A stretch of 64,000 nt of DNA. Origin: a virus. Positions 1 to 64,000 of the stretch are shown here, one piece after another. The position numbers and the translations under genes were made by a program. The stretch lies in IMG/VR virus record IMGVR_UViG_3300015371_000016, positions 1 to 64,000 of that record; one strand, given 5' to 3'. Within the stretch, counting starts at the first letter, position 1, and each line of letters starts with the position of its first letter. Below the pieces are notes generated by a model. The model saw only the letters and a list, made by a program, of their open reading frames with translations. It was not told where the DNA came from and ran no database searches.

Positions 1-246
1 GGGGGGTGGCGGCGTGGGCGGTGGCGGCGGAGCCAATGGCACTGTAACCACACATCCAGCCTGCGGCGAAATGTTCGGTGCGATCAGATATGTGCCGATC
101 GCATCACCCGGCATCGCCGTGCGTGTGCCGTCCGTGGTCAATGTCGTTCCGGGAGCACTCGGAACATCGACGAAAGAGACGATCAGATCACCGACAGAAT
201 CGCCGTAGTCATCGGTCCCGATGGTGATCTGGGTCGTACCACTCAT
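1..246 (-). CDS. Partial tail/virion-associated protein, runs off the window edge
   Basis: Own translation from ATG 246: MSGTTQITIGTDDYGDSV...PLAPPPPPTPPP. Start overlaps the upstream stop; Pro linker as in neighbouring tail proteins. Confidence 0.6.
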   Translation of the reverse strand, partial: MSGTTQITIGTDDYGDSVGDLIVSFVDVPSAPGTTLTTDGTRTAMPGDAIGTYLIAPNISPQAGCVVTVPLAPPPPPTPPPP

Positions 247-533
247 GCGAGAGACACCGCCAATGTCTGAGAGGCACCCGGCGCAATCACGACACCCGTC
301 TGGCACGGCCAATTGATCGTATAGACACCGACCGTATTAGGGATGACAGCGATCTGCTTGCCGGTGGTAGCGGTGCCGGTCGCTGCCGCATCAAAGATCG
401 CACCAGCGGTGCCGGCCGAGATCACCGAGACGGCCACCACCCACGCACCCGTCGTGCGCAACGCTGTGGCGGCGGTGATGCCGAGGACGGCCGACCCCGC
501 ACCGGGAACGCCCATGGAAGGAAGAGCTGGCAT
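243..533 (-). CDS. Small virion protein, paralog of 21214..21519
   Basis: Shares IPxTVGVYTI...PGAxxTLAVSLA C-terminus with 21214..21519; AGGAG RBS. Confidence 0.7.
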   Translation of the reverse strand: MPALPSMGVPGAGSAVLGITAATALRTTGAWVVAVSVISAGTAGAIFDAAATGTATTGKQIAVIPNTVGVYTINWPCQTGVVIAPGASQTLAVSLA

Positions 534-541
534 GAGGTCTC

Positions 542-994
542 CTAGAACGGGACGTATTTGCCCGGAATTGTCTTAGCGTCGTCCTGTGTCGGGTAGCCAT
601 GCTGATCCAAGATCGCTTGACCGAACGGATCGACCACCGCTTGCGGGATCACTGTGGTGCTGATCACCGCGCCGCTCTTGAACTGGATGCTGATATCATA
701 CATCGGCGTGTCGGTCGGCCGCTTCACCACGCCCAAGGTCATGAAGAACGGTGCATACCTTTTCTGTGTCAGCAACACGTAGTAGTCCGGGAATATCTGC
801 TGCACGATCGCTTGGTGCGCGGGAATGCCCCAGTCGCCGAAGAACGGGCTCTCGCCCCAGTTCAACTTAAGCGTCTGGATCAGCGCGGTGAGATAGACGC
901 TGTCCGGGTTGTCGTTGATATCGGCCTCGACCGTCACCCACCACCTAGCACCAGAGGCCGGGTCCTTGACGCGGCCATATGTCCGTATATGCAC
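542..994 (-). CDS. Baseplate wedge protein (Bcep781-like)
   Basis: RTYGR...VYLTALIQTLKLNWGESPFFGDWGIPA...FPDYYV motif recalled from Bcep781-like myoviruses; tail module context. Confidence 0.65.
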   Translation of the reverse strand: MHIRTYGRVKDPASGARWWVTVEADINDNPDSVYLTALIQTLKLNWGESPFFGDWGIPAHQAIVQQIFPDYYVLLTQKRYAPFFMTLGVVKRPTDTPMYDISIQFKSGAVISTTVIPQAVVDPFGQAILDQHGYPTQDDAKTIPGKYVPF

Positions 995-1005
995 CGGTCA
1001 GCTCC

Positions 1006-2781
1006 TCATGGCGGAAGCGCTACGCCTCGCCGGATATTCTGGCTGTCGTCGCGCTGCCAGACAGATGCAGTGTAGATGACCATCGGATTATTGTTGCTTG
1101 TGCCTACCATGATGTGCCGATGGTGGAAATCAAGCACACACCATGGCGGGTCACCGGGATCCTCAGCTTTATTGCCGCTAGTCCATCCTGTCGGCCAAGT
1201 GATTGTGGGACCTACTTGCACGTCGTTTAGGTAGACTCTTGTAAAGCCTGCTGCCGTCGAAGTGTGCGGCACCCAAAGCCAACCATATTTTTGGCGGTTC
1301 TGAATAGGGACGTTGGATGTGTTTATTGTGGTGTCGATACCTCGGGCGCCAGTAGTATAATCCCACGCATTGCCGCCTGTGTTCTGTGGATACCAGTCGC
1401 TCCAATGGATGATGCCGGCGCCATTATAATTCCGGCTTCCAAGACACTCGACGAAATCTACCTCAGCATGCTGATTGTACGGCAGAGTGTTCGGGAAGTC
1501 GTTGAATCCTCCCTCTATCGCGTCAGACCACCACGCTGGCCAACCATCTGCATCTTGTGTGATGTTGTTCGGATTGGCGATTGACATCTCGATCTCAAAA
1601 TACCCTCCACCACCAAATCCGGTCCCACGTAAATTACCGTTGCCGTCACGTTCCGTGGTGTCCATGTGAGAGTTGAAGTGCCAACTGCCAGAGCCCGGTC
1701 CGGGATCAGTCACGGTGCCATCGGGATTTTGGAAGATACGTTGGCCGGGTATAACGAACCAATTCGTTCCTAAGGTCACGTTAGGACCAAGCGTGCGCCT
1801 ACTGTAGCCGGCCTGCTGCGCTTGCAGCGGAGCGCTGGTCGGTCCTCCTCCTTGTGAAAGGGTCGCTATGCTGAAGACCGGCGTGGTCGGACCTGTGCCG
1901 GCGATGTTGCTCACCGACATGCGGAAATTATACATCGAACCGGCCGTCAGACCCGAGTGCAGAATGGACGACAGCGGATTCGCCGTGACCGGCCCGGTCC
2001 AGGTTACCCCAGCCGGAGGAGGTGTCGGCGGAGGTGGTGTGGGAGGTGGCGTTGGCGGTGGAGGAGGAGGTGGCGGCGGCGTGCCGGCCGGCGGGAACGA
2101 AGTATCGACGGTGCAGCGATAGAGATGCGCTCTCGCCGGAAGATTGGCAGGATTAGCAAGCGAACCCAGTGGCCCGTATTGAGTCTGGCAAGCCGTTTTG
2201 TGATAAAACGGACCTGATCCTTGAAATTCTCCTCCAGGATTGCCAAAAGTGGAAACCACTTGCCGATCACGGAAGTACCTGACCTGCGACGAAGTCCACT
2301 CCACTCCAAGAAGGTGTCTGGCAGTGGCGTCATATCCCTGATTGCTGGTGATCTCGACCGATGGGCCGGAAGTGCATGCCTGAAGGGTGTGCTGCACATT
2401 AGAATTGTCGGTCCAAATATAGAATAGAAACGCCTGCCACTCACGCGGTGGAGGCGTCAGGATTTGCACTTCCCAGATCAGGCCCGGTACACGATCGACC
2501 GCTACGTCGAATTCCCAGTAGCCGTATTGCTGAGTGAAGTGGCCACCTGAATTAACCGTATCGATCAGGGTCGAAAGAAACTGCCGTCCCGTGTTACCAT
2601 CGTCGGCACCCGCAGGCTTGTTGATCAGCGCGAAGTCAAGATGACCGGCAGAATAGTTTAGAATCTGACCGAGGTAAGGCTGCTGAATAGTCCACCACGC
2701 ACTGCCGCCGTCGTCATAGCTCTCCGCGTTCCACTTGGAAGAGTCGAAGAAAGCAAAGTCGTCGCTAAACGTCTGCACCAT
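1006..2781 (-). CDS. Virion-associated GH16/ConA-like + FN3 + GH16-like protein
   Basis: FSDDF and YGYWEF motifs, poly-Pro linker, FN3-like GLTAGSMYNFRMSVSN, C-terminal EVDFVE (ExDxxE). Confidence 0.65.
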   Translation of the reverse strand: MVQTFSDDFAFFDSSKWNAESYDDGGSAWWTIQQPYLGQILNYSAGHLDFALINKPAGADDGNTGRQFLSTLIDTVNSGGHFTQQYGYWEFDVAVDRVPGLIWEVQILTPPPREWQAFLFYIWTDNSNVQHTLQACTSGPSVEITSNQGYDATARHLLGVEWTSSQVRYFRDRQVVSTFGNPGGEFQGSGPFYHKTACQTQYGPLGSLANPANLPARAHLYRCTVDTSFPPAGTPPPPPPPPPTPPPTPPPPTPPPAGVTWTGPVTANPLSSILHSGLTAGSMYNFRMSVSNIAGTGPTTPVFSIATLSQGGGPTSAPLQAQQAGYSRRTLGPNVTLGTNWFVIPGQRIFQNPDGTVTDPGPGSGSWHFNSHMDTTERDGNGNLRGTGFGGGGYFEIEMSIANPNNITQDADGWPAWWSDAIEGGFNDFPNTLPYNQHAEVDFVECLGSRNYNGAGIIHWSDWYPQNTGGNAWDYTTGARGIDTTINTSNVPIQNRQKYGWLWVPHTSTAAGFTRVYLNDVQVGPTITWPTGWTSGNKAEDPGDPPWCVLDFHHRHIMVGTSNNNPMVIYTASVWQRDDSQNIRRGVALPP

Positions 2782-2807
2782 CGTGCCGACTCTCCCTCAC
2801 GATGATC

Positions 2808-5800
2808 CTAAAGCGGCCCAGTTGGCGTGAAGCTGTACCACTGACCACTGTCGTTGACATGCCAGATTACGGCGCCGATGCGCATTATCTGGAGCGCGTT
2901 GTGGCCGTTGGCGTAAGCGTTATTAACCATAACCGCATTGGGTTGTCCGCCACCTGACGGCACGATGGTCCACACGTTGTTCGAGGCATCCGTCACCGAT
3001 CCGCTGCTCAGCGTGCAATAGCGGATGATCGGACCCGCGCTGTAGTTCGAGGCGGTTTGTAGCTTGAACTCAGGAAAGTAGGAACCGTTGTTCAGTCCGC
3101 CGCCTGTGGTCGGTGGAGACGTGGCGATCGTAATCGAGCTTGTGGTCTGCGCCGGCGAGCTTAGATTTCCCGGCGCTCCCGGAACTAGCGGAACACCACC
3201 GCCCGTGCTGGTCAGTATCACCACCGTCTCAGATGGCACCGAGACCGATGTCAGGCTGGCTTGTGTGCCAATCTGCGGCGTCGGGTTCTGCGGTGCTCCC
3301 GGAGAATTCTTGCCGATCTCCCAGCGTGAAATCGTGCCGCTAAGCGTGGCACCGGAGACCGCAATATTAACCGTGCGCGATGTGGTCGTGTCGTAGTTCA
3401 CGAGCATGATCGCGAATGAGGTCTGGTTAGGCTTGACCGCGACGATCGCCATATTCGCTAGCGTCGTGCTGGATGTATATTCCGGTCCATACACCGACTG
3501 CCCAGCCTTGCCGAGCACGTAGCCATGCGCGCTGACTGAGGTATTGTTGCCCTTGATGGCACCGATGACGCCCATGGCGTTGATGTTCTCTAGCCCGCCC
3601 ATCTCCATGCCGGCAGCGCTTTTGAACAGGCCGATCAGATACGCTCCGGCATAGACGCCACCCATGTAATAGCCGGTTTCGTTGGCAAACTCGCTCATGT
3701 TCCAGTCGAGAACCGCGAACGGCGCATTCGCCAGCGGAGTGCCTGACAGCGCATTGCGCTGAGTAACTGAGTCTCCGCTATTGTAGCCCTTCGGCCCGTA
3801 AGCTGTAGTCAGGCTGTCCTGGATAGGCACACCAACCGGTCCGCTTTGCGGATTGACCGGAAAGGACATCCAGCAGATACCGACGTTCGGTGCGCGAGTA
3901 GAGCCTACGGCATTCGCGAAAGAGGTGTTCGCACCGACAGCCGGATGCCACTGAGCCGGACCCCAGATGCGATAGTTCGCGTTGACGCCTTTTAGGGCGT
4001 CGAAGATAGTATTGAAGTAACTATTAACCGTCGCCTGCGACGCACCCTCGCCATTACCGAGGCCGCCGTCGTCCATCCATAGCGTGCCGACGTTCCAATC
4101 CATGAACATCGAGCCGTAGCCGTTCGCATTCAGATAGTTCGCAAGAGCCACTGCCCGGCTGGCCCATTGATTGGCGGTGCCGCCACTGATGCTATGCGCC
4201 ACGCCCATTACGCCACGCACATCACCTTGACAGAACTGGCTGATGAATGGGACGAGATTGTTAAAATCCGTGAAATCGCCGGCCGCGACTTTTCGATCAA
4301 GCTCCCAGTCGGAATTTATGTTGATCATCGCCGGCTTGAGCTGCGCATTCGCGGTGCTGCGGAATGTCGCGTTCGAGAAATCCCCGCCGAAGATCGAACT
4401 ACGGAACCCGAATAGTGCCTTTTGCATCGTCTTGCCCGTGGGCGAGCCGAAGTTGACCGTGGCGTTATTATTCGTGCCGGTCGGGATGACGTTGTAGCTA
4501 TTCGAGGTCGCGCTTACGGTGGTCTGCGTCGAATCACGCACAGAGGTCGTCAGCGTCACGGTAGTGGTAGGCGCCGAGACCGCTGGATGTGTGAAAGACC
4601 ATGTCGTGAGGGTGACCGATGCGCCGGCAGGCAGCGCTACATAGTTTCCAGCGTTATCTCGCCATTGCAGCGTCGGGATCGTGGTGCGATTGCTGATCGT
4701 GCCGGAAACAGTGTAAGGCACCGCGTCGGTCTGCTGTCCGACATTATTGAACGTCAGTGCATATACACCGCCCGCCGCGACCGTCGTGACTTGCTGGATC
4801 GCACTGAGTGGACTGTTGCCCGTCGTGTTCGACACGTAGGCGGAGAAGTCATACTGAGTCCCGGCATTGAGACCGGTCGCGTTGATCCCAGGAGAGATCA
4901 GCGGCGAGGACGTTGCGACAGGTCCCACCCAAGAAACGGCGCCGTTGGCGATGGTTCCGGTGGTCGTGAAGCTATACCATTGCCCGCTATCGTTGACGTG
5001 CCACGCGACAGCACCTATCCGCAACACCATCGTCGCGTGATGGCCGTTGGCATAAACCCCGTTCACCAGAACGGCATTCGGCTGGCCGCCGCCGGTTGCA
5101 GCTATCGTCCATACATTGCCGAACGCGTCAGTCACCGAGCCAACCAGCGGTGTGCAATAGGCCGCCGCATCGACGCCGGTAGACGCCCAGGTCGTGGTGC
5201 CTGTCTGTCGCCGCTGTACCTGGATAGTGCCAGCGTCCAGCGTGCCGCCTGTCGTAGGAAGCGTGAGAGCCACCGGGACGCTTGTCGTGGTCGGCGTGCC
5301 GAGTGCGATCGATGGCGCGTCAGGGACCGTCGTGCCCGGCGTGCCGCCCGTGCTGCTGCCGACATTGACCAGCGAGCCGAACGCCGAGACGTAGGGAATA
5401 TACCACGCGGCGCACACACCCGTGGTACCGCTGGCAGGATTGGTGAAGCTCACCGTGATCGGCGCACCGTTCGACATCGGCAGCGTGTTGATCGAAATGC
5501 ACGTGAGCTGCTGACCGCCGCTGATCCGGGCGTCAGGGTGCGGCGTCCATGCCTGCCCAACAGGATCGGCGATAGCGATGTTGCTGGCGCCAGGATCGAA
5601 AGCATGCACCAGGATCACGCCAGAGGACTGCGGCGGGAATGGATAGACGCGGTAATAGTCGATGTCCGCGAAAGCGGGCAGGGTCGCTGGCACAGGCGTG
5701 CCGTCGCCGACGAGAGCCGCGCTGGAGGTCTGGAAATACGCGAAGGACGGACGGAGCTGAAAGTCACCACCGGGAGTGGCGATCGAACCGACCGGGCGGC

Positions 5801-6584
5801 CATCGATATAAGCCGTGATGTGGTCAGGCTGCCAGTTCACTCCATAGACGTGAAACTGGTTTATATCGAGCGAGGTCGTCGAGTAGATCGTGGTAAGTGA
5901 CGGATTTGTCAGCAAACCGCCAGGGATGGAGAATCGAACGTTCTCCACGCCGTTTGCATCGATCCAGATGTCGAGATCGATTTCGACCGTGTTCGACGGC
6001 GCAAGCGGAAAGTCCTCGATGTCCCAGCGCAGCAGGAAGCCGCGCACAGCGGGCATCCTGATTCGCATCTCGTGATAGCCGAACAGCCGTGAGCCACCTG
6101 CCGCGAGCTGGTTATTAAGTGAGGCGCCCATCGTGGTCTGGGAGATACCGATGCCTGTAGGCGTCGTCATCAGACCGAGCGATTGAACGCCATTGACCGG
6201 CGCAGGATAGAGCGCGGCTGCCTGTGCGTTCACGACAGGATTGGCCCACCACGTCGGGCCATCAGCCCAGCCGTTAGTATTGCTGCCGACGTTCTGGCCG
6301 AAGCTCCACTTGTCACCAGATTGCCACGTCTGATGGGTGCGCCACGGAGAGACCGTGAATTCGTCCGCGAACCAGATGTTGGCCAGACCGTTCCCAGGCA
6401 CTGCCTGATTGATCGCGATGGTCGCGTTGGTCGGTATCGGTCCGCCTGCCACAGGCGCGCTGGACGCGCCGAGGAAGATCGGAATCGGCTTGACCGGATG
6501 AACGCCAGCAAAGTCGCTTTTCGCTGCGGCGGTTCCAGCGATGCGACCACCCATGCGGGCGATGACATTGAGCGAGCCGCGCAT
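2808..6584 (-). CDS. Large multidomain tail/receptor-binding protein (GH16-like, FN3, GH39-like barrel)
   Basis: 1258 aa; FADEF...FGYHEMR...FHVYGVNWQPDHITAYIDG GH16-like fold; FN3 motif GLNAGTQYDFS; C-terminal part paralogous to 18150..19493. Confidence 0.65.
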   Translation of the reverse strand: MRGSLNVIARMGGRIAGTAAAKSDFAGVHPVKPIPIFLGASSAPVAGGPIPTNATIAINQAVPGNGLANIWFADEFTVSPWRTHQTWQSGDKWSFGQNVGSNTNGWADGPTWWANPVVNAQAAALYPAPVNGVQSLGLMTTPTGIGISQTTMGASLNNQLAAGGSRLFGYHEMRIRMPAVRGFLLRWDIEDFPLAPSNTVEIDLDIWIDANGVENVRFSIPGGLLTNPSLTTIYSTTSLDINQFHVYGVNWQPDHITAYIDGRPVGSIATPGGDFQLRPSFAYFQTSSAALVGDGTPVPATLPAFADIDYYRVYPFPPQSSGVILVHAFDPGASNIAIADPVGQAWTPHPDARISGGQQLTCISINTLPMSNGAPITVSFTNPASGTTGVCAAWYIPYVSAFGSLVNVGSSTGGTPGTTVPDAPSIALGTPTTTSVPVALTLPTTGGTLDAGTIQVQRRQTGTTTWASTGVDAAAYCTPLVGSVTDAFGNVWTIAATGGGQPNAVLVNGVYANGHHATMVLRIGAVAWHVNDSGQWYSFTTTGTIANGAVSWVGPVATSSPLISPGINATGLNAGTQYDFSAYVSNTTGNSPLSAIQQVTTVAAGGVYALTFNNVGQQTDAVPYTVSGTISNRTTIPTLQWRDNAGNYVALPAGASVTLTTWSFTHPAVSAPTTTVTLTTSVRDSTQTTVSATSNSYNVIPTGTNNNATVNFGSPTGKTMQKALFGFRSSIFGGDFSNATFRSTANAQLKPAMININSDWELDRKVAAGDFTDFNNLVPFISQFCQGDVRGVMGVAHSISGGTANQWASRAVALANYLNANGYGSMFMDWNVGTLWMDDGGLGNGEGASQATVNSYFNTIFDALKGVNANYRIWGPAQWHPAVGANTSFANAVGSTRAPNVGICWMSFPVNPQSGPVGVPIQDSLTTAYGPKGYNSGDSVTQRNALSGTPLANAPFAVLDWNMSEFANETGYYMGGVYAGAYLIGLFKSAAGMEMGGLENINAMGVIGAIKGNNTSVSAHGYVLGKAGQSVYGPEYTSSTTLANMAIVAVKPNQTSFAIMLVNYDTTTSRTVNIAVSGATLSGTISRWEIGKNSPGAPQNPTPQIGTQASLTSVSVPSETVVILTSTGGGVPLVPGAPGNLSSPAQTTSSITIATSPPTTGGGLNNGSYFPEFKLQTASNYSAGPIIRYCTLSSGSVTDASNNVWTIVPSGGGQPNAVMVNNAYANGHNALQIMRIGAVIWHVNDSGQWYSFTPTGPL

Positions 6585-7571
6585 CTATCCTGCTGTCCCT
6601 GGGAAGACGCCGCCCATCGGCGCGCGCACGTTGAGCCGTCCCGTGAAGCCTGCCGTAACGCTGAGCCGACCGGAAATCGGATATTCGAAGGACCCGTTTG
6701 CACGGCGTATGATGATCTCGCCGGACATGCCTGCCTGTGCCGCCATAGTGGCGGATAGATGCAGATCGGCCCGATCGACAAAGATCGCACCAGAGAAACC
6801 TGCCTGAACACTCAGCCTTGCCACGATCGACGCCCGCAGCGTCGCTCTAGCGCGTATTGTCACTGTGGTATTGAGTCTAGCGAACAGCGCTAGATCGCTG
6901 ATAATCGGCGGTAGTGACGGATCGACTACAGCGGAGAACTGGAACGGCAGCGGTAGGACACCATCAGCGATGGCATATTGCAGCACGGTGCCGATATCGC
7001 CCTGCGTTACCGCGATGTTGAATGTTGTCCCGGTCGCGGTGATCGACACATCATAAGTGTTATCATTGAACTCGATCGCACCGTTCGGGCCGTTCATAAA
7101 GCGATGGATTCTCTGCTTGAGCCAGCGCGTGGAGAATTGGAACCCGTCCCCTTTGTAAAGGTGCCAAGTTAGGATGCGCTTGTAGATGTCATCGGTCACA
7201 TTGATATAGGTGACCGGATTGATATTCGCCGGGTGCAATCGGCCGCCGGCATATTCTAGCGTGTTGTATGGGAACGTCGCATAAGGACCGACGCCAGCAC
7301 CACTAGGACCAGCGCGCTGCAAAGAAAGCACCGGGCGGCGGATACCATAGAGACCAGCGCCGACCCAGTCGAGCAGCGCTCCCGATAGCATCGACCAGAT
7401 CGGCAGATTCAGATGATTAAAATCATCCTGAAACTTTTGCGCTAGATAGTTCTGTGCGGCGACGAACGTCTGGAGATCGTCATCATCCTCATATTGCTTA
7501 TACAAATACGCCGGCAGCAGCCGTTGCAGCGTAACCGGACCGCTGGGCGGGAATGACGCCGTGCCGCTCAT
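6585..7571 (-). CDS. Baseplate wedge protein (DUF2612-like)
   Basis: PAYLYKQYEDDDDLQ...LLDWVGAGLYG...TDDIYKRILTWHLYKGDG; follows baseplate J. Confidence 0.7.
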   Translation of the reverse strand: MSGTASFPPSGPVTLQRLLPAYLYKQYEDDDDLQTFVAAQNYLAQKFQDDFNHLNLPIWSMLSGALLDWVGAGLYGIRRPVLSLQRAGPSGAGVGPYATFPYNTLEYAGGRLHPANINPVTYINVTDDIYKRILTWHLYKGDGFQFSTRWLKQRIHRFMNGPNGAIEFNDNTYDVSITATGTTFNIAVTQGDIGTVLQYAIADGVLPLPFQFSAVVDPSLPPIISDLALFARLNTTVTIRARATLRASIVARLSVQAGFSGAIFVDRADLHLSATMAAQAGMSGEIIIRRANGSFEYPISGRLSVTAGFTGRLNVRAPMGGVFPGTAG

Positions 7572-9046
7572 TACGGGCCGGTTACCGTGACTAGCGATGT
7601 GTCGGTGGCGAAGTAGCTTTCTGGATCACCCGCGACCAAGCCGGTGCCTGCGGTGGGTGTTGCCGTCACACCATCGATTGTGTAAGCCCAGTCCATCACA
7701 CTGATCACGTGGATGTCCACCAAAGGTGCGACCGCGCGAAGGACAGTCTCCTCTAGCGCGAATTGATTGATCGGCGCGCCTACTGGGATCGAATTGATGA
7801 AATTCACAATCGCGGTCTGTGCCTGCTGCGAGATTGCCGGCGATGAGGCGAGTGTGCTGGATGCATTCCATGTGAGCGTCACGCCGACGATTTCTTTCGG
7901 CGGATCGACCCAAGGGATCGTATACACGTCTGGGTAGTCATTGATAGAGACCGAACGATTGCGAAGATTAGGTGCCACCACACCTCCTCCGCTGTAGACA
8001 CCGAACGCTGTCGAGTTGACGCCGATCGAAAACTGAAACTTGTCAATGACGGTGACAGTGTAGCTACCACTATTGAGCTGAGTCATTCCCTGAACGCCGC
8101 TGAACGTCACCACCTGACCGTTGGCATAGCCGTGCTTGAGCACAGTCGTCACCACGCCCGGATTAGCGCGCGTCGCGTTGGCCATCGCCATCGTACTACC
8201 AACCAGCGAGGACAGGATTGGTGTGCCGAGGTAGATCGCATTCGCTACCGCGAATTGATCCGGCGTGGAGCCTCCGGCGATGATCTTCCACAAGCCACCG
8301 CCGACTGCTTGAATGCCCACCTGTTGCGGAATGACACCCGGAACAGCCTTCAACAGCGTCTTTAGAAAGTCAGCGGTGCCCTGCGACGTGACCCGCTCTG
8401 CCTCTAGCACACGCAGACGATAAGCCTGCTCGCTCTCCGCCGTGGTGCCACCCGTGCCTGGGTTGGGATTGGTCACGGTCAGCGTGACCACGCCCGGCAC
8501 GGAGGTCTGAATGCCGGTCACCGTGCCTGATGGCACAGCCCAAGCACCTGACACCGTCGCCACCGCATCCACGGTCGGCGAGAAGCCGCTTGTGCCGATC
8601 GCGACAGTCTCTTTGACCGCATAGCTATGCGATCCGTCGCTGACCAGGAAGCCCTTCTGAACCAAGAAACTCGGCGGTCCGTGAAAGATCACGCCGACAG
8701 TGACGTTGACCTCGGAACCAATCGGGATGCCGAGCACCTGTCCTAGCTGGCGCAGCACGAATGCATTAGCGCCTAGCGGTGTCAGCGAATTGATCAGTTC
8801 GACTTTCGCCTGATCGCAAATCACCAGCGCCGCAGTGCACGTGCTGGAGATGTCTTCGATCAGTGAGCCTGGAAGATTTGCGGTGTAGCCGGGAACCGGC
8901 GTCAGGACTTGTTGGTTATTTCGATCCGTGCCGAACGTCACCAGATTTATAAGCTGGGCACGTAAGTCGATCGGCGACTGCGGTAGTAGACCTGACGCAG
9001 TCATAACGATAGGGAAGTAGAGCGCGTCCTCTGGCGAATCGGGCAT
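7571..9046 (-). CDS. Baseplate J-like protein
   Basis: LPGSLIEDISST, VTNP...GG...ESEQAYRLRV baseplate J motif. Confidence 0.8.
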   Translation of the reverse strand: MPDSPEDALYFPIVMTASGLLPQSPIDLRAQLINLVTFGTDRNNQQVLTPVPGYTANLPGSLIEDISSTCTAALVICDQAKVELINSLTPLGANAFVLRQLGQVLGIPIGSEVNVTVGVIFHGPPSFLVQKGFLVSDGSHSYAVKETVAIGTSGFSPTVDAVATVSGAWAVPSGTVTGIQTSVPGVVTLTVTNPNPGTGGTTAESEQAYRLRVLEAERVTSQGTADFLKTLLKAVPGVIPQQVGIQAVGGGLWKIIAGGSTPDQFAVANAIYLGTPILSSLVGSTMAMANATRANPGVVTTVLKHGYANGQVVTFSGVQGMTQLNSGSYTVTVIDKFQFSIGVNSTAFGVYSGGGVVAPNLRNRSVSINDYPDVYTIPWVDPPKEIVGVTLTWNASSTLASSPAISQQAQTAIVNFINSIPVGAPINQFALEETVLRAVAPLVDIHVISVMDWAYTIDGVTATPTAGTGLVAGDPESYFATDTSLVTVTGP

Positions 9047-9069
9047 CGCTCACTCCATGACCCATCGTG

Positions 9070-9297
9070 TCACCTAACCACCCGACCGCGCATCATGCGA
9101 TGGGTGGCCCTTTGGATTCCCGCCGCGTCACCGCGCTTGCAGGCGTCAAGATATCCGTGCTGCGGACAGTCGCTGCGCGACTTGCCGGCCTGACGCATCG
9201 CGGCGGCCACCGCTTGGCTCTGCGGATGGCCTGAATGCATCATTTCGCGTATGTTTGCGCTGATCGTCGCCTTGGACGATCCCTCTTTTAACGGCAT
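9070..9297 (-). CDS. Small conserved phage protein (MPLKxGxS...ISxNI...QAVA family)
   Basis: [33 protein letters not shown]. Confidence 0.65.
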
Positions 9298-9308
9298 GGA
9301 ATTGACCC

Positions 9309-9962
9309 TTAGGAACCAGGAACCGGCGGGCCACTGACAGCAGTTCCCGCCTGGACTCCGGTGTGCGTGTGCGAGATAGCATGTGTCGGCGTGGCGCCCC
9401 AGGTCACATCGCCTTTGACCACAAGATTGCCAGCGTTATCGAGTGTGATGTTCTGCGCGGTGATGGTTAGCGGATTGCTACCGAGATCGATGACAATACC
9501 GTTTGGCGTCAGCGTCACCGTGCAAGTCGAATCCTTGTCGCGCAACACCACACCGTTAGGACCATAGATCGTCACCGCGTCTTTATCGACATCGCTCCAG
9601 TCTTTATTGCCGCACGGCATGAAAACGAGGGTCGAAAGGTTCGGCTGGCCTGACAGATCAGCGGTCCCCGTTCCAAGCCCGGACATCTGTCCGAGATAGG
9701 CGTCCGCGCTGATCGCGAATCCTTTGTCGCCTTCCTGGATCGGATAGCGGACATATTCAGGACCGAATAGCGGCATCTTTGCTTGCGGCAAGGTGATCGG
9801 ATCGGACTTGATCTCGAACTTTACCGTGACGATCGCTCCCTCGACCTTGACCACAGAGCAAGGCAGGCATTTTCCAAGCTGCTGCACGCGGTTTTCTGAC
9901 GAACGCACCATCGCCGAATTGAGCGACAGCAGCATCGGCAACTTTTGAGCATTGCTAGGCAT
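9309..9962 (-). CDS. Baseplate spike (gpV/Gp138-like)
   Basis: OB-fold-like LPCSVVKV...[10 protein letters not shown]; C-terminal HTH metal-binding tip motif ([10 protein letters not shown]); likely start MPSNAQK at 9962. Confidence 0.8.
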
Positions 9963-11035
9963 CAGCCGGCACCCGTGGCGAATTGCGTGAGGCCGAGCGT
10001 CGTGTTCCACGCCATCGCGTCTGGTTGCCGATAATTTCCCCAGTGATGAATCCGCATGACTTGGAACTTGCCACCAGAGGCAATGCCAACGCTGTTTTTG
10101 TCCACCGGCGCGACTAGTCCGGGTAATGCGCCAGCTTGCGTCTGCACTGCTGCACCCTGCGGAAATTTCACGACACTAAGGACGTTAAGATCGCCACGCA
10201 TCACTAGCTTACACGTGAGCTGCGTCGGTGCGATCCATGTAACCTGCCCGATTAGATCACGAAAGGCGATTTCCTTCTCCACTGCTTCCGAACTGACTTC
10301 CTTCGCCTCGGCCACCAGTAGGTCTTGCCCGGCCACGTAAATATATACACCAGGATCGTCATCGCCGCGGCGCCTGCGCGTCATGGCCTGGACACTCTGC
10401 GCAAGCTGCACGAGCGTCGTGTAGAACCCTGGCATCCAGTCGGTATCGCTTACACGATCATCGCTGATGGTGATCTTACGCTTTAACTCGGACATTGGAC
10501 TGTTTTTGAATGTTTCTTCCAACGCCTCCGAGAGCTTCTGGCCCTTCTGCCAGTTCAGCACAAAGTTGCTCGGCTCGGCCGGCGAACCGACGCCACCAGG
10601 ACCGATCACCAAGTCCAGCGTCATATCAGTGCCGATCCAGTTACCGAAAGCTTGCTGTATCGATGCATCGATCACCAAGCCGCGCTGCGCGTCATTAGCG
10701 AGCGGCAGACCCTTCGTCATGCCGAGGCTGATCTTGAGCTTGTTCGCACCGTTCTTGCCTGGGTTCAAATCCTTTTTGAAGATGTCGGCGAGTGCTAAGC
10801 CGTAGATACGGACATACGAACTAGCGTCGCCCAGATGCATGGCCATCTGTTCGATGTCCAGCTCAATATTCAGTGCTGCCGGGTTGGTGGTGCCATCCGG
10901 GAACAGCGACGTGATAACCCCTACTTCTAGTGCCGCGCTGGGCGATAACGGTAGCGCTGAGGCCGAGCCCTTGAATGAAGCGAACTCGATCGGCGATCCG
11001 TCCGGTCGCTGGAATTCTAATCGGTAGTAGCGCAA
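9962..11035 (-). CDS. Baseplate hub protein
   Basis: MRYYRLE...ALNIELDI...GMTKGLPLAN...AFGNWIGTDMTLDL; synteny. Confidence 0.7.
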   Translation of the reverse strand: MRYYRLEFQRPDGSPIEFASFKGSASALPLSPSAALEVGVITSLFPDGTTNPAALNIELDIEQMAMHLGDASSYVRIYGLALADIFKKDLNPGKNGANKLKISLGMTKGLPLANDAQRGLVIDASIQQAFGNWIGTDMTLDLVIGPGGVGSPAEPSNFVLNWQKGQKLSEALEETFKNSPMSELKRKITISDDRVSDTDWMPGFYTTLVQLAQSVQAMTRRRRGDDDPGVYIYVAGQDLLVAEAKEVSSEAVEKEIAFRDLIGQVTWIAPTQLTCKLVMRGDLNVLSVVKFPQGAAVQTQAGALPGLVAPVDKNSVGIASGGKFQVMRIHHWGNYRQPDAMAWNTTLGLTQFATGAG

Positions 11036-11039
11036 GGAA

Positions 11040-11207
11040 CTACCAGTACCGATATCCGGCTAATGGTCCGAGCAGACCGAACAGCAAAAGCACCAGGACC
11101 ACCAGCAAGATAATGCCAAGCGGATTGACTGCGACATGCCCGGTTTGCCAACCCCAGCCTCCGCCACAGAGTAACAGGATGATCAGGACGATTAGGAGGA
11201 TAGTCAT
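11040..11207 (-). CDS. Small two-TM membrane protein (DUF3309-like), absent from ORF track
   Basis: Own translation: MTILLIVLIILLLCGGGWGWQTGHVAVNPLGIILLVVLVLLLFGLLGPLAGYRYW (55 aa); fills the gap between baseplate genes. Confidence 0.65.
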   Translation of the reverse strand: MTILLIVLIILLLCGGGWGWQTGHVAVNPLGIILLVVLVLLLFGLLGPLAGYRYW

Positions 11208-11476
11208 GGTGACACCTCAAAGACGCGACCGTTATCACGGAACACAAGCGTCGAGGCAGCGAAGTATGCCTCGGTCAAGTTGATGTCGCCGCTATCGGGC
11301 GAGGAAATTAGCGGTATCGTAAAGACCGGCTCATCGTTGCCTGTCTTACACTCCAAAAACCAGCGCTGCCCGAACACATTGAACCAAGCACGCATCTTAT
11401 ACGTGCCGCCATCTAGGTTAACCTGAAAGGTGAAAGCGCGTCCTTCCGGTGGATCAAAGTGAACGAACGTCGTCAC
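11204..11476 (-). CDS. Small baseplate protein
   Basis: FTFQVNLDGGTY...FNVFGQRWFL; translationally coupled. Confidence 0.65.
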   Translation of the reverse strand: MTTFVHFDPPEGRAFTFQVNLDGGTYKMRAWFNVFGQRWFLECKTGNDEPVFTIPLISSPDSGDINLTEAYFAASTLVFRDNGRVFEVSP

Positions 11477-12207
11477 GGACCAGCACCACCCGAGATGATC
11501 GCACCGACGCTGTCTGTTGGTGGCGCAGGACCAGCATTGATGTTGCCCGGCGTCGATTGCCCAAGCACGGCCTGCGGCCCAGACCAGTTTGAGTCAGTGA
11601 CCTCTCCGCCGTTGACTAACCGGCCCATCTTGCCGTTGACCGCTTGCTCCTGCGCTTGGCTGAGATCGACTAAGGGTTGCATGAAGTCGAGCTGCCAAGT
11701 ATGGCCCGATTGCACGCTCTCGCCGCCGGAAATGTCGGTCATGCGCGTCATCACACAGTCAGTGTAGAAGTAGCTCGGCGTCAGGATCGAATAGAGTCCG
11801 CCTTGGGCATTGTGATCGTCCAGTGTGGACTTTAGCAGCATCATCGTGGCGATCTTGGCCGGATAGCCCAGACGATTGCGCACCGGGCAGATCATCCGCA
11901 TCGATACTGTCAGCGGCTGACGAATGATGGCGTTCGCGGCCACGTCCTGATTGGCGAATGGGTAGGTCGCTACCTGATTGTCCACCAGCGTTGAGCCGGG
12001 CATCGGCACGAAGTGCGCAAAGAAGTCGTCGAGGTCGGGCAGCCCACGCTCGGTGATAAATGCCAGAGGCAGATTGATGCCCTCAGTGAGGAACACCATC
12101 GGCAGAACGCTGCCGAGCTTCTGGCCGATGATAGTCGAATTGCCAGTGAGATATATCGGGCTGATCTCGTAAGCGATGCGGAAAGCGACACCAACCGGCG
12201 TGGGCAT
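11473..12207 (-). CDS. Tail tube initiator / baseplate protein
   Basis: FRIAYEISPI...YPFANQDVAANAII; follows the tape measure gene. Confidence 0.65.
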   Translation of the reverse strand: MPTPVGVAFRIAYEISPIYLTGNSTIIGQKLGSVLPMVFLTEGINLPLAFITERGLPDLDDFFAHFVPMPGSTLVDNQVATYPFANQDVAANAIIRQPLTVSMRMICPVRNRLGYPAKIATMMLLKSTLDDHNAQGGLYSILTPSYFYTDCVMTRMTDISGGESVQSGHTWQLDFMQPLVDLSQAQEQAVNGKMGRLVNGGEVTDSNWSGPQAVLGQSTPGNINAGPAPPTDSVGAIISGGAGP

Positions 12208-14378
12208 CAGATAGCTCCACCAGCCAGCCGTGACGTGACTACGAAGTCAGCGCCCATCACCGGGCTGATGCTCACTTGCGTCTGCTGTTTACCCGGTGGA
12301 TGAAACTCTCTGCCGCCCGGTAGCGCACGCTCGACGCGGCCGAGATACTCCTGTCCCTCTGGGCGCAAGTGATCTCGATACTGTCGGCCATACTTCCTGA
12401 CGGCGTCCATCACCGCGCCCTCGCCGGTATTATAGGCAGTGGTCGCTTGGCCCAGGTCGCCTCGGAACATACCCATCAGATCGCGCATATATTCAGCGGC
12501 AGCAGCTATTGATTGCTGAGGATTGCGACGGTCGCGTAGTCCATAGCGTCGCGCCGTGCCCTGCGTGAACTGCATCAGTCCCGTGGCACCTGTCGGCGAT
12601 ACCGCGTTAGGATCGCCGCTGCTCTCCGCCTGCGCCATCTTCTGCAACCAGCCAGATGGTAGGCCGGCATATTCGTTCGCTGCCTCGAATAACTCCTGAT
12701 GCTGATCGATCACGCTATTGTCGTTACTGAACCTGCCGCCGGGCCGGAAGGATGCCATCTGCAAGTAGGGCTGGCGCTCATTATCTTGTTGCGGCGCCTT
12801 CTCTAGTTCTTTTCCTTTGCCTTCGAATCGACCGAAGCCGACGATATCGACCGGTAGCGGGCGCAACGCAAAGACACCGATGCCCTCGCCGCCTTGAGTG
12901 AAGGCGCTCGGCTGGAACAGCGGTCGCGGTGCCCTCCGTCTGAATAGCGGCTCATTCGGATCGATCTGCGGCTCCTGGCCCGGCGTGGACGGAACGAATC
13001 CCTTACCTGGAACGAAGCCTAATCCCTCGCTCGGCTTGGCATCTTCCTTCGACCCGCCGAAGCCCATCATATCGAGAAAGTCTTGCAAGCTCTTGCCGGG
13101 AATAAACTTCCCTTTTCGGGAAGTCGGATCAGGTGCGCCTGATAGGAAAGCTGCACCGAGACCTGCGCCGAGAAATGGATGGCCCATCATTAGGCCAGCT
13201 ATTCCACCCGTTATACCTCCGCCGACCGGTCCGATGGTTTCCTGCGCATCGGCGGCAGGCTTCGCTTCGTCACCCGTTGGGATTAAATGGAGAAAGCGCA
13301 TGGCAGAGACGATCTTGCTCGCCATCGCCTCGACATTATCGATAAATGTCCTGACGGCGGTCTGGAATGACTCGCTGCCGACCGCATCAGAAAACTGCTT
13401 GATATAACCTGCGAGCTTATCGATCGTCCCGGGCGCCGTCAGCTTATCGACGATGGTGTTTGCAAGCGTCGAGAAAGCTTGCACCAGCTTGTCCATGGCC
13501 TCGACGAACTTTGGATCACCGAACCGCTCTGTTAGTGTCCGCTCAATCGCCCGCCCTGCTCTATCAAGCCGAGTGACGAATTCCTGAAGCGCTCCTTCTC
13601 CTTGCTCCGCCGGTCGGAACTGCTGCTGCATCTGACCGAACAGCCCGGTCATCCGCTGCATCTCTTGAGGCGACGCCCGCTGTAGACGCTGGATCACATC
13701 CTGAGGCAGGCCAGGAAAGCGTGCCTCCATCAGTTCAGTCAGGCGCGGCGCCGCTGCCGGATTGGCAGTGATCTCCTGTATTTGCCTCTGAATGAGCGGC
13801 AGAACCTGGGATAGCGCTGATGCGGTATCCTCGTTCTGCATAAGCGGCCGGCCGCGCAACTGACCTAGTATCGACCATGCTGGATTGCGCGAGTCGTTTT
13901 GCACGCCACGCATCCAGCTCATCAGTTGGTTCGGATCACCGAACCGACCGAAAGCCGTCTGTGCTGCGAACATGCCGGAGCTTGTGGTGCCCAGGCCCGC
14001 AGCTTGCTGCCTAGCGGCTGCCGCGTTGCGAGCTAGAGCATTGAAGCCTAGGCCGCCGAAGGCCGTAGCGAGGCCGGTGAGCGCTGCCCCGGCCTTGGTG
14101 ATGGAGGTCGCAATCGAGAGGAACCGCGAGGCTATCTCCCGGACGTTCCGGACGACCTCCCGAGAGTCCTGCCGCATCAGCGCCCAGGCGCGCGTCAGGC
14201 GCTCCGCGTGTGGCGCCGCGCGTTCCTCTGCCGTCTGACCGCCCCGGCCGCCCAGCAGCCCTCCAGCGCCGACGGTGGGCATGGTCCGCGCGAGCTGCTG
14301 CGCCCGCTGTAGTTTGGCCACGTAGCGATCGACCGCAGCATCGTTTACCTGGACATCGATGATCGGCCGAAGCGCCAT
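12207..14378 (-). CDS. Tape measure protein with C-terminal lytic transglycosylase (SLT) domain
   Basis: Helical Ala/Gln-rich body; SLT motifs AESSGDPNAVSPTGATGLMQF and AYNTGEG. Confidence 0.85.
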   Translation of the reverse strand: MALRPIIDVQVNDAAVDRYVAKLQRAQQLARTMPTVGAGGLLGGRGGQTAEERAAPHAERLTRAWALMRQDSREVVRNVREIASRFLSIATSITKAGAALTGLATAFGGLGFNALARNAAAARQQAAGLGTTSSGMFAAQTAFGRFGDPNQLMSWMRGVQNDSRNPAWSILGQLRGRPLMQNEDTASALSQVLPLIQRQIQEITANPAAAPRLTELMEARFPGLPQDVIQRLQRASPQEMQRMTGLFGQMQQQFRPAEQGEGALQEFVTRLDRAGRAIERTLTERFGDPKFVEAMDKLVQAFSTLANTIVDKLTAPGTIDKLAGYIKQFSDAVGSESFQTAVRTFIDNVEAMASKIVSAMRFLHLIPTGDEAKPAADAQETIGPVGGGITGGIAGLMMGHPFLGAGLGAAFLSGAPDPTSRKGKFIPGKSLQDFLDMMGFGGSKEDAKPSEGLGFVPGKGFVPSTPGQEPQIDPNEPLFRRRAPRPLFQPSAFTQGGEGIGVFALRPLPVDIVGFGRFEGKGKELEKAPQQDNERQPYLQMASFRPGGRFSNDNSVIDQHQELFEAANEYAGLPSGWLQKMAQAESSGDPNAVSPTGATGLMQFTQGTARRYGLRDRRNPQQSIAAAAEYMRDLMGMFRGDLGQATTAYNTGEGAVMDAVRKYGRQYRDHLRPEGQEYLGRVERALPGGREFHPPGKQQTQVSISPVMGADFVVTSRLAGGAI

Positions 14379-14426
14379 CTCAGCCTCCTACCCGCGACGC
14401 TCGGATTAGATGGCGCTGGCGGAACT

Positions 14427-15098
14427 CTACTGCGGAATGGAAGGGAAATTCGCCATCGGCGCGTTCAGTGACACACTCGGCGAACCCGTCGTTGGACGCC
14501 CAGTCCAGGATTCCTGCGAGGAGTGAGCCGGGTGCGTCTCGCCAGTACTGGCGGTCGCGGTCGAGGTCGGCAAACCAGCGGCGAACTCCGATAAGTTCCG
14601 CGACGATGTCAAAGCACCCCACAGCGCACCAACGCCGTCGATCAGCTCCCGTCTCTCGCTCCGTCGATTCAGCCGCCAAGCGAGCGTAAAAAAAACCAGG
14701 GCGCCCTCCACCTCGTCCGCATCGTCCTGGTCGAGCAGCCCGTCCTTTTTCGCGTCCTCGTAAGGGATCATCTGCCAACCGGTGGAATGGCCGTTGCTAC
14801 CAGCTCCAGGCGCCACCACGTTGGCCAGCCGGCGTATCTCCGGCATAAGCCCGCGCTCGACACCCATCGGGCCATCCCAGACGCGGAGCTGTTCAGATAC
14901 CGACTTCAGCGCCTTAGCAGCGATCCGTGCACCGAGGACATGCAGTCCCTCGCTGTAGATTTGTGTGAATGCTTTCGAGAGCGGCAGCCAATAGCGATCG
15001 AACGCCTCACGCGAGATCGGCGCGGCATGCACGTGCAACGTTGTGCCGTCGCTGCGGTCAATCTGCATGACAAGATAAAGGGTCTCGTCGATGTGCAT
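14427..15098 (-). CDS. Tail assembly chaperone
   Basis: Lies between tube and tape measure; overlapping alternative frame 14380..14778 and a T8 run. Confidence 0.6.
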   Translation of the reverse strand: MHIDETLYLVMQIDRSDGTTLHVHAAPISREAFDRYWLPLSKAFTQIYSEGLHVLGARIAAKALKSVSEQLRVWDGPMGVERGLMPEIRRLANVVAPGAGSNGHSTGWQMIPYEDAKKDGLLDQDDADEVEGALVFFTLAWRLNRRSERRELIDGVGALWGALTSSRNLSEFAAGLPTSTATASTGETHPAHSSQESWTGRPTTGSPSVSLNAPMANFPSIPQ

Positions 15099-15112
15099 GT
15101 TGCTCCTAGTGC

Positions 15113-15337
15113 CTAGCCCTGGACCACGTCCCTGGTGGCAGTGCTGAAGCGGTCCGTCTGATCAACATTCCTCTCCACCGTCTCTACCGCTTTCCAGTGC
15201 CCTGCGGCCCAGGAAAACCTGATCACGCCGGCCGGTGCATCGCGAAACACCAGCACACCGTGTTCGATCGCCAGGAATTCCGCCTCGACAAGCTGCGTAT
15301 ACGGCGCGCCATCAAAGCTCACTTGCCAGCGTGTCAT
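15113..15337 (-). CDS. Hypothetical protein
   Basis: 74-aa ORF co-oriented with the tail operon. Confidence 0.45.
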   Translation of the reverse strand: MTRWQVSFDGAPYTQLVEAEFLAIEHGVLVFRDAPAGVIRFSWAAGHWKAVETVERNVDQTDRFSTATRDVVQG

Positions 15338-15338
15338 T

Positions 15339-15521
15339 TCATGCCGCCTTCTGCTTCATCGCCTGCGCAAAGTGTTCGTCGCAACAACCGCACTTTGATC
15401 CGTCATCCGTGCGCACATACCACCAGCCTTGATCCATCGACCTCACGCGACCCGATGGATCGACCATGGCGATCGATTCCTTGTCGCAGTCGTCTCCGTC
15501 ACACCGCATGACTAGCGTCAT
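15339..15521 (-). CDS. Small Cys-rich hypothetical protein
   Basis: CDGDDC...CGCC. Confidence 0.45.
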   Translation of the reverse strand: MTLVMRCDGDDCDKESIAMVDPSGRVRSMDQGWWYVRTDDGSKCGCCDEHFAQAMKQKAA

Positions 15522-15870
15522 CAGTCGCGTTCCGACAGGATAAGCGCAATGTATTCGTCCGGTGCGACCGGCCCTTCATGGATTACAGGCTTCGGCGGAC
15601 GCGTCGGCAACTCGGGCGGTGCGTCAAGCAGCGGGAACCAAGGCCCGGAGAGCGAAAAGAACCGCCATCGGTAACCATCCCAGACCCACATTGACGCCTC
15701 ACTGATCCATTAGCGAGAACGGCCAGACACCCAGAAGCATGGACCATAACACGATCACTGGCGCCGCGTGAAATCCGCAGAGCACGAGCAAGCACCAGCT
15801 CATGTGGAAAACGACGCGGCTGTAGAACACCCAACTCGGCGCGGTGTTATCGTATCGCCAATCTTTCATT

Positions 15871-15922
15871 AAAAAAGTCTCCCAGCCCCGTCCCAGGGAG
15901 GGGCAGCGTTGAGGCTGGGAGA
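15871..15922 (-). terminator. Putative intrinsic terminator after the tail tube gene
   Basis: Minus strand TCTCCCAGCC...GGCTGGGAGA stem (large loop) followed by CTTTTTT. Confidence 0.5.
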
Positions 15923-16005
15923 AGGATCTGAGGAAACGTCAAAAAGACGCAATGCCCCGACATCAGCTCGGGACCACACTATCAGCGCATCCGCGCCGAC
16001 CTCAC

Positions 16006-16452
16006 CTAGTCCCACATATTTGCGTTCACGAGGAAATAGCCCCTTATCCGCACCGAGAAGTCCGCGTCGTCGCCCGCGAAGCTCATCTCGTTTACGCCTT
16101 GGATGGCGCAATTGACGATCTGGAACGGATCGATTCCAGTGCCGGTCTGCACGTCCGGTCGCACCGTGCCGTCACCGATCAACGCGTTAGCTTCCATCTG
16201 CCGCTTGTATTGCGAACCCAGCGTCTGTGTGCGAATCAGATGGATCGTGCACGTGATCATCATGTACGGCTCTGGACTGGTGACTGCGCCCGTCATCGTA
16301 TTGATGAATGTCGTGCTGTCGCCGTCGAGCGCGAGAGCTATCCCACGCCTCGATAAGTAGCCGGCCGTCACGTTCAGTGACGCGTTGCTCGGCCAGACGA
16401 TCGAAGCCTTCAGTCGGTTGAGGCTTCCTTGGTTGATCAGTGGGTTTGGAAT
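16006..16452 (-). CDS. Tail tube protein (probable ATT start)
   Basis: GGAGG-CGACC-ATT CCA AAC CCA CTG = (M)PNPLINQGSLNRLKAS...TMTGAVTSPEPY; in-frame TAG just upstream. Confidence 0.7.
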   Translation of the reverse strand: MPNPLINQGSLNRLKASIVWPSNASLNVTAGYLSRRGIALALDGDSTTFINTMTGAVTSPEPYMMITCTIHLIRTQTLGSQYKRQMEANALIGDGTVRPDVQTGTGIDPFQIVNCAIQGVNEMSFAGDDADFSVRIRGYFLVNANMWD

Positions 16453-16590
16453 GGTCGCCTCCTATTTCCGGTGGCCTCATCGTGGGTGTCGGCAGTCCGC
16501 CCACCGAGATCGTCTTACAGCGCCGGCACTGCCAAATGCCGCCTTGGATGTGCACCCAGTCACATAGCCGGAAATGGCACAGCCAACCCA

Positions 16591-18135
16591 TCATGTCGGC
16601 AGAGAGACGCCAACACGAAGGTTCTTGCTGTCGTCCTTCTGCCAGACCGTGACAGTGTAGATCGTCATGGGATTCTCATTGCACGTGCCGATCATCAAGT
16701 GCATGTGCTGACGATCGATGATCGACCACGGTGGATCGCCTGGGTCTTGCGCTTTGTTGCCAGAGACATATGGCGTCCATGTGTAAGTCTGTCCGACTTG
16801 TTGGCGATCGTAGTAATTTTTGATGTAGCCCTGCGAATTGGCGGTCGCGGGCACCCAGAGCCAACCGTACTTGTGTCGGACGCCAAAGTTATTGTTGCTA
16901 GGCAATCTGACAGTGGAGTCCTGGCCGATCACGCCACTATTGAATCGCCAATTAGGATTCTCTGCATCTGACCAGTGGATGATCCCGGCAGAGTATTCGC
17001 GATTGTTGGCCGCCATAAATTCAGCCGCATCGAACTCGATGTGCTGCACCGATGGCCCAGGAGAAACACTGTAGTCGCTGAAGCCACCCTCGACAGCGTC
17101 GCACCACCATGCCGGCCAGCCAGATTGCGGAGGCTCACGATACCCGACGAGCGGGTTTTCGATCAGCATGTCGATCTCGAAGTATCCGCCACCGCCGAAG
17201 CCCACGCCACGGAAGGTCGAATTATGGTTGGTCGCGGTATCGATGTGGCTGTTGTAATGCCAAGAGCCGCCACCGGGTCCGGGATCAGTCACCGATCCAT
17301 CACTGTTCTGTCGCACGCGCTGGCCAGGAATGACGAACCAGTTCTGTCCCAGGGTCACGGCAGGACCATGAGTGCGCCTAGTATAGCCCACAGCCGCCGC
17401 GTAGGAGGGCGGAGCGTCACCAGTGCTCGGCGGTGGCGGAGCTGGAGGCGAAGGAGGCGATGGAGGAGGAGTCGGTGGAACGGTGCCGGTCTGTGCACTG
17501 CTTACGTTGAGTTGCGAAGTCTTGTCGCTTTCACCAGAGGAATTTGTGACGGTCATCGTCACGTTATATTGCGTGTTCGCCTTTAGTTGCGTGATCACCG
17601 GCTGCGGCTGGCCGGGCGCGGAGCGCCACGCGACATTGCCGGTTAATCTGCCGGTCGGCCTGAAACTGTACCACTGATTAGTTTTGTTGACGTGAAAAAC
17701 TTGGCCGTCACAAAGCAAGACGCTGGTCGCATTATAGCCGTCGCCATACGAGCCGTTGACCATTACCGCATCGGGCTGCGGGCCGCCGCTCGGAACGATA
17801 GTCCATACATTCCCAAAGGCGTCGGTCACATTGCCTTTCGCGGGTGAACAGTAAGGCACTGTAGGGCCGATTGACCAGGAACTTGCACTGGCTTCTTTGA
17901 ATTGGACGCGATACTCGCCGAAATCAAGCGCACCACCGCTACTCGGAGGACCGGCAGCAATAGTGATGGTCGAGGAGGTCTGCGCTGGTGAGCTAAGATT
18001 AGTCGGTGCACCTGGACGATTGCCGCCAGATGGAGGTGGAGGTGGCGGCGGTGCGGCAGAGGAGGTCAGTGTGCCTCTAAGCACCGTGCCATCGCTCAGC
18101 GTGACAACCGCCTGTCCTGTCAGCGTCCCTGACAT
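16591..18135 (-). CDS. FN3 + GH16-like protein, paralog of 1006..2781 and of FN3 parts of 2808..6584
   Basis: Near-identical segments NWFVIPGQR...TDPGPG...GFGGGGYFEI...GWPAWW; EFDAAE motif. Confidence 0.7.
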   Translation of the reverse strand: MSGTLTGQAVVTLSDGTVLRGTLTSSAAPPPPPPPSGGNRPGAPTNLSSPAQTSSTITIAAGPPSSGGALDFGEYRVQFKEASASSWSIGPTVPYCSPAKGNVTDAFGNVWTIVPSGGPQPDAVMVNGSYGDGYNATSVLLCDGQVFHVNKTNQWYSFRPTGRLTGNVAWRSAPGQPQPVITQLKANTQYNVTMTVTNSSGESDKTSQLNVSSAQTGTVPPTPPPSPPSPPAPPPPSTGDAPPSYAAAVGYTRRTHGPAVTLGQNWFVIPGQRVRQNSDGSVTDPGPGGGSWHYNSHIDTATNHNSTFRGVGFGGGGYFEIDMLIENPLVGYREPPQSGWPAWWCDAVEGGFSDYSVSPGPSVQHIEFDAAEFMAANNREYSAGIIHWSDAENPNWRFNSGVIGQDSTVRLPSNNNFGVRHKYGWLWVPATANSQGYIKNYYDRQQVGQTYTWTPYVSGNKAQDPGDPPWSIIDRQHMHLMIGTCNENPMTIYTVTVWQKDDSKNLRVGVSLPT

Positions 18136-18149
18136 ACACTAATCCCTTC

Positions 18150-19493
18150 CTAAGCGAGCGCCCCGGTGAGCAACACGACAGTCTCCGATGGCACCGAAAT
18201 TGAGTTGATGTCTGCTTGCGTGCCGCTCTGCGGCGTGGGCGTGGTGCCGCCCTGCTTGCCGATCTCCCACCGAGCCACTTGCCCGGTAGGCTTCTTTCCG
18301 CCCCAGTCGGGAACGACCGTCCGTGCGTTCGACGTATCGTAATTGATCAGCACCATCGCGAAGCGCGATGACTCCGGCTGTGTAGTCCATACCACCAATC
18401 TCGGCAGCGTGGTCGAGCATGCGACCTCTGGGCCGGAGAATTCCCGTCCAAGCTTGCCGAGGATGTAGCCTGAGCAGGAAACCCGGGTCAGGTCGTTATT
18501 AAGCTGGCTATTACCGATCGCACCTTCGGTTTGATAGCGCACGATGTTCTGCATCGCGCACGCATCCACGCCGGTCGTGCTGCGCCACAGCCCGAACAGG
18601 TAGCAGAGCACATATATGCCGCCTGAATACTGCCCGGCTTGATTGACCGTTGTGAGCGCGCCGTTAACCGTCGCCTCGCCCATATTGTAATCGAATGTGC
18701 CTAGCGGGATATGCGCGAGCGTCGAGCCTGAAAGCGCGCTACGCTGCACGAGCGCGTCTGGATTCTGCACGCCCTTCGGCCCGTAGGCGTTGGCGAGATC
18801 GGTGACGTTACCCTGACCGTTGCCCGTGCAGTCATACGAGACCCAGTCCACTCCACCGCAACGCGAGCCGACGCTATTGGCGAAGGTGGCATCGGCGAAC
18901 TGCCCAGGGTCCCATTGCGCCGGCCCCCACACACGGTAGATCGGATTCACCGCATGCAGCGCGTCAGCGACGGCGGTGAAGTATTCGATCACTGTGCTCT
19001 GTGGCCAGCCGGACTCGCGGTCCCATAGCGTGCCGACGTGGAAGTCGAGGATGTTGCTGTGACCGTTCTGGTTCAGCCATCGCGCAAAATTTGCAGCCTG
19101 ACCAGCACGTGTTCCTGCGCCGCCCGTGGGCTTGTGGCAAACACCCATCACCACGCGCACATCTGGTTGGCAGAAGGATTTATAGTTCCCGAGCAGCGCG
19201 TTGATCGTGCCCATGTCGCCGGCTGCATACTTCCAGTCCAATTGCCAATCAGCATTGAACGCGAGGAGCGCCGGCTTCAGGTAAGTGTTGGCGGTATTGC
19301 GGAACGTCTGATTGCTGAAGAACTCGCCGCCATAGGTCGAGCAGCTAAATCCGAATAGAGACTTATTGACCGTCTTGCCGGTGGGTAGTGCGAAGTTTAT
19401 CGTCGTATTGCTCTGCGACGGTTTAGGATCGGCGGCCAGTTCTCCGCTAAGCGTCTGCCCGTTGCTTAGAGTGACGGAGAAAATATTTGGCAT
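18150..19493 (-). CDS. GH39-like barrel protein, paralog of the C-terminal part of 2808..6584
   Basis: TINFALPTGKTVNKSLFGF...RVWGPAQW...RWEIGK...SVPSETVVLLT shared with 2808..6584. Confidence 0.65.
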   Translation of the reverse strand: MPNIFSVTLSNGQTLSGELAADPKPSQSNTTINFALPTGKTVNKSLFGFSCSTYGGEFFSNQTFRNTANTYLKPALLAFNADWQLDWKYAAGDMGTINALLGNYKSFCQPDVRVVMGVCHKPTGGAGTRAGQAANFARWLNQNGHSNILDFHVGTLWDRESGWPQSTVIEYFTAVADALHAVNPIYRVWGPAQWDPGQFADATFANSVGSRCGGVDWVSYDCTGNGQGNVTDLANAYGPKGVQNPDALVQRSALSGSTLAHIPLGTFDYNMGEATVNGALTTVNQAGQYSGGIYVLCYLFGLWRSTTGVDACAMQNIVRYQTEGAIGNSQLNNDLTRVSCSGYILGKLGREFSGPEVACSTTLPRLVVWTTQPESSRFAMVLINYDTSNARTVVPDWGGKKPTGQVARWEIGKQGGTTPTPQSGTQADINSISVPSETVVLLTGALA

Positions 19494-19515
19494 ATCTGAT
19501 CCTTGAGAGGAACAT

Positions 19516-19809
19516 ATGAGCGAGGCCGCACCGCCGACCGTCAGGCAGGTCTACTTCCATTTGAATGCAAAGCATGAGAAGGCGGTCGAGAGCCGACTTA
19601 AAGAAAGATGGCCGGATGTCCAAATTGGATGGACTTATAGTTTGCCCATCTACTTCCTCGTGACGTTCGAAGAGCAGATAGAGCCGTTTGCTCTCCGCGA
19701 CTTCATTGCTGAAATTGCACCAGAAGTTAATTCAGAGATGGGAGCCGTTATCCGTATCGGGAATGGGTTCGTTCAACTTGCCCCTAATCCGGCCACGAGA
19801 CGGCATTAG
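19516..19809 (+). CDS. Hypothetical protein inserted antisense to the tail operon
   Basis: GAGAGGAA RBS; fills the gap exactly. Confidence 0.6.
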   Translation: MSEAAPPTVRQVYFHLNAKHEKAVESRLKERWPDVQIGWTYSLPIYFLVTFEEQIEPFALRDFIAEIAPEVNSEMGAVIRIGNGFVQLAPNPATRRH

Positions 19810-21188
19810 AACGTGAGGAAGTCGCTCACGATCAGCGCTAGTCCGATCTGGGTAAAGCCGCGCTGCGGAATGTAGACGATCGTCAGGCCTCGATAGATAC
19901 CATCCTTGAAGTCCGAAGGATTGGCGCTGGCGTAATCCACGAACGGCACGGCATTTACCACAGCCTGCGCGGTGAACTGGTTTTCGTCCAGCGCTTGCAC
20001 GAAGTCGTTGGTGTTCAACTGTGTGGAGGTCACAGTGCCGACCGCCAGATTATAGGAGACCTCGTTGCTCATAAGCTGCGTCAGCCGCGCTTGCAGCCGG
20101 TTGATACCGTGCTGATCGTAGGACAGCGGATTCACCCGGTTATTCGATCCGTTGATCACTTCGTTCGCCAGAACCATGTGACCGTTGATCTGTGTGTAAT
20201 CGACCGAATACCAGTAGGAGAAGTCCCGGCCGTCCTCATTGGTGCCGTACACGATCATTGTGTTGCTGAGACCACCCTCGGCTCCAGTGGATACCCAGTT
20301 GCAATGCCCGTCTTTGAGTGCCTGCAATAGAGCGCCGTTGCCGATCGTCGGATATGCCGTCACTCCGAACAGGTACTTAAAGTTCAGAGGCGCCATCCGA
20401 TTGATCGGCCCAGGTCGATACGAGAGCGACTGATAGAACGCGGCGGCTAAGGAGAACTCCGCAGCCGGACGGGACGGCGCCTCGACCATCGAGATGACGC
20501 ACTTCATAGTGTCAGTGTAGCTCGTGTAATTGCTGGTCGTGGTCGTGACCCAGAAATACGTGAGCGAAGTCGGCGCTTCATAGGACGCGAGAAGAGTGAG
20601 GAAACTTGCGACCGCATCCCATGAGCGAGGCACAAGGAAGGAATATACTGTGGCCGGATTGCTGAGCAGCCACGATGTCAGCGTGGTCACACCATCGGCC
20701 GCACCGCCTGGGCCAAGCTCCAACACATAGACGCTTTGCATTGTGCCTTGAGCAAAATACGTCGTGGCCATCGATAGCACTTCGGCTACCGAGACCATCG
20801 TATAGGTGCCCGGCACCGTCTCAGTTCCCGGATTTACGGCGACCTGATAGGTGAATGTGCTTGCGCCCGTCACTGTCGCGGTGAATGTACCGTTGTAGCC
20901 GCTGGGCGCTGCTCCGGCGATCGTAACATGCACCGTGGATGCGTTAGTAAGACCGTGCGGCGCTGCCGTGGTTGCGGTCACCGTGCCCGTCGCCCACGTT
21001 AATGTCGAGATCGCTTTAGAAAGCGATCCCGGCTGTATGGCCGCTAGGTCGGCGACGCCAGTGAGCAGCGTCAGCGTGCCCGTCGCAGTATTGGTGCCGC
21101 CCTGCGAGATGAACGCACCGGTCTGTTGGAGCAGCGACGGAGTCGGCGCCTGTACCAGGCTTACAGAGACCTCGACAATTTGAACCAT
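19806..21188 (-). CDS. Tail sheath protein (DUF3383-like)
   Basis: IVEVSVS...LQQTGAFISQGGT...GAEGGLSN...FSYWYSVDY...INGSNN...PLSYDQHGINRL. Confidence 0.8.
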   Translation of the reverse strand: MVQIVEVSVSLVQAPTPSLLQQTGAFISQGGTNTATGTLTLLTGVADLAAIQPGSLSKAISTLTWATGTVTATTAAPHGLTNASTVHVTIAGAAPSGYNGTFTATVTGASTFTYQVAVNPGTETVPGTYTMVSVAEVLSMATTYFAQGTMQSVYVLELGPGGAADGVTTLTSWLLSNPATVYSFLVPRSWDAVASFLTLLASYEAPTSLTYFWVTTTTSNYTSYTDTMKCVISMVEAPSRPAAEFSLAAAFYQSLSYRPGPINRMAPLNFKYLFGVTAYPTIGNGALLQALKDGHCNWVSTGAEGGLSNTMIVYGTNEDGRDFSYWYSVDYTQINGHMVLANEVINGSNNRVNPLSYDQHGINRLQARLTQLMSNEVSYNLAVGTVTSTQLNTNDFVQALDENQFTAQAVVNAVPFVDYASANPSDFKDGIYRGLTIVYIPQRGFTQIGLALIVSDFLTF

Positions 21189-21213
21189 GGAAGCAGCTCC
21201 GTCGCGTGAGGGA

Positions 21214-21519
21214 CTACGCCAGCGAAACCGCGAGCGTCATGCCGGCACCAGGGAATACCGTGACGCCGGTGGCAAACGGGCATTCGATCGTGTAGACGCC
21301 GACAGTGGCGGGAATGGTGAAGACCAGTTTTGCTGCCGCCGTGTTCGCTACTGCGGCGCAATCATAGAGTCCACCGGCTGCGGTGCTAGCAGCATTAACG
21401 AACACGCGCGATACTTTGGCTGGCGTCGTCTTCAGTGCGGTTCCGGCTGTGGCGGTGATGTTCGCGACGTAACCGGTCGCGTGCATAACCTCGCGGATGA
21501 GCTGTGCTCCCTGCGGCAT
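21214..21519 (-). CDS. Small virion protein, paralog of 243..533
   Basis: Paralogy; AGGAG RBS. Confidence 0.65.
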   Translation of the reverse strand: MPQGAQLIREVMHATGYVANITATAGTALKTTPAKVSRVFVNAASTAAGGLYDCAAVANTAAAKLVFTIPATVGVYTIECPFATGVTVFPGAGMTLAVSLA

Positions 21520-21539
21520 GGGTCGAACTCCTGTTAGAT

Positions 21540-22541
21540 TTACGAGATGGCGGCGCTAAACCCTGCCACCGCTGCGAAGCGCCCTGCGGTGCGCATAGAA
21601 CCTTCCGGCATAATCTGGACTGTCGCTTCGAGGATTAACTGCCTCGCGATGTCGTTGATCCTGGTCTGGACATAGGACACATCCAATTCGATCGTCTTAC
21701 GCTGAGCGATCACCATGCCTTCTGACCACGGCATCTTTTCGTCACGGATCGTCGGCATGCTCATAAGACCGAAGGCATTATAATCGTCCGAGTATTGCAG
21801 GATCAGGTCGAGCAGATCGGCTGCAATCTCATTATTGCAGCCGTAGAGCGTGATCCGCACATGCTCGCGCGTGAGCTGGTAGTGGCTGTACTTCTGCGAA
21901 AGCCACGGGATGTCCTGCAACGCCTCGGCCGGTTCGATGTGCACCGCACCATAGGGCGGCTCCTGATTGTCCGGCACCAAGTAGGACGGATAGAGCGTGA
22001 TCTGTGGATTGCGGTTCTTCGGCCAAGTAACCCAGACCGGCAGGTAACTCACCAGCTTGAGCCACGCCGGCAGGCTGCCTGAGACGATCACCTTCGACGG
22101 ATCGAGCTGCGAGCTATCGTCCACAAGCTGCGTCGCCATCGATGGATTGATGCCATCGCCCTGGTAGTGCCACACGCCGGCTTGCGGATAGAACCAGCCA
22201 TAGCGGCCGAACGCATAGCGCTGATCACCAATTTCGCCGATCACCAGAGTCTGGCTGTCCTGCGCGTTCAGGTCTTGAACCTGCTCCTGTGTGGTGAAGA
22301 TCACCGTGTTGCGCGCGCGGGTCTCACTCTCCTCTTGCACCCGCGTTGCGGCATAGTGGATCGACCCTGGCTGTTCAAAGCCTCCGGTGCGTATCCAGAA
22401 CACGTAGCCGTCTAAGGGAAGAACGATCTTTTGGTAGATCGTGAAGCAGACCGTCGTTGCCTGCGAGATATCGGCTATGCCAGCAGCAAGCGCGTCATGC
22501 AATGGTCCGCCGGCTGCCGACAATTCCTCAAGTGTCGGCAT
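21540..22541 (-). CDS. Head-tail / tail completion protein
   Basis: VLPLDGYVFW...YPSYLVPDNQEPPYGAVHI; synteny. Confidence 0.65.
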   Translation of the reverse strand: MPTLEELSAAGGPLHDALAAGIADISQATTVCFTIYQKIVLPLDGYVFWIRTGGFEQPGSIHYAATRVQEESETRARNTVIFTTQEQVQDLNAQDSQTLVIGEIGDQRYAFGRYGWFYPQAGVWHYQGDGINPSMATQLVDDSSQLDPSKVIVSGSLPAWLKLVSYLPVWVTWPKNRNPQITLYPSYLVPDNQEPPYGAVHIEPAEALQDIPWLSQKYSHYQLTREHVRITLYGCNNEIAADLLDLILQYSDDYNAFGLMSMPTIRDEKMPWSEGMVIAQRKTIELDVSYVQTRINDIARQLILEATVQIMPEGSMRTAGRFAAVAGFSAAIS

Positions 22542-22761
22542 CTAGCTCGCTCACGATCGGCCACATGGTTGCCTCGCCGTAGAGGTCTGGCTTGCGCCGG
22601 ATGTAAACCTTGCTCTGGTAGAGGATTAGATCGTATGCGATCCCGTCGTCCGGGATATGCACAGTCGTGGCGATCTGTCCTGAGCGGATTAGTCGGATGG
22701 TCCGCGTTCGCCTTCTAGGCTGAGGCTTTCGTGGCGCCTCGAATGCAGCCATTCCAGACAT
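22528..22761 (-). CDS. Hypothetical protein
   Basis: Co-oriented ORF overlapping the next start. Confidence 0.45.
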   Translation of the reverse strand: MSGMAAFEAPRKPQPRRRTRTIRLIRSGQIATTVHIPDDGIAYDLILYQSKVYIRRKPDLYGEATMWPIVSELDADT

Positions 22762-22860
22762 TGCAAGGTTCCACCCCTCTCACGGCGTATGTGGTCAAGC
22801 ATCACCCACACCACTGCGCCAAAGAAAATCAGGATCATCGCTTGGATCAGTAGAAACACG

Positions 22861-23328
22861 TCAGTCCACCCAGGCACGGAAGCTGCTCGAAAGCAGCCCG
22901 GTGTCGAAGAAGCTGGCCCGAGGCTGGCCGGGCTGCACGTTGCTCTGGCGCCCGCCACGACGCCGATATGGGCGCTTCCACGAGTGCCGCACGCCGTCCA
23001 GCGCAGCTTGTGTCGGCACGCCGGGTATCCGTCCGTCATAGAGCTGCTTGTCGATCGCGTCGCGGAAGGCTTCCTCGATCTTGCCGGTCGCCGAGGCGAA
23101 CGCGTTGGCGCGCAGCCGATCGATATCCGCTCGCGGTCGCATGACCATCGTCTCGACCGTGCCCATCAGGGCATTGGTCACTTCGTCCTGAATTTGCTGG
23201 CCGTGCATATCGGCGAACACACTGAATAGGCCGTATTTGCCCTCCAGTATGTCGCCGATCTCGCCGGTCGTCTTGGCGCCAGCTTGACCGTAGTGCTGGT
23301 CCAGGACGCCCAGATGCAACGTGAGCAC
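22861..23328 (-). CDS. Virion morphogenesis (neck) protein
   Basis: LHLGVLD...TTGEIGDILEGKYGLF...PGVPTQAALDGV...RASFFDTGL. Confidence 0.7.
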   Translation of the reverse strand: MLTLHLGVLDQHYGQAGAKTTGEIGDILEGKYGLFSVFADMHGQQIQDEVTNALMGTVETMVMRPRADIDRLRANAFASATGKIEEAFRDAIDKQLYDGRIPGVPTQAALDGVRHSWKRPYRRRGGRQSNVQPGQPRASFFDTGLLSSSFRAWVD

Positions 23329-23494
23329 GGGATTCAGTCCTCCGGAGCCGTCTCGTCGCTGCTAGGCGCCGGTTGCTGCTCGGCAGCATTGGGCGTGAAG
23401 GACTCCGTCGCGACGCTGCCTCGCGGAAAGGCGTGCGTCTTTCGATAGTGGACGACTTCCGGCGACATGCCCTCGTAAGGAGACTGAGCGACCA

Positions 23495-24040
23495 TCAGGC
23501 TGCCGGCGGCTCTGCTGGCGGTTCGGCCGGCGGCTGGGATGGCGTGTTCGCTGCCACGGCGTCGGCCATGGCATGGGTATCTGCGTCGATGGTGGTGGCT
23601 AGGGCATCGAGAGCAGCAAGCTGTTCGGGCGTCGCGCCCCGAGCCATCGCCTCCTGCACTGCGGTCCTGATCAGCTCAGGCACTCCCGCAATAAAGGCGA
23701 CAACCGCGTCCTTTTCGTTGGTCAGCGCTTCGACCTTGGACTTCAGGTTTTCGTAGGCCGCAGAAACCGTCTCAGACATGGTTATGATCTCCTGTTGTAT
23801 GTTGTCGAACCGTTGATCCACATACTCAAAGTAAGGCTTGAGCGCAGCGAGGATCGCCGCTGCGTTCTCCTCTGCCGTCGGTGGCGTTACTCCGATCCGG
23901 CGAATTAACTGGTGCAGTGTCTTATGCACTTCTTCCTGCGCTGCATAGAGTTGCCGCGCAATGTGATCTAACAGACCGATCACATCAGCGATCGTTGTTA
24001 CCCTTGATCTAGGCTGTGGTTCCCATGGCGCCTGCGCCAT
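23495..24040 (-). CDS. Hypothetical coiled-coil protein
   Basis: 181-aa ORF coupled to the upstream stop. Confidence 0.55.
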   Translation of the reverse strand: MAQAPWEPQPRSRVTTIADVIGLLDHIARQLYAAQEEVHKTLHQLIRRIGVTPPTAEENAAAILAALKPYFEYVDQRFDNIQQEIITMSETVSAAYENLKSKVEALTNEKDAVVAFIAGVPELIRTAVQEAMARGATPEQLAALDALATTIDADTHAMADAVAANTPSQPPAEPPAEPPAA

Positions 24041-24528
24041 TAGAATGCCCTCCGCCCGGTGGTCAGACCCCAGATGTTGCCGCCGTAGTTCTGTGCGTAA
24101 TCGAGATACGCCCGACCATACGGCGTCTTCATCATCTGCAAATCAGTCAGCGTCATGCTCTTGGCTGCCGCGATGATCTCCAGCGTTTGCGACGTTCCCT
24201 GGTCCGACGATGATACCACAAGCCCAGCGGAGAAAGAGTGAAGTCCTAGTGACGACCGCAAGTCGCGGAAGAAGCACTGTCCTGCCGCGTCATTCGCTAG
24301 ATTAAGCAGTCGGTCGGCGCCGTAATTATAGACCGCCATGGTATATACCGAGCGTCCACAATCAGCCCAGATCAGCGCGTCGTTGACGGTGGCTCTCGCC
24401 ATGTCGAACGTCGCTTGCACCCAGAGCGAATCGTCCGGCAGATACTCTGGGCCTATACCCACGCCTTCGCGCAGGAAGGCAAGATAGCCTTCGATCGTCG
24501 GCCCGTTGGTTATCTGCGTGAAGCTCAT
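24040..24528 (-). CDS. Head-tail adaptor (DUF4054-like)
   Basis: AVYNYGAD...GLVVSSSDQGTS...DLQMMKTPYGRAYL. Confidence 0.7.
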   Translation of the reverse strand: MSFTQITNGPTIEGYLAFLREGVGIGPEYLPDDSLWVQATFDMARATVNDALIWADCGRSVYTMAVYNYGADRLLNLANDAAGQCFFRDLRSSLGLHSFSAGLVVSSSDQGTSQTLEIIAAAKSMTLTDLQMMKTPYGRAYLDYAQNYGGNIWGLTTGRRAF

Positions 24529-25058
24529 CCCGTCCTGCTGCGCAGCTCTCTCGGCACTAGGCGATCGATCTTGATGCCCTCACCGAATTTCGGGTTGTCG
24601 CTGTCCTCAAGCGTCTCGACGGAGACCGAGCGAAGCTCAGCGGAACCGCGTATGGCTCCGTTGTGCTGCGCTTCCATTAGGTTCTGTTCCACAGCCAAGC
24701 TGAAGGCCGCCGCACCCTCTTGGCGCTGCTGCAAGGCTAGATCGAACAGAGCACCTTGATTGTGGTCCACGCCATAGTGCAGCTTGTCGAGAGGCACGGG
24801 CTCGTCGAACGAATAGACCAGTCGGGCGAAGCCCTTGAATCTGATCAGATCGCTAGCCTCGACGATACCGTATTGACGGTGCTGCTCTACTATGCGGTCC
24901 AGAACGATAAGCGGCGCTTCGCCATAGATTTGCTGCTGCGCGCCGCCCGCGATGATCTGCGTCCGCTCTGGACCAAAGGAAAAATCTTCTTCGGCAGGCA
25001 CCCGATACTTGAACTGATGTTCCTGCCGAGAAAGATTCGCGACGTAAAGCTTAGCTAT
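24525..25058 (-). CDS. Virion protein following the major capsid gene (probable ATA start)
   Basis: TAG-GAGG-CAGCC-ATA GCT AAG CTT TAC GTC GCG AAT = (M)AKLYVANLSRQEHQFKYR, in frame with ORF 24525..25001. Confidence 0.65.
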   Translation of the reverse strand: MAKLYVANLSRQEHQFKYRVPAEEDFSFGPERTQIIAGGAQQQIYGEAPLIVLDRIVEQHRQYGIVEASDLIRFKGFARLVYSFDEPVPLDKLHYGVDHNQGALFDLALQQRQEGAAAFSLAVEQNLMEAQHNGAIRGSAELRSVSVETLEDSDNPKFGEGIKIDRLVPRELRSRTG

Positions 25059-25067
25059 GGCTGCCTC

Positions 25068-26090
25068 CTATTGATACTGCATCGAGATCACGGTCAGCGC
25101 CTCGGGACGGATCAGCCAGCCCGGCGTCGCGCGCCACTCTGACAGCACGTCGATCGCTCCGCCGGCGAGCGGTGTCGGAATCTCTCTCGGAGCCGCCATG
25201 TCGAGATACTGCAACGAGCAAGCGTCCAGCCCCGGAGAGAGCTGAGCAAACTCATTGGTATTGAACGGACGACCGACAGGCTTCTGCACCTCGGGCATGA
25301 TCAGCAGAATCGCGTCGGTGCCGCCGGCACCCTTGCCGATCAGCGTGTCGTCATAGGCCCAGGCGATCTGGTCGCCGTTGTCGGTCTCGACGATATCGAT
25401 CACGCCCTTGGTGGTCGCGGAGCCTGCACCAGGACGCTGGAACGCCGTGAGCTGCACGATGTTTTGCGTCGCCATGCCACCCAAGATGCGTGCCGGACCT
25501 AGCACCACGAAGCGGTTCGGCATACCGAACTGCATCGTCCGTGCCTTCAGCGCGGCGATCTGCGTCAGGAAGAAAATGGCGAGCTGGCCATTGTCGTAAG
25601 TGACGAAGGTGGTGTTGCCGCCACCATCAGCCGGCAGCGATACGGTAGTGGCACCCGGAGCATTAAGCAGGCCCTCGTTGTTGCCCGGATTCATGCCGTA
25701 GAGCAGCATGTTCCGTAGCAACTGGAAGTGCCCCTGTCGCATACCGAGGCGCTGCACCTCGACGATCGAGGCACCCCACTCGGCGGTGGCCGCAGTGTCG
25801 TGATGATCATATTCAGCGCGCACCCTGTTAAGGTATGTCGGCACTGAGATGGTGTTCATCGCCACGTTGACGTTCGGGAGCTGATTATAGGCGCTCTGTC
25901 CCGACGCCACTCTCGTGCGAATGTCGAACCTCTTAATGTAGACATAAAGGTCCTCGTTGCCGATGCGCACTCGCGGATCACCGCCCGCGAGCGTTTCGAA
26001 TGCACCGGATGCTTGATTGTATGGGAGCAGGATATCCGGCTCGATAAAGCTGGGATGCACCTGCGTCCAAGAGGGCGAGATAGTTGCCAT
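25068..26090 (-). CDS. Major capsid protein
   Basis: 340 aa; VRAEYDHHDTAA...LLYGMNP...EGLLN...APREIPTP...EWRATPGW; follows scaffold and decoration genes. Confidence 0.85.
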   Translation of the reverse strand: MATISPSWTQVHPSFIEPDILLPYNQASGAFETLAGGDPRVRIGNEDLYVYIKRFDIRTRVASGQSAYNQLPNVNVAMNTISVPTYLNRVRAEYDHHDTAATAEWGASIVEVQRLGMRQGHFQLLRNMLLYGMNPGNNEGLLNAPGATTVSLPADGGGNTTFVTYDNGQLAIFFLTQIAALKARTMQFGMPNRFVVLGPARILGGMATQNIVQLTAFQRPGAGSATTKGVIDIVETDNGDQIAWAYDDTLIGKGAGGTDAILLIMPEVQKPVGRPFNTNEFAQLSPGLDACSLQYLDMAAPREIPTPLAGGAIDVLSEWRATPGWLIRPEALTVISMQYQ

Positions 26091-26141
26091 CGGACTTTAC
26101 CTTCTAACTATGTGAGAGGCGCATCACCCGCGCCCGGGTTT

Positions 26142-27035
26142 TTAGATCAGAATGACAGCGGTGCTGCCGGTGTTGTCCCAGCGGGCAACGTTGTTCACCG
26201 CGTCGTAGACGATCACCTTCGAATTGCCGATGTTCAGCCCGAGAATCTTGCAGGCCAAAGCACCGCCGCCGTAGTTCAGCAAGATGGTGCCGGCGATCGT
26301 GCCCCAGGTGCCCTGGTTGGTCGGCAGGTTGAAAGTAAACACCGTCGAGGAAACCACACTGGCGATCCTCTGCGCGGTATTCAGCAAGCCAACCGGAGCA
26401 GTGCCGGAGTTGGTTGCCCCGGAAATCACCACAGTGTCGCCGGCCGTCAGTGTCCAGCCGGAAATCGCACCTGAGAGCGTCGCAGTAGCCACGCCGCTCG
26501 CTACCGTGATGCCGGTGATGCTCGCGGTGCCGGCGGATGCCTGATACGGCTGAAGCACCTGAGCAGTCGTGTCCCAGGAGACCTGTGCGTTCTCGACGCC
26601 GCCCTCTAGCGAGGCTAGGGCAGGGTCGGCTTTGACCACGACACGCGCACCGCTGCCGAGCCTATGGAAGTGCACCGACATCAGATTGCCCGCAGTCGGC
26701 GCAATATCGCCGCCCGGCGCGACCATCATGTTGTGCGCTTGATTGTAGACGCTGAAGCCCTGAATGAGCGCGGTCGTGGTCGCACGTCCCACGATCGGCC
26801 CAAGATTGTCCTGCGGCAAGGCGGTCTGTATCGGCGGATATCCAAGATTGAGGTACAGACCTACGCCGCCCCACATCGGCAGCGTCTCGGCAGCCGCGAG
26901 CACACCACCAGACAACGAGAAGCGCGTCGCAGGATCGTCGAGCGCCACACCTTGAATGTAGCCCTCGCTCTGAACAGAGAAGGTCCCTGCGGCGGTGGTG
27001 ACCGCCATAGGGTTGAACGAGATGTTAGCGGCCAT
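26142..27035 (-). CDS. Capsid decoration / minor head protein
   Basis: ISFNPM...GYIQGVALDDPATRF...ETLPMWGGV. Confidence 0.7.
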   Translation of the reverse strand: MAANISFNPMAVTTAAGTFSVQSEGYIQGVALDDPATRFSLSGGVLAAAETLPMWGGVGLYLNLGYPPIQTALPQDNLGPIVGRATTTALIQGFSVYNQAHNMMVAPGGDIAPTAGNLMSVHFHRLGSGARVVVKADPALASLEGGVENAQVSWDTTAQVLQPYQASAGTASITGITVASGVATATLSGAISGWTLTAGDTVVISGATNSGTAPVGLLNTAQRIASVVSSTVFTFNLPTNQGTWGTIAGTILLNYGGGALACKILGLNIGNSKVIVYDAVNNVARWDNTGSTAVILI

Positions 27036-27048
27036 TTACGGCGCTCCC

Positions 27049-28059
27049 TTAGTACAGGTTAGGATTGGTGTTGATGCGACGGACGCGCGCCGAAGGCATG
27101 CGGAACGGTGCCAAAGCGCCGTTGACCGCACCGACCGGGCCGACGAATTCGCTGATGACACGACCGGTGCGATCAGTCCTGCGGATTTCCCGCAGCATGC
27201 CGCCCTCTGCCGGATCGACCCGATACGCAGCAGACGCGGTGTCTGCCCTGATCTCGGGAGCGATAATCTTCGAGATCACGTCAGGAGGCATCTGCGAGAG
27301 ATCGGTGTCCTTCCACTTCGGCGAATACTTCTGGAAGGCGCGGGACATGCGGCGGTCATAAGTATTGATCCGCTCGCCATCCATGGGACGGATCGGCGTG
27401 GTGCCGTGCATTTGGGCCACACGAGCCCACTCCTGCTGACGCTCGGCGAGATCGTTCATCTCATCGTCGGTCATAGGACGTGGGCGCTTTACTTCACGCT
27501 GCAAGCGAGCGATCTGCTCGCGCATCGCCTGCATCTCGCGGGCGGTGGCGTCAGCACGCGCATCACTGCGCTCTGCATCCTTTTTCTCGTCCTTGTCCTC
27601 TTCGTCCGCGTCACCGCGCCAAGAGGCTCGATTCTTGGAATTCACGTTGTCGGACTCCCAGTCCTTACGATCCTTGCGACGATCATCATCGGCCGCCATA
27701 GGTGCTGGATCACCCGCTTCGTCGTCGCGCTTCTCTTCTTTGTCGTCCTCGTCCTTATCCTTGTCCTCATCCTCGGACTCGTCGGACTTCGCCTCTTTCT
27801 TATCGTCATCGTCGTCTTCGTCTTCAGCCTCGTCCGCCTTAGACGCGTCGGCCTTGCGCTTGCCACCGAACAGCGTGTCGCGCGCGGCATCCTTAGCCGC
27901 CTTATCGTCGGCACGATCGGCATCCGCCTTAGTGTCAGCGCTGTCTTTGCGGCTCATGATGTAATCGGCCAACTTCTCAAACTTAGTCATGAGGCCGCCG
28001 AGGCCGACTTCTAGTGCAGCGATCTTTTCATCACTGGTTGGCGCCTGGTTGTCAGCCAT
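27049..28059 (-). CDS. Scaffold protein
   Basis: Highly charged D/E/K tract; start MADNQAP after GGAGA; lies between protease and capsid. Confidence 0.7.
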   Translation of the reverse strand: MADNQAPTSDEKIAALEVGLGGLMTKFEKLADYIMSRKDSADTKADADRADDKAAKDAARDTLFGGKRKADASKADEAEDEDDDDDKKEAKSDESEDEDKDKDEDDKEEKRDDEAGDPAPMAADDDRRKDRKDWESDNVNSKNRASWRGDADEEDKDEKKDAERSDARADATAREMQAMREQIARLQREVKRPRPMTDDEMNDLAERQQEWARVAQMHGTTPIRPMDGERINTYDRRMSRAFQKYSPKWKDTDLSQMPPDVISKIIAPEIRADTASAAYRVDPAEGGMLREIRRTDRTGRVISEFVGPVGAVNGALAPFRMPSARVRRINTNPNLY

Positions 28060-28168
28060 GGCATCTCTCCTTCGCCGGCAACCCGGCCATGAACCTCGCG
28101 CATTAGGCAAGCGCACGGCGGGCGAGGATCGCGCCGTGTTCAGAGGAAAGGGATTAGAAGTGCCGAGA

Positions 28169-28594
28169 CTACGTCGGCGGCTCCTTAAAATACGGGTGGA
28201 CTTGCATGATGTGCCCCTGCAAATCGATCCGCATGTCTTGCACTATGCGCGCCAGATTCGAAGTGCTGATGTCCATCGTCGCCAGTTTCTGATTGATCAG
28301 CGCTAGCGCCTCGCGGCCATTATCGCGCGCGCGTTCCATGTCTGACATTCGCTGCGCAAGATTCGTGAGCACCTCAGACTGCTGCGCGTTGGTCGCCATA
28401 CCGGCCGTAATCGCTTCGTTTGCCCGAATCGTCATCGCGCTCATCTGCGCTTCCATCCGGGTCATTCTTTCGGCGTCCCTATCGACGACGCCAGAGATGT
28501 GGCCAAAGCCGATCAACAAGCCGGCGGAAGTAAGCAGCGCCGTAAGGGCATACTTCGCCCACTCGGGAAGCCGTCGAATTGCTTCATCGACCAC
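28169..28594 (-). CDS. Membrane-anchored coiled-coil protein (holin/spanin-like?)
   Basis: N-terminal TM segment ALTALLTSAGLLIGFG followed by a coiled coil. Confidence 0.5.
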   Translation of the reverse strand: MVDEAIRRLPEWAKYALTALLTSAGLLIGFGHISGVVDRDAERMTRMEAQMSAMTIRANEAITAGMATNAQQSEVLTNLAQRMSDMERARDNGREALALINQKLATMDISTSNLARIVQDMRIDLQGHIMQVHPYFKEPPT

Positions 28595-28598
28595 CGCA

Positions 28599-30008
28599 TC
28601 AGGCCAAGCGGTCGAGCATGTCGCTCAATGCGACGTAGATTGAGGAAAGGCGATCGATCTGATCCACCCGCACGTCAGGCAACAACTCGGCATTCGCCAT
28701 GATAGGTTCTCCCTTAGCGATGCCCGTCGGCTCGCCTGATTTATCCCACACACCCAAACTACAGATAGCGAGATGATCGAGCAGCGACGGCTTGCCCTCG
28801 ATGAGCAGCGTCTTTCCGCCCTCAAGCTTCCGACTTTCGTTTACCTCAGGATCACGGAACATCACGTCGGGACTGGTCGATAGCGGATAGTCCAGCATAA
28901 GCTGCGCCGCGCCTTGGTCATAGATACGCGCCACGGCCCACACTTCATCCTCGACAATATAGGGCAGCATCAGCGCGCCGATAATGCGATTCTCGAATTC
29001 TTGCTGGTTCAGCACGTCGTCAGGCGGATGCTGCCAGATAACAGGCAATCCGTTGCAGCGGGCTAAGAAGTCTGGATTGAGGTACAGACCAGGATCGCGC
29101 CAGACGTGTTCATTCAGCTCGGGCCGATAGCTCGCGCCTGTTCCTGTGACACGAAGCGCGAAGAGCCATAGGTTCTCATACTGCTGAGGCGACGACAGGC
29201 GGCCCTCGGCGATGGCGCGCGCGATGTCCAGCTCGTCCATCCGGACCCGCTCTAGGACCAACCTGACGCCCGGGTGCATAGGTTCCGGCGGCTGGTCCAT
29301 CGGCGCCCATTCGAAGTCCTCTAGCTCGTCGCTGAGCGTCGGTTCGAATGGTTCCGCGACCCGCGCCTGGAACGTGCTGTAATCGGTCCCAGTCAGGCGA
29401 TCCCGCATCAGCATCGACATCTTGCCGTGCGTTACTGCGCCAATTTCCTCGCCTACTTCTCGGAGGGCGGCGGTCTCGGCACTCTCTCCGGCCTCGATGA
29501 TGCCTCCTGGGAACTCCCAGGTGCCACGCTCTCTGTGCTTGACGAATAGCGCTTGATCTCCTCCGTCACTCTTGCAGAAGAACATGACGCCGGCCGCGCG
29601 ACTCTGAGGATCGCCTGTGACAGGCGCCAGCGTCGCCACTTGCTCATCGGCCCGACCCTCCCTTTCGAAGAGCTTGCACCAATCCTCTGCTTTAATAACT
29701 CCTTCGACTAATGCGCAGCCGTCCGGCTCGATGAAGTGCTTGCAGATACCACAATGGCTCTGCGGCATGCCCTCACCGTAGTCCACAGCCTCTTTGGTCT
29801 GCTTCTCCGCATCATGCCGCTCAGCGGCGAATTCAGATGCCTCGCGCTCGTGCTCTACCTGTGAGATCGACGGCGGGACGTCGCTGGGAACGAAGACCCA
29901 CGTGAAGCCCTGATTGACGCCTCCAGTTGGGACTTGGACATACATGCTGTATTGTTCCTGTCCGGGAGGGTCAAGGCATGTCACTGTCAAACATAGCCCG
30001 CGAGCCAC
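28599..30008 (-). CDS. Prohead protease (DUF2213-like) fused to Nudix and HiPIP-like domains; start uncertain
   Basis: Nudix box GGIIEAGESAETAALREVGEEIG; RVTGTG...CNGLPVIWQHP...STSP...LLDHLAIC..GVWDK; CxxC...C...WC motif. Confidence 0.8.
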   Translation of the reverse strand: MARGLCLTVTCLDPPGQEQYSMYVQVPTGGVNQGFTWVFVPSDVPPSISQVEHEREASEFAAERHDAEKQTKEAVDYGEGMPQSHCGICKHFIEPDGCALVEGVIKAEDWCKLFEREGRADEQVATLAPVTGDPQSRAAGVMFFCKSDGGDQALFVKHRERGTWEFPGGIIEAGESAETAALREVGEEIGAVTHGKMSMLMRDRLTGTDYSTFQARVAEPFEPTLSDELEDFEWAPMDQPPEPMHPGVRLVLERVRMDELDIARAIAEGRLSSPQQYENLWLFALRVTGTGASYRPELNEHVWRDPGLYLNPDFLARCNGLPVIWQHPPDDVLNQQEFENRIIGALMLPYIVEDEVWAVARIYDQGAAQLMLDYPLSTSPDVMFRDPEVNESRKLEGGKTLLIEGKPSLLDHLAICSLGVWDKSGEPTGIAKGEPIMANAELLPDVRVDQIDRLSSIYVALSDMLDRLA

Positions 30009-30277
30009 GCCGCGAACTGACTGAAAGCGGTGTCGGTATCGCCCTAGCCGTCTTCATTCTAGCGACGTGGTTCGGCCTCGCTTGGTGGCTAGCGTCGTTC
30101 TCTTCCGTCGCTGGCGCGTTTCCAGTTTCGTTGGTTCTGATCTTACTAGGTGCGCTAATCCTATTTCTCTTTCTTGTCTTGACGCACGGTATCGGCGAGA
30201 AAGTCTGCGACGCGCTAGAGCGGCGCGGCTATCATCTGCGGCCTAAGCGCGCGCCGGTCCAGGTGACCTACCTGTGA
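29979..30277 (+). CDS. Two-TM membrane protein antisense to the head operon; start approximate
   Basis: Two hydrophobic segments in ORF 29927..30277; likely start MSLSNIAR. Confidence 0.5.
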
Positions 30278-30869
30278 GATCGACGGCGCACGGGACATCA
30301 CTCGATCATCTTCGCCACGGCTTATGGCTTAGGCGGCTCGGACCATCATAGCCGCTGCATTTGTAACCGAAGCGCCAGATCAAGGGTCCCAAGCTGATTG
30401 CGACAAAGCAGCCGACAAGTATGCCCAATAAGTCAGGCATCGAGTCCTCCGACGCGCTTGACCCATACATCGCGGCTGTAACGTAGCTCCGGGTCCTCAG
30501 CGAGCATGCGTGCTAGCTTGAACATGACAGACACCAACGTCGTGTTGGCAAAGCTCTCGACTAGAACACGCTTTCCGTCGTCGGATAATTCGGCAACGAA
30601 GTCCATGGTGCCTGCCCCCGCCTATTGTCTGCTGCCGACGCTGAAGAACCTTATTGTTGTCGTTCCTTCTGCACAGACCGTCATTCCCCAACCGCCACGC
30701 ATGAAAAGATACGGATCGGTCTCCACGGTGATTTGGCCGGATTTCGCCACCCAGCCACCACGTTCTTGCCAGCCATCCTCCAGGCGATAGTTGAATACGT
30801 AACGGCAACTCGGCTGCGCTGCATCCGCTGCGCAGGAAGCGATCAAAATTATGGGTATAATGAGATGTT

Positions 30870-31376
30870 TCACGCTGTCGCGTAATATAGGGCCTGACCG
30901 GACGGGAACCGAACAGGCGACAGAATGATTTCCATCGCTGTTTGGTAGCAGTGCGGCCAGCGGGTTTCGTCGGGCTTCCCTGGCCGCCAGCAGCGAAGAT
31001 AGTAGTCCCAGGCACCAGCCTGATCGCCGACGAACGGCAGAGGTGCTGGATCGCTCCACAATAACAGCCGGGCGAACGCTGTCGCTACTGGGTCGTGGTA
31101 CTGGATTGCCGCATGCGCCTCTGCCACTGGAATGTCGTTGGCCGCTAGCACCGCGCGCGACCAGTCAGGCACCGCTTCCAGCACGCCATCCACGCCTATC
31201 TTCTCGAACTGATAGTAGCTCAGCGCCGGGCCGCCGTGTTGCGCCCTAGCGTCCCAGTTACTCTCCTGGCCCGGTATCGCCATGAGCATGACCCTGGCCT
31301 CGTTGGTGTCCATGTACTTGGGAAGCAAATCGAGGCCGGGCACTACGCATCGGATTAGAAACTGACGCGGATTCAC
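30870..31376 (-). CDS. Endolysin (lysozyme-like fold)
   Basis: GQES...AQHGGPALSYYQFE...FARLLLWSDP...WDYYLRCWRPGKP, a pattern recalled from phage lysozyme-like proteins. Confidence 0.65.
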   Translation of the reverse strand: MNPRQFLIRCVVPGLDLLPKYMDTNEARVMLMAIPGQESNWDARAQHGGPALSYYQFEKIGVDGVLEAVPDWSRAVLAANDIPVAEAHAAIQYHDPVATAFARLLLWSDPAPLPFVGDQAGAWDYYLRCWRPGKPDETRWPHCYQTAMEIILSPVRFPSGQALYYATA

Positions 31377-31873
31377 ATCTGAGCCTTCAGCTCATCCAAA
31401 GCAGCAGCAACGCGCTCAATGCTTATATCGAGTGCACTGGCGATTGCACCAAGGCTCATCGCTGTTCCGTGTTGGCGTATATACTGCTGAACCAGCTCAG
31501 CGTCGCGGCTCAACGATGTCTCACAGGATTCGCGCGATCCGGCTCAGTTTCTGGCTTCTCCGCTGGCTTCTCCGCCGGCTTCTCTTCCTCTTGCTTCGGA
31601 ACTCGTGGAGCGCCTGGGTTGTTCGGATCGATCGGCTCGACCTCAGAAGGCGGAGCGGCTGGTTCGTCTTCTTGCGGCTTCTTAGCCATAATCATCTCCC
31701 TTGGTCTTAACGGTTCATAGTGCCAGTAATCCCAGCGCATTGCACTCACTAGCGAGGTGCGATCGCTGCCCTCTATCGTAGGAACGAGGTATGTGTGCCC
31801 TTCCACCAACGGCGAGATTAACTGGTCCGCTCGTGGATAATCGCGCCCATCGTCAGGCGGACGGCTGATTTTC

Positions 31874-32743
31874 TTAGGCTCTTTCTGCTTGCGCCGCAGC
31901 ATGCACGACATCCCTAGACGATGGCCCATACATATACGGCAGAGGCCCTAGCATAATGTGTCCGGTCTGCGTCGCGTAGCGCACCGCCTGGATGTCGGGA
32001 TGCGCAGCGAGCCATTCATTGATCGCGCTGTTGACCGTGCAATAGGCGATTACGTCGTCCACCAGGATGTATTTCGCTCGGCCGAAGCAGAGCGCGATGT
32101 CCTTCAGCGCGCCTTCGTGGCTGTGATTGCCGTCAATGTGCGCGAGATCGTACGTCCGTGACAAATGCGTCAAAGTGCCGCTATCGCACCGTGCAAGCCT
32201 CAGCTCGTGCTCCGGATACTCCTCGTGCAGCATCCCGTTCGCGTAGGTGATGTCGCCGATATCGATGCCGTGGTAGATCGTGCCGGCAGCACATCCTCGC
32301 AGCATCGCCCAGGCTGAGTAGCCGGCACGGACGCCGATTTCAAAGATGCTCTTCGGTCGCAATGCAGAGCATAGCTCGGTGTAGAGGCTGTAACTCGGCG
32401 GGAAAAGTTCGGTGCGCTGATACTCGTCGAGAAAGAAGTCGCCTTGAGCGAAAATGCGTTGCGGTAGCGTGCCGTTGCCTTCCCACTCCACCCACGGCAC
32501 CGCATTGAGCGCGTCCTGCGGCCCGATCGTGCGGATGAATACTATCTGCCGTTCGTCGCTGTCCCAGATTTCCAGGTCCATGATCGGATCGCCGTCCGTG
32601 ATCAGCTCACGAACCTCGAATCCAACATTGGACTCTTTGTGCGGAATACGATCGGACGGGCAAAGATAGACCGTGCAATCCTTGCCATTGCCGAGGCGCT
32701 GTCCTTGTCGTGCGATCTCGGCGAGGATTTCAGCGTCGGTCAC
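31874..32743 (-). CDS. Class I SAM-dependent methyltransferase (Methyltransf_24-like)
   Basis: FEIGVRAGYS motif I; DLAHIDGNHS...VDD; GTG start overlaps the MuF stop. Confidence 0.75.
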   Translation of the reverse strand: MTDAEILAEIARQGQRLGNGKDCTVYLCPSDRIPHKESNVGFEVRELITDGDPIMDLEIWDSDERQIVFIRTIGPQDALNAVPWVEWEGNGTLPQRIFAQGDFFLDEYQRTELFPPSYSLYTELCSALRPKSIFEIGVRAGYSAWAMLRGCAAGTIYHGIDIGDITYANGMLHEEYPEHELRLARCDSGTLTHLSRTYDLAHIDGNHSHEGALKDIALCFGRAKYILVDDVIAYCTVNSAINEWLAAHPDIQAVRYATQTGHIMLGPLPYMYGPSSRDVVHAAAQAERA

Positions 32744-34509
32744 GCAGGCAGTTTCTCCCGTGCGGTATCGAGCGCCTGCCTTCCACGTGCTGTCAACATG
32801 TCGTCGGGCAGATCGCGTAGGTGGTAGATGTAAACGTAATAGCAGCGGCAGTTGTGCGTTACGACTCCCTGGGCTACATACCAATTATTGATAGTTTGGA
32901 GATTGTAGACGTGCCCAGACCAAGGCCGGTTATTGATGTGGACCACATTGCTGCGCTTCGTAGCGAAGGGAAGGCTGTCTATGAAATTGCTGACGCCATT
33001 CACGTAAAGCCGACGACCCTCTGGGAGTGGCACAGGAATAGATGGATCGATCTCGGGCCAAAGTTGCCCCCTAGCCCGCGTATTTGTCTCGACCAACGCG
33101 CTATCCGCGCCGCCCATGACAGCGGTGAAAGTGTGCTCTCGATAGCCAATAGGTTTGGCGTATCGCGTTTGACGATCAAACGTCATATTCAGAAGGCCGG
33201 CGGACAACCTCGTACCCAGACTGAGGCAAATATCCTCATCGCTAGAAATAAGACGCCCGACCAACATAGTGCTGACGCCAAGGCTGCTCATCAAGCTAGA
33301 CGAGGCAAAAAGGCTTCGCGCACCGAATTGCTGCGTAGAGCAAGAAGTCAGTCCAAGATAATCGGGTACGGAGAGGCCGAACTTGTTACCGCTCTTACTG
33401 CTAAGAACCTGCGCCCCGACGTACAACGGCCTGTAGGTCCATACAATATCGATATCGCTATCGGTACCATCGCCGTGGAATTGCTGGCGCTGCCCACGCC
33501 GTGTCTCAGAGAACCCAAATTTCACGAGCGAGCTATATATTTGCTCAATGCTGGGTATTGCATCGTTATCGTCAGATTCCGTCCCGGCGACCTCTCCGGT
33601 AGCCTCGATGACGTGATCGCCATTATTCAAAGACTGAATAGGACGCCACCCGCACGGCGTAAGAATTGGATGATTTGGTGTCGCGCGGAGCGTTTTACCC
33701 GTGTCCGTAATCAGCTCGGTCAATTGACCGCTGTACCAGCGCCGATACGCTACTTCCACACCATCAGCGAATGGAAGCCTGGTATCTCCCGGTAAGCAGA
33801 ATATTTCTTCGCCCGGCTGAGTGATCTTGTCCGAGAAGCCCGCGTCTCCGGCCCGCATGAAGCCGCGTGTGTGCGCCCAGCTATTCCGGATCGCATACAC
33901 CTGCTGGTCGCGCTCCTTGTGGTCCTCGCGATAATCGTAGCCGGACTGGCGCCAGTGTGAGCGCCAGCGTGCGGCAATCGCTCCCGCGTCCTCTGCTAGG
34001 ATCGCCGAGACCGAAGCATTCAGCTTGTGACCCTGATCGATGATCACCCGTCGCTCGACGAACGGCAGCGAGGTCAGACCCTTGCGTATCTCCCGCTTCT
34101 GCTCTCTGCGGTCGAGCTGGTCGGTGCCGCCAATCGGGACACTGGTGGCCCAGCCCTGAAAGCGCCTCAGCGTGTCGTTGATCGCCTGCTCACGGTTCAG
34201 TTTGATCAGATCGGCTGACGCCTGGATGCGTCGGTTTAGTTCCGCCCGCAGCTTCGGCGCTATCCGCTGTACCGTAAAGCGATCTACACCTGGATGGCGG
34301 CGCAGCACCGTTCCTTCATCGATCAATCGCGTGTAGGTCGAGCCTAGCACCTTGCGCAGCTCTTCGGCCAATGAACGCTCTGACACCATGTCAGTAATGG
34401 CCGCCTCGCGGATCAGATCGATCCAATACTGCAAACGCTCTTCGGACTCATAGCCGTGCTCAGCGATATCGTTCAGCGCGTCAGTGACAACCTGGAAGAA
34501 CGTGGCCAT
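32740..34509 (-). CDS. MuF/SPP1 gp7-like minor head protein containing an intein
   Basis: IDQGHKL...WRSHWRQSGYDYREDHKERD...PGEEIF[intein]CRC. Confidence 0.85.
   Translation of the reverse strand: MATFFQVVTDALNDIAEHGYESEERLQYWIDLIREAAITDMVSERSLAEELRKVLGSTYTRLIDEGTVLRRHPGVDRFTVQRIAPKLRAELNRRIQASADLIKLNREQAINDTLRRFQGWATSVPIGGTDQLDRREQKREIRKGLTSLPFVERRVIIDQGHKLNASVSAILAEDAGAIAARWRSHWRQSGYDYREDHKERDQQVYAIRNSWAHTRGFMRAGDAGFSDKITQPGEEIFCLPGDTRLPFADGVEVAYRRWYSGQLTELITDTGKTLRATPNHPILTPCGWRPIQSLNNGDHVIEATGEVAGTESDDNDAIPSIEQIYSSLVKFGFSETRRGQRQQFHGDGTDSDIDIVWTYRPLYVGAQVLSSKSGNKFGLSVPDYLGLTSCSTQQFGARSLFASSSLMSSLGVSTMLVGRLISSDEDICLSLGTRLSAGLLNMTFDRQTRYAKPIGYREHTFTAVMGGADSALVETNTRARGQLWPEIDPSIPVPLPEGRRLYVNGVSNFIDSLPFATKRSNVVHINNRPWSGHVYNLQTINNWYVAQGVVTHNCRCYYVYIYHLRDLPDDMLTARGRQALDTAREKLPA
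32851..33798 (-). mobile_element. Intein (316 aa) in MuF
   Basis: Block A CLPGDT, block B ATPNHPILT, block F VYNLQT, block G THN followed by Cys+1; removal restores PGEEIF-CRC. Confidence 0.9.
32911..33795 (+). CDS. HTH + DUF559/Vsr-like endonuclease encoded antisense inside the intein
   Basis: GGAGA 8 nt before GTG 32911; two HTH motifs; GEAELVTAL...QRPVGPYNIDIAIGTIAVE nuclease-like core. Confidence 0.75.
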   Translation: MPRPRPVIDVDHIAALRSEGKAVYEIADAIHVKPTTLWEWHRNRWIDLGPKLPPSPRICLDQRAIRAAHDSGESVLSIANRFGVSRLTIKRHIQKAGGQPRTQTEANILIARNKTPDQHSADAKAAHQARRGKKASRTELLRRARSQSKIIGYGEAELVTALTAKNLRPDVQRPVGPYNIDIAIGTIAVELLALPTPCLREPKFHERAIYLLNAGYCIVIVRFRPGDLSGSLDDVIAIIQRLNRTPPARRKNWMIWCRAERFTRVRNQLGQLTAVPAPIRYFHTISEWKPGISR

Positions 34510-34524
34510 TCGTTCCTACTGACG

Positions 34525-34744
34525 TTGCGTTGCGTTGCGTTGCGTTGCGCAGCGGTGCGTGGCGGTGCGTGGCGCTGTGGAGAGGCGCGTTGCGGAGCGG
34601 AGCGATGCGGAGCGAAGTGGTGCGGTGCGGTGCGTTGCGTGGCGGTGCGCAGCGATGCAGCGCGGCGAGGTGCGGTGCGCGGCCGGGCGGAGCGTGGCGT
34701 GGCGTGGAGAAGCGCGGCGAGGCGTAGCGGTGCGTGGCGGCGCG
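34525..34744 (-). repeat. 5-nt periodic CGC-NN array (44 units)
   Basis: Plus strand NN-GCG in unbroken register; 37 of 44 triplets are GCG by hand count. Confidence 0.9.
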
Positions 34745-34750
34745 AAGACA

Positions 34751-35272
34751 TTACTTCCTGACATGAGAACGTCGTGGCGACAGACTGATCATCCATTCGA
34801 CTGCATTGAACGCGGGCAGATCGTTGGACGATCCGCGTGATACCTTCTCGATAGCTCGTACACCGCGCCTCGAAAGCGTCCATAGCGCCGCTTCGCGCAC
34901 GATCGAGTCCGTAGAAAACCGTGCCTGCTCGTCGAGATTTAAAGCGTCTAGCTCCACTACCTCTGCCTGCTTCCGGCCGGCGCCAAGTCGGTTATTGGCT
35001 CCCTTAAGATACCAAGAATGCTGTCGCTCGGCGATCTCTGGATCGGTCAGCCGACGCAGTCCGATCCTCGGACGGATGCAATCCCAAACTTGCAAATGTT
35101 CTCTCTCAAGTATGCGGCGCGCGGAAATCAGAAAGCCAGTAGAGGAAGTCACAGGTACGCCAGCTATCGACGATAGGTCTTCGTAAGTGAAGACTGATCC
35201 TTTCTCGTTCTGGGCCAGATATCGAACTAGGGCTGATGTAACCCCCGAACGCTCGAACTTGATCACGATCAA
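34751..35272 (-). CDS. Accessory protein of the RAMP/array cassette, possible winged-helix N-terminus
   Basis: 173-aa ORF filling the space between two arrays; AAGGA RBS (GTG 35266 is an alternative start). Confidence 0.7.
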   Translation of the reverse strand: MIVIKFERSGVTSALVRYLAQNEKGSVFTYEDLSSIAGVPVTSSTGFLISARRILEREHLQVWDCIRPRIGLRRLTDPEIAERQHSWYLKGANNRLGAGRKQAEVVELDALNLDEQARFSTDSIVREAALWTLSRRGVRAIEKVSRGSSNDLPAFNAVEWMISLSPRRSHVRK

Positions 35273-35280
35273 TCCTTATA

Positions 35281-35540
35281 TTGCGTTGCGTTGCGTGGCG
35301 GCGAGATGCGAGGCGTAGCGCGGCGTTGCGAGGAGGCGATCTGCGTTGCGTTGCGTTGAGGCGAGGTGCGAGGCGGTGCGGAGCGTCGCGTTGCGGTGCG
35401 CAGCGGCGAGCGGCGCTGAGGGGTGGCGCGTGGCGATGCGTAGCGTTGCGTGGCGACGAGCTGCGCGGCGGCGAGTTGCGAAGCGTAGCGTGGCGTCGAG
35501 CTGCGAAGCGGTGCGTCGCGAAGCGCTGCGGGGCGTGGCG
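35281..35540 (-). repeat. 5-nt periodic CGC-NN array (52 units)
   Basis: 260 nt in unbroken register; 41 of 52 triplets are GCG, most others GAG. Confidence 0.9.
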
Positions 35541-35546
35541 CCGATA

Positions 35547-36134
35547 TCAGACTTTTAACTCCTGCCACTCGAACTTGGTTACACGGAAGCGCCCATTGCT
35601 GCCGGCATTAGCGGGCCGTCCACGACCGAGGCCGACGATCATCCCGCCTGATCTGAGAGTATGCTCGAAGACCTCGGCAGTAATAATGTCATCGACAACC
35701 GTGAACTCAGCGACGCCGTGCCATTTATCGAATACCGGAAAGCGGCGCTTGACGCGCTTTCCTGATCCACGCACGCCGTCAGAATTGGCGTTGATCATAA
35801 CCATCTTGGCGTCGTCTGGCTTGAGCGGCTTGCCGTTCGCGATCGGCATATTCCCGTTGCAGATTACGCCGGAGGTAAAGAAGCTCTTATATGTCGCTCC
35901 GCGCCGGCCGGGCACCTTGTCGCCCAGCTTCTGCGCTGCGAGATCGATGCATTGCTTCAGTCCCATCTGTGGAACACAGACTTGCCCTTCCGCTGTCGTG
36001 GTGCACTTTTCCCGCCACGTCCGCGCGTCATAGTCATCGTGAGACTCGCGATCTAGCCACGGCGCTTCGTGCAGCGCGGATTGGCTATAGGGTGAGCCAG
36101 GAATCGATTCCAGATATGCTTTGCATGTCTTCAT
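35547..36134 (-). CDS. Stand-alone RAMP/Cas7-like protein
   Basis: N-terminal strand plus SPYSQ; VPQMGLKQCI helix; RVKRRFPVFDKW; C-terminal Gly-rich loop GGMIVGLGRGRPANAGSNGRFRV. Confidence 0.7.
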   Translation of the reverse strand: MKTCKAYLESIPGSPYSQSALHEAPWLDRESHDDYDARTWREKCTTTAEGQVCVPQMGLKQCIDLAAQKLGDKVPGRRGATYKSFFTSGVICNGNMPIANGKPLKPDDAKMVMINANSDGVRGSGKRVKRRFPVFDKWHGVAEFTVVDDIITAEVFEHTLRSGGMIVGLGRGRPANAGSNGRFRVTKFEWQELKV

Positions 36135-36174
36135 CCTAGATTATTCCTTGTTGCGTGCGTTTTTGTGACGGGAT

Positions 36175-36290
36175 GCGGTGCGGTGCGACCGAGTCGCGGT
36201 GCGGTGCGTTGCGTCGCGTTGCGATGCGAGGCGTCGAGGTGCGGAGCGATGCGTGGCGTTGCGGTGCGACGAGATGCGATGCGACGCGTC
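36175..36290 (-). repeat. 5-nt periodic CGC-NN array (~23 units)
   Basis: GCGNN units with one 1-nt register slip at 36190. Confidence 0.85.
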
Positions 36291-36469
36291 GATATCCCTC
36301 AGAGACCGGCCCGTCACGGCTGGTGCACGTTCCAGCGGCGCCCATAGCGCCACCGATCCCAAAGGAATTGGTAATATCTATCGTGCTCTCCAGGCACCGT
36401 GACGGCGGCGCTTTCGCCGGGCATGAAGGCACAACTTTATATGCGGGTCAAGCGGTTCCTTCTGTTATG

Positions 36470-36524
36470 GCGAAGCGTTGCGTTGCGTTGCGTGGAGTCG
36501 CGCGGTGATGCGTCGCGTGGCGGC
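36470..36524 (-). repeat. Short 5-nt periodic CGC-NN array (~11 units)
   Basis: gcgaa gcgtt gcgtt gcgtt gcgtg gagtc gcgcg gtgat gcgtc gcgtg gcggc. Confidence 0.8.
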
Positions 36525-36546
36525 GTAGTGACGCACCCTAGCAGAT

Positions 36547-38037
36547 TTATCTCGAACTAGCCAATTTGAAGCTAGGTGGCTTAAGCCCAGCCGCCATTCC
36601 GTTGGCGCCCTGGCCGCCCTGGTCCATAAGCAAGCTCTTCTGTTGCGCATCCTGCATATCCTGCGCATGCGCGGCAAGGGCCTCGGTATCCAGAGAAAGC
36701 GTGCCCTGGAAGATCAGCTCAGCTTTATTGACCTCGCTTTGCAGCCACTCGGTCAGCCGAGCCTTATTCTCGGGATCTAAGCTGCCATCGTTCAGTAGCT
36801 GGTAAAGCGCCAGCGCCGCCTTCATCTTTGTATCCTCAACCTTCACCTTCTCGCTGTCGGGCTCTTGGATCAGCGAAGGCCACTCGGCCGTGAAGTTATT
36901 CTGCCATGTCTGCAACGCTGAGGCGTAGCGGACGTTGCCATATTCCTGCGGATACTCCTGCTGGATGCCTCGATAGAATTCTTCGTTCCAGGCACGGTGT
37001 TGGACGATGTTGGTCAGCCACTCATAGACCGGGTCCATGCTCTCGCGGAAGCCGTCCACAAAGCGAGCAATCACCTTGGCATCCTCGGTGCCCTCGCCGA
37101 AGCCCTCGACCATCGTTTCGTTCTCTAGCAGGATCGCCGGCAGAGCCGCACCGGTCGCTAGATTCTTGAGAATATTATTCCTCGCGAATGTGCCGGCGCC
37201 GTCGATATTCGTTAGATTGAGCGAAGAGATATCTTCGTCCACGCCGATCGACAACACGTTGTCCGTGCGGCCCTCTTGCAGCATCGATCGCTTGCGAGCG
37301 AATATGTTGATCATCCCTCTATTAGCGATACCACCGGGTGCCTGCATCTTTGCGATCAGCAGTCCCGCTTTCCGGGCGATCATGTCGTCGGTGATCATGC
37401 AGTGCAGGTAGCTCTTGAGCGGATAAAGCACCCGCTGAAAAACCGATCTTCCCGTGAATCCGAACGCGCTGCCGGTATACGATATATACAGCGGCTCCTC
37501 GTTCATCACCACACACGTGCGGCTGGGATGGTAGGTCTCACCCTGCGTCGTTACCTGCATCGCCTTTTGGAACAGTGGCGAATTCGGGTCCTGGTCGAGC
37601 ATTAGGCTGCCGGCGGTATTCAGCGGATCGAGCACGTTCAGGAATATGCTGTCCGTCGCTAGAGTCCCTACTTCCAACGGTGCCGTCGCTGGCTTGCCCT
37701 CGATGCCTAGCACCACCGAAGAAAGGCCGTAGATGCGCGACTGCTTGATGACGTTCGCGATGACCTTGTCGGCCTTCATCGCACGCCACTGTTTCTGGAA
37801 TGCCTCGGCTACTCGCTCGGGCGCGCCTGAGACGGTGATCTCTCGGTCCTGGCTCTGTGCGAGCTGGATCGGCGCTTCGACCATCTTGGCGCCGATCGGA
37901 TGATACAGATAGATCAGCTTGCAGAGCTGGTAGCTCACGTCGCTGCCGGGCAGGATATCGTCAGCGGTCAGTATCTGCATCAGCGCCGGCCCGACATTGG
38001 AGCCGACGACCGAGATCGATGCTCCGCTACCGCTCAT
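36547..38037 (-). CDS. Portal protein (DUF1073-like)
   Basis: SYQLCKLIYLYHPIG...DPLNTAGS...FGFTGRSV...GFGEGTEDAK; follows TerL. Confidence 0.85.
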   Translation of the reverse strand: MSGSGASISVVGSNVGPALMQILTADDILPGSDVSYQLCKLIYLYHPIGAKMVEAPIQLAQSQDREITVSGAPERVAEAFQKQWRAMKADKVIANVIKQSRIYGLSSVVLGIEGKPATAPLEVGTLATDSIFLNVLDPLNTAGSLMLDQDPNSPLFQKAMQVTTQGETYHPSRTCVVMNEEPLYISYTGSAFGFTGRSVFQRVLYPLKSYLHCMITDDMIARKAGLLIAKMQAPGGIANRGMINIFARKRSMLQEGRTDNVLSIGVDEDISSLNLTNIDGAGTFARNNILKNLATGAALPAILLENETMVEGFGEGTEDAKVIARFVDGFRESMDPVYEWLTNIVQHRAWNEEFYRGIQQEYPQEYGNVRYASALQTWQNNFTAEWPSLIQEPDSEKVKVEDTKMKAALALYQLLNDGSLDPENKARLTEWLQSEVNKAELIFQGTLSLDTEALAAHAQDMQDAQQKSLLMDQGGQGANGMAAGLKPPSFKLASSR

Positions 38038-38038
38038 G

Positions 38039-39376
38039 TCAGAACCCCTTAGCGTCACCCAGCGCGCAGGCTATGCCGTAGCAAAAAGCGTCGAGCAGAT
38101 CGTCTTCGCGATTGTCGATCCCTACTCTGTAACCGACCACTTGGCCGAGAAGATGGTTCCGGCTGGTCTCATTATATATGAGTGTGCGATCATAGGCCGG
38201 GCCGGATATCTTGACCTCGCCACGGTGCACGTAGCCGCTCACTGAGACCGCCCTGGCGTCCTTCCCTAGTGCCACAAGCTGGCTGTCGATCGGATCGGCC
38301 GGCAGACCTCGGCGCCTTGCTTGCTGGAGCAGGATCGTGCCTGAGCCCTTGTCCTCGATGTAAGCGCCCGTCGCACCGAAGCGCGCGTGGCACTGTCTCG
38401 CCAGCTCTTCCATGCGCTGGTAGACACCCGGCAGCCAGACTTCGAGCAGCGAGCCTTCCACCTTAATAATATCGTAGTCCAGGATTATCAGCGGCGTGCC
38501 GACATGCTGGCTGCGAGCCCAGTAGATCACCGCTGTGCCGTCGTGCTGGCTTCTGTCCTTCAGCGCGGTATCGATCGTGCAGAAGACCAGATCACAGAAG
38601 GACGGGTAATCGACCGGCCTGTCGTTATCGAGCAGCGCAGGCAGCGGAAAGAACGCTGCTCCGCTAAAGTCCACGAACTCAGCGAGGTACTCTTGCTGAT
38701 AGACCAGCGGATGCGTCTCCGCCTCGATCTGCCGAAGCTCCTCTCTGGGCATGTAGGGATTAGCGCTGGTAGGCGCGTGATACTCGACGAAGCCCATGTC
38801 CGCGTTATTGCAGAGCTGCCAAAGGAAATTGTCTGGATCGATCCCGTTGGTGTTCGACAGCGCGATACAAGAACCGCGATAGTCCACTAGGGTCGGCCGT
38901 ATCGCCTTCCGCCAAATGTCCCTCATGTTCGACTTGGCGAAGGCCGCTTCGTCGATGACGACCTGATGGTAGCGTCGTGACCGGCCCGCCCGCTCATTCT
39001 CTAGCGACCAGAAATCTATGCGGCCGCCCGCATTGGTCCTGATCAGTCCGTCGTTCCTCGATGCCCTGGTGACACAGGGAGCCAACATTGTCGCCAGCTC
39101 AGAATATGCCTCGGCGATGAACTTATACTCCGGCGCGAACCATCCGACGAATTTACCGCGCAAGGCTGCGTCGGCCGCTATCGTCTGTCCTAATAGGGTC
39201 TTGCCCCACCGCCTGCCGCATCGGACGACCTTGAACCTCCCTGGCATTTGGAAGGCACGAATCTGATCTTCGTGAAGGACGGGCAAATATACTTCCCGAG
39301 TGGAACCGTCCGAGCTGCTGCCGCCTCTGTTGTATGGTAGCTCAACTCGGAAGACTTGCTCCGTTTCCTCGGTCAT
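38039..39376 (-). CDS. terL: Terminase large subunit
   Basis: Walker A CGRRWGKT, Walker B VVIDEAAF, nuclease motifs IDTA and DDLLDA. Confidence 0.95.
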   Translation of the reverse strand: MTEETEQVFRVELPYNRGGSSSDGSTREVYLPVLHEDQIRAFQMPGRFKVVRCGRRWGKTLLGQTIAADAALRGKFVGWFAPEYKFIAEAYSELATMLAPCVTRASRNDGLIRTNAGGRIDFWSLENERAGRSRRYHQVVIDEAAFAKSNMRDIWRKAIRPTLVDYRGSCIALSNTNGIDPDNFLWQLCNNADMGFVEYHAPTSANPYMPREELRQIEAETHPLVYQQEYLAEFVDFSGAAFFPLPALLDNDRPVDYPSFCDLVFCTIDTALKDRSQHDGTAVIYWARSQHVGTPLIILDYDIIKVEGSLLEVWLPGVYQRMEELARQCHARFGATGAYIEDKGSGTILLQQARRRGLPADPIDSQLVALGKDARAVSVSGYVHRGEVKISGPAYDRTLIYNETSRNHLLGQVVGYRVGIDNREDDLLDAFCYGIACALGDAKGF

Positions 39377-39812
39377 GTCCGTTGCTCTGCTCTTCTTCCT
39401 CTTCGTCGGCACCGATCTGCGGCTGGTGATAGACCGTAGCCGGCAGACCGCCATGGATCACGATCGTCGTGGTTCCGGGCTGGCTCGATCCTAACGGTAG
39501 GCTAGGATCGTCGGACACTGGCTGCACCTTCCATTCCGGCCCACCGAACAGACACATCCAGTATTTAATCGCATTTACGTTGCCGGATATACCTGCCCGG
39601 ATCAAGGCAGCGATCAGCGTCGCTTTGACGGTCTCCCTTCCGCCGTTCAAGTCCTCTCGGAAGTATTTATAGAGCGTCTTCACCGTGATGCCGCCAGACG
39701 ATCTGCGCACCACATTAGCGATCACGCCATGGCTTATTCCGTGCGACGATAGCGTCTGCACCAAAAATCGTTCTTCTGGTGTGGGCTCGAAAGTAACTCC
39801 GCGACGGGCCAT
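39342..39812 (-). CDS. terS: Terminase small subunit
   Basis: HTH-like IANVV...VKTLYKYFREDL...GNVNAIKYW; directly upstream of TerL. Confidence 0.75.
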   Translation of the reverse strand: MARRGVTFEPTPEERFLVQTLSSHGISHGVIANVVRRSSGGITVKTLYKYFREDLNGGRETVKATLIAALIRAGISGNVNAIKYWMCLFGGPEWKVQPVSDDPSLPLGSSQPGTTTIVIHGGLPATVYHQPQIGADEEEEEQSNGHDRGNGASLPS

Positions 39813-39843
39813 GCGCTATTCCTTATTCATGCAAGAGTCTGAA

Positions 39844-40197
39844 TTATCGCGCACGATCAAAGCGCGGGACGAAGAGGAACGTGTGTCCCTTACAAGGCCG
39901 GAAGCGGATTACTCGCGGATTAGCCAATACGAACCCATAAGGTCCAGTGAACCAGGGTGACGGGTGCCCGGTGACGCAATCGACAAGTTCGACCGAGCCG
40001 ATAATACCGCCTCGCTGATCAGGACAATCTTTCTCCCACAACTTCCATGTGGCCGGATCCACGTCTCGGTGCCACGCTTGGCCCGCGTGTATCCACACCC
40101 GACCACGGAAGGCGGTCTGCCACGTCCGATTCTCGACGGTCTTTATCCCGCTGATGATTAGCCCTGCATAGGGCTGTCTGATCGATATCGCCTTCAC
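39844..40197 (-). CDS. ASCH-domain protein
   Basis: AISIRQPYAGLIISGIKTVENR...IHAG. Confidence 0.9.
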   Translation of the reverse strand: MKAISIRQPYAGLIISGIKTVENRTWQTAFRGRVWIHAGQAWHRDVDPATWKLWEKDCPDQRGGIIGSVELVDCVTGHPSPWFTGPYGFVLANPRVIRFRPCKGHTFLFVPRFDRAR

Positions 40198-40241
40198 TTG
40201 GGATATATTCCTGCCACGGCCAGTCGGACATAGCCGGTCTC

Positions 40242-41354
40242 CTATTTAATCAGCGCCTTGGCGACATCGCGGTCTTCCATGATCGGTCCGCAATAGGAGA
40301 AGATGGCGGAAGGTCTGCCGCCAAACGCGCCGCGTGGCACCGCTTCGGCCATGGACGGTTCGAGATTCTTCTTGGTCATTCCGGGCTTCTGTTCGAGCCG
40401 CCAGCGTGGTGATTTATCGAAGGCCCGCGTGATCGCCGGATGACTGCTGGGCGTCCGGTATCTGTAGCCGCAAGCACGAAAGGCGGAGGCCACGGTGTCT
40501 GTCAGGGCGAAGGCCAGACCGAGGCCCTGGAAGTCGGGTAGGGTGACCATGCGGGAGCCACGATACAGATCGTCGGCCTTCTGGTGCGGCTGGTGCAGCA
40601 CAGCGAGGAACGACGCCGGCCGACCATTTGCACAGAGAACGAAGCATTTGGCGGCCTGATGCAGCGACGAGTTCAGATAGTGAAAGCGAGCGAAGGTGTG
40701 CCATACTTGATGGGCAACACGATTGACTGTGCACGGGATGTCAGGTCTTCGTTGAACCGACCTCCAGCGGAAGGTCATGGTGGCCGGCTCCAATACCCAG
40801 TCCGGCTGCAACCAGTCTTCCAGATCGTAGTGACAGGTGGCGGCTACGAATTTCTTGCCCTGCCGCCTGATATATTTCTGCACCGCGTGCGCGCCGATCT
40901 GTGCGACCTGACGATCGACCACCGAAGTGAATTCGTCGCAGACAATATTGTCGTCCGATTGCAGCAGTCGCCGACCGAGGTCAACGCGGAAGCGCTCACC
41001 GTTTGACAGCACACCGTAGGGCCTCAGCCACGCTGGAATTGTATTGAAGCCGACCGCTTGGCAAATGCCGGTTATATCTTCGATGGAATATTCGCTAGGG
41101 AAGTCATCGATCACCGAAGCAGCATGCCATTCGAACTGGCGCGGTGCGCCGAAGCAGCGATTGAGTATCGTGCTCTTGCCTGATCCCGAAGGCCCGACGA
41201 TCAGTCCGATATTCCAGTCCCTGTCCTCGATGGGTAGGTTTCCGTGCCATTCGATGTGTGCTCGTTCGCTAGGCGGCACATCGAACATCGAGGAGACCTG
41301 AGCGACCCGGATGCTGTCGCTTATCGGCGTGTCAACGGCGATATCTATTTCCAT
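40242..41354 (-). CDS. ABC-type ATPase fused to GNAT/Mom-like acetyltransferase
   Basis: GPSGSGKS, LSNGE, CDEF; FHYL...RMVTLPDFQGLGLA acetyl-CoA motif. Confidence 0.85.
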   Translation of the reverse strand: MEIDIAVDTPISDSIRVAQVSSMFDVPPSERAHIEWHGNLPIEDRDWNIGLIVGPSGSGKSTILNRCFGAPRQFEWHAASVIDDFPSEYSIEDITGICQAVGFNTIPAWLRPYGVLSNGERFRVDLGRRLLQSDDNIVCDEFTSVVDRQVAQIGAHAVQKYIRRQGKKFVAATCHYDLEDWLQPDWVLEPATMTFRWRSVQRRPDIPCTVNRVAHQVWHTFARFHYLNSSLHQAAKCFVLCANGRPASFLAVLHQPHQKADDLYRGSRMVTLPDFQGLGLAFALTDTVASAFRACGYRYRTPSSHPAITRAFDKSPRWRLEQKPGMTKKNLEPSMAEAVPRGAFGGRPSAIFSYCGPIMEDRDVAKALIK

Positions 41355-41359
41355 GGCGT

Positions 41360-42013
41360 TCAGAGAATTAACGGTCGGGCCGGTAATTTACGATCTCGCA
41401 TCTCTTGCAGCAATTGCGCTTGATGGACTTCACCCTCACATTCGATGATCACCTGATATTTCAATCCGCTAGTGAGCTTCGACTCTGCTTGCTGTGTCGT
41501 GCCGAGCAGACCTTCGAGCTGCACATCGGAAAAGCCCGTCAGTCCTAGATCGAAGCCATCGAGCGATAGATCACGGACTTCGAGCTGAAGAAGCTCCCGA
41601 TCCCAGGCGGCGTCCTCGGCGATGCGATTGTCCGCCAGGGCATATGCGCGCTGCTCTGTTTTGGTCAGATGGGAAAGGTCCACGGTGGGCGCCATCGAGG
41701 CATCAGCGTTATTAGCGATCGGCTCCTTGTCCTCTGCCATGGCGACGGCGGCAGCATATCGAGCATGGCCCGCGATGATTTTGCGTCCGCTTCCGATCAG
41801 AATGGGATTCGTCCATCCGTAGCGCGCAAGCGACGCCCTGATCTTCTTTATCTGTTCGCTACCGTGGCGACGTGCATTGCGCTTGTCTGGCACGAGGTCG
41901 CGCAACGGCAGGGATTGTATATGCAGATGATCGATCATTCGCACCATATTTCGCTGGGCAATCGTTTGGCTAGCCAAAGGCAGCGTGCGGCTCGTTCGGC
42001 TAGCCGAAGACAC
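41360..42013 (-). CDS. ParB/Srx-like protein; start probably ~41938-41947
   Basis: NARRH...GWTNPILI...IIAGHARY...AYALADNR. Confidence 0.85.
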   Translation of the reverse strand: MSSASRTSRTLPLASQTIAQRNMVRMIDHLHIQSLPLRDLVPDKRNARRHGSEQIKKIRASLARYGWTNPILIGSGRKIIAGHARYAAAVAMAEDKEPIANNADASMAPTVDLSHLTKTEQRAYALADNRIAEDAAWDRELLQLEVRDLSLDGFDLGLTGFSDVQLEGLLGTTQQAESKLTSGLKYQVIIECEGEVHQAQLLQEMRDRKLPARPLIL

Positions 42014-42052
42014 GCTTGGGAACTCATTGATTTTGTTCGCTATTTATTCGGA

Positions 42053-42100
42053 TTGACACTCCTAGCCCGTGTCCTACGCTTTTATTTACGTTCTTTGACA
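42053..42100 (+). promoter_or_regulatory. Putative sigma70 early promoter and boxA-like site
   Basis: TTGACA-16 nt-TACGCT, then CGTTCTTTGACA at 42089-42100. Confidence 0.55.
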
Positions 42101-42508
42101 GATGCATCCGAACAGCGCAGCGCTTCGATCGATCGATCGCGGCCCGTGTGCGGGAAACGTCTCGATGACGAATCCGCATAGCAACACGTCTCAATGACGA
42201 CGCTAATACACGATACCGTTGCGCAATCTATGCTGTTCGATTCTGTCCGCTCTTTCGCTGTCGGTGTATACGCTTCTGTTTACCACATCACTGTGAGGGT
42301 CTGCCGTTTCGGGGCCGCCCGGATGGGCCACATGATGTCCGAACAGAGGGTATATACGATCAGGGCGCATCGCGCGCTATGCAGATCAGCACGATACACA
42401 ATTGAATCAGCAGCCCTACTCTACCCCAGCGCATAAGCACGGGATGGGTAGGACTTGGTGTGTTCCTCCTCTGGAAAGCGCGTGTAGCCCATTAGGGCGG
42501 GATTGCGC

Positions 42509-42584
42509 GCTTGTAATGCAGCAGGACCGGTCCCAAGCCCGGCGCCGCAGGGTTTCCCCCCCAAGCGGAATGCAGAGGGAAACG
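42509..42584 (+). ncRNA. Twister ribozyme 1 (P1 weak)
   Basis: TAA TGC AGC..CCGG TCCCAAGC CCGG..P5..GCA GAGGG. Confidence 0.75.
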
Positions 42585-42594
42585 AACCAAACTT

Positions 42595-42627
42595 GCGGCG
42601 GGCGCTCCGGCGTCCGTCGCTCTTTTT
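42595..42627 (+). terminator. Intrinsic terminator-like hairpin
   Basis: GCGGCGGGCGC-TCCG-GCGTCCGTCGC-TCTTTTT. Confidence 0.6.
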
Positions 42628-42658
42628 CCTGAAGAGACCCACAGAGGAGCACCGCTTT

Positions 42659-42925
42659 ATGAAGGGAATAATTCCGTATGCCCACGACAATATCCGCGGG
42701 AGTCGCGACCAGCCATGCGGGTTCGTCTATCTAGCGGAAAACGGTCACGGCATCGGACGCATCGGCTACGCTTACACGTCGTCTCTAGAGATTTTCAACT
42801 GCAAGGAAACTCCCAACGGAGTCAATATCGACGTGCTCCATCGTGTCCGTAGATATATCAAGCAGCAGTTTCCGCATTTGCCGAGAGAGCGTGACTTTAT
42901 GACGCAGTTACGGGATCAACCCTGA
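42659..42925 (+). CDS. Hypothetical early protein
   Basis: ATG after ACAGAGGAGCAC; MKGIIPYAHD... Confidence 0.55.
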   Translation: MKGIIPYAHDNIRGSRDQPCGFVYLAENGHGIGRIGYAYTSSLEIFNCKETPNGVNIDVLHRVRRYIKQQFPHLPRERDFMTQLRDQP

Positions 42926-42955
42926 CGACACCAGCGCGCTGTGACAGCGGCGCGC

Positions 42956-43005
42956 GCGGTCTGCGGATACTCTCCGCACTGAAGAGGCCACGAGGCCGAA
43001 ACCGC
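42956..43005 (+). ncRNA. Type III hammerhead ribozyme
   Basis: GCGG-TC / TGCGGA-tactc-TCCGCA / CTGAAGA / GGCC-acga-GGCC / GAAA / CCGC; predicted cleavage after C42961. Confidence 0.9.
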
Positions 43006-43029
43006 ACAGTGCATACAGAGGAACACCAA

Positions 43030-43293
43030 ATGTCGAAGATCATGGACCTACCGCAGGCAGTCAAGCGCGGATATCTACTGGCATGCCGGCCTCAAGGAGT
43101 CACACGAGCGCAGCTTACCAGTGAACTCGACAGCCAAATCGGCTGGAAGCGATATCTTGAGCGTATGGCAAAGTCAGACGCGCGCAGGCTTCTCAAGCCA
43201 AAGAAAAGCGACGACGGCTCCGTTCTATACCGTGTTGTTGGTCACAAAGCCGCAGCAAGCAGGGTCGGAGTAATGCGAAAGGTGGCTCGATAA
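43030..43293 (+). CDS. Small basic DNA-binding-like protein
   Basis: MSKIMDL...; similar to the C-terminus of 43324..43839. Confidence 0.6.
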   Translation: MSKIMDLPQAVKRGYLLACRPQGVTRAQLTSELDSQIGWKRYLERMAKSDARRLLKPKKSDDGSVLYRVVGHKAAASRVGVMRKVAR

Positions 43294-43323
43294 TCTTGGA
43301 ATACAAAAAGGGAAACGGGCACT

Positions 43324-43839
43324 ATGTCCTCGTCGCACTTTAGAAGCATGAACCAGCTTCGGTCAATGAATTGGGATAGCAAAGAGGCCGCAATCAAGGA
43401 ACTTAAGCGCAATGGCTTTGCTCCTCACGGAGAAGACTACACCATTGCCGAAGTTTCGGACGGTCATTACCAGATCGTTGATCGTGCTAATTCGTCAGAC
43501 GGCCACCAACAAGCAGCACGTAAAGAGCCGACAAAGAAAGCGGCCCCTTCTTCAAAGAAGGAAGTCGCGAAGAAGGAAGTCGCGAAGAAGGAAGCTCCGA
43601 AGAAGCAAGCGGAGCCTTCTTCTAAGAAGGGACCAGCTCCTCGCCAAATGTCCGCGTGGACCAAGCAAGCGCTGGAGATGGCAAAGAGCCCAAACGGAGC
43701 TAAGCGTGCTAAGCTTAACGAGCTTCGTGCCAATATCGGCTGGAAATCCTATCTAGCTCGCATTGGCAAAAAAGATGGTCTCGTGATGGTCGTCACTAAA
43801 GACGACGAAGGATTAGTCTACGCTCTAGTAAAGCGGTGA
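43324..43839 (+). CDS. Lys-rich histone-like protein
   Basis: KKEVAKKEVAKKEAPKK repeats plus a C-terminal domain. Confidence 0.65.
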   Translation: MSSSHFRSMNQLRSMNWDSKEAAIKELKRNGFAPHGEDYTIAEVSDGHYQIVDRANSSDGHQQAARKEPTKKAAPSSKKEVAKKEVAKKEAPKKQAEPSSKKGPAPRQMSAWTKQALEMAKSPNGAKRAKLNELRANIGWKSYLARIGKKDGLVMVVTKDDEGLVYALVKR

Positions 43840-43843
43840 TTTT

Positions 43844-43917
43844 TGTCGAAACACACGAGCGCCGAAGCGTTCGTGTGTCGCTGGGAGATGCCCTACCCAG
43901 CCTGAAGAGACAGGGCA
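43844..43917 (+). ncRNA. Type II hammerhead ribozyme with pseudoknot
   Basis: TGTC GAAA [stem III] TC GCTGGG-agaTGCCCta-CCCAGC CTGAAGA GACA GGGCA; predicted cleavage after C43879. Confidence 0.9.
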
Positions 43918-43934
43918 CTACAGAGGAACACCAC

Positions 43935-44228
43935 ATGACAAAGACAAACCCCAATAGACACCGAGCGGCCTTGTCCTATATCGAGGCGGTTAACGACCAG
44001 TTGCTCGATCTAGTGGCGCCGATCGAATGCTTGAGTAGCTTCGAAGCCGTGTCACCAGACGAGCTGGAGGCGCTGAAGAAGTGCACCAGCGATCTTCTAT
44101 CGGTCGTGACCATCCTTCGCTCTGTCCAGAGCTATCACGAGCGCAAGCAACGCGCCTCCTCGATAGTCGTCACCACTTCGTCGCAGGATATAGCGCGGGA
44201 GCGGCGAACGCGAGCCGGAGGAAGATGA
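43935..44228 (+). CDS. Hypothetical early protein
   Basis: ATG after ACAGAGGAACAC (MTKTNPNRH). Confidence 0.55.
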   Translation: MTKTNPNRHRAALSYIEAVNDQLLDLVAPIECLSSFEAVSPDELEALKKCTSDLLSVVTILRSVQSYHERKQRASSIVVTTSSQDIARERRTRAGGR

Positions 44229-44765
44229 TCCCGTATTTGCTTGTATTCTGGTTCCTCTTGCCTGTGTCACAGGCAGGAGACCCGCCTGTAAGCGAAACAA
44301 TGATCATCGAGATGTCGTCTAAGGAGCAGTGCGAACGTGCACAACGAGAACTGAACAAGCGTGAAGACTGTGTGGCGGTATGCCACAAGGTCCGCTCGTG
44401 AGATGGTTCACTCTGTGCAGCGTAATGGCGTGGACGATCAGCCTGACCTTCCAGCCCATTAAGCTAATCGCTGCACAGCTCGCGGCGCTGTCTGTTATGT
44501 TTATTGTTGGAACGAGACCGATCATGGGACCGGCGCACGAATTCCGCCGCGCCCTCAGAGAGGGAGTTAATGATGTCTCACGTATGCTCCTCAGAGCACG
44601 AACCGCGGTGGCTGATCGATGCTCGTGGAATAGAGTGCTGTCTGGTGTGCGATCTCTGCGAAGCGGAGAAGCGAAGGCAATACCGCCCGGAGATATTCAC
44701 TGATCCTGACTATGATCACTATGAAGAACTCTAGCGATTCAGGAAGCGGGGCTTCGGCCCCGCTG

Positions 44766-44827
44766 GCTTAATGCAGGAGTGCCGGTCGCAACCCCGGCCA
44801 CCGCATCGTGCGGGATGCAGAGCGAGC
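44766..44827 (+). ncRNA. Twister ribozyme 2
   Basis: GCT TAA TGC AGG..CCGG TCGCAACC CCGG..GCA GAGCG AGC; both pseudoknots covary relative to the other copies. Confidence 0.9.
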
Positions 44828-44841
44828 ACAGAGGAGCACCA

Positions 44842-45321
44842 ATGGCTAGAGCAATCGTGATCGATGCCGAGAAGCGCGAGCTGCGCTATATCGAGATACC
44901 AGACGGGTCCAATAGCCTTCCTATACTGCGCGACATTGTCGATGGATGGATCAGCGTCGCATATACGTGGAACGACAAGGATGTACTTTATGTGGATGAC
45001 GAAGGACTAATGAAAGGCCGAGAGCATTACTTCCGACTTTTCGATCGCACTGATGGCCAACCACTCGCGGGCAATGGCGTTATCCTCGGTGAGGAAGTGA
45101 TCGACGAAGAAGGCGACTTCGTGAATTACCTCGACACGCGACTGACCATCGAATTCCTTTCTAGTCGCGTTCAATTCTTGACTAAGCAACAAGCAATCGC
45201 GTGGTTCAAAGGCAACGCTTCAGAGCCGATGATCACGGTCACCACGATTGATGCTGACAAGATCAAAACCGAAGTCATCGCCCGATATGCGATTTTGATT
45301 CCCGAAGATGACGATGATTGA
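44842..45321 (+). CDS. DUF3846-like protein
   Basis: LRDIVDGWI...LYVDDEGL...LAGNGVILG. Confidence 0.65.
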   Translation: MARAIVIDAEKRELRYIEIPDGSNSLPILRDIVDGWISVAYTWNDKDVLYVDDEGLMKGREHYFRLFDRTDGQPLAGNGVILGEEVIDEEGDFVNYLDTRLTIEFLSSRVQFLTKQQAIAWFKGNASEPMITVTTIDADKIKTEVIARYAILIPEDDDD

Positions 45322-45348
45322 GAATCTACCGCGCCGCTTCGGTGGTGC

Positions 45349-45403
45349 GGACTTAATGCAGCCAACGGCGGTTCCAAGCCCGCGTGTAATGCAGAGGAAG
45401 CCC
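45349..45403 (+). ncRNA. Twister ribozyme 3
   Basis: CT TAA TGC AGC..GCGG TTCCAAGC CCGC..GCA GAGGA AG. Confidence 0.85.
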
Positions 45404-45422
45404 CTTACAGAGGAAACACCAC

Positions 45423-45659
45423 ATGAAGGAAGACTTACTGCAAGCTTCCGCTCGTAGAAAAGCGGCGGCCATGGAGCTGTTCAACAGTCCACGTGGTCGA
45501 TATCTACTAGGACAGGCCCTAGCGCTTGCCGTCAAAAGCATGCGCTCCGAACGCTATCCGGAGACCTCGAACATCGCGGACATGGAGCTGCTCGGCAACG
45601 AGATATTCGCGTTCGGCTATCGCCTAGAACTAGTGAAAGGGACACGCGCAACATGCTGA
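45423..45659 (+). CDS. Hypothetical early protein
   Basis: RBS motif followed by ORF. Confidence 0.55.
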   Translation: MKEDLLQASARRKAAAMELFNSPRGRYLLGQALALAVKSMRSERYPETSNIADMELLGNEIFAFGYRLELVKGTRATC

Positions 45660-46075
45660 TCATGTACCACTCGATGGATATCACTGATCTCGCACTAGCT
45701 GCTGCCCTTACCGGCGGCCCTAATCCTAATAGGGCCTATCTCGCCTACGATCTATTCCTCAAAGGCTACTACGAAGCGGTCGCCGGCACTAACGCTGAGC
45801 CGAACTTTATCGGTCAACTGAAGCTGCTTAAGATCACACAAAACAAGCGAGGCAAGTCCTGGTCTCGCTATCGTCACAAGAGCCTTCTGGTCAACGATCC
45901 GGTGCGCGCTGTGCTCGGCATACGAGAATCACAAACAGGCGACGTGATCGAGGAACAGAACAGTCGGGGCGTCATCAAGATGCGCTGGGTAGTCGATCTG
46001 ATCAAAGCACCCGAAGACGATCCTGTTTCGTGGATGGTCGGCTTCACGCCGATGCCCGGAGACTATTCCCACTGA
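45653..46075 (+). CDS. Hypothetical early protein
   Basis: Coupled ORF. Confidence 0.55.
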   Translation: MLIMYHSMDITDLALAAALTGGPNPNRAYLAYDLFLKGYYEAVAGTNAEPNFIGQLKLLKITQNKRGKSWSRYRHKSLLVNDPVRAVLGIRESQTGDVIEEQNSRGVIKMRWVVDLIKAPEDDPVSWMVGFTPMPGDYSH

Positions 46076-46102
46076 TTGAAGTCGGCGGGATTCCTTCTCG
46101 CC

Positions 46103-46160
46103 GATTTAATGCGGCCACCCATAGGGTGTCGGTCCCAAGCCCGGACAAACGCAGAGGGTC
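46103..46160 (+). ncRNA. Twister ribozyme 4 (with P3; P1 weak)
   Basis: TAA TGC GGC CACCC-ata-GGGTG TCGG TCCCAAGC CCGG..GCA GAGGG. Confidence 0.8.
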
Positions 46161-46184
46161 CTTCCATACAGAGGAAACATCACT

Positions 46185-46520
46185 ATGCCGAGACGACCTA
46201 GAAAGAAGGAGGCGGCTAACGGCGCTTCTAAAAACGGGGAAACCAGATGGCAAGGCCATGATCCGGTTTTCTTCCATCGACAGCAAGTCAAAGTCGGCGT
46301 GCGCTTTGTGAATTTCGGCCGAATGGATCACGGCTCGATTTGGGAAGTAATTCAGATTTACACCCACGTCGTGCTGGCGAGCGGCAACATACGTCGCTCG
46401 CAGGTCGAACAAGTGGAGCGACTGTCGGATGACGTTCTGATACGCAGGCAAGGCCGCAATGATCCGCGTCGCTGCAAATTTTCGACGCTCTCTTACTCAG
46501 CTATCTGGAGGATATCGTGA
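46185..46520 (+). CDS. Hypothetical basic protein
   Basis: RBS motif followed by ORF. Confidence 0.55.
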   Translation: MPRRPRKKEAANGASKNGETRWQGHDPVFFHRQQVKVGVRFVNFGRMDHGSIWEVIQIYTHVVLASGNIRRSQVEQVERLSDDVLIRRQGRNDPRRCKFSTLSYSAIWRIS

Positions 46521-46972
46521 GCCGTTCACGCGAGACTTTCGACGTATGGTGCGCCGTGCGAGTCGAAGCTGATGCCGGCACTAGACTTGAGATCGTCAGG
46601 AACGAAAAAGGAGATTGGGTTTGCCTCGGCGCAGCCCCGGTCAATAAGACCCTCGCTCTTCCGGCTCCAAATGCCAAGTCTCAAGGCGCCGAGTTGACCA
46701 AGAAACTCCTAGGTGAGCGCAGCAAACGCTACAAACCCGGGAATCATCCACTAGATGAAGCAATCTTGGCTGCTATATCAAAGCCGATCGATGCCCAGCA
46801 TATTCGTGAAGCTTTGGGAATAGCCCCAGAAAATCCGCTAGCTAAATGTTTGACTCGCAGAGTCGCCAAACTAAAGAGCGAAAAGCTTATAAGGGTTTTC
46901 CCTCCTGACAGCCATGTTATGTGGCCTCGATACGTTCGAGCGTCCAACACCAACCTAAAAGTGGTAGCCTGA
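46517..46972 (+). CDS. Hypothetical protein, possible C-terminal winged helix
   Basis: Coupled ORF; LDEAILAAISKPIDAQHIREALGI. Confidence 0.5.
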   Translation: MSRSRETFDVWCAVRVEADAGTRLEIVRNEKGDWVCLGAAPVNKTLALPAPNAKSQGAELTKKLLGERSKRYKPGNHPLDEAILAAISKPIDAQHIREALGIAPENPLAKCLTRRVAKLKSEKLIRVFPPDSHVMWPRYVRASNTNLKVVA

Positions 46973-47041
46973 CTAGACGGAAGCGGCTCGCTGTGGCGCG
47001 CCGTTTTCGCCCCGTCAGGGGAAACAGAGGAGCACCAATCT

Positions 47042-47356
47042 ATGAAAACAGCGATTTTGGCTGCTGTCGCTATAGCTATGACCTCACTGCCGGCGCTGGC
47101 AAGGTATGATGGCCACCTAAGAACTAACTGCCGAGACCCTGCTGTTCTGGAAACGGTTCGTCTCGGTATCGCTAGGCGAGTGAGTCCTGTGTTCCTGCAA
47201 GCGTCCTGGCAGAATGTATTTACATTCCCGAACCCAGGCGGCTGGGACGGCCTAGAATGCTACGGCACACTGAATGCCGGCTCCACCTTTAGAGTCGTTT
47301 ACTTCGGCAACGTGGAGATCGGCGGCCAAGAATACATTTCCTGGAGGGCTCGCTGA
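47042..47356 (+). CDS. Secreted hypothetical protein
   Basis: Signal peptide MKTAILAAVAIAMTSLPALA. Confidence 0.6.
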   Translation: MKTAILAAVAIAMTSLPALARYDGHLRTNCRDPAVLETVRLGIARRVSPVFLQASWQNVFTFPNPGGWDGLECYGTLNAGSTFRVVYFGNVEIGGQEYISWRAR

Positions 47357-47445
47357 TCTGACCTGGACGCAGGCTGCTCACTCGCGGGTGCGCAGTCTGC
47401 GCCTCGGCCAGAATAGTCTGACTGAGGAATACAGAGGAACACCAA

Positions 47446-48378
47446 ATGACTGCACGAAACTGGATCGGCGGCAGGAATGGCAACCAAGCCTCTTCTGCTG
47501 CCAACTGGTCTCCTACTGGCGCACCGCTATCGGGCGACACGCTGACGATCGATCACGGCACGATGCAAGTCACTGGCAGCGCGCTCGGAAACGACGATCT
47601 GCACGTGACGGGCAATGCGACGGTCAGTTTTCACCAGAGCTACGGCGATCATCTGATCATCGGCGTGCCTGGACCGACCAAGCTGAACGCGACGGTCAAC
47701 CTATCGAATTCTGCCGTCGCGATCAATCAAGGCTGGGATAATCTGAAGATCAATGCCGCCGGCACCAACTGGCTCGCTCTGTCTAGCTATCCCGGCTACA
47801 GAGCGACCAACGGATCGGTGACGATCAAGAATTCAGGAACCCTAGTCGGGAGCGTCGGCGGCCTAGGCACGAGCGTGCGGATCGATGGCGGGACGTTCTA
47901 CAATCAGGACTCCCATGTCGGTCTGGACGGCGGATCGTTCGTGATCAACTCCAAAGTCGCGGGAGACGGCTCCTGGACTCTGGGCACGTATCACGCACCG
48001 TATGCCAAGCTCGAATTCATGCAATCGGTCAGCTCAGAGCAGACGATAAACCTGGAAAGCGGTGTGGGATACGGGCTCCTACAGATCGACCAGCCATCTA
48101 CCTTCCGGGCCAAAATCGGGTGGGCGAGTGAGCAAGCGATCGTCGATCTGAATAAGCTCGCCGCCGATAGCTACAAATATGATGCCTCGGCCGGTGCGCT
48201 CGACTTCTTCAGCGGCAACCGGATGATCTATCAGCTCCACGTCGAGAAAACGTCGCCCTACGTCGGAACTTACGCGGTCGCCAAAGGAACCTCGACCGGC
48301 GGTGCCGGCGTGGAACTCTATTCCAAGGACTTCGCGTGGAAGCTTCCGCACGGCGCTGATCTGCCAGTGCACACCTAA
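47446..48378 (+). CDS. Beta-rich protein resembling alphaproteobacterial surface/passenger domains
   Basis: WIGG..ASSAANWSPTGAP..GDTLTI; LQIDQPSTF. Confidence 0.6.
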   Translation: MTARNWIGGRNGNQASSAANWSPTGAPLSGDTLTIDHGTMQVTGSALGNDDLHVTGNATVSFHQSYGDHLIIGVPGPTKLNATVNLSNSAVAINQGWDNLKINAAGTNWLALSSYPGYRATNGSVTIKNSGTLVGSVGGLGTSVRIDGGTFYNQDSHVGLDGGSFVINSKVAGDGSWTLGTYHAPYAKLEFMQSVSSEQTINLESGVGYGLLQIDQPSTFRAKIGWASEQAIVDLNKLAADSYKYDASAGALDFFSGNRMIYQLHVEKTSPYVGTYAVAKGTSTGGAGVELYSKDFAWKLPHGADLPVHT

Positions 48379-48410
48379 CACTACCCGCACCGTGTCGGGG
48401 TCGGTGCGGG

Positions 48411-48468
48411 GCTTAATGCAGCAGAGCTGGTCCCAAGCCCAGCGCCCTACAGGGAATGCAGAGGGAGC
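48411..48468 (+). ncRNA. Twister ribozyme 5
   Basis: GCT TAA TGC AGC AGA GCTGG TCCCAAGC CCAGC..CCCT-ac-AGGG..GCA GAGGG AGC. Confidence 0.9.
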
Positions 48469-48487
48469 AACAGAGGAACATCATCAC

Positions 48488-48682
48488 ATGACTAGCTATG
48501 AGATCATGCGGGCAGCGCTCGCGCTGCTCATGCACGTCACCAATCCGAACAATCCACACTGTCTCGACGATCTGCATAAATGGCAGGACTTTCTGCGCAG
48601 CAAATACGCTGAGCAGTGTGAGATGGATCGCAATTGCTCATTATGGCTGGAGCACGGCGATCTAATGTGCCGACCACTATAA
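48488..48682 (+). CDS. Hypothetical early protein
   Basis: MTSYEIMR after the RBS motif. Confidence 0.5.
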   Translation: MTSYEIMRAALALLMHVTNPNNPHCLDDLHKWQDFLRSKYAEQCEMDRNCSLWLEHGDLMCRPL

Positions 48683-48692
48683 AGGAACAGAA

Positions 48693-48932
48693 ATGGATAT
48701 TCTCAGCACATTCGGTCTCGTCGTGACATTCGCGACTTTAGCATACTCCATTTTTCAGATGATCCAAATCAGGAAACAGCGCCGTCAAGCTGAGGCGTTA
48801 AACCGTCTTCTGATGATACTGGCCGCCCAGTCATTCATGAACCAGCCCCTGCCGATATGGATCGCGTGGTCGCTAATGACTGGCCTTCGTTTTCATCTGG
48901 AAATCGAGAAGAAGGAGGCTGAGAACTCTTGA
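48693..48932 (+). CDS. Small membrane protein
   Basis: N-terminal TM; AAGGAA RBS. Confidence 0.55.
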   Translation: MDILSTFGLVVTFATLAYSIFQMIQIRKQRRQAEALNRLLMILAAQSFMNQPLPIWIAWSLMTGLRFHLEIEKKEAENS

Positions 48933-49091
48933 CTAAGGGAGCGCGCTTAGCGTGGCTCTCTTAGCCTGGAGTTCACCCAGGTAACCCCTGACCAGCGGGC
49001 CGACCTACCGGCCAACGACACATGGTTACGCGGTCTCGGTTGTGGACACTGGTCGGGCCGAGACCAATTTCCTGCAAGCAGAGGACACACA

Positions 49092-49463
49092 ATGCCATTC
49101 GATTCAATGAAAAGCGACCTACAGATCGAGCGCGACGAGAAGGCTCTTGCGATGCTCAACTGGATTTATGCCAGCATGGCCGCGCACCGATACACGTGGT
49201 GCCAAGGCTCAATGGGCGTGGGCGGTATACACTGCATTATGGGCTGGGCGAGAAGATACGACGGCGTATTTGGTGCCGAACTTTTGGCTGAGTATTTGGG
49301 ACCGCTTTGTCCAAATATCGCAGACGAAGGACTCACTATTATTGTTCGTCAAAATTTGCTTGCCCATCGTGTAATAAAAATGAACGACGCCAGATCGACC
49401 ACAAAAGACACGATGCTTTTATTGCTATCTCAAGCAATCACGAACATCAGGCTGGGTAAATAA
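49092..49463 (+). CDS. Hypothetical protein
   Basis: WCQG...HCIMG...NDA..TT. Confidence 0.55.
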   Translation: MPFDSMKSDLQIERDEKALAMLNWIYASMAAHRYTWCQGSMGVGGIHCIMGWARRYDGVFGAELLAEYLGPLCPNIADEGLTIIVRQNLLAHRVIKMNDARSTTKDTMLLLLSQAITNIRLGK

Positions 49464-49506
49464 AGCGGTTGCTACTGAAGGGACACACCAAGAGCTGATT
49501 CAGATC

Positions 49507-49537
49507 AGGGCGGTACTTTCGGGTGCCGCCCTTTTTT
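49507..49537 (+). terminator. Intrinsic terminator ending the early operon
   Basis: AGGGCGGTAC-tttcgg-GTGCCGCCCT-TTTTT. Confidence 0.8.
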
Positions 49538-49911
49538 ATCCTGCTCGATTCGCAAGCGCCTTCACATTGGCGAAGCCAAGAGAGCTTACTGTCGCAATTA
49601 GGCTACAGTGCACTGTTACCGCACCATTTCACGTGGCCGCTGTCAAGCGGTTTCACGGGTCCGAGAGACCGAATTTCACGGAAACGCGCGTGGCGCCGCA
49701 CGTTTTGGATATAATCTGTGCACAGTATCGCTGCACAAACGAACGGGACCGCCCAGTGACCAGCAAGCGGTCCCGCCCACCAACCTACAGAGGAACGCAC
49801 CAATGCCACGCTCACGCCCAGCGATCTCGCGGTAAAGCTCTGGCAGTTCCGTGTTCAATGTAGCGTTTCGCGGGTTTCTTGTCACCACGCTTTCTAATGT
49901 AGACGTTCCCT

Positions 49912-50682
49912 CTATGCTGCCTTTGTTGGTATGTCGGCGCGACGTTCGTCGATCTCTGTCGAGAAGTGCTCCGCTAATAAATCAAGCGCGCCCATCAGCC
50001 GCTCGGTCTCCGTCCGCAGTAGACGTTGACGTTCCCGGCACCACTCCTCCAGCGTTCGGTTCCAGATGACTATGCACAATATAAGCCAGCGCGTCTCGGT
50101 GGAAAAGCGCTTCATGGCGCGTATGAAGTCCCGTCCCGCTCGCTCTGACCTCTGTGCAGCGCTGGTAGGACCCAACCGAGGAAGATGCACTGAGGCGCCA
50201 ATGGGCAGGATGTTATCGCGTGAGCAGAGCCCGCCGGCCGCGATGTCAGACAACCAGCGCAGATAGTCTGCTGCCCGGATGTGCTCCTCGGTGACCGAGG
50301 ACGACGGGTCCTTCGCCATGATCCGCAGCGGGTCGAAAGTGTGCCACCCGGTGATCTCCCTTACCCTTCGGGCGTTGGGCCGGAGGTCGTCTGGGTCTCG
50401 CCAGGAAGCGCGCATGGCCTTTCCGTGCGTCTGCTGGGCTCGTGGCGGGCCGGAGGGATCGGTGGCCATCATACGGCTGGCAGCGTGCACGACGGCGTCC
50501 TGAGCGATCCTAGACCGGTGCACGCGGGTCACTTCGAGGCGGAGGGTAGCTCCCGAGATGTCAGGCTTCGGGAGAGGCTCGGCTGAGTGGATCAGCCACA
50601 TCATCCCGCCGTGTCGCTCCTCGACCGCGTCGCCTGGACTGGGCAATGGTCCCACCCATGGAACCCTGACCACGCGGCTCAT
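49912..50682 (-). CDS. Putative late-gene regulator (DUF6456/Q-like)
   Basis: Last gene of the replication operon; EHIRAADYLR...LMGALDLLAEHF. Confidence 0.5.
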   Translation of the reverse strand: MSRVVRVPWVGPLPSPGDAVEERHGGMMWLIHSAEPLPKPDISGATLRLEVTRVHRSRIAQDAVVHAASRMMATDPSGPPRAQQTHGKAMRASWRDPDDLRPNARRVREITGWHTFDPLRIMAKDPSSSVTEEHIRAADYLRWLSDIAAGGLCSRDNILPIGASVHLPRLGPTSAAQRSERAGRDFIRAMKRFSTETRWLILCIVIWNRTLEEWCRERQRLLRTETERLMGALDLLAEHFSTEIDERRADIPTKAA

Positions 50683-50710
50683 GCTGCTTCGTCCAACGTC
50701 TCGCGTGTAT

Positions 50711-50968
50711 TCATGCTCTTGCTGTCTCCCTGATCTTTGCTAGCGCATCCTCGCTTGCCTTGAGGCCATCCTTGGCTCGCCTAAGCACGTCCACGCTTTC
50801 CTTGAGGTAATTCACCGTCGCTTCTAACAGCTCGATCCGACGATCGGCCTCGCTGCGCGAAAGCTTCTTCGCATCCACCCATTTCGGATACACCCGCTTG
50901 CGTAGCACGATCTCGCGCTCTAGCTCGCCGACCATGTCATCGACGGTGATCGCAAATAAATCGGTCAT
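50711..50968 (-). CDS. Conserved phage hypothetical protein
   Basis: ELEREIVLRKRVYPKWV. Confidence 0.6.
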   Translation of the reverse strand: MTDLFAITVDDMVGELEREIVLRKRVYPKWVDAKKLSRSEADRRIELLEATVNYLKESVDVLRRAKDGLKASEDALAKIRETARA

Positions 50969-52728
50969 GTTTCATTCCACGGCTTTGATGGCGGCGGCAG
51001 GTCGTCGATCATTGGATCAAGATACCGACCGGTTGTCGCGTCGAAACCGAGACGCACGATAGCTCCACGCTGAGCGAACCGCCTGAATCTCGACTTCCAA
51101 GCAATTAGCCGCGAAATGGTTTCCTTTTCAGGTCGCCAGATTGTCAGTCCTAAATCACACTTATTGGCCCAGTGCGCCGATCCCGATATCTCATATCCGG
51201 CGGGTGGGTCTCGTTCTTCACCGTTTCTTTTCGGTTGCGGTTTGGCCGGATGCACCGCTATCCAGACATTACAGCCGTGGCGCAGAGCAAACGCTTTGAA
51301 GCGACGCAAACAACGCGCGACATATTCGGTCTCGGCCAAGTCACCGTAATGGTGTTCAACTTCGTTCCATGGATCGAGCAATAGATCGGTCGTACCGTCG
51401 CGTAGCAATAGCATTGTCGCCTGTTCGATCAGCCAATCCACCGTGGGCGACGTGCTTTCGGAATCCGACACCAGCATGCTGATCCGACCGTTAAGGAAAT
51501 CACCGGCTTCTCGCTTGTCTTCTTCCGACATTTCGTGAAACGGCTTACCGCGATAGACGGCAGCGCAGTCCTCGGCGAAATCTTCCCAGGGCTGGTGTTC
51601 CGGCGAGAATATTGCCCAGCGTCGATCATGGTTGCGCGCGGTGTGCACCGCGACAAAGCGTGTCCACGAGGACTTGCCGTGCTGCGGAAAACCGGTCAGC
51701 ACGATCAGACGCCCTTCGGTCGGTAGCTTAATTTCCCTGTCGGTGCCTATCGTGCCTGCGCCCATAGTCGCATAGCGAGGACGATCCTTAAGAAGCACGT
51801 CCGAATTAATTTTGCGCACGCCCTCGATCGGATAGGGCTCGGCGCTATCGATTGCTTGCTGAAGATATTCGAAGCCCTTGCGTAGGGCGTCGCAGGCATC
51901 CTTGCAGCCCTCCGGCCACGTCACTATCGACACGCGATGTCGGCCAAGCCGGCGGGCAAGTTCCTCGCGTAAGGCCAGCCCAGGCTTGTCCATATCGCCC
52001 GCAAGTACGAAATTCTTAACCCTCGTCAATTCCTCGGCGTGGGTTTCTAGTGCGGCAAAGCGAAGATCACTGGGATTAGCTTTGACGGTCGCAGGAGCGC
52101 CATCCCGCAGAGATACCGTCGCGGGATATCCGCATTCGTGCATCGCCATCACGTCCGGTTCGCCCTCGACGAAATAAACCGTTTCCGCCTTGGCAATCGC
52201 GTCGATATTGAACAGCGTCGGAGTCCCGTTATTTTCCTGACTCTGCGGCTGCTTCTCGGGATACGGACGATATTTTCGGGCCACGTCCTCGCCGCGAAAG
52301 CGATACGGGAACACGATCGCTGGCCGTTGCCCTAGACCAGGGAAAGTGCGGTTCATAGCGTAGACACCGAATCGATCGACCGTGACCTTGCCAATGTGCC
52401 GCTCAGCAAAGAATTCGTAAAGCCAGTCAGGCTGATTGGTCGTGTCCCAGTAGGTATGCTCAGGCAAAACCTTTTCCTTCGACGCCGAGGATCGTGTCCT
52501 CGGGAAATCGCTATTTGCGCGGATACTGTCTTTCCAGCCACACGTACCGCGATGACAAATCCATACCGCGCCCTGTCCGTCCTCGTCGAGCTTGACCGAA
52601 AGCGACTTCTCCCGGTGAGACCCGCCACCACAGCGCGGGCAAATTATTTGCTCGCTCCACGCTCCCAGCAATAGGCGGCGAACCCTGATGCCGTGGTCTA
52701 GGAGCTGACCGAGAATATCGCCGTTCAC
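50965..52728 (-). CDS. Primase-helicase (Twinkle/T7 gp4-like)
   Basis: Zn finger CPRC...CHRGTC; TOPRIM VEGEPD and DMD; Walker A GFPQHGKS; DPWN; ISGSAHW. Confidence 0.9.
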   Translation of the reverse strand: MNGDILGQLLDHGIRVRRLLLGAWSEQIICPRCGGGSHREKSLSVKLDEDGQGAVWICHRGTCGWKDSIRANSDFPRTRSSASKEKVLPEHTYWDTTNQPDWLYEFFAERHIGKVTVDRFGVYAMNRTFPGLGQRPAIVFPYRFRGEDVARKYRPYPEKQPQSQENNGTPTLFNIDAIAKAETVYFVEGEPDVMAMHECGYPATVSLRDGAPATVKANPSDLRFAALETHAEELTRVKNFVLAGDMDKPGLALREELARRLGRHRVSIVTWPEGCKDACDALRKGFEYLQQAIDSAEPYPIEGVRKINSDVLLKDRPRYATMGAGTIGTDREIKLPTEGRLIVLTGFPQHGKSSWTRFVAVHTARNHDRRWAIFSPEHQPWEDFAEDCAAVYRGKPFHEMSEEDKREAGDFLNGRISMLVSDSESTSPTVDWLIEQATMLLLRDGTTDLLLDPWNEVEHHYGDLAETEYVARCLRRFKAFALRHGCNVWIAVHPAKPQPKRNGEERDPPAGYEISGSAHWANKCDLGLTIWRPEKETISRLIAWKSRFRRFAQRGAIVRLGFDATTGRYLDPMIDDLPPPSKPWNET

Positions 52729-53519
52729 AGCGCGACCCTCTGTCCCACATCCGCGAATAAATCGTGGCCGTTCGGCTTTCGTGGCAGCCGCTCGCTGGCC
52801 GTGATCAGCCAGATCCTAAATCGGGAATCCCAACGAATGCATTTTGCTCCCTTGGCCTCCGCCCAGCTTCGCATTTTATCCACTTCGAGATTGAAGCCGC
52901 GTTCGTCGAAGCCGAGCGATTTGGCCAGGGCGATGTGCTTGACAGTGGGAACCCAATCGTCAGGCAATTCCGTCTCGCGTGCGCGTGCGCGTGCGCGCGC
53001 GGAGTCCGAACGAAGTGAGGACTCTCTCTCTTGGGAGTCCTTGGGGGATTCTTTCTTAGGGGGATTCTCTGCAAAGTTTGCAGGTTCGAATTGCAGTGTT
53101 TTGCAGGTAAAGTTTGCAGAATTTGCAGGTTCAGACGAGGTTGCTGTCTGCAAATCTTGCATATCATGCTGCGAATCTTGCACCTTTGCTGCCTGCAAAT
53201 CTTGCATATCACGCTGCAAATCTTGCACCGTTTGATCTGCGGATTTTTCAGTCTTGGGAGGGTCTGCCGGTCGCAGAATGTGGTAGTGGTGCACCTGTCG
53301 CTTACGCGCTTCGATACGAATTAGTTTGGCTTCGGCTAGTCTGTGTACCGCACTATGGACAGTTCGCTGGCACAATTCCGTCTCGACGGAAATGGTCGAT
53401 ATAGACGGCCAACAGATCATAGAGCCGTTCGCCTTGTCGGCGAGGTAAATCAGGACGACGCGCTCTGAGGCTGAAAGGCCACGTTGACGCAATGCCCAAA
53501 CGACGTGAGGACAGCTCAT
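52725..53519 (-). CDS. Replication initiator (N-terminal HTH)
   Basis: ERVVLIYLADKAN...CWPSISTIS; internal DNA repeats. Confidence 0.8.
   Translation of the reverse strand: MSCPHVVWALRQRGLSASERVVLIYLADKANGSMICWPSISTISVETELCQRTVHSAVHRLAEAKLIRIEARKRQVHHYHILRPADPPKTEKSADQTVQDLQRDMQDLQAAKVQDSQHDMQDLQTATSSEPANSANFTCKTLQFEPANFAENPPKKESPKDSQERESSLRSDSARARARARETELPDDWVPTVKHIALAKSLGFDERGFNLEVDKMRSWAEAKGAKCIRWDSRFRIWLITASERLPRKPNGHDLFADVGQRVAL
53148..53227. repeat. Iteron-like repeats, putative origin
   Basis: CTGC(A/G)AATCTTGCA at 53148, 53169, 53193 and 53214. Confidence 0.65.
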
Positions 53520-54034
53520 GCCCGGCCTCCCTTGAGGGAGATCATTTGTCGCATCGCCGAGGCGGTGGCCTCTATTTCCTCGATCAGAAGATCAGCGGGA
53601 ATGGCTCCTGCTTCGATCGCCGCGCCGAGCGTCCAGAGCATGATGTGCCGGGCATGATCGAAGTCGTCGGCGATATTTTCAGAATTACGTGAATAATTCG
53701 AGAACATGACATTTCTCCCATTGCGTTTCGGCCCGGAAGCTGCCATGTCTCACGTGCTATTGCGAGAACATGGCAATCACTTAGAGGGTCGTCCGTTACC
53801 AAGGCGGCCCTCTCTTCTTTTCAGAGAAAACACATACTATGACAGCTCACGAGGCTGTGCAAACAACAAGACATTTCAAGCACGTGTTGTGATCTGATGA
53901 TCCGCCGCTTAAAGGAAGCGTTTCCGGTCCCATAGGGCGGTAAGGATTAGTGCCCGGGCAAACCGAGACGACTCCAGCTCTGCCGCAACTTGAGCAGCGG
54001 CGGGCAGCGAAGGCAGTAGCGAACTGATCCAGCG

Positions 54035-54304
54035 TCATGGCATATCCCTGTCGATCTGAGCTAGTTCCTTGGCGATCTCAACGAGACTGATCCGGTAGCG
54101 CTTCTCGAACCTCTGCCAGCCGATCTTGTGTCCCTCCATGTGGTGCATGTGGCACATGGGCACGATCCACTTGTCGGATGGTTTCATGCCCATGCCAGAG
54201 TTGGCTGCCGTGCGGACATGGTGACGCTCAGGCTCCCGCCAGCAGGCTGGAACGCAGCATCCCAGGCTGAGGATTATCTCCTGGCGGACAGCTTCAGAGG
54301 TCAT
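54035..54304 (-). CDS. DUF968/HNH-like Zn-binding nuclease
   Basis: CCVPAC...HHVR...GMGMKPSD...PMCHMHH. Confidence 0.7.
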   Translation of the reverse strand: MTSEAVRQEIILSLGCCVPACWREPERHHVRTAANSGMGMKPSDKWIVPMCHMHHMEGHKIGWQRFEKRYRISLVEIAKELAQIDRDMP

Positions 54305-54783
54305 CGGCCGGGAAGCGCGGTATTCAATAGAACGCCCTCCTCTAGGACTTCGACCAGGACCATAGATCGCAGTGCATAAAGTCGTTCGACGTAATCTCGC
54401 TCGCTTAGTAGTTCGGCGTCGGTGAAATACTTCTGGGCACGATCGTTCATCGTATAGACGCGGAAGGCCCAGATATCTGGCCAATAGTAAGCGACAAGAA
54501 AAGGCAATGACGCTCTGTTGGCCAATTCAGTAATGGCGACCATTGATCTTTCATGGCGCCTCAGTGCGATTGCCTTGAAATGCTTGTAATCTATTAGCGC
54601 GACCGGCTTGGCATGATTGTATTCAATCATCAGAAAGTCCACATCGACAGCAGGGCAATTGAATCCCCACTGCCGATGCCGCGCGCTAAGCTCTTGATCG
54701 CGCCACTCCGTCCGCTCCAATCGAACATCATTCACGAAGCGTGCCGCCTTCCAGATATGCCTCGGATGATCAGTCCGGGGCAT
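54301..54783 (-). CDS. PD-(D/E)xK-like hypothetical protein
   Basis: DVDFLMIEY...ALIDYK. Confidence 0.55.
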   Translation of the reverse strand: MPRTDHPRHIWKAARFVNDVRLERTEWRDQELSARHRQWGFNCPAVDVDFLMIEYNHAKPVALIDYKHFKAIALRRHERSMVAITELANRASLPFLVAYYWPDIWAFRVYTMNDRAQKYFTDAELLSERDYVERLYALRSMVLVEVLEEGVLLNTALPGR

Positions 54784-54821
54784 ATCGCATTATTATAGCA
54801 AATTGCGCTTTCTGCAAATTA

Positions 54822-55376
54822 CTAGTCCGCCGCGTCCCTTACCCAGAGCGATCCGGGAGCATGACGTAATCGCGCCCGGTGCCACATCCAGATTAGCACC
54901 GCGTCCGCCGCGTTGTGGTCAATGACGTTCAGTTTCAATATCTTACGGCAGAACATCACCACCTCACGCGGCTTGTCCTTAGATCGCAGCCGCGTCATAC
55001 CCATGATCTCCTTGCGGACAGTGTGACAATCGATCGAGCTTCTACCGATCGGATGAATTTTTCCGTTCGGCAGATCGACACCGCGCCACGTCTCCTCGAT
55101 AACGATCCCACGAAGCGCGAACGCTTGGGACGCGGCAAAGTAATTATTCATTGCCGGCAGATTGAGCGTGCTCTCCTGGACCACGTGATCCGGTAGATTT
55201 GCCTTCAGGAACGCGACCAGCTCGTTGCGGAAGCTCGCATATCGCGCTCCCTCAGATTCCTTGTTCAGCCTCCATGTGCCGAAGTAGGGCGGCTCGTTGC
55301 CGTGAGGATTGCCGTAGCACCAGCCTGTGTCGCCGGCTGGGTCCAGGGCAAGCGTGCCGCCCACTGGCATGCGCAT
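54822..55376 (-). CDS. RuvC-like Holliday junction resolvase
   Basis: LALDPAGDTGW...VVQE...DHNAADA. Confidence 0.75.
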   Translation of the reverse strand: MRMPVGGTLALDPAGDTGWCYGNPHGNEPPYFGTWRLNKESEGARYASFRNELVAFLKANLPDHVVQESTLNLPAMNNYFAASQAFALRGIVIEETWRGVDLPNGKIHPIGRSSIDCHTVRKEIMGMTRLRSKDKPREVVMFCRKILKLNVIDHNAADAVLIWMWHRARLRHAPGSLWVRDAAD

Positions 55377-56081
55377 CTAGTAGACCGCTACCCCGTCCTC
55401 AGCCACCACCGGGCCATTGCGTCGGCCACGCTTGATTCCTTTGTCTGCCCGAGGCTTGCGTGGCTTCCCGGACATCTTGCGCTTCCGCTTAGCCGGCGCG
55501 GTCATCTGAGGCTCTTCGTCGTCCTCTTCGTAAGGCAGTAGAGCTGGAGCAGAAGGATTGACTGTCGTAGGCGCTCGCTCCGGCCTCCGCCGCGAGCTAT
55601 CCGCCGCCCTGGTGTTGGGACCCAGTCCACGGCCGAGAGCATGCTGTCCTTCGCGCCATCCAGAATGCCACTCAGCATACCGCTCAGTGCCCGGCTCATG
55701 TGGGCAATCTTCGGTCGGCACACCCGCGCGGCCAGCCTCGTATCCCGCTTGCTGTGCGTCCCAAAGCTGGTCCTCCTCAGTGCCAGCTTCGACCTCGAAT
55801 GTGAAGATCGCATCGGCCGTCACTGGGATATTGCGCAAGCGCATATAGAAGAGAAGATCACGCTCGTCCGTGATCACAGTCGTTGAGTCCTGCTTAGTCG
55901 CGGCGATTGCCCGACGCATCTGCGCTACATTCTCGCCCGCCGCCTTGGCCTGCTTGTACAGATTGCGCAGCACGCCGTTCTCTTCGTCGGCTCGACGCTG
56001 CTGAATCTGAATACGCTGCATCCATCCCGTTGCTTCCCGTGCCCTGGTCTGATTTGTTCCACTCATGTTTTGTCCTATCAT
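55377..56081 (-). CDS. GapR(DUF2312)-like protein with an RMF-like motif
   Basis: MQRI...LYKQAKAAGEN; AGYEAGRAG...CPH...WHSGWREG. Confidence 0.6.
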   Translation of the reverse strand: MIGQNMSGTNQTRAREATGWMQRIQIQQRRADEENGVLRNLYKQAKAAGENVAQMRRAIAATKQDSTTVITDERDLLFYMRLRNIPVTADAIFTFEVEAGTEEDQLWDAQQAGYEAGRAGVPTEDCPHEPGTERYAEWHSGWREGQHALGRGLGPNTRAADSSRRRPERAPTTVNPSAPALLPYEEDDEEPQMTAPAKRKRKMSGKPRKPRADKGIKRGRRNGPVVAEDGVAVY

Positions 56082-56286
56082 TCGTTAGCCGATCCAGTGC
56101 TCCCTTGGAGAGCTTAATCCCACGTCTCGCGGCAGACTGAAGCACCAAGGATCGCCAATAAATCGGTATTCTGTTTCTATTGCTCCAAGCAACGACCGTC
56201 CAGTAGGAAATACCTAAATCACGAGCAAGCGCCGCCACGCTGGGCCACCTGCGCAACACATGACCTATCGTCGATTGTCTGGGCAT
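55894..56286 (-). CDS. Cro-like HTH regulator (ORF tail overlaps the next gene)
   Basis: WPSVAALARDLGISYWTVVAWSNRNRIP. Confidence 0.75.
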   Translation of the reverse strand: MPRQSTIGHVLRRWPSVAALARDLGISYWTVVAWSNRNRIPIYWRSLVLQSAARRGIKLSKGALDRLTNDRTKHEWNKSDQGTGSNGMDAAYSDSAASSRRRERRAAQSVQAGQGGGRECSADASGNRRD

Positions 56287-56332
56287 ATAATTATCGCTAT
56301 TGCGACTCGCGCGAATCGCGCGTAAATAATTT

Positions 56333-56704
56333 ATGCGCTTTCGCGGTAATCAACAACGAGATGTCTGGCCTCCTAGGGCAGGGCATTTCCGTCTCCGTCT
56401 GTGCCGCCGCGGTTGGTCCGTGCCGGCTAAGATTCAGTATTCTCCCATAGAGGGATGGCGGGCAATCGTCGATGAAAGAGAGTTCCCGTGGCATGACGAT
56501 CCCGCTTACGCCGAGAGCGTGCCGCGCGTCTGGCACTACGGTCTGATCGTCGATAAATCGGTTTACGATTGGTGCCTCGACGTAAAGCGCTGGGCAGAGA
56601 AGGAGATCGCCGAGAGGCGACTGGACTACCATCCTACATTGTCGCCGGAGGAGCCGATTAAGCGCATGAGGCTACCACCCTTCCTACCACAGAGGAGCAC
56701 ATAA
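56333..56704 (+). CDS. Hypothetical protein
   Basis: First ORF of the rightward operon. Confidence 0.5.
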   Translation: MRFRGNQQRDVWPPRAGHFRLRLCRRGWSVPAKIQYSPIEGWRAIVDEREFPWHDDPAYAESVPRVWHYGLIVDKSVYDWCLDVKRWAEKEIAERRLDYHPTLSPEEPIKRMRLPPFLPQRST

Positions 56705-57438
56705 TGAGCGAAAATATTCCGAAGCCACCTCGTCCGCTCACCCCTGAAGAAATCCGCGCATGGCTGGATTATCAGGCAGAAGAACTGGTGAAGCGCAGCG
56801 ACGACCTCGTCGAGGCCCTGCGCGAGATGGCGCGGGCGCATCCCATGATTGCAGATGGTGACGATGAAACAGCCGGCAGATTTATCGATAATCTCGGGAT
56901 GGCTAAGGCACTGGTGAAATCAGCCGAAGCGCTGCATACCCGCGAGAAAGCTCCATACCTACAGGGCGGCAAAACCGTCGATGCCTGGAAGGCTAATTTC
57001 CTCGGTATTCTTGCACGCGCTATGGACCCTGTCAGCAAGATCGTCTTCAACTACTCTGCCCGCAAGGACGCAATCGAGCGCAGGCAACGCGAAGAGGAAG
57101 CGCGTCGTTCCGAAGAGGCCGCCGCCCAGGCGGTCAAGAATGACGCATTCAGCGAGGAGGCGGATATTGCCTTAATGAATGCGGCGCGCGCCAAGCGGGA
57201 TACCATGGCCAAGCCTGCGGAAAGATCGCAGACTAGAGGCGTTTACGGCACACTGGCATCAATCAGACAGACATGGACCTGGGAAGTCACCGACATCGAA
57301 AGCGTGCCGCGCAAGTATCTCACGATCGATTCTGCTAAGATACGCGAGGCCATGAAGACGCGCGACAAGCTCGGCAAACCAGTGGCCATGATACCGGGCA
57401 TTTCCTGGGTAACGGAACGTAGTTTAGGAGTTCGCTAA
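56704..57438 (+). CDS. Conserved phage coiled-coil protein of recombination modules
   Basis: EKAPYLQGGKTVDA...WEVTDIESVPRKYL...IPGI. Confidence 0.6.
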   Translation: MSENIPKPPRPLTPEEIRAWLDYQAEELVKRSDDLVEALREMARAHPMIADGDDETAGRFIDNLGMAKALVKSAEALHTREKAPYLQGGKTVDAWKANFLGILARAMDPVSKIVFNYSARKDAIERRQREEEARRSEEAAAQAVKNDAFSEEADIALMNAARAKRDTMAKPAERSQTRGVYGTLASIRQTWTWEVTDIESVPRKYLTIDSAKIREAMKTRDKLGKPVAMIPGISWVTERSLGVR

Positions 57439-58076
57439 TGTCACAAAACATCATTCCATTTCGCGAGCAGAGCCAGACCATTCGTTACGATGAGATGTGC
57501 CGGGCGATCGCGGCGGCTTACTCGATAGATGAAGTCCGCGAAATGAAGAATCAAGCGACAGCGATCCAGCAGTATCAACGTATGGCGCATAACACGGAAG
57601 CTGAGCGGCAGGCTTGTGAAATCAGATTGCGGGCAGAGAGGCGGCTGGGCGAATTACTGCGGGAGATGGAGAAGGCAAAAGGAAGCGCCCAGCCTGGAGT
57701 GGGGCGCGCTGGAATGCCCTCACAGGCGGATAGGGCATTAGGCGAAACGACTTTAGCGGGCTTGGGCATTAGCTACAACGAGTCATCTCGCGCTCAGCGT
57801 CTCGCTGATGTGCCGGAGTGTTTGTTTGAACAGGAACTACGTACCGGCTCCATGCCATCCGCATCCGGTATCATTGCTGCAAGTCGCGAAAAGCCAAAGA
57901 ATGTGGTGGATGACGGCGCGCTGTGGCTGTGGGGAAGATTGCAGGATTTTCAGCGTGAGCATCATCTTCTAGATCGTGATCCTAATACTGTCGTCGATGG
58001 AATGCTACCGCACATGCAAGAGACGGTTCGTGAATTGGCTCCAAAGATCGCCGAATGGCTAGGGAGAATAAAATGA
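57438..58076 (+). CDS. Conserved phage protein (EIRLRAERRLGELL family)
   Basis: Motif recognised; LAGLGISYNESSRAQRLA is HTH-like. Confidence 0.6.
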   Translation: MSQNIIPFREQSQTIRYDEMCRAIAAAYSIDEVREMKNQATAIQQYQRMAHNTEAERQACEIRLRAERRLGELLREMEKAKGSAQPGVGRAGMPSQADRALGETTLAGLGISYNESSRAQRLADVPECLFEQELRTGSMPSASGIIAASREKPKNVVDDGALWLWGRLQDFQREHHLLDRDPNTVVDGMLPHMQETVRELAPKIAEWLGRIK

Positions 58077-58507
58077 AGAACTACGAACAGCACATCGATA
58101 TCGTGATCGAGGTGTCGAAAAAGACGATCGATCTGAGTCCAGCATGGGTCGCCACCGAGGTCATGGTTCGCCTTGGATTTGGACCAAACAGCCCAAAAGC
58201 GTTATCTGATGCGGATGTATACGAACTGGCACATGGCCAATTGCGGCAGATCGTGCGAGGCCGCTTACGCAAGCATGATCCAATAGAAGCCGCCAACGAA
58301 GATGACGATTTATTCCCAGAGACATTGCAAGAACGCTATCCGCGTGTACCGCTTGAAAACGCCGAGCCGATCTATGCATTACGTGATCACTTGACTAATG
58401 CTGATGTTAATTACAACGTCAAGCGAATGCGCAGGGTATCAAATGCCCTAGCAAAGCACGCCGATGCTTTAGAGGTGTGGCATCGATCTCGCGGTGATGT
58501 CGCATAA
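58073..58507 (+). CDS. Hypothetical protein
   Basis: Coupled ORF. Confidence 0.55.
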   Translation: MKNYEQHIDIVIEVSKKTIDLSPAWVATEVMVRLGFGPNSPKALSDADVYELAHGQLRQIVRGRLRKHDPIEAANEDDDLFPETLQERYPRVPLENAEPIYALRDHLTNADVNYNVKRMRRVSNALAKHADALEVWHRSRGDVA

Positions 58508-58535
58508 AGAAACCCAACGTCACATAGGAACAGCA

Positions 58536-60059
58536 ATGAGCGACAACGTTTCACAGCTTCCGACCCAGTCTTCGACGAAGCTGCTCCGCGACTGCAAGAC
58601 ACTCGGTGAGGCTTTTCAAACCAAGGAGCTGAAAGAGCGCATCGCCGGCACGCTTCCCAAGCACATGAACCCGGACACCATGTTGCACGCTTTCATTAAC
58701 GCTGCCGGACGCACGCCAGAGCTACGGGAATGTCCCGTCAAGCAAGTGCTCGGCGCGTTCGTGCAACTGTCCTATCTCGGCCTCCCTCCCGGCACTATGC
58801 AGGGTCTCGCGCACATGATCCCGTTTGCGCGATACAAGGGATACGGCGACAATCGGCGCATCGATCACTACGATCTACAGATCGTTATCGGGTATCCCGG
58901 CTACATCGAACTAGCGCATCGGTCCGGCTTCGTTACCGGCTTCTCCGCTGCCTGTGTGCTGCCGGATGACGATTTCGATTTTATGAAGGGCAGCGGGCAG
59001 TTCATCCGTCACAAGCAAAACATGGGAGCTTGGCGAGCTGACGTGGACCCGATCGCATGCTGGGCGCGAGCTGAGTTCACGACCGGCCATGAAGAGTTCG
59101 AGGTAATGTCGTGGAATGAAGTGCTGTCGATCCGCGACATGAGCGCCGGATATCGAGCCGCTATGGCCGCTTACAATCATGCCAAGGATAAGGGCTGGCG
59201 CATTCCGCCGGCCTACAGCGAGGCGCCCTGGATCAAGCATGCTCGCAGGATGGGCGTGAAGACGGCGATCATCCGCCTCGCTCACCTGCTACCGAAGTGT
59301 CCAGAACTACGTCAGGGCGCTGAGATCGAAAGCGCGCAAGAGGGCGGCAAGGCGATGGACTTCAGTCCGATCATTGACGGCGACGTGCTTCCCGAGGAAG
59401 GCCCGATCATTATCGATATCCCGGAGGACGAAGACCATACTTCTCCTGTCGAGCCACTCGTGCAACCAAAGACACGGCAGAGGCGCGCGCGTAAGGCAGA
59501 GGTCGAACCCCAAGTAGAGGCCGAACCTGAGCAAGTAGCTCCAAGTCCCATCGAAGAAGAGGATGCGCCGGTCGATACCGGCTTCGATTACTACTTAGTG
59601 GACGAGTTTGGCGAAATCCTCGGCGGCGCTAAGTATGGCGATCCTGCTGCGTTCATCGAGGACTTCCTTGAATACAGCCGTGGCCTCGACGATGGTCTGG
59701 TTAATCAATTCCAGGATGCTAACACCAAAGCATTGCATGCGGCTATGCGCGACCCAGAGGCCGCGAAGCTCATGCGCGGCGATACGAAAACTCCCGCTGA
59801 AGAGCCAGAGCCAGCGCAGACAGTCAGTGCCGAGCCGCCGAAGCCAGGAACGCCAGAGCACGACGAGATGGTCGCCGATGGCTTTATCTCTGATCTGAAC
59901 AGTCTGAGTATCGATGCGGATGGCAGGAGGGCTTTTAATAACTGGGTCAGTGATCCGCGAGTGCGCCAGACTATGGGAGGATGGCGCAAGACTAATAAGG
60001 CGATGTTCGATCGCGTCGATCTCCTAGCGAAGAAGAAGAACGAGCAGCTTCCGAGATGA
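58536..60059 (+). CDS. recT: RecT-family single-strand annealing protein with acidic C-terminal extension
   Basis: LPKHMNP...AHMIPF...IGYPGYIELAHRSG...MGVKTAIIRL. Confidence 0.85.
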   Translation: MSDNVSQLPTQSSTKLLRDCKTLGEAFQTKELKERIAGTLPKHMNPDTMLHAFINAAGRTPELRECPVKQVLGAFVQLSYLGLPPGTMQGLAHMIPFARYKGYGDNRRIDHYDLQIVIGYPGYIELAHRSGFVTGFSAACVLPDDDFDFMKGSGQFIRHKQNMGAWRADVDPIACWARAEFTTGHEEFEVMSWNEVLSIRDMSAGYRAAMAAYNHAKDKGWRIPPAYSEAPWIKHARRMGVKTAIIRLAHLLPKCPELRQGAEIESAQEGGKAMDFSPIIDGDVLPEEGPIIIDIPEDEDHTSPVEPLVQPKTRQRRARKAEVEPQVEAEPEQVAPSPIEEEDAPVDTGFDYYLVDEFGEILGGAKYGDPAAFIEDFLEYSRGLDDGLVNQFQDANTKALHAAMRDPEAAKLMRGDTKTPAEEPEPAQTVSAEPPKPGTPEHDEMVADGFISDLNSLSIDADGRRAFNNWVSDPRVRQTMGGWRKTNKAMFDRVDLLAKKKNEQLPR

Positions 60060-60395
60060 AGGTCCTAGCCACCGCAATTGTTTAGCGCGCTTATCCCGGT
60101 CGTAGCCATGCTGATTTGCGCGGCGCATGGCCGGGACAAAGCGACCGGATCGCGCCGGTCGAAGCGTAACTTTCACCCCGGTGGAGGATCTCGTGGCACA
60201 GCAGGGTAGAGGAGGTATGGGCTCGCATAAACACGGAACCTCTGGTCATGCACCACGCTCTCCGGCCTATAAACAGCAGAGGACCCGTGAAGCCAATCGT
60301 CTCGCTGAAGAAGAAAAGGCCAAGAAGCCAAAAGCGAAGACCTATGCTTCGGTCAAAGACGCAATGAAAGACAGGCACTAACCCCGGAGCGGAAC

Positions 60396-60632
60396 ATGGC
60401 AATCGAGATCAAGGGCGGATGGCTGGATGGGCACATGATCCGCCGCGCACGGAAAGTGGTCTCGTGCAATGACTTCCGACATTGTCAGACGACGATCAAG
60501 GTTGGCGATCATTATGCGGAAAGCGAGTGCGACCCATATTACGCGGGAGGCTTCGGCATGACGAAGCTATGCATGAACTGCGCGGGCGAAGAGGCTAAAG
60601 CATCCCTGCGCGCTGCGCTCGAAATAGCCTAA
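60396..60632 (+). CDS. Small Zn-finger protein
   Basis: RRARK...C..C...IKVGDHY...CMNC. Confidence 0.55.
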   Translation: MAIEIKGGWLDGHMIRRARKVVSCNDFRHCQTTIKVGDHYAESECDPYYAGGFGMTKLCMNCAGEEAKASLRAALEIA

Positions 60633-60652
60633 ATACTACCCCGGAGCGGAAT

Positions 60653-60907
60653 ATGGATTATTTGATGGACTGGATCGTTTGCGGTCGCAAGATAGGCAAG
60701 GCGACCGGGTGGAGTGTGGCAGACACATTCACCATGCACCTATACGGCCTTCAGCCAGCGCCGGAATACACTGGCCCAGTTGCTGAGTGCGTGACGATCT
60801 GCTTTGAGCGTGGCGTGATCGAGGTCTTAGACGAAGATGGGAACGTCACCCAGTCGTCCGATCTTATCGAGTCCATCCGCGCTTGTCAGGTGGCTCGGAT
60901 GGAGTAG
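60653..60907 (+). CDS. Hypothetical protein
   Basis: GGAG RBS; upstream 14-mer ACCCCGGAGCGGAA shared with the gene at 60396. Confidence 0.55.
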   Translation: MDYLMDWIVCGRKIGKATGWSVADTFTMHLYGLQPAPEYTGPVAECVTICFERGVIEVLDEDGNVTQSSDLIESIRACQVARME

Positions 60908-60958
60908 CAACCCAACCCCGATTGCGTAACCGGCGCCTCGCGGATCAGGGGCAGGAGA

Positions 60959-61507
60959 GTGCAAATGGTCAACCATTCGACCACCATGACGACGAGTAAT
61001 CTCCTGACTCATCTATACCAAGCGATGGATCATAACCTTGCGCGGCTCGTAGCTACGCAAGTCGAAATTGCTCGCTTAAATGATGTGCGGATCAATTCCT
61101 ACACGCCGGTGCTGACTACCGCAAATGCCTGGCTGGCTACCCTCGAAGCGCGTATTCGCGCATCGATCCGACCCGACGACCTCGAAGAGTCCACGGAGTG
61201 GCTGAACCGTTATGCGGCCGACGCGGCTATCAGTTTCTTTCGCAACGTAGCCGACCTGTTGCCAACGGAGCCGCATATTGCCGCGACGCGGTCGGGCGAT
61301 CTTGTGGCGGAGTTCGAGACATCAGCCAGCAGCATGACGACTGTCGTTTCGGGTGCCGAGACAATCCTTTTTGGCGTCCGGAGTGCGGACCAGTCCCCGA
61401 TACACGCCGTCATCCGGCGCGGCAGCAATCGACTGAGGGATGAAGTGAAAACCTTCGCACGGGAGCTACGCTCGGAGTCACATGGCAATATGGATGCCTC
61501 CCGATAA
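60959..61507 (+). CDS. Hypothetical protein
   Basis: 182-aa ORF. Confidence 0.5.
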   Translation: MQMVNHSTTMTTSNLLTHLYQAMDHNLARLVATQVEIARLNDVRINSYTPVLTTANAWLATLEARIRASIRPDDLEESTEWLNRYAADAAISFFRNVADLLPTEPHIAATRSGDLVAEFETSASSMTTVVSGAETILFGVRSADQSPIHAVIRRGSNRLRDEVKTFARELRSESHGNMDASR

Positions 61508-62467
61508 AGTCGGAATGAACGAGCGATGCCGACGTGGTGCACCTTCCGCGACGCGGCGCGCGCCCGTGGAAAGACTGAAACCTTGCCTCGGCAAGCGACC
61601 GGATTGATGAACAAGCCTCCACCCGAGTATGTCGGGCATGAGTTTCATTGGATACAATTCTGTGACGACAAGCCTATTGTGTGGGAATGGAACCGACTGC
61701 ACGAGTTCTGGATAGGAACGCCTTGGCATTATAAGTCCGCACCCGGCAAGCCAAATGCAGGCTGGTTTTACCTTGGCCCAGCCCTACCTCCCCAAAGCGG
61801 AGGTGAGCGAGTGGGAAACATGTCTCAGACCACCGAACAGCCAGAAGTAGTGCCAATTACCCATGAAGTGATGGAGTTATGGGAGAAGGCGGCTATAAAG
61901 TCTTTTCCTCATGTCGTCGGAGGTCAAATCAACTGGCCGATGATGGTGTGCTCTCTCATTGCTGAAATCAGAGCGGCCGGCAGGTTTTCGGATGCCGAGT
62001 GAAGATCAGCGCGCGCGTTCCGAGATCATGGTGCCCGGTCCAGCAGCGGACGCCATATTTCGAGCCGGCTATGAGGCTGGGAAGGCTGATGCCATTGACC
62101 GCTGCATGATTGAGCGGCGAGCGCTTGCTAAGGAGCACAATGCCGCTATTGGCTTGTGCGTCGTTGCTATTCGCGCTCTGGACGTGCGCCACGCTTTGCA
62201 GAAGTGGATATCAGCATGAGCAATAATCCAACCACGGCTGGATATCGTCCGGCCGAGGAGCTTGCGGCTGATATGCTTCGGCATCCCGAGAAGTATCGTG
62301 GGCTGCTGCGGCCTCATGGATCGGAAGATAACCGGGCAGCGATACTTCGAGCCGCCATATGGCGCGCGATGATGGAGATTGAGAACGACAGCGCGAACGC
62401 CGCTTTCGAAACCCTACAGCACGCTTGGGAGAACAGCCGATGAGCAACCAGACGACCGTGAGCGCCG

Positions 62468-63145
62468 ATGCCTCACATTGAGACGTTCGGCGCGGCCACG
62501 CTGATCTTGGGCGACTGCCGGGAGATTATCCCAACGCTTAGCGGTATCTCATGCGTGCTGACAGACCCGCCATTCGGGATCGATTACAGGTCAGGCTATC
62601 GGACTGATACACTCTGGACCGAGGATGCAATTCGCGGTGACGAAGACGTGGCAATGCGGAATGCCGCTCTGTCGCTGTTCCCGGCAGAGATGCCCAAGCT
62701 GGTATTTGGCTCACGTAAGGCGCCGTTACCGCACGGCACTAAGATGACGCTGACCTGGGAAAAGGGGTCGGCGCTCGGCATGGGCGATCTGAGCCTGCCA
62801 TGGAAGCCGAGCACCGAGGAAATCTATGTGATCGGACGGGGCTTTGCAGGAAAGCGCGACTGCGGCTCGACGCTCTACCATCCACCAGTTCAGAGCATGG
62901 CAAAGAACGGACGGCGGCATCCGAACGAGAAGCCGGTGGGACTGCTTGCCATGCTCTTGCGGAAGCTGCCCGCAGGAAACGTCTGCGATCCATTCATGGG
63001 CAGCGCTAGTTGTGGAGAGGCCGCTGTAAAGATGGGCAGGAGATTTGTCGGGATCGAGGTTGATCCAGGCTACTACAGCATCGCCTGCGAACGAATGCAC
63101 GCCCTCACGCTGCAGGGCGACCTATGGGAGTGTAAATCGGCATGA
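62468..63145 (+). CDS. DNA N6-adenine/N4-cytosine methyltransferase (beta class)
   Basis: LILGDC, TDPPFG, HPNEKP, DPFMGS. Confidence 0.9.
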   Translation: MPHIETFGAATLILGDCREIIPTLSGISCVLTDPPFGIDYRSGYRTDTLWTEDAIRGDEDVAMRNAALSLFPAEMPKLVFGSRKAPLPHGTKMTLTWEKGSALGMGDLSLPWKPSTEEIYVIGRGFAGKRDCGSTLYHPPVQSMAKNGRRHPNEKPVGLLAMLLRKLPAGNVCDPFMGSASCGEAAVKMGRRFVGIEVDPGYYSIACERMHALTLQGDLWECKSA

Positions 63146-64000
63146 GCAAAGACCAGACGACCGCAATCGAACCAGTAGAGAGCCTGACGCTATACGGGTT
63201 GCAGATTGGCTTTGAGCCAAAAGTGGGAGCGCTTGTTGAGCTTTCTGGCGATACGACTTGGCTCTCGTGGGACGAGACAGTGGAGTTGGCTGAGTGGCTG
63301 GCAGCGCGGGTGCGGGAGTGCAAATCAGATGAGCGATAAAGCAACCACGACTGGTTGCTGGGAATATTCCGGCCGGCCTTGTCCGATACCGCAACATTGC
63401 GGAGAGACTAACCGATGTCTCGTCCATGAATTGAGGCTCGTTGGTTGGAAAGTGCTGGAACCATGGACGGAGCTAAAGTCTGGTGAGCATCGGCAGATCG
63501 GGCCTCACGCTGCCGCATTCCGACCGTCAATCGATCCACAGCCGTGGAATGAACAGCAGAGGCTAGAGAACGAGCCGGACACCGTCAGATGGTATTTCGG
63601 CCCAATATACTGCGGTCAATTTCGAGATCACCGATCTCGGAGCGGGCTACCGTGCGACACGGCGTGCAAAGACCCGATGTGGTGCATTCAGCGAAAGCTA
63701 TGCAAGCAGCAGAATGAGGAAGATCATAAATGGCTGATTCCGATACCACCGACTGGCGGTCCATAGACACCCTAGGAGGCGAGGCTGTTTTCGATGTGCT
63801 CGCAAAATACTGGGAGCCAGAGATGGACAAGTTCCTTTATCAAAGGTTCTGCGGCTGTGTGCAAAACGATGGCGTCATTCTGTGGTCACATCCATTCTGG
63901 AAACTTCACGAAGCGCCAAAGTCAGACTATGTGAACCTGATCGAGCACGGGTTTAAGCCGGTCTACTGGATGCCATTCCCGGAGATGCCGCCTCATGAGT

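Follow-up and report, generated by a model that had tools for sequence, protein, structure and literature searches.

The locus in the MuF-like head gene

The window, i.e. the whole 64,000-nucleotide stretch analysed here (positions 1 to 64,000 of the virus record IMGVR_UViG_3300015371_000016), contains a MuF-like head morphogenesis gene on the minus strand that is interrupted by an intein. The host gene and the intein comprise the following elements:

32740..34509, minus strand: MuF-like head morphogenesis gene, 589 aa precursor, stop included in the coordinates (ORF and PHROG matches)
33799..34509, minus strand: N-extein, residues 1-237 (identity to and colinearity with intein-less MuF homologues)
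32851..33798, minus strand: class 1 intein, 316 aa, Cys1 to Asn316, followed by Cys+1 (PF14890, Hint fold, invariant residues)
33412..33798, minus strand: N-terminal lobe of the intein as modelled, residues 1-129, blocks A, N2, B and N4 (pLDDT mostly >90)
32998..33411, minus strand: sense-frame filler, intein residues 130-267, open but unconserved as protein (pLDDT <50 throughout)
32851..32997, minus strand: C-terminal splicing lobe of the intein, residues 268-316, blocks F and G (pLDDT >90)
32743..32850, minus strand: C-extein, 36 aa, with the N-terminal Cys-Arg-Cys MuF motif (resumes the sequence of intein-less homologues right after the junction)

The 589-aa ORF matches PHROG head morphogenesis families of the head and packaging group (E 1e-48 and 1e-19), and tblastn with its product returns phage MuF/head proteins. 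The N-extein is ~48% identical to intein-less MuF homologues from Shewanella, Klebsiella, Pantoea and Yersinia phages, and among all exteins compared those of gammaproteobacterial phages are closest to that of the phage studied here. MuF of Shewanella phage QDWS is colinear with the N-extein as far as the junction and crosses it directly into Cys-Arg-Cys, i.e. the insertion is precise and in frame.

The preliminary description of this DNA, made from the letters alone, had credited the MuF intein with a complete set of splicing blocks, and this is borne out: Cys1, Thr40 and His43 of block B, the C-terminal His315-Asn316 and Cys+1 are all in place. Pfam Intein_splicing (PF14890) matches with 37.0 bits (cut-off 35.8), the Cys1/His-Asn/Cys+1 pattern recurs in 29 of the 29 related inteins that we extracted, and C1, T40, H43 and N316 are invariant in the resulting 30-sequence alignment. 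Block F and the terminal Asn are likewise conserved in the 29 relatives. The AlphaFold model of the intein superimposes on the hedgehog Hint domain and on the NpuDnaB and Mtu RecA inteins with Z scores of 12-13 (107-112 residues aligned), and on 2cw8, 1dq3 and 7qsu with Z scores of 10-12. Thus, in the model, the two splicing lobes are intact and the 138 residues between them form no more than an open linker without structure.

The antisense gene and its start signals

Opposite the intein, on the plus strand, lies a second gene with the following elements:

32898..32902, plus strand: Shine-Dalgarno sequence GGAGA, 8 nt upstream of the GTG, reverse complement of the Asn-Leu-Gln codons of block F
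32911..33795, plus strand: antisense gene for a 294-aa HTH-HTH-Vsr-like protein, a putative homing endonuclease, GTG start and TAA stop (Pfam, model, homologues)
32944..33039, plus strand: first helix-turn-helix (HTH), residues 12-43 (Pfam HTH_23, 28.4 bits, cut-off 24.6)
33082..33195, plus strand: second HTH, residues 58-95 (Pfam HTH_38, 40 bits, cut-off 27, E 3e-10)
33358..33660, plus strand: Vsr/DUF559-like nuclease core, residues 150-250 (fold match, profile match, invariant residues)
33664..33774, plus strand: C-terminal β-hairpin tail, residues 252-288 (strands 252-266 and 272-288 in the model), opposite intein blocks A, N2 and B

As had been noticed in the preliminary description, the 294-codon ORF lies wholly within the intein, from the GTG at 32911, preceded by its GGAGA ribosome-binding site, to the TAA at 33793-33795. 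As this TAA is the complement of the intein Leu2 codon, the two frames are codon-aligned, and each intein residue number equals 297 minus the number of the nuclease residue opposite. Over 885 nt, which take in blocks A, B and F, the two strands stay open. The start signals are embedded in block F: the GTG is the complement of a His codon of this block, as are the start codons in 25 of 27 aligned loci (of a Gln codon in one), and 19 of the 27 have GGAG at equal spacing before the start codon. A scan of positions 31800-34800 found no σ70-like promoter, a consensus that may not be that of the host.

An open antisense frame might simply arise by chance in the codon-aligned register of a GC-rich gene. 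The codon-aligned antisense frames of other genes in the window are open over up to 494 codons and the GC content around the site is 52-64%; we calculate a probability of 0.004 that 294 codons lack an antisense stop, based on how 22 other long ORFs in the window use their codons, and of 0.00025 given the 58 Leu/Ser codons actually present. As judged from sequence comparison, the evidence against a chance ORF is far stronger than either of these probabilities. The product has HTH matches above curated Pfam cut-offs and a confidently modelled nuclease fold, homologous ORFs are open in phages of only 38-42% GC, relatives evolve with a dN/dS of 0.1-0.3 in the nuclease frame, and one homologue, in an Acinetobacter phage, stands alone and is annotated as a gene. 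Together these findings refute a chance origin, to which we assign a negligible probability.

A Vsr-like fold with a missing histidine

Both HTH motifs that had been read from the antisense ORF are recovered by Pfam, as listed above. A single-sequence search of the PDB with the antisense protein gave nothing useful, and a family profile was needed; it matches the tandem-HTH protein 2lvs (E 5e-9) and the DUF559-like protein 3hrl (E 1.3e-6). The AlphaFold model, built from 20 sequences, has a pLDDT of 87. VIA-align places it closest to Vsr (1cw0; Z 11.7, rmsd 2.5, 111 residues aligned), followed by the homing endonuclease I-Bth0305I (3r3p; Z 10.1) and 3hrl (Z 9.1), and Foldseek against the PDB lists 3hrl and 3r3p as its top two hits, none of its hits being below E 0.001. 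Hence the DUF559/Vsr-like core proposed earlier stands by its fold and by the 3hrl profile match, but not by Pfam, whose Vsr and DUF559 models do not match at E up to 1. The tail following the core aligns with the C-terminal part of Vsr and is also present and alignable in the free-standing Acinetobacter phage homologue.

Q172, Y178, N179, D181, E190 and R207 are invariant in the nuclease family and E155 is nearly so. Based on motif position and the 3hrl profile alignment, E155, D181 and E190 are candidates for the counterparts of the acidic residues Glu25 and Asp51 of Vsr. A Trp-His motif that follows the Glu190 strand and aligns with His69 of Vsr and His213 of I-Bth0305I is absent from the protein in the window. 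It is kept in 18 of 48 family members (~40%) and is also missing from Aaphi23, the Vibrio phage and the loci L030/L034, L038, L047, L053, L060, L065, L068 and L070. This histidine is the proposed general base in Vsr-like homing endonucleases (PMC3239194), so that nuclease activity may not be assumed for the protein in the window, which lacks the equivalent of the catalytic histidine of Vsr.

The antisense gene might thus be real and under selection, but its product may no longer cut DNA in this lineage, having become a DNA-binding repressor or regulator, a helper of another nuclease, or a recently disabled relic upon loss of the histidine. Not only is the His motif missing from the window and several relatives, but at the sequence level the two HTH modules are also the best-scoring part of the protein; moreover, according to the text of a recent preprint, most VSR-type inteins show a vertical-looking inheritance (bioRxiv 10.1101/2025.01.02.630785). 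Nevertheless, we consider this unlikely: E155, D181, E190, Q172, Y178, N179 and R207 show little or no variation in the His-less members too, the nuclease core of the His-less pair L028/L030 has a dN/dS of 0.26, and it is established that the third catalytic residue varies in nucleases of the PD-(D/E)xK fold (discussed in PMC3239194).

Selection switches strands along the element

Comparing related pairs strand by strand, an analysis that the preliminary description had suggested, reveals that constraint passes from strand to strand over the length of the element: it acts on the intein frame over residues 3-71 and on the nuclease frame opposite intein residues 72-267. In the pair L017/L025, dN/dS over nuclease residues 30-225 is 0.16-0.19 in the nuclease frame and 0.86-2.98 in the intein frame, whereas over intein residues 3-71 it is 0.00-0.15 in the intein frame and 1.4-2.8 in the nuclease frame. 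Six further pairs mostly show the same pattern, although three of them show it weakly or not at all in their tail bins. Across related pairs, dN/dS in the intein frame is 0.00-0.68 over residues 3-71 and about 0.5-3.0, mostly near 1, over residues 72-267. In the three nested pairs that are closest and have a tail bin, the tail of the nuclease (residues 226-294) tracks the intein frame as its shadow, and its evolution is mixed in more diverged nested pairs. For the lineage of the window itself dN/dS is saturated, as there is no close relative; the evidence for selection is therefore that of the relatives' pairs, together with amino acid conservation. Compared with its closest relatives, L028 and L030, the interior of the window's element is 41-45% identical when read as nuclease and 26% when read as intein.

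These values also bear on the reverse interpretation, in which the sense-frame interior encodes a diverged endonuclease or another functional domain of its own and the antisense ORF is its shadow. The few conserved sense-frame motifs and the high AlphaFold confidence for intein residues 76-129 would fit such a domain. However, these motifs match, as exact reverse complements, invariant strand residues of the nuclease (e.g. the invariant sense residues Gly109 and Leu125 lie opposite nuclease Ala188 and Gln172 according to the residue mapping), the sense frame evolves at a dN/dS mostly near 1 where such a domain would lie, the sense-frame interior has no Pfam match, and residues 130-267 are predicted to be disordered, with a BLOSUM conservation of about 0. 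This interpretation is thus largely refuted and we regard it as very improbable. The earlier characterization of the whole interior as antisense filler, in turn, holds only for residues 130-267, which are disordered and lack a Pfam match; the nuclease core lies opposite intein residues 47-147, mostly the confidently modelled N-terminal lobe.

Distribution of the antisense gene

Homologues of the antisense protein occur in 124 phage records and at 55 IMG/VR loci. The preliminary description had proposed a search for homologous inteins with conserved antisense ORFs, and all 61 nested loci checked have such an ORF in identical register, at GC contents of 0.38-0.67, and among the IMG/VR loci both strands are open in that register in 55 of 55. 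The same layout is found in Aaphi23, Gordonia phage Malisha, a Vibrio phage, a Pseudomonas phage, Salmonella phage S55 and a Chromatium MAG. A search of bacterial genomes yielded a single locus, a low number owing to the strict search pattern, and an UNVERIFIED Salmonella phage record was left out as it contains no ORF of at least 200 aa in 3.5 kb.

The antisense gene is unannotated in all eight nested GenBank phage records examined. A large protein collection holds only two called copies of its product, since gene callers choose the sense ORF, and our family alignments were built from translated loci instead of that collection. Thus, this family of mobility genes is invisible to standard pipelines. 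In the tree, the free-standing gene of the Acinetobacter phage nests among the intein-borne forms.

Discussion

We have found, opposite a class 1 intein and in codon register with it, a gene for an HTH and Vsr/DUF559-like protein, just as the preliminary description had proposed; homology, fold and per-strand selection all back it. These data establish the two ORFs, the fold of each product, their conserved register and a purifying selection that acts on one strand or the other along the element. We therefore consider it highly probable that the MuF-like head gene of this phage harbors a composite selfish element, made up of the intein and a codon-aligned antisense gene for a putative homing endonuclease.

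Such an element might work as follows. The intein would excise itself from the head protein precursor by protein splicing, rendering the insertion harmless to the phage. The separate gene on the opposite strand, beginning inside block F and running back to intein codon 2, would be transcribed from a promoter of its own and would provide a protein with two HTH DNA-binding modules, a helical linker and a nuclease core of the Vsr/DUF559 type. Homing is its most likely function, i.e. the protein may recognize intein-less MuF alleles and cut them at the junction or close to it, whereupon the whole element would be copied in by repair. The closest intein-less alleles found are ~48% identical, a distance at which recent homing of the copy in the window is not demonstrable.

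The layout as such, an antisense Vsr-like endonuclease in MuF inteins, is not new and is already contained in a 2025 preprint. Gosselin, Arsenault & Gogarten (bioRxiv 10.1101/2025.01.02.630785, v2 Oct 2025) describe a 'VSR -1 ORF' in actinobacteriophage MuF inteins, which has the MuF-like minor capsid host protein, the antisense -1 register and the Vsr-like fold in common with the window; their Z score of the antisense product to 1cw0 is 10.6. In tblastn, the nuclease of the window matches Malisha (E 8e-14), Sejanus (4e-11) and APunk, ViaConlectus and Sampson (6e-11), each time antisense to the MuF gene, and with Keitabear, Sedona and Kewpiedoll the matches range from E 8e-14 to 3e-8; according to the preprint's table, all eight phages carry a VSR -1 ORF. 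The preprint surveys PhagesDB only, whereas the window derives from an uncultured IMG/VR phage, and word searches of its text for Gram-negative hosts, for start-codon or ribosome-site signals and for an analysis of synonymous substitutions found nothing. Our result for the window is mainly confirmatory; what we add is the broad occurrence beyond actinobacteriophages, a test for selection, the start signals in block F and the free-standing relative.

Antisense endonucleases of another family were known from inteins even earlier, as the preprint's text cites LAGLIDADG examples (Gorbalenya 1998; Gogarten et al. 2002). As cited there, the Synechocystis DnaX and Chloroflexus SpoVR-like inteins likewise have an endonuclease gene opposite an intein that is open in its own frame, but their enzymes are of the LAGLIDADG type and their host genes are different, whereas the window combines a Vsr-like enzyme with MuF. 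In its domain order the protein resembles I-Bth0305I and the EDxHD enzymes, which also join an N-terminal HTH-type DNA-binding region to a C-terminal nuclease of the Vsr fold (PMC3239194), and like I-Bth0305I and the enzymes of fractured genes it is intein-associated in phage DNA (PMC3239194, PMC2677866). EDxHD genes, however, reside in group I introns or between the halves of split inteins (Dassa et al. 2009, PMC2677866) and are not described in these reports (PMC3239194, PMC2677866) as lying antisense to an intact intein, as the gene in the window does. The His of the EDxHD motif is absent from the protein in the window, and, judged by motif spacing, the family-invariant R207 is near the expected final Asp.

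With canonical bifunctional inteins such as PI-SceI and PI-PfuI the element shares the Hint-fold splicing domain and a presumed cycle of homing and splicing. In those inteins the LAGLIDADG or HNH endonuclease is a domain within the same frame, whereas here the other strand encodes it as a protein of its own, the synthesis of which thus need not follow that of the host protein. The uncoupling of homing from late expression of the head gene, as put forward in the preliminary description, is pure inference.

We may speculate further that the element is not a gene nested in filler but a true two-strand dual-coding unit, with ribosome-binding site and start codon hard-wired in block F, the nuclease core co-encoded with intein residues 47-147 and the tail with blocks A to B; that the His-less clade uses a catalytic arrangement undescribed for Vsr-like homing enzymes; and that the free-standing gene of the Acinetobacter phage is an escapee from an intein. 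Taken as a whole this is possible, but we regard it as the less probable outcome.

Inteins that carry an antisense nuclease can be misread as decaying inteins or mini-inteins. The element is also a clean natural case of antisense overlap in viruses that infect bacteria, in which selection switches strands within 0.9 kb. If the Acinetobacter phage gene did escape from an intein, inteins would give rise to free-standing homing endonuclease genes, which is opposite to the direction of origin that has been proposed until now. Finally, with its homing enzyme made separately from the spliced polypeptide, a phage element would be able to time its homing independently of late head-gene expression.

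An antisense ORF is nested in the MuF intein

The window belongs to a 77-kb IMG/VR virus record, and its MuF-like head gene is interrupted by an intein that is read in the opposite direction by a second ORF:

32740-34509, minus strand: MuF-like head morphogenesis protein, 589 aa (ORF and PHROG head families)
32851-33798, minus strand: intein, MuF protein residues 238-553 (Cys1, block B Thr40/His43, terminal His-Asn, Cys+1)
GTG 32911 to TAA 33793-33795, plus strand: antisense ORF for a putative nuclease, 294 aa (GGAGA 8 nt upstream of the start)

The intein matches Pfam Intein_splicing with 37.0 bits (cut-off 35.8), and its insertion is precise, since Shewanella phage QDWS has an intein-less MuF homologue that is uninterrupted at the junction and on into the Cys-Arg-Cys motif. 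The frames of intein and nuclease are codon-aligned, i.e. the intein residue equals 297 minus the nuclease residue, and the nuclease stop codon is the complement of the intein Leu2 codon. Thus, the splicing blocks, the opposite-strand ORF with its start, stop and ribosome binding site, and the codon alignment reported in the preliminary description were all recovered, and that observation holds in every element.

Two GC-rich stretches (34500-34800 and 35250-35550; GC 0.68, strong GC skew of ~0.30) lie in the 2-kb region that separates the MuF gene, on its upstream side, from the next long minus-strand ORF (36547-38037), and contain repetitive Arg/Ala/Cys-rich ORFs in all six frames.

Domain and fold content of the two frames

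Based on the codon usage of the window, the probability of an open antisense frame of 294 codons is 0.004, or 0.00025 if conditioned on the 58 Leu/Ser codons present. Taken alone this is only suggestive of a gene, as one other gene of the window has an antisense run open for 494 codons. The gene status is decided by the domain and fold content, which also bears out the two helix-turn-helix (HTH) motifs and the DUF559/Vsr-like core described earlier. The antisense protein matches Pfam HTH_38 (40 bits, cut-off 27, E 3e-10) and, above the curated cut-off, HTH_23. Its AlphaFold model, based on an alignment of 20 sequences, has a mean pLDDT of 87, and on structure alignment the C-terminal half of this model resembles Vsr endonuclease (Z 11.7 over 111 residues, rmsd 2.5), I-Bth0305I, a homing endonuclease (Z 10.1), and 3hrl, a DUF559-like protein (Z 9.1), all well separated from lower-ranked unrelated entries. 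The top two Foldseek matches are 3hrl and 3r3p, and from sequence alone the family profile retrieves 3hrl (E 1.3e-6) as well as a tandem-HTH protein (E 5e-9).

The intein interior, which had been described as antisense filler, indeed matched no Pfam family over 200 sense-frame residues. In the intein model residues 1-129 and 268-316 match Hint domains (Z 12-13), with a pLDDT mostly above 90, whereas the pLDDT of residues 130-267 is below 50. Residues 76-129 (33412-33570, minus strand) are also modelled with a pLDDT above 90, with a sense-frame dN/dS near 1 in relatives; this confidence may be partly borrowed, because the residues conserved there mirror, as reverse complements, the catalytic strand of the nuclease, the motifs near residues 107-125 mapping to its invariant strand residues. 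Taken together, the models show two overlapping genes with two confidently predicted folds.

The layout is conserved

By tblastn the antisense protein matched 124 GenBank phage records (Salmonella 62, Gordonia 15, Pseudomonas 15, Klebsiella 8; further hosts include Vibrio, Acinetobacter, Haemophilus/Aggregatibacter and Edwardsiella). Among the matches listed, the locus is annotated as head, MuF or hypothetical protein and once as capsid maturation protease. Aaphi23, Gordonia phage Malisha, Vibrio phage PvVp04, Pseudomonas phage BR313c and Salmonella phage S55 each have, within the annotated head gene, an unannotated antisense ORF listed at about 270-340 codons (from the aligned start, 299 codons in Aaphi23, 297 in Malisha and 301 in PvVp04). 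In IMG/VR, where two scans yielded a sample of 55 distinct loci (GC 0.38-0.67), both strands are open across the whole match with an identical frame relation in 55/55, as they are in a Chromatium MAG; the search for homologous MuF inteins proposed in the preliminary description thus returned the same register throughout the sample and in the five phages named. All 29 related inteins extracted start with Cys, end with Asn followed by Cys, and contain no stops. Most share the MuF site immediately before the Cys-x-Cys motif, but the Chromatium locus and two further loci, L018 and L020, differ.

Among 27 aligned loci, a block F His codon, read as its reverse complement, provides the nuclease start codon in 25, and a Gln codon does so in one more; in 19/27 the Asn/Asp-Leu-Gln codons that follow in block F likewise yield a GGAG 8 nt before the start. 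The window, with GTG and GGAGA, conforms. A Leu or Ser codon invariably faces the stop, as the register requires; the position of the stop ranges between intein residue 2 and roughly residue 30, or falls in the N-extein in one locus (L044:2474-3262, plus strand), where the ORF continues beyond the first intein codon. Register and start site are conserved among phages of widely differing GC content.

Several variants were observed. In the Chromatium unit (L079:1115-3409, minus strand; contig CAIUAY010000004.1) intein and nuclease lie elsewhere in the MuF protein, upstream of the Cys-Arg-Cys motif and with Thr as +1 residue instead of Cys, so that the unit has moved to a second insertion site. 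The host ORFs of L018:2329-4077 and L020:1307-3313 (both minus strand) have no Phage_Mu_F match and their C-extein begins Cys-Val rather than Cys-Arg-Cys; the host is possibly a different protein (cf. Mycobacterium phage Sejanus, annotated capsid maturation protease). A portal fusion serves as host gene in several relatives, with the unit near its C-terminal end, e.g. L047:2288-5383 and L060:1630-5124 (both minus strand; more than 1000 aa); L060 fuses portal and Phage_Mu_F, and L047 gave no Phage_Mu_F match. Seven loci (L010, L011, L013, L014, L023, L026, L030) encode short nucleases with the second HTH only, in inteins of 264-305 aa vs 310-348, and their start codon likewise coincides with the block F His codon (in L013, Gln).

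Purifying selection switches strand

Third codon positions in one frame are first positions in the other, so that the two frames compete. Nei-Gojobori estimates on related pairs, the per-strand comparison proposed earlier, reveal which frame is constrained. For the pair L017/L025:

Nuclease residues 30-225 (three bins): dN/dS 0.16-0.19 in the nuclease frame, 0.86-2.98 in the intein frame
Opposite intein residues 3-71: dN/dS 1.4-2.8 in the nuclease frame, 0.00-0.15 in the intein frame

Six further pairs mostly repeat this pattern; the interior switch is found in 6/6, weakly in L028/L030, and for L018/L020, L028/L030 and L005/L046 the tail bins show the pattern weakly or not at all, or are missing. 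Mean BLOSUM conservation over 48 non-redundant sequences tells the same story, with nuclease vs intein frame scoring 1.0 vs about 0 in the HTH and linker region, 1.9 vs 1.1 in the nuclease core, and 0.8 vs 2.1 opposite blocks A to B. The window lacks close relatives; to the nearest, L028 and L030 (44-46% identical), interior identity is 41-45% in the nuclease frame vs 26% in the intein frame, and opposite the N-terminal lobe 55% vs 62-64%. Purifying selection switches strand at about nuclease residue 225, i.e. window position about 33586.

Candidate catalytic residues and a free-standing relative

E155, Q172, Y178, N179, D181, E190 and R207 are invariant or nearly so in the nuclease family. 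A Trp-His motif, positioned like His69 in Vsr and His213 in I-Bth0305I (the general base proposed in PMC3239194), is kept in only 18/48 members; it is missing from the proteins of the window, Aaphi23, the Vibrio phage and L030/L034, and Salmonella phage S55 has another residue in place of the histidine. The nuclease core of the His-less pair L028/L030 has a dN/dS of 0.26, and the protein therefore has some function, its nuclease activity being putative.

Acinetobacter phage vB_AbaM_IME285 (MH853786.1) carries a free-standing homologue next to an intein-less MuF gene:

L081:455-1348, plus strand: annotated nuclease homologue
L081:1342-2118, minus strand: intein-less MuF gene, 3' end adjoining the homologue tail to tail (7-nt overlap)

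The antisense frame of this homologue is full of stops, and the homologue can be aligned over its entire length, C-terminal tail included, to its nested counterparts in Aaphi23 (E 2e-42) and in the Vibrio phage (E 6e-49). A maximum-likelihood tree built from 47 sequences places the window together with L028, L030 and L034 (support 100/99), and the sister clade (95/95) unites IME285, on a long branch, with Aaphi23 and the Vibrio phage. Thus, the free-standing form nests among intein-borne forms, which suggests that the IME285 gene may have escaped from an intein, or that the intein was lost there; given the long branch and a non-exhaustive sample of free-standing members, the direction of change is only a lead.

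Relation to known elements and possible mechanism

'Anti-sense VSR-like' endonucleases ('VSR -1 ORF'; Z 10.6 to Vsr, HHpred match to 3R3P) have been described in actinobacteriophage inteins of MuF-like minor capsid proteins by Gosselin, Arsenault and Gogarten (bioRxiv 10.1101/2025.01.02.630785), who also cite antisense LAGLIDADG examples dating from 1998 and 2002. As the protein of the window matches Gordonia and Mycobacterium phages named in their tables, its element is a homologous member of the described kind. Word searches of the preprint text found no mention of hosts beyond actinobacteriophages, per-strand selection or block F start signals, and these are modest extensions.

We suggest that the antisense gene would be transcribed from its own promoter, against a roughly 40-kb block of minus-strand genes, and that its product would bind and cut the intein-less MuF allele, repair then copying the element in, while protein splicing would restore the head protein. 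With the nuclease on a separate strand, homing might be timed apart from late gene expression.

What the first reader, a model, noticed from the sequence alone, without database searches (positions are those of the whole stretch)
34525..36524. Stand-alone Cas7/RAMP-like gene with four 5-nt-periodic CGC-NN arrays: candidate RNA-guided system with a non-contiguous code
Seen: a ~2-kb cassette splits portal from MuF. It holds a 195-aa protein ending in a RAMP-type Gly-rich loop (GLGRGRPANAGSNGRFRV), a 173-aa gene, and four non-coding arrays of ~11, ~23, 52 and 44 pentamers. In each pentamer a fixed triplet (CGC on the gene strand) alternates with a freely varying dinucleotide, in unbroken register for up to 260 nt. 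Simple slippage would homogenise units, but here only the NN positions carry information. No CRISPR repeats, cas1 or cas3 are present. Known: Cas7 RAMPs polymerise on guide RNA with a fixed per-subunit footprint. Inference: one subunit binds each CGC and the NN bases jointly read a gapped target, possibly in a competing phage or the host. From memory (unverified), this resembles recently reported viral VIPR-type systems with GGY-NN units, so a CGC-NN form would be a distinct variant.
Basis: partly seen in the sequence, partly recalled or inferred. Interest (0 to 1): 0.96.

Follow-up and report, generated by a model that had tools for sequence, protein, structure and literature searches.

The report
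Phage VIPR system with CGC-NN guides
This 77-kb phage carries a copy of VIPR, the CRISPR-like RNA-guided DNA silencer first described in 2026 preprints, but its guide repeats use C-G-C instead of G-G-Y as the fixed letters, so it is a real and tidy variant of a known kind rather than a new kind of system.

Summary
Between the portal and MuF genes lie a 195-aa gene, a 173-aa gene and five blocks of 5-nt units (about 130 units). On the gene strand each unit is C-[G>T>A]-C plus two freely varying bases. The longest exact run is 40 units, against at most 6 in 200 shuffles.

The 195-aa protein folds as a Cas7/Csm3-type RAMP. It also matches phrog_4652, the family that holds the tested Vipr of phage SUSP1. 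All 65 loci fetched through homologues carry the same arrays in the same orientation. A sub-clade uses CAC-NN, and there one G-loop residue switches from Arg to Gln. The 173-aa gene is a conserved neighbour with a weak winged-helix-like match.

Across 56 non-redundant loci, NN strings match other loci far above shuffled controls only when one target base is skipped. The matched genes include rival vipr, vap, SNF2 helicase, RecT and integrase genes.

I found no credible target for this phage's own guides. RNA strand, processing and silencing are inferred, not shown.

This is a CGC-type variant of the published VIPR class. Earlier follow-ups in this scan reported the same variant in other genomes.

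The parts
36470..36546 (-). Array D: the first vrRNA-like block, starting right after the portal stop codon. It has 11 clean CGC-NN units (36470-36524), preceded by degenerate units. On the gene strand it ends in (CGCAA)3 CGCTT CGCCA.
36296..36469 (-). Non-repeat spacer of about 170 nt between arrays D and C. Its role is unexplained. It folds only modestly better than shuffles and is not found in five close relatives.
36153..36295 (-). Array C. On the gene strand it starts with ATATC, then has 20 CGC-NN units (36191-36290), a 1-nt register shift and about 5-6 more units. It ends about 15 nt before the vipr start codon.
35547..36134 (-). vipr: a 195-aa Cas7-like RAMP with one RRM core, a thumb and the G-loop G168-L-G-R171-G-R-P...N-G-R-F-R.
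   Evidence: AF2 pLDDT 86.6. Csm3 6ae2_B Z 11.2 and type VII Cas7 Foldseek E 2.5e-6. phrog_4652 E 1.7e-7, the same family as SUSP1 Vipr at E 1.4e-96. 396 homologues.
35343..35548 (-). Array B1. Its start mark ATATC overlaps the vipr TGA stop codon. It has 40 CGC-NN units and ends in CTCAA CGCAA CGCAA.
35278..35342 (-). Array B2: start-like AGATC, then 11 units ending in (CGCAA)3. This is the size of a single published vrRNA. The vap ribosome-binding site and start codon follow.
34751..35272 (-). vap-like accessory gene of 173 aa. The N-terminal part is winged-helix-like (helix-strand-helix-helix-strand-strand, residues 10-74), followed by a helical hairpin and a conserved C-terminal motif SNDLPAFNAVEW.
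   Evidence: 76 homologues. Found next to vipr in about 40 of 64 loci by tblastn. AF2 pLDDT 77. Weak winged-helix matches at Z 6.2-7.6.
34522..34750 (-). Array A. It begins 2 nt after the vap stop codon with GTC-TT, has 45 units, and ends in (CGCAA)5 about 13 nt before the start codon of the next gene.

Best explanation
This is a VIPR (Viral Interference Programmable Repeat) system carried by a phage. The proposed mechanism has four steps.

1. The cassette (array D, array C, vipr, arrays B1 and B2, vap, array A) is transcribed on the gene strand, together with the portal-to-MuF structural operon.

2. Vipr is a minimal Cas7-like RAMP. It polymerises along each array with one protomer per 5-nt unit. 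It holds the fixed C-G-C triplet and leaves the two variable bases exposed.

3. A run of about 10-13 units acts as a guide and is closed by 2-5 constant CGCAA units. The guide pairs with double-stranded DNA that carries the same dinucleotides separated by one skipped base. Targets therefore have a 3-nt rhythm that usually puts the skipped base on the codon wobble position.

4. Binding blocks transcription of genes in competing phages or other mobile elements. The winged-helix-like Vap assists.

What is shown here:
- the fold of Vipr and its sequence homology to a tested Vipr;
- strict co-occurrence and fixed orientation of the arrays;
- covariation between protein clade and fixed triplet;
- a family-level excess of one-base-skip matches to rival phage genes.

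What is inferred from the published SUSP1 and P. fulva work:
- that the RNA is made from the gene strand;
- filament assembly;
- DNA (not RNA) binding and silencing;
- the role of Vap.
For: 1. RAMP fold. The AF2 model has pLDDT 86.6 and pTM 0.83. Every top match is a Cas7-family subunit: Csm3 6ae2_B at Z 11.2, rmsd 2.9 over 147 residues, then Cmr, type VII Cas7 and gRAMP. 88 PDB chains score E <= 1e-3.

2. Homology to a tested Vipr.
- SUSP1 (KT454805) has a 195-aa gene at 28474-29061 flanked by GGY-NN arrays on its own strand. That gene scores E 1.4e-96 on phrog_4652.
- The window protein scores E 1.7e-7 on phrog_4652, and clade members score 5e-12 to 1e-7.
- Direct BLASTP gives E 2e-4 across the G-loop, and hhalign gives E 1.5e-4.

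3. Arrays travel with the gene. All 65 loci fetched through the protein carry pentamer arrays beside it, with C-N-N-C-G on the coding strand.

4. Covariation. The residue aligned with SUSP1 D177, which reads a fixed guanine (10.64898/2026.04.26.720927), is Arg in 56 of 56 loci with C-G-C. It is Gln in 6 of 6 loci with C-A-C.

5. Gapped code. The test used 56 non-redundant loci and 5658 units. Hits of at least 19 of 22 NN bases, observed against shuffled controls:
- skip 0: 3 against 3.2
- skip 1: 27 against 3.2
- skip 2: 6 against 2.4
- the skip-3 excess is an artefact, because 24 of its 25 hits of 20 or more fall in one unmasked reverse array.

6. The top targets make sense. They are SNF2 helicase, the Vap C-terminus, the Vipr G-loop of the CAC clade, RecT, integrase, an excisionase-like regulator and a DNA methyltransferase. 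Many are in frame with the skipped base at wobble, and both DNA strands are hit.

7. Gene-strand reading.
- The arrays fill the gaps of a same-strand operon. They start 0-8 nt after stop codons and end just before ribosome-binding sites.
- Matched guides start at the gene-strand 5' end of an array and are followed by constant CGCAA units.
- The strongest separator hairpins are more stable in sense in 10 of 11 cases (my count).
Against: - No RNA, binding or silencing data exist for this locus.
- The canonical GGY triplet is not present.
- No credible target was found for this phage's own guides.
- The window's arrays are long (40 and 45 units) and lack the structured 3' tails of SUSP1 vrRNAs. 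How they are cut into guides is therefore unknown.
- The window Vipr has Gly where its relatives have an aromatic residue at the position aligned with SUSP1 W178.
- The Arg/Gln covariation rests on one clade, so it is a single evolutionary event.
- The wobble-phase check by longest open frame was only 11 of 25, because high-GC DNA has many spurious open frames.
- The winged-helix match of Vap is weak, below Z 8.
Confidence: 0.85

Rival explanations
1. It is the same VIPR-type system, but the guide RNAs are made from the opposite strand. They would then read G-C-G-NN, purine-rich like the canonical GGY, and be antisense to vipr and to the structural operon.
For: Canonical Vipr grips two guanines per unit (10.64898/2026.04.26.720927), and the + strand offers G at positions 1 and 3. 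Target prediction cannot decide, because both strand hypotheses give the same set of DNA matches (my reasoning, applied). Over all 106 separators, the antisense fold energy is slightly lower on average.
Against: SUSP1 vrRNAs lie on the vipr strand. Orientation relative to vipr is fixed in every locus fetched. The arrays sit in the gaps of a same-strand operon, with no room for outward promoters. An antisense RNA would carry the constant units at its 5' end and the guide at its 3' end, the reverse of the published layout. Strong separator hairpins favour the sense strand in 10 of 11 cases. One is a G-U-containing hairpin followed by TTT on the gene strand (L064). The Arg-to-Gln switch paired with G-to-A fits the usual Arg-G and Gln-A preferences on the gene strand (this is an inference).
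Confidence: 0.1
2. It is a RAMP-plus-array system that works differently from published VIPR. It might bind or cut RNA as type III Cas7 does, or recruit another activity, rather than silence DNA by a gapped R-loop.
For: The nearest solved folds are RNA-targeting Csm3, Cmr4 and type VII Cas7. Among wobble-consistent hits the guide is more often antisense to the gene (8 cases) than sense (3 cases), as RNA targeting would need.
Against: Good hits also lie in the mRNA-sense orientation, where pairing with mRNA is impossible. Examples are the SNF2 helicase hit at 21 of 22, the vipr G-loop and the methyltransferase. The protein is homologous to a Vipr shown to bind dsDNA (10.64898/2026.04.26.720920). 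The one-base-skip signature is the published DNA-recognition rule.
Confidence: 0.04
3. The arrays are DNA-level repeats, such as a slippage microsatellite or protein-binding iterons, and have no guide function.
For: They are short tandem units in a GC-rich genome, and Tandem Repeats Finder reports them as such.
Against: Slippage would homogenise the units, yet two of the five positions carry about 1.9 bits each (my arithmetic on the counts). The arrays occur only beside vipr in the genome and in all 65 fetched loci. Their NN strings match rival phage genes at a 3-nt rhythm above controls.
Confidence: 0.01

Closest known systems
Type II VIPR of Escherichia phage SUSP1 and a Pseudomonas fulva prophage (Vipr, vap1, GGY/NN vrRNAs; bioRxiv 10.64898/2026.04.26.720920, 10.64898/2026.04.26.720927, 10.64898/2026.10.15.759431)
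   Same: - Both have a 195-aa single-RRM RAMP in the same PHROG family (phrog_4652), with a shared G-x-G-x-aromatic-R-P...G-R-F G-loop.
- In both, a small accessory gene lies directly downstream.
- Both have 5-nt units of three fixed and two variable bases on the vipr strand, on both sides of the genes.
- Both are phage-borne and lack cas genes or a CRISPR array.
- At family level, targets follow the one-base-skip rule, often with the skipped base at the codon wobble position. They include rival vipr genes and recombinases.
   Different: - The fixed triplet is C-G-C, which is GGY with the first G replaced by C.
- Residues aligned with the G1 readers of SUSP1 differ: D177 becomes Arg and H17 becomes Ser.
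- The window's arrays are long and continuous (40-45 units). They are punctuated only by CGCAA runs and RTC start units, and lack a structured or pseudoknotted 3' tail.
- The accessory protein shows no detectable similarity to SUSP1 vap1 (phrog_5926).
- The cassette sits inside the head-morphogenesis module.
- Nothing has been tested experimentally.
Non-canonical VIPR arrays reported from a genomic language model (bioRxiv 10.64898/2026.10.21.760802: 21 clusters with triplets such as GAC/NN, CAC/NN, WGT/NN, TGH/NN), and the 'YNNNG' repeats noted in the discovery paper's methods
   Same: The period is 5 nt, with an alternative fixed triplet next to a Vipr-like fold. The CAC/NN pattern named there is what I see in the sister clade (L050-L056). 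C-N-N-C-G is compatible with 'YNNNG'.
   Different: CGC/NN is not named in any text I could read, and the figures that list the motifs are not held. I therefore cannot tell whether this exact clade is already catalogued. Those papers give no targets, no tail grammar and no protein-triplet covariation for it.
Cas7 backbone subunits of class 1 CRISPR-Cas (Csm3, Cmr4, type VII Cas7)
   Same: They share the RRM core, thumb and glycine-rich loop (Z up to 11.2). Like Vipr, they are presumed to polymerise on a guide RNA with a fixed footprint per subunit.
   Different: Sequence identity is only 8-14%. There is no CRISPR array, Cas1, Cas5, Cas6, Cas10 or other cas gene. The footprint is 5 nt with three bases sequestered, against 6 nt with one base flipped. 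The guide is written into the repeat units themselves rather than held in a spacer.

Membership tests
VIPR system | Vipr protein: a minimal RAMP with one RRM, a glycine-rich loop and a thumb | tested here: met
   AF2 pLDDT 86.6. The top matches are all Cas7-type RAMPs: 6ae2_B Z 11.2, 6s6b_I Z 11.2 and 8yhe_J at Foldseek E 2.5e-6. The G-loop is GLGRGRP...NGRFR.
VIPR system | Sequence homology to an experimentally characterised Vipr | tested here: met
   SUSP1 Vipr scores E 1.4e-96 on phrog_4652. The window protein scores E 1.7e-7 on the same profile, and clade members score 5e-12 to 1.3e-7. Pairwise BLASTP gives E 2e-4, and hhalign gives E 1.5e-4 at probability 52%.
VIPR system | vipr flanked by tandem 5-nt units of three conserved and two hypervariable bases | tested here: met
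   About 130 units in five blocks. The same holds in 65 of 65 fetched loci.
VIPR system | The conserved triplet is GGY (canonical definition) | tested here: not met
   The triplet on the gene strand is C-G-C (84% G, 13% T and 3% A in the middle), and no cyclic shift of either strand gives GGY. The discovery paper allows 'a related consensus' and the repeats NNNGG, YNNNG and NNNNG. A later preprint reports CAC/NN and others.
VIPR system | Phage or provirus context, with a minimal locus lacking cas genes and a CRISPR array | tested here: met
   The genome is a 77-kb virus record, 93% complete, with the cassette between portal and MuF. There is no Cas1 and no CRISPR-like repeats.
VIPR system | A conserved accessory (vap) gene next to vipr, predicted to act on DNA | tested here: inconclusive
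   The conserved neighbour is clear: 76 homologues, found directly downstream of vipr in about 40 of 64 loci. The DNA-binding fold is only suggested by weak winged-helix matches at Z 6.2-7.6. There is no similarity to SUSP1 vap1.
VIPR system | vrRNA on the vipr strand, with the guide units 5' of a constant 3' tail | tested here: inconclusive
   The sequence supports it: operon packing, guides at the gene-strand 5' end, CGCAA tails, and T-rich or hairpin tails in relatives. There is no RNA evidence, and the window's arrays lack a structured tail.
VIPR system | Targets recognised through the NN bases with one skipped base | tested here: met
   This is met at family level only: 27 hits of at least 19 of 22 bases against 3.2 in shuffles for skip 1, with no real excess for skips 0, 2 or 3. 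For the window's own guides no target was found, so the rule is untested for this locus.
VIPR system | vrRNA expression, Vipr-vrRNA complex formation and transcriptional silencing | not testable with these tools
   This needs small-RNA sequencing, pull-down and reporter assays.
CRISPR-Cas class 1 effector (Cas7 as a cas gene) | Cas7 encoded with other cas genes and a CRISPR repeat-spacer array | tested here: not met
   There is no Cas1 in the genome and no repeat-spacer array in the window. The neighbouring genes are portal, vap and MuF.

The most novel reading that the evidence does not exclude
The CGC/CAC clade could be a naturally orthogonal branch of VIPR in which a single G-loop residue sets the middle letter of the fixed triplet: Arg for G and Gln for A. 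That would be a simple protein-RNA recognition code. It could be used to build VIPR effectors that do not cross-load each other's guides. It might also explain how co-infecting phages keep their guide sets private or steal each other's. In addition, the tail-less 40-45-unit arrays of this phage may be read as staggered or very long filaments rather than as discrete 9-16-unit vrRNAs.
Probability: 0.35. Interest if true: 0.6.

Novelty: new variant of a known kind. Interest (0 to 1): 0.45.

Why it matters
VIPR is a months-old class of RNA-guided DNA recognition, and only GGY-type systems have been tested so far.

This locus belongs to a large clade, with at least 396 protein clusters. The clade keeps the published targeting logic but changes the letters that the protein grips. 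It also contains a sister group in which one triplet letter and one G-loop residue change together.

That gives a concrete, testable handle on how Vipr reads its repeat, and on whether different VIPR systems are insulated from one another.

The predicted targets in relatives are rival vipr, vap, recombinase and helicase genes. This extends the phage-against-phage picture from enterobacterial phages to soil phages of likely alphaproteobacterial hosts.

For this particular phage it is an annotation result. About 2 kb of apparent junk between the portal and MuF genes is an inserted, mobile defence or competition cassette.

Tried and rejected

2. Pfam gave nothing significant for the 195-aa and 173-aa proteins. 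A sequence search of the PDB with the 195-aa protein found nothing. tblastn of that protein against GenBank phages gave no match.

3. Rfam found nothing in 34300-36800 at E <= 1, so there is no ribozyme between the arrays. It also found nothing in the whole window at gathering scores.

4. Targets of this phage's own guides.
- No hit of at least 17 of 20 bases above controls in its own genome or the 65 loci.
- No hit from this phage's own guides at the 18-of-22 cut-off in five whole related contigs.
- Exact one-base-skip patterns were scanned in IMG/VR (6 scans), JGI metagenomes (1) and GTDB genomes (1).
- Those scans gave only chance-like hits. One sequence in 34-35% GC giant-virus contigs did not extend. 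One 43% GC contig had an in-frame stop. Two 40-44% GC contigs had the skipped base off the wobble position.

5. Skip-3 'hits' were an artefact of an unmasked reverse-oriented array in L058. Hits from one L003 guide were low-complexity GC repeats.

6. The strand call from mean fold energy over all separators was uninformative: 33 sense against 44 antisense. Only the strong hairpins are informative.

7. The promoter and terminator scan gave numbers no higher than in shuffles.

8. The 170-nt spacer at 36296-36469 has z-scores of -2.1 and -1.9 on the two strands and is absent from five relatives, so it is left unexplained.

9. The 98-aa ORF at 36136-36432 reads through array C and has no family, so I treat it as spurious.

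10. I did not run complex prediction, because a pass would not have changed my odds.
Full report
**1. What is in the sequence**

Window 34510-36546 lies between a portal gene (36547-38058, PF06381, E 2e-16) and a gene at the MuF position that carries an intein (32740-34509). All genes are on the - strand.

The stretch holds a 195-aa gene (35547-36134), a 173-aa gene (34751-35272) and runs of 5-nt units.

On the + strand the units read G-H-G-N-N:
- 34522-34746: 45 units
- 35283-35337: 11 units
- 35343-35542: 40 units
- 36191-36290: 20 units, plus about 5-6 units shifted by one base
- 36470-36524: 11 units

Position 1 is G in 126 of 127 units. Position 3 is G in 125 of 127. Position 2 is C 107, A 16, T 4. 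Positions 4 and 5 are close to random, with all 16 dinucleotides present.

The longest exact run is 40 units. Shuffles give a mean of 4.1 and a maximum of 6 over 200 trials. The 77,127-bp genome has no other such array.

There is no Cas1 in the genome and no CRISPR-like repeat in the window.

On the gene strand:
- The arrays begin 0-8 nt after the stop codon of the gene before them. The ATATC start of array B1 overlaps the vipr TGA.
- They open with a deviant RTC unit (ATATC, AGATC, ATGTC).
- Most end in two to five CGCAA units, just ahead of the next ribosome-binding site. Array C instead ends in a frame-shifted, degenerate tract.

**2. The protein**

An AlphaFold2 model built on 30 homologues has mean pLDDT 86.6 and pTM 0.83.

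Both fold searches are filled with Cas7-family subunits:
- Csm3 6ae2_B: Z 11.2, rmsd 2.9 over 147 residues
- Cmr-beta 6s6b_I: Z 11.2
- type VII Cas7: Foldseek E 2.5e-6
- gRAMP, and type I and type IV Cas7

Sequence identity to these is only 8-14%, and Pfam has no model for the protein.

The family is large. 396 clusters score E <= 1e-3, nearly all 195 aa long, from soil metagenomes and from Acetobacteraceae and Xanthobacteraceae MAGs.

**3. The literature**

VIPR systems were described in April 2026 (10.64898/2026.04.26.720920). Their parts and properties are:
- a minimal RAMP called Vipr;
- an accessory vap gene;
- vrRNAs made of 9-16 YNNGG units followed by a 3' tail;
- recognition of dsDNA through the NN bases with one base skipped;
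- mostly viral hosts;
- natural targets in satellites, prophages and other VIPR systems.

The structure paper (10.64898/2026.04.26.720927) shows one protomer per repeat. H17 and D177 read G1, R138 and W178 hold G2, and R179 helps form the pocket for Y3.

The discovery paper's methods mention alternative repeats NNNGG, YNNNG and NNNNG.

An October 2026 preprint (10.64898/2026.10.21.760802) reports 21 clusters with non-canonical triplets such as GAC/NN, CAC/NN, WGT/NN and TGH/NN. CGC is not named in its text, and the figures are not held.

**4. Direct link to a tested Vipr**

I fetched SUSP1 (KT454805). The accession came from my memory, and the record returned confirmed it as phiSUSP1.

Its 195-aa gene at 28474-29061 is flanked by GGY-NN tracts on its own strand. 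I identified it as vipr from that layout and from residue numbers that fit the structure paper.

That protein scores E 1.4e-96 on phrog_4652. The window protein scores E 1.7e-7 on the same profile (residues 38-186), and three distant clade members score 5e-12 to 1.3e-7.

Pairwise BLASTP aligns the C-terminal 66 residues at E 2e-4. hhalign gives E 1.5e-4 at 52% probability.

In that alignment:
- SUSP1 D177, W178 and R179 fall on R171, G172 and R173 of the window protein. Position 172 is F, Y or W in relatives.
- By eye, the PFLSH motif of SUSP1 aligns with PYSQS, which puts H17 opposite the invariant S19.

Read in the same register, C-G-C differs from GGY only in its first letter.

**5. Arrays travel with the gene**

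Scans of IMG/VR and GTDB genomes with the protein alignment returned 59 and 6 loci.

Every one has pentamer arrays beside the gene, with C-N-N-C-G on the coding strand.

L050-L056 (40-44% identity, six non-redundant loci) use C-A-C instead.

Four protein positions separate the two groups:
- Y16 to L
- G76 to D
- G89 to D
- R171 to Q

Over all loci with a readable G-loop, Arg goes with a middle G in 56 of 56 and Gln with a middle A in 6 of 6.

Arg-guanine and Gln-adenine are the usual pairings in protein-nucleic acid recognition. This fits direct reading of the middle base on the gene strand. It remains an inference, and it rests on a single clade.

**6. The accessory gene**

The 173-aa protein has 76 homologues of 167-176 aa. 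By tblastn it lies directly downstream of vipr in about 40 of 64 loci.

Its model (pLDDT 77) has a helix-strand-helix-helix-strand-strand N-terminal domain and a helical hairpin.

The fold matches are weak: MAGE/NSE1 winged helix Z 7.6, PurR N-terminal domain Z 6.6, NaeI Z 6.2.

It shows no similarity to SUSP1 vap1, which belongs to phrog_5926.

The published types II, VI and VII also have predicted DNA-binding Vaps. I cannot assign a type here.

**7. Do the NN strings mean anything?**

I took the NN strings of 295 arrays (5658 units) from 56 non-redundant loci. I searched them against the same loci with arrays masked (1.03 Mb, counting both strands). Targets were modelled with 0-3 skipped bases, and controls had the NN order shuffled within each array.

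| Skipped bases | Hits of at least 19 of 22 | Shuffled control |
|---|---|---|
| 0 | 3 | 3.2 |
| 1 | 27 | 3.2 |
| 2 | 6 | 2.4 |
| 3 | 31 | 3.2 |

For skip 3, 24 of the 25 hits of 20 or more fall in one unmasked reverse-oriented array in L058, so that excess is an artefact.

The 27 skip-1 hits come from about 16 distinct guides.

The best hits are:
- several guides of L043, L046 and L047 against each other's SNF2-helicase gene (up to 25 of 26 bases);
- an L008 guide against the conserved C-terminus of vap in L026, L021 and L007;
- an L043 guide against the G-loop codons of the CAC-clade vipr in L053;
- guides against a RecT-like gene, a tyrosine integrase, an excisionase-like regulator, a DNA methyltransferase and a TSCPD-domain gene.

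Three further points about these hits:
- Where the gene is recognisable, the skipped base falls on the wobble position.
- Both DNA strands are hit, which argues for DNA rather than mRNA recognition.
- Matches typically start at the first unit of an array on the gene strand, run for 10-13 units, and stop before the constant AA units. This is the published guide-then-tail order.

**8. This phage's own guides**

No window guide reaches the cut-offs used (17 of 20 or 18 of 22 bases) above controls. This holds for its own genome, the 65 loci and five whole related contigs.

Nine exact-pattern scans of IMG/VR, JGI metagenomes and GTDB genomes gave only chance-level hits. These were low-GC contigs with no extension, or with the skipped base off the wobble position.

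Exact patterns are a blunt tool, since natural matches tolerate 10-20% mismatch. This is an absence of evidence only.

The relatives do not share this phage's portal, terminase or MuF genes near their cassettes. The cassette therefore moves between unrelated phage backbones.

**9. Which strand is the RNA?**

Target prediction cannot tell, because both hypotheses give the same DNA matches. The gene strand is favoured by:
- the SUSP1 precedent;
- the fixed orientation in every locus;
- the tight packing inside a same-strand operon;
- the guide-then-tail order;
- the strongest separator hairpins in relatives, which are more stable in sense in 10 of 11 cases, one with a G-U pair and a following T-run;
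- the Arg/Gln pairing with G/A.

I put about 85-90% on the gene strand.

**10. Verdict**

The locus is a VIPR system in the broad published sense. It fails only the narrow 'GGY' definition. It differs in tail architecture, array length, Vap family and genomic position.

It is a new variant, or possibly an already catalogued sub-clade, of a known kind.

Earlier follow-up notes of this scan describe CGC-type VIPR loci in other genomes. They agree with this reading, but I did not count them as evidence.

Noticed in passing
window 32740-34509 (- strand): The gene after the cassette, at the MuF position, carries an intein. Pfam Intein_splicing scores E 1.4e-8 over residues 249-553, just under the gathering score. 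The MuF identity itself was not confirmed by Pfam here.
   Followed up: no
window 36296-36469: A spacer of about 170 nt between arrays D and C has a long-range stem (CCGTCACGG...CCGTGACGG). It folds slightly better than shuffles (z -2.1 sense, -1.9 antisense), has no Rfam match and is absent from five close relatives. It could be a leader, a promoter region or a remnant.
   Followed up: partly
window 53141-53230: There are two tandem 45-nt copies (91% identical), each made of 21-nt sub-repeats containing CTGCAAATCTTGCA. This looks like iterons or operators.
   Followed up: no
window 11864-11896 (inside - strand ORF 11476-12246, phrog_7750, unknown function): A guide of relative L020, whose Vipr is 82% identical, matches this phage at 19 of 22 NN bases with one base skipped and in the wobble-consistent frame. 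At this score about 3 hits are expected by chance over the whole test, so it is only a lead that a sister phage may target this one.
   Followed up: partly
G005 (contig of L058) 11477-11586: One relative has a 21-unit array in the opposite orientation to its other arrays and to its vipr gene. It produced spurious skip-3 'targets' in my test. It may be an inverted or captured guide block.
   Followed up: no
L001, L007, L029, L062, L064, L057 (separators between arrays): In many relatives each 14-25-unit array ends in ...CGCAA CG plus a conserved 17-24-nt T-rich tail (for example CGATTCATTTATGGCATTTC or CGTTTCTTTTGGCAATTTA) or a strong hairpin. The window and its nearest relatives have no such tails. 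Tail type therefore varies within one Vipr clade.
   Followed up: partly
window 1-64000: An Rfam scan of the whole window at gathering scores returned no family at all. An earlier first-reader note lists twister and hammerhead ribozymes at 42509-48468, and that claim finds no support at this threshold.
   Followed up: partly
window 35619-35621 (codon for Vipr residue 172): The window's Vipr has Gly at the G-loop position that is F, Y or W in the other loci with a readable G-loop. This position aligns with W178 of SUSP1, which stacks on a fixed guanine. It might weaken or alter repeat binding in this particular phage.
   Followed up: no

What the first reader, a model, noticed from the sequence alone, without database searches (positions are those of the whole stretch)
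48981..49065. Unclassified double-pseudoknot RNA in a ribozyme slot
Seen: between a post-stop hairpin (48933-48964) and the CAGAGGA RBS, where the other junctions have ribozymes, four helices can form. They are GTAACC 48981-86/GGTTAC 49024-29, CCTGACCAG 48987-95/CTGGTCGGG 49049-57, GGCCG 48998-49002/CGGCC 49009-13, and GGTCTCGG 49032-39/CCGAGACC 49058-65. The first crosses the second and the second crosses the fourth. The order is partly HDV-like, but I cannot match it to a canonical class. Inference: a variant or new self-cleaving RNA, or a nuclease-blocking structure.
Basis: partly seen in the sequence, partly recalled or inferred. Interest (0 to 1): 0.7.

Follow-up and report, generated by a model that had tools for sequence, protein, structure and literature searches.

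The report
New double-pseudoknot RNA in phage operon
The flagged 85 bases are a real member of a rare, uncatalogued family of tightly knotted RNAs, kept by compensating mutations in unrelated soil phage and bacterial DNA; here it sits where this phage otherwise places self-cutting ribozymes, so it is a good but untested candidate for a new RNA-processing element.

Summary
By itself this helix set is only a top-0.5% feature of the window. The decisive result came from a metagenome scan that fixed only the two unpaired strands and left every helix position free. It returned five contigs that carry the whole element. A sixth copy was found beside a homologous gene in another viral contig. Across the five distinct sequences, 97% of pair cells form pairs. 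Ten of 26 pairs show changes on both sides, and each helix covaries, including the pseudoknot helix that the search model did not contain. No Rfam 15 family matches any copy. The RNA fails the tests I could apply for HDV-like, hammerhead (classic or permuted), twister and hatchet ribozymes. In this phage it is an insert between a hairpin pair and the ribosome-binding leader of the operon's last gene. The other junctions of the same operon carry twister or hammerhead ribozymes. The structure is well supported, but the function is untested. My leading reading is a new self-cleaving or processing RNA, at about 0.35. A by-sequence look-up found no copy elsewhere in this scan. Notes on other phages describe possibly similar uncatalogued double-pseudoknot RNAs, and I could not test whether they are the same family.

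The parts
48693..48932 (+). Upstream cistron (79 aa, no family match); its stop codon is TGA at 48930-32.
   Evidence: ORF list; Pfam and NCBIfam found nothing.
48933..48964 (+). Post-stop GC-rich hairpin without a U tract; first half of the recurring two-hairpin junction module.
   Evidence: Folds. The same module is seen at window 46973-47024 and 47368-47427, and in relatives L008 and L009.
48965..48981 (+). Small hairpin CCUGG-N7-CCAGG; second half of the junction module. Its last G is shared with H1.
   Evidence: Fold; same CC..GG hairpin directly before the leader in L008 and L009 junctions.
48981..48986 (+). H1 5' strand (GUAACC).
   Evidence: Pairs with 49024-29. Homologs have UAACC/GGUUA, AUGAACC/GGUUCAU and AUGAC/GUCAU; 3 of the 4 counted pairs covary.
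48987..48995 (+). H2 5' strand (CCUGACCAG), the pseudoknot helix. The junction-side half CCUGA is nearly invariant (one C-to-U change in L109) and holds a U.G wobble kept in all copies.
   Evidence: Pairs with 49049-57. Two pairs covary (C-G to U-A in 3 sequences, C-G to A-U in 1). H2 was not part of the search models.
48996..48997 (+). Invariant CG linker between H2 and H3.
   Evidence: Alignments A2 and A4.
48998..49013 (+). H3 hairpin (GGCCG-ACCUAC-CGGCC). The stem covaries; the loop varies in length (6-12 nt) and sequence.
49014..49023 (+). Unpaired strand J, AACGACACAU. It is identical in 5 of 6 copies; L113 lacks one A.
   Evidence: Its invariance is partly built in, because it was part of the search pattern.
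49024..49029 (+). H1 3' strand (GGUUAC).
49030..49031 (+). Linker GC between H1 3' and H4 5'. It is 1-2 nt in most copies and 20 nt, including an extra hairpin, in L113.
49032..49039 (+). H4 5' strand (GGUCUCGG).
   Evidence: Pairs with 49058-65; 3 pairs covary (GGCCCCGG/CCGGGGCC, GGUCCCGG/CCGGGACC, GCGCCCCGG/CCGGGGCGC).
49040..49048 (+). Unpaired strand L4, UUGUGGACA (AUGUG-CCA in L113). It may pair UGUG with CACA of strand J as a fifth helix; this is inference.
   Evidence: The fifth helix cannot be tested because these positions do not vary.
49049..49057 (+). H2 3' strand (CUGGUCGGG), contiguous with the H4 3' strand.
49058..49065 (+). H4 3' strand (CCGAGACC); 3' edge of the conserved element.
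   Evidence: Sequence conservation stops here.
49079..49094 (+). Shared early-gene leader with ribosome-binding site (CAGAGGACACACA) and the start codon ATG at 49092.
   Evidence: the same leader stands before 10 other genes of the operon.
49092..49463 (+). Downstream cistron (123 aa, no relatives found), last gene before the operon terminator at 49507-49532.
   Evidence: only itself among 5.8 billion proteins; terminator.

Best explanation
Shown: 48981-49065 (+ strand) is one copy of a small, rare family of 85-105-nt RNAs that is not in Rfam 15. The fold has four helices in the order a b c c' a' d b' d'. Three helices (H1, H2, H4) meet at one point. The two near-invariant single strands, AACGACACAU and UUGUGGACA, also arrive at that point. 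Inferred: these two strands and the near-invariant junction-side pairs (CCUGA/UCGGG with its U.G wobble, and the CGG/CCG end of H4) form a compact functional core. CACA/UGUG may add a fifth helix, which would close a four-way junction with two side-by-side helical stacks. Proposed mechanism: the RNA acts in cis on the early polycistronic transcript as an mRNA-boundary module. Most specifically, I propose it is a self-cleaving ribozyme of a new class. It would separate the 79-aa and 123-aa cistrons as the twister and hammerhead ribozymes do at the other junctions. The upstream mRNA would end in the hairpin pair. The knotted RNA would remain on the 5' end of the downstream mRNA. The stated confidence is for this self-cleavage mechanism. 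That the element is a real, selected, double-pseudoknotted RNA I hold at about 0.9.
For: Structure. A scan that fixed only the two loop strands gave 10 loci. Five of them carry all four helices with different sequences, and the other five carry none. A sixth copy was found by the covariance model next to a homologous gene. Pair counts are: 97.4% of cells paired, 10 covarying pairs, 0/500 shuffles as high, and each helix has 2-3 covarying pairs. H2 was not in the model, so its pairing is an unbiased check. The nested alternative that RNAalifold offers in place of H2 does not covary. It is also broken in the window copy at exactly the position that H2 compensates. The U.G wobble kept in all copies fixes the + strand as the RNA strand. 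H1 length plus linker tracks H4 length (5+2, 6+2, 7+1 against 8, 8, 9), which suggests a fixed three-dimensional geometry.

Context. Sub-threshold but clear Rfam hits show twister-P5, a type III hammerhead and three twister-P1 ribozymes at other junctions of the same operon. All share the layout stop, hairpin, ribozyme, leader. In relative L008, a homologous gene has the hairpin pair where this phage has a hammerhead, so junction elements are interchangeable. The family occurs in unrelated contexts: a phage operon, the 5' UTR of a beta-helix-like gene, right after the stop codon of a small gene, and upstream of a bacteriocin-like peptide gene. Such scattered contexts are typical of small ribozymes and atypical of riboswitches. 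Searching near twister and hammerhead genes is how twister-sister, pistol and hatchet were found (PMC6765202).
Against: There is no cleavage evidence of any kind, and no cleavage site can be named. Only five distinct sequences are known. Five of the six copies were collected by requiring the two single strands exactly, so the invariance of those strands is partly built in. Most other conserved RNAs found near ribozyme-associated genes did not cleave when tested (PMC6765202). The junction already has the hairpin-pair module that seems to stand in for ribozymes elsewhere, so a second processing element looks redundant. No catalogued ribozyme was found beside the copies in L103, L105, L106, L109, L112 or L113. 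In L112 no gene follows on the same strand.
Confidence: 0.35

Rival explanations
1. The RNA is an end-protecting knot that resists exoribonucleases. It does not cut itself. After host RNases process the transcript at the neighbouring hairpin pair, the interlocked helices stall exonucleases and stabilise the adjoining mRNA.
For: Both ends of the element are tucked into the region closed by H2 (strand order a b c c' a' d b' d'), which is a mechanically resistant topology. It lies directly after a stop codon in L112. It sits at the 5' edge of the downstream message in the window and in L113. The hairpin-pair module just upstream could provide the cleavage site.
Against: No known bacterial or phage exonuclease-resistant RNA has this fold, and no Rfam family matches. 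The roughly 25 near-invariant unpaired nucleotides are more than a mechanical block would seem to need. The upstream mRNA already has a strong hairpin for 3' protection.
Confidence: 0.2
2. The RNA is a cis-regulatory sensor or operator in the 5' UTR. The knotted core binds a small molecule or a protein and controls translation or read-through of the gene that follows.
For: In four of five lineages a gene follows on the same strand within 27-130 nt. In L113 the element sits between a terminator-like hairpin with a U tract and the ribosome-binding site. A compact junction with many invariant unpaired bases is also what ligand-binding RNA domains (aptamers) look like.
Against: The downstream genes are unrelated: a 123-aa gene with no relatives, a beta-helix-like protein and a bacteriocin-like peptide. 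In L112 no gene follows on that strand. No conserved expression platform is seen. The distance to the ribosome-binding site varies, and the tail sequence after H4 is not conserved.
Confidence: 0.2
3. The RNA is a partner or marker of a mobile gene cassette. It travels with the 260-310-aa beta-helix-like protein family and acts in trans, or as an RNA-protein complex, rather than on its own transcript.
For: A member of that protein family lies within 0-0.7 kb of the RNA in three of five lineages: the window, the L112 type and L113. The relative orientation differs among them (downstream, convergent, upstream), which argues against simple cis control of that gene.
Against: Four viral contigs (L114-L117) carry the gene without the RNA. 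L103 and L109 carry the RNA without the gene within the 3-5 kb available. The protein has no family match and no sign of an RNA-binding domain. The link may only reflect shared ancestry of these elements.
Confidence: 0.1
4. The RNA is a topological variant of an HDV-like ribozyme. H1 would be P1, H2 would be P2, the extra hairpin of L113 would be P4, and the invariant C-A before the H2 3' strand would be J4/2 with the catalytic cytosine. Cleavage would be immediately 5' of H1.
For: The strand order matches HDV up to P1 3'. An optional hairpin sits where P4 would be. An invariant C lies two nucleotides before the H2 3' strand in all copies, and the catalytic C of HDV-like ribozymes is the first base of J4/2 (PMC10879173). 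The upstream sequence is not conserved, as expected for cleavage at the 5' edge.
Against: Ten near-invariant nucleotides separate H3 from the H1 3' strand, where HDV has none. The H3 loop is variable, so it cannot form P1.1 or the L3 active-site loop. The H2 3' strand lies inside the H4 hairpin instead of at the 3' end. A permissive HDV descriptor found no credible fit. No HDV-type Rfam model hits the + strand at E<=10.
Confidence: 0.05
5. The element is only two ordinary hairpins, and H2 is a chance complement with no function.
For: The minimum-free-energy fold is just H1+H3 and H4, with a modest z-score of -1.6 to -2.8. About 0.5% of all 91-nt windows of this DNA reach the same helix total.
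Against: H2 is kept in all six copies with two compensated positions, although it was never part of the search pattern or the models. The flanking single strands are near-invariant across otherwise unrelated contigs.
Confidence: 0.02

Closest known systems
HDV-like self-cleaving ribozymes, including the minimal theta ribozymes of gut phages (PMC10879173)
   Same: Both are small RNAs with two crossing pseudoknots, and both occur in phages. The order P1 5', P2 5', hairpin, P1 3' is shared. An optional hairpin follows P1 3'. An invariant C lies just before the P2-like 3' strand. Both have side-by-side helices joined by very short linkers.
   Different: A 10-nt near-invariant strand separates H3 from the H1 3' strand. 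The H3 loop is variable, so there is no L3 or P1.1. An extra 8-9-bp helix (H4) encloses the P2-like 3' strand. There is no G.U at the base of H1. No Rfam HDV model matches. Cleavage is untested.
Non-circularly permuted hammerhead ribozymes (types SGC and CSG; Eckert et al. 2023, PMC10085705)
   Same: These are a precedent for a multi-helix junction whose strands are connected in an unusual order, so that the drawn structure has at least two pseudoknots. They also come from metagenomic material. Our element contains CUGA next to a helix.
   Different: The hammerhead core is absent. The sequence is CUGA(C/U)C rather than CUGANGA, and there is no GAAA anywhere in the element in any copy.
Twister, hammerhead and hatchet ribozymes that punctuate phage and prophage operons (Rfam RF03160, RF02684, RF00008, RF02678; PMC6765202, PMC4604424)
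   Same: The genomic role-slot is the same: sense strand, between a post-stop hairpin and the next gene's ribosome-binding site, in an operon that carries five such ribozymes. About 90% of hatchets also have a hairpin (P0) just 5' of the ribozyme.
   Different: There is no sequence or structure match to any of these models. Hatchet has four nested stems and no pseudoknot. The conserved twister loops are absent.
Flavivirus-type exoribonuclease-resistant RNAs (xrRNA)
   Same: Both are compact interlocked pseudoknots at message boundaries, with the 5' strand paired inside a closed ring. This comparison rests on my own knowledge.
   Different: The helix order and conserved bases differ. xrRNAs are known from eukaryotic viruses and act against Xrn1. 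No homology was detected.

Membership tests
HDV-like ribozymes | Nested double pseudoknot with strand order P1 P2 P3 P3' P1' P4 P4' P2' (P2 3' strand last). | tested here: not met
   The order here is a b c c' a' d b' d'. The H2 3' strand lies inside the H4 hairpin.
HDV-like ribozymes | P3 3' strand runs straight into P1 3' strand; a conserved L3 loop forms P1.1 with J1/4. | tested here: not met
   Ten near-invariant nucleotides separate H3 from the H1 3' strand. The H3 loop varies from 6 to 12 nt with no conserved bases. The descriptor search found no credible alternative.
HDV-like ribozymes | Catalytic cytosine at the first position of J4/2 (PMC10879173). | tested here: inconclusive
   An invariant C-A precedes the H2 3' strand in all six copies, but there is no P4/J4/2 frame in which to place it.
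HDV-like ribozymes | Match to the Rfam HDV, CPEB3 or related covariance models. | tested here: not met
   No + strand hit at E<=10. The only CPEB3 hit (12 bits) lies on the - strand at 49077-49171, outside the element.
Hammerhead ribozymes (classic and permuted) | Core blocks CUGANGA and GAAA plus a cleavage-site block, flanked by three stems. | tested here: not met
   The element has CUGA(C/U)C(N)G and no GAAA in any copy. No Rfam hammerhead hit falls here, while the model does find the copy at 42954.
Twister ribozymes | Conserved loop sequences and T1/T2 pseudoknots as in RF03160 and RF02684. | tested here: not met
   The twister models hit four other junctions of this operon but not this one, even at E<=10.
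Hatchet ribozymes | Four nested stems P1-P4 with 13 conserved nucleotides in the P1-P2 linker and the P2-P3 bulge; no pseudoknot (PMC4604424). | tested here: not met
   The topology differs, with two covarying pseudoknots, and there is no RF02678 hit.
Pistol, twister-sister, hairpin and glmS ribozymes | Match to the Rfam covariance model of the class. | tested here: not met
   No hit at E<=10 on the window copy or the L113 copy, and none at E<=1 on five homolog loci. Permuted forms of these classes were not tested.
Any self-cleaving ribozyme | Site-specific self-scission giving 2',3'-cyclic phosphate and 5'-OH ends. | not testable with these tools
The new family itself (working definition) | Helices in the order a b c c' a' d b' d'. 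The 5' strand reads (H1)-CCUGAYCNG-CG. Single strands are AACGACAC(A)U and (U/A)UGUG(G)(A/C)CA. The 3' strand reads CNSRUCGGG-CC(H4) (S = G or C). | tested here: met
   The window copy scores 101 bits with model R2 and 95 bits with R3. It keeps every feature.

The most novel reading that the evidence does not exclude
The element founds a new class of self-cleaving ribozyme. Its active site would be built where three covarying helices and two near-invariant strands meet, possibly as a four-way junction with permuted strand connectivity. Phages and soil bacteria would use it interchangeably with twister and hammerhead ribozymes to cut operon transcripts into single messages.
Probability: 0.3. 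Interest if true: 0.9.

Novelty: categorically new. Interest (0 to 1): 0.78.

Why it matters
Only about ten classes of natural small self-cleaving ribozymes are known. Three of them were found by looking beside twister and hammerhead ribozymes, which is the situation here. Whatever this RNA does, it is a compact fold with two covarying pseudoknots and about 25 near-invariant unpaired bases, and it is absent from Rfam 15. At roughly 85 nt it is small enough for immediate biochemical and structural work. If it cleaves, it adds a ribozyme class and a new tool for defining RNA ends. If it instead blocks nucleases or binds a ligand, it would be a new bacterial or phage example of that kind. The operon is also a natural test bed, because homologous genes in related phages carry different junction elements. 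That makes it possible to ask directly whether these elements are functionally equivalent.

Tried and rejected
**Searches and look-ups that found nothing**
- Rfam at gathering thresholds on the whole window gave nothing.
- Rfam at E<=10 around the element gave only noise.
- No tRNA or tmRNA was found.
- blastn of the element or the region against GenBank phages and plasmids gave only chance 13-40-mers.
- The 123-aa neighbour has no relatives.
- The primase gave only two distant loci.
- Eighty TerL-related viral loci and 13 genome loci hold no copy by blastn or nhmmer.
- The single-sequence model R1, run on 49 whole records and 53 loci, found no copy. Its best hit, in L088, is antisense inside a 649-aa ORF and was dismissed.
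- Model R3 found no further copy in 1.1 Mb of loci.
- An exact 17-mer of the H2/H4 strand in viral contigs gave two chance hits.
- A leader-motif scan gave two unrelated hits.
- A strict three-loop pattern in metagenomes gave nothing.
- The pattern GTTGTGGACACNNNTCGGGCC in viral contigs gave nothing.
- The 5'-block pattern in viral contigs gave 20 chance hits in coding DNA plus the already known L124.
- A pattern search in 401 genomes of one alphaproteobacterial family gave no hit.
- Model R3 in 151 Alphaproteobacteria also gave no hit. Its sensitivity was low, so this means "not found in those searched".
- A full-text search for the conserved strands found only unrelated primers.
- The 2026 preprint on many new ribozyme classes mentions neither pseudoknots nor phages.

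**Readings considered and dropped**
- A decayed type I hammerhead, suggested by CUGA...GACA around H3.
- A relic of a lost gene junction.
- An integron attC-like DNA site.
- An IS110 bridge RNA (an IS110 transposase lies 1 kb away in L109 only).
- A tRNA-like RNase P substrate.

Each of these fails on missing core motifs or on lack of conservation of the supposed feature in the homologs.

- As a result, expression data and the contigs of nine further relatives of the 310-aa protein could not be examined.

Full report
**Setting.** The window is most of a 77-kb IMG/VR phage record that is 93% complete. A + strand early operon runs from about 42.2 kb to a terminator at 49507-49532. Before nearly every one of its small genes stands the same leader, (AC)AGAGGA(A/G)CACCA..ATG. 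Rfam found nothing at gathering thresholds. At E-value thresholds it gave clear sub-threshold hits on the sense strand:
- twister-P5 at 42472;
- a type III hammerhead at 42954;
- twister-P1 at 45350, 46103 and 48410.

Each of these junctions reads stop codon, GC hairpin, ribozyme, leader.

**The observation.** The minimum-free-energy fold shows only H1+H3 and H4, with z-scores of -1.6 to -2.8. To judge the full helix set I used a topology-blind statistic: the best four disjoint perfect helices in 91 nt. The element scores 27.5. Dinucleotide shuffles average 20.5 +/- 2.3, and 1 of 1500 reached 27.5. In the real 64 kb, however, about 0.5% of windows do as well, many of them inside genes. The helices alone were therefore suggestive, not convincing.

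**No known family.** Rfam 15 gave nothing on the + strand even at E<=10 in an 800-nt search, and ARAGORN found no tRNA or tmRNA. Three classes deserved a closer look.
- **HDV-like.** A permissive HDV-like descriptor found only weak solutions with a 4-bp P2.
- **Hammerhead.** Non-circularly permuted hammerheads are drawn with at least two pseudoknots (PMC10085705), so I checked for the hammerhead core. The element has CUGA(C/U)C rather than CUGANGA, and it contains no GAAA.
- **Hatchet.** Hatchet has four nested stems and no pseudoknot (PMC4604424).

**Finding relatives.** The obvious routes failed:
- blastn against phages;
- the neighbouring proteins, which have no relatives;
- 80 TerL-related viral loci and 13 genome loci;
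- a single-sequence covariance model;
- an exact 17-mer of the H2/H4 strand.

What worked was a metagenome scan that fixed only the two unpaired strands and left every helix position as N: AACGACACAT, 15-17 free bases, then TTGTGGACA. Ten loci matched. Five are chance matches with no helices. The other five (L103, L105, L106, L109, L112) carry the whole architecture with different helix sequences.

One copy, in L112, lies beside a homolog (44% identity) of the window's 310-aa protein. Collecting that protein family led to a sixth, more divergent copy. This is L113:4826-4943, which scores 38 bits at E 2e-7 with model R2. It lies 57 nt upstream of the family gene in a 72-kb viral contig.

**Covariation.** I used the six-sequence alignment fitted to a model that contained only H1, H3 and H4 (A4). 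The full four-helix structure gave these counts:
- 97.4% of pair cells form pairs, against 86.2% in shuffles (0 of 500 shuffles as high);
- 10 of 26 pairs have changes on both sides, against a shuffled mean of 4.2 (0 of 500);
- with the 3' partners slid by 1-3 columns, only 25-49% of cells pair.

Every helix covaries:

| Helix | Variants seen |
|---|---|
| H1 | GUAACC/GGUUAC, UAACC/GGUUA, AUGAACC/GGUUCAU, AUGAC/GUCAU |
| H2 | CCUGACCAG/CUGGUCGGG, CCUGACCCG/CGGGUCGGG, CCUGAUCCG/CGGAUCGGG |
| H3 | GGCCG/CGGCC, GCCCU/AGGGC, GCCCA/UGGGC |
| H4 | GGUCUCGG/CCGAGACC, GGCCCCGG/CCGGGGCC, GGUCCCGG/CCGGGACC, GCGCCCCGG/CCGGGGCGC |

H2 is the pseudoknot that links the two hairpin domains. It was in neither the search pattern nor the models, so its conservation is an unbiased result. 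RNAalifold, which cannot draw pseudoknots, replaces H2 with a few small nested pairs. Those pairs never covary, and the window copy breaks them at the very position that H2 compensates. A U.G wobble in H2 is present in all copies, which identifies the + strand as the RNA strand.

Two caveats apply. Only five sequences are distinct. The apparent invariance of the two single strands is partly built in by the pattern. L113, which was found independently of the pattern, differs there by one deletion in each strand and two substitutions.

**Anatomy.** From 5' to 3' the element reads:
- H1 5' strand (5-7 nt);
- H2 5' strand, CCUGAYCNG, which follows H1 with no gap;
- CG;
- H3 hairpin with a variable loop of 6-12 nt;
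- AACGACAC(A)U;
- H1 3' strand;
- a linker of 1-2 nt, or 20 nt with an extra hairpin in L113;
- H4 5' strand (8-9 nt);
- (U/A)UGUG(G)(A/C)CA;
- H2 3' strand, CNSRUCGGG (S = G or C), which runs into H4 with no gap;
- H4 3' strand.

Sequence conservation stops at the outer edges of H1 and H4.

The following is geometric inference. H1, H2 and H4 must meet at one point, because H1 runs into H2 and H2 into H4 without linker bases. The two conserved single strands enter that same point. CACA in the first strand and UGUG in the second are complementary. If they pair, the point becomes a perfect four-way junction with unusual strand connectivity. H1 would lie beside H4, and the short fifth helix beside H2. 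The observation that H1 length plus linker tracks H4 length fits this picture. The fifth helix cannot be tested, because those bases do not vary.

**Local context.** The stretch 48933-48981 is a long post-stop hairpin followed by a CCUGG-N7-CCAGG hairpin. The same two-hairpin module, followed directly by the leader, occurs at several other junctions:
- window 46973-47024;
- window 47368-47427;
- two junctions of relative L008;
- two junctions of relative L009.

L008 has a homologous early operon with the same leader. By eye, it has type II hammerheads at several junctions. A homolog of the window gene at 43922 is preceded in L008 by the two-hairpin module, whereas in the window it is preceded by a hammerhead. 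Junction elements are therefore swapped between homologous genes. This suggests that they do equivalent jobs. The flagged 85 nt are an extra insert between a complete two-hairpin module and the leader of the operon's last gene.

**Contexts of the homologs.**
- **L112, L105 and L106.** The RNA starts one base after the stop codon of a 90-aa secreted protein. I read that protein as HNH-like by eye, but Pfam and NCBIfam do not match it. The RNA abuts the end of a convergent gene of the beta-helix-like family.
- **L113.** The RNA lies between a terminator-like hairpin with a U tract and the ribosome-binding site of a member of that same family.
- **L103 and L109.** The RNA lies about 130 nt upstream of a 62-aa peptide gene with a double-glycine leader. 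The peptide weakly matches bacteriocin families. An IS110 transposase lies 1 kb away.

Such scattered contexts are unlike those of riboswitches and are typical of small ribozymes. They are also compatible with a generic mRNA-boundary element.

**Function.** Nothing here shows cleavage. Three points favour a ribozyme or processing role:
- the slot it occupies;
- the complexity and conservation of the junction core;
- the scattered contexts.

Three points count against it:
- Conserved RNAs found near ribozyme-associated genes have often failed to cleave (PMC6765202).
- The hairpin-pair module already present makes a second processing element look redundant.
- The other copies have no catalogued ribozymes beside them.

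I put self-cleavage at about 0.35, of which about 0.05 is a divergent HDV-type mechanism. A nuclease-resistant end-protecting knot gets about 0.2. A cis-regulatory binding element gets about 0.2. A cassette-linked or RNA-protein role with the beta-helix-like protein family gets about 0.1. Chance gets 0.02 or less.

**Distribution and novelty.** The family looks rare with the tools I had. It is in two IMG/VR records, five JGI metagenome contigs (three distinct sequences) and none of the sampled genomes. My patterns demanded exact cores, so the true family may be larger. A by-sequence look-up in this scan's notes found no look-alike in other windows. Word look-ups did list several unchecked notes on uncatalogued 95-125-nt double-pseudoknot RNAs at gene boundaries in other phages. 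Whether any of those is the same family could not be tested, because no sequences are given. I treat them as leads only.

Noticed in passing
window 46973-47024, 47368-47427 and 48933-48981; L008 minus strand about 17070-17185 and 18560-18679; L009 minus strand about 14480-14580 and 15030-15112: A recurring junction module stands directly before the shared leader. It consists of a stop codon, a long hairpin (about 10 bp, a 1x1 internal loop and an apical stem) and an adjacent short CC..GG hairpin. It replaces ribozymes at some junctions and may be an RNase III-type processing site.
   Followed up: partly
window 43844-43921 versus L008 minus strand about 18560-18679: Homologous early genes (window gene starting near 43938 and the L008 gene after 18679; 32-37% identity in blastp) are preceded by a type II hammerhead in one phage and by the two-hairpin module in the other. 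Junction elements are therefore exchanged independently of the genes.
   Followed up: partly
window 47446-48378; L112 13341-14120 (-); L113 5001-5939 (+); alignment A3: An uncharacterised 260-310-aa protein family, beta-helix-like by its repeats (my reading), has no Pfam or NCBIfam match. A member lies within 0.7 kb of the new RNA in three of five lineages, in three different orientations.
   Followed up: partly
L109 839-1027 (+) and the equivalent gene in L103: A 62-aa peptide gene with a double-glycine leader (ELSETELDAVAGG) and a Ser/Thr/Ala/Gly-rich core lies about 130 nt downstream of the RNA. It weakly matches bacteriocin families, below their cut-offs. The RBS-plus-leader sequence is repeated upstream in L103.
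   Followed up: partly
L008 minus strand junctions near 15783, 16633 and 19424: Sequences that read by eye as type II hammerheads (GGUC-GAAAC..GUC..CUGAUGA..GACC) were not reported by Rfam at E<=0.01 in a 42-kb search.
   Followed up: no
window 49789-49835: After the operon terminator, another copy of the leader (ACAGAGGAACGCACCAATG) precedes only a 10-codon ORF. This may be a decayed cassette or a leader peptide.
   Followed up: no
L109 2944-3035 (+): A second stretch contains GGUUAC and GUUGUGGACA but lacks the rest of the motif, and neither model detects it. It may be a degraded copy or chance.
   Followed up: no
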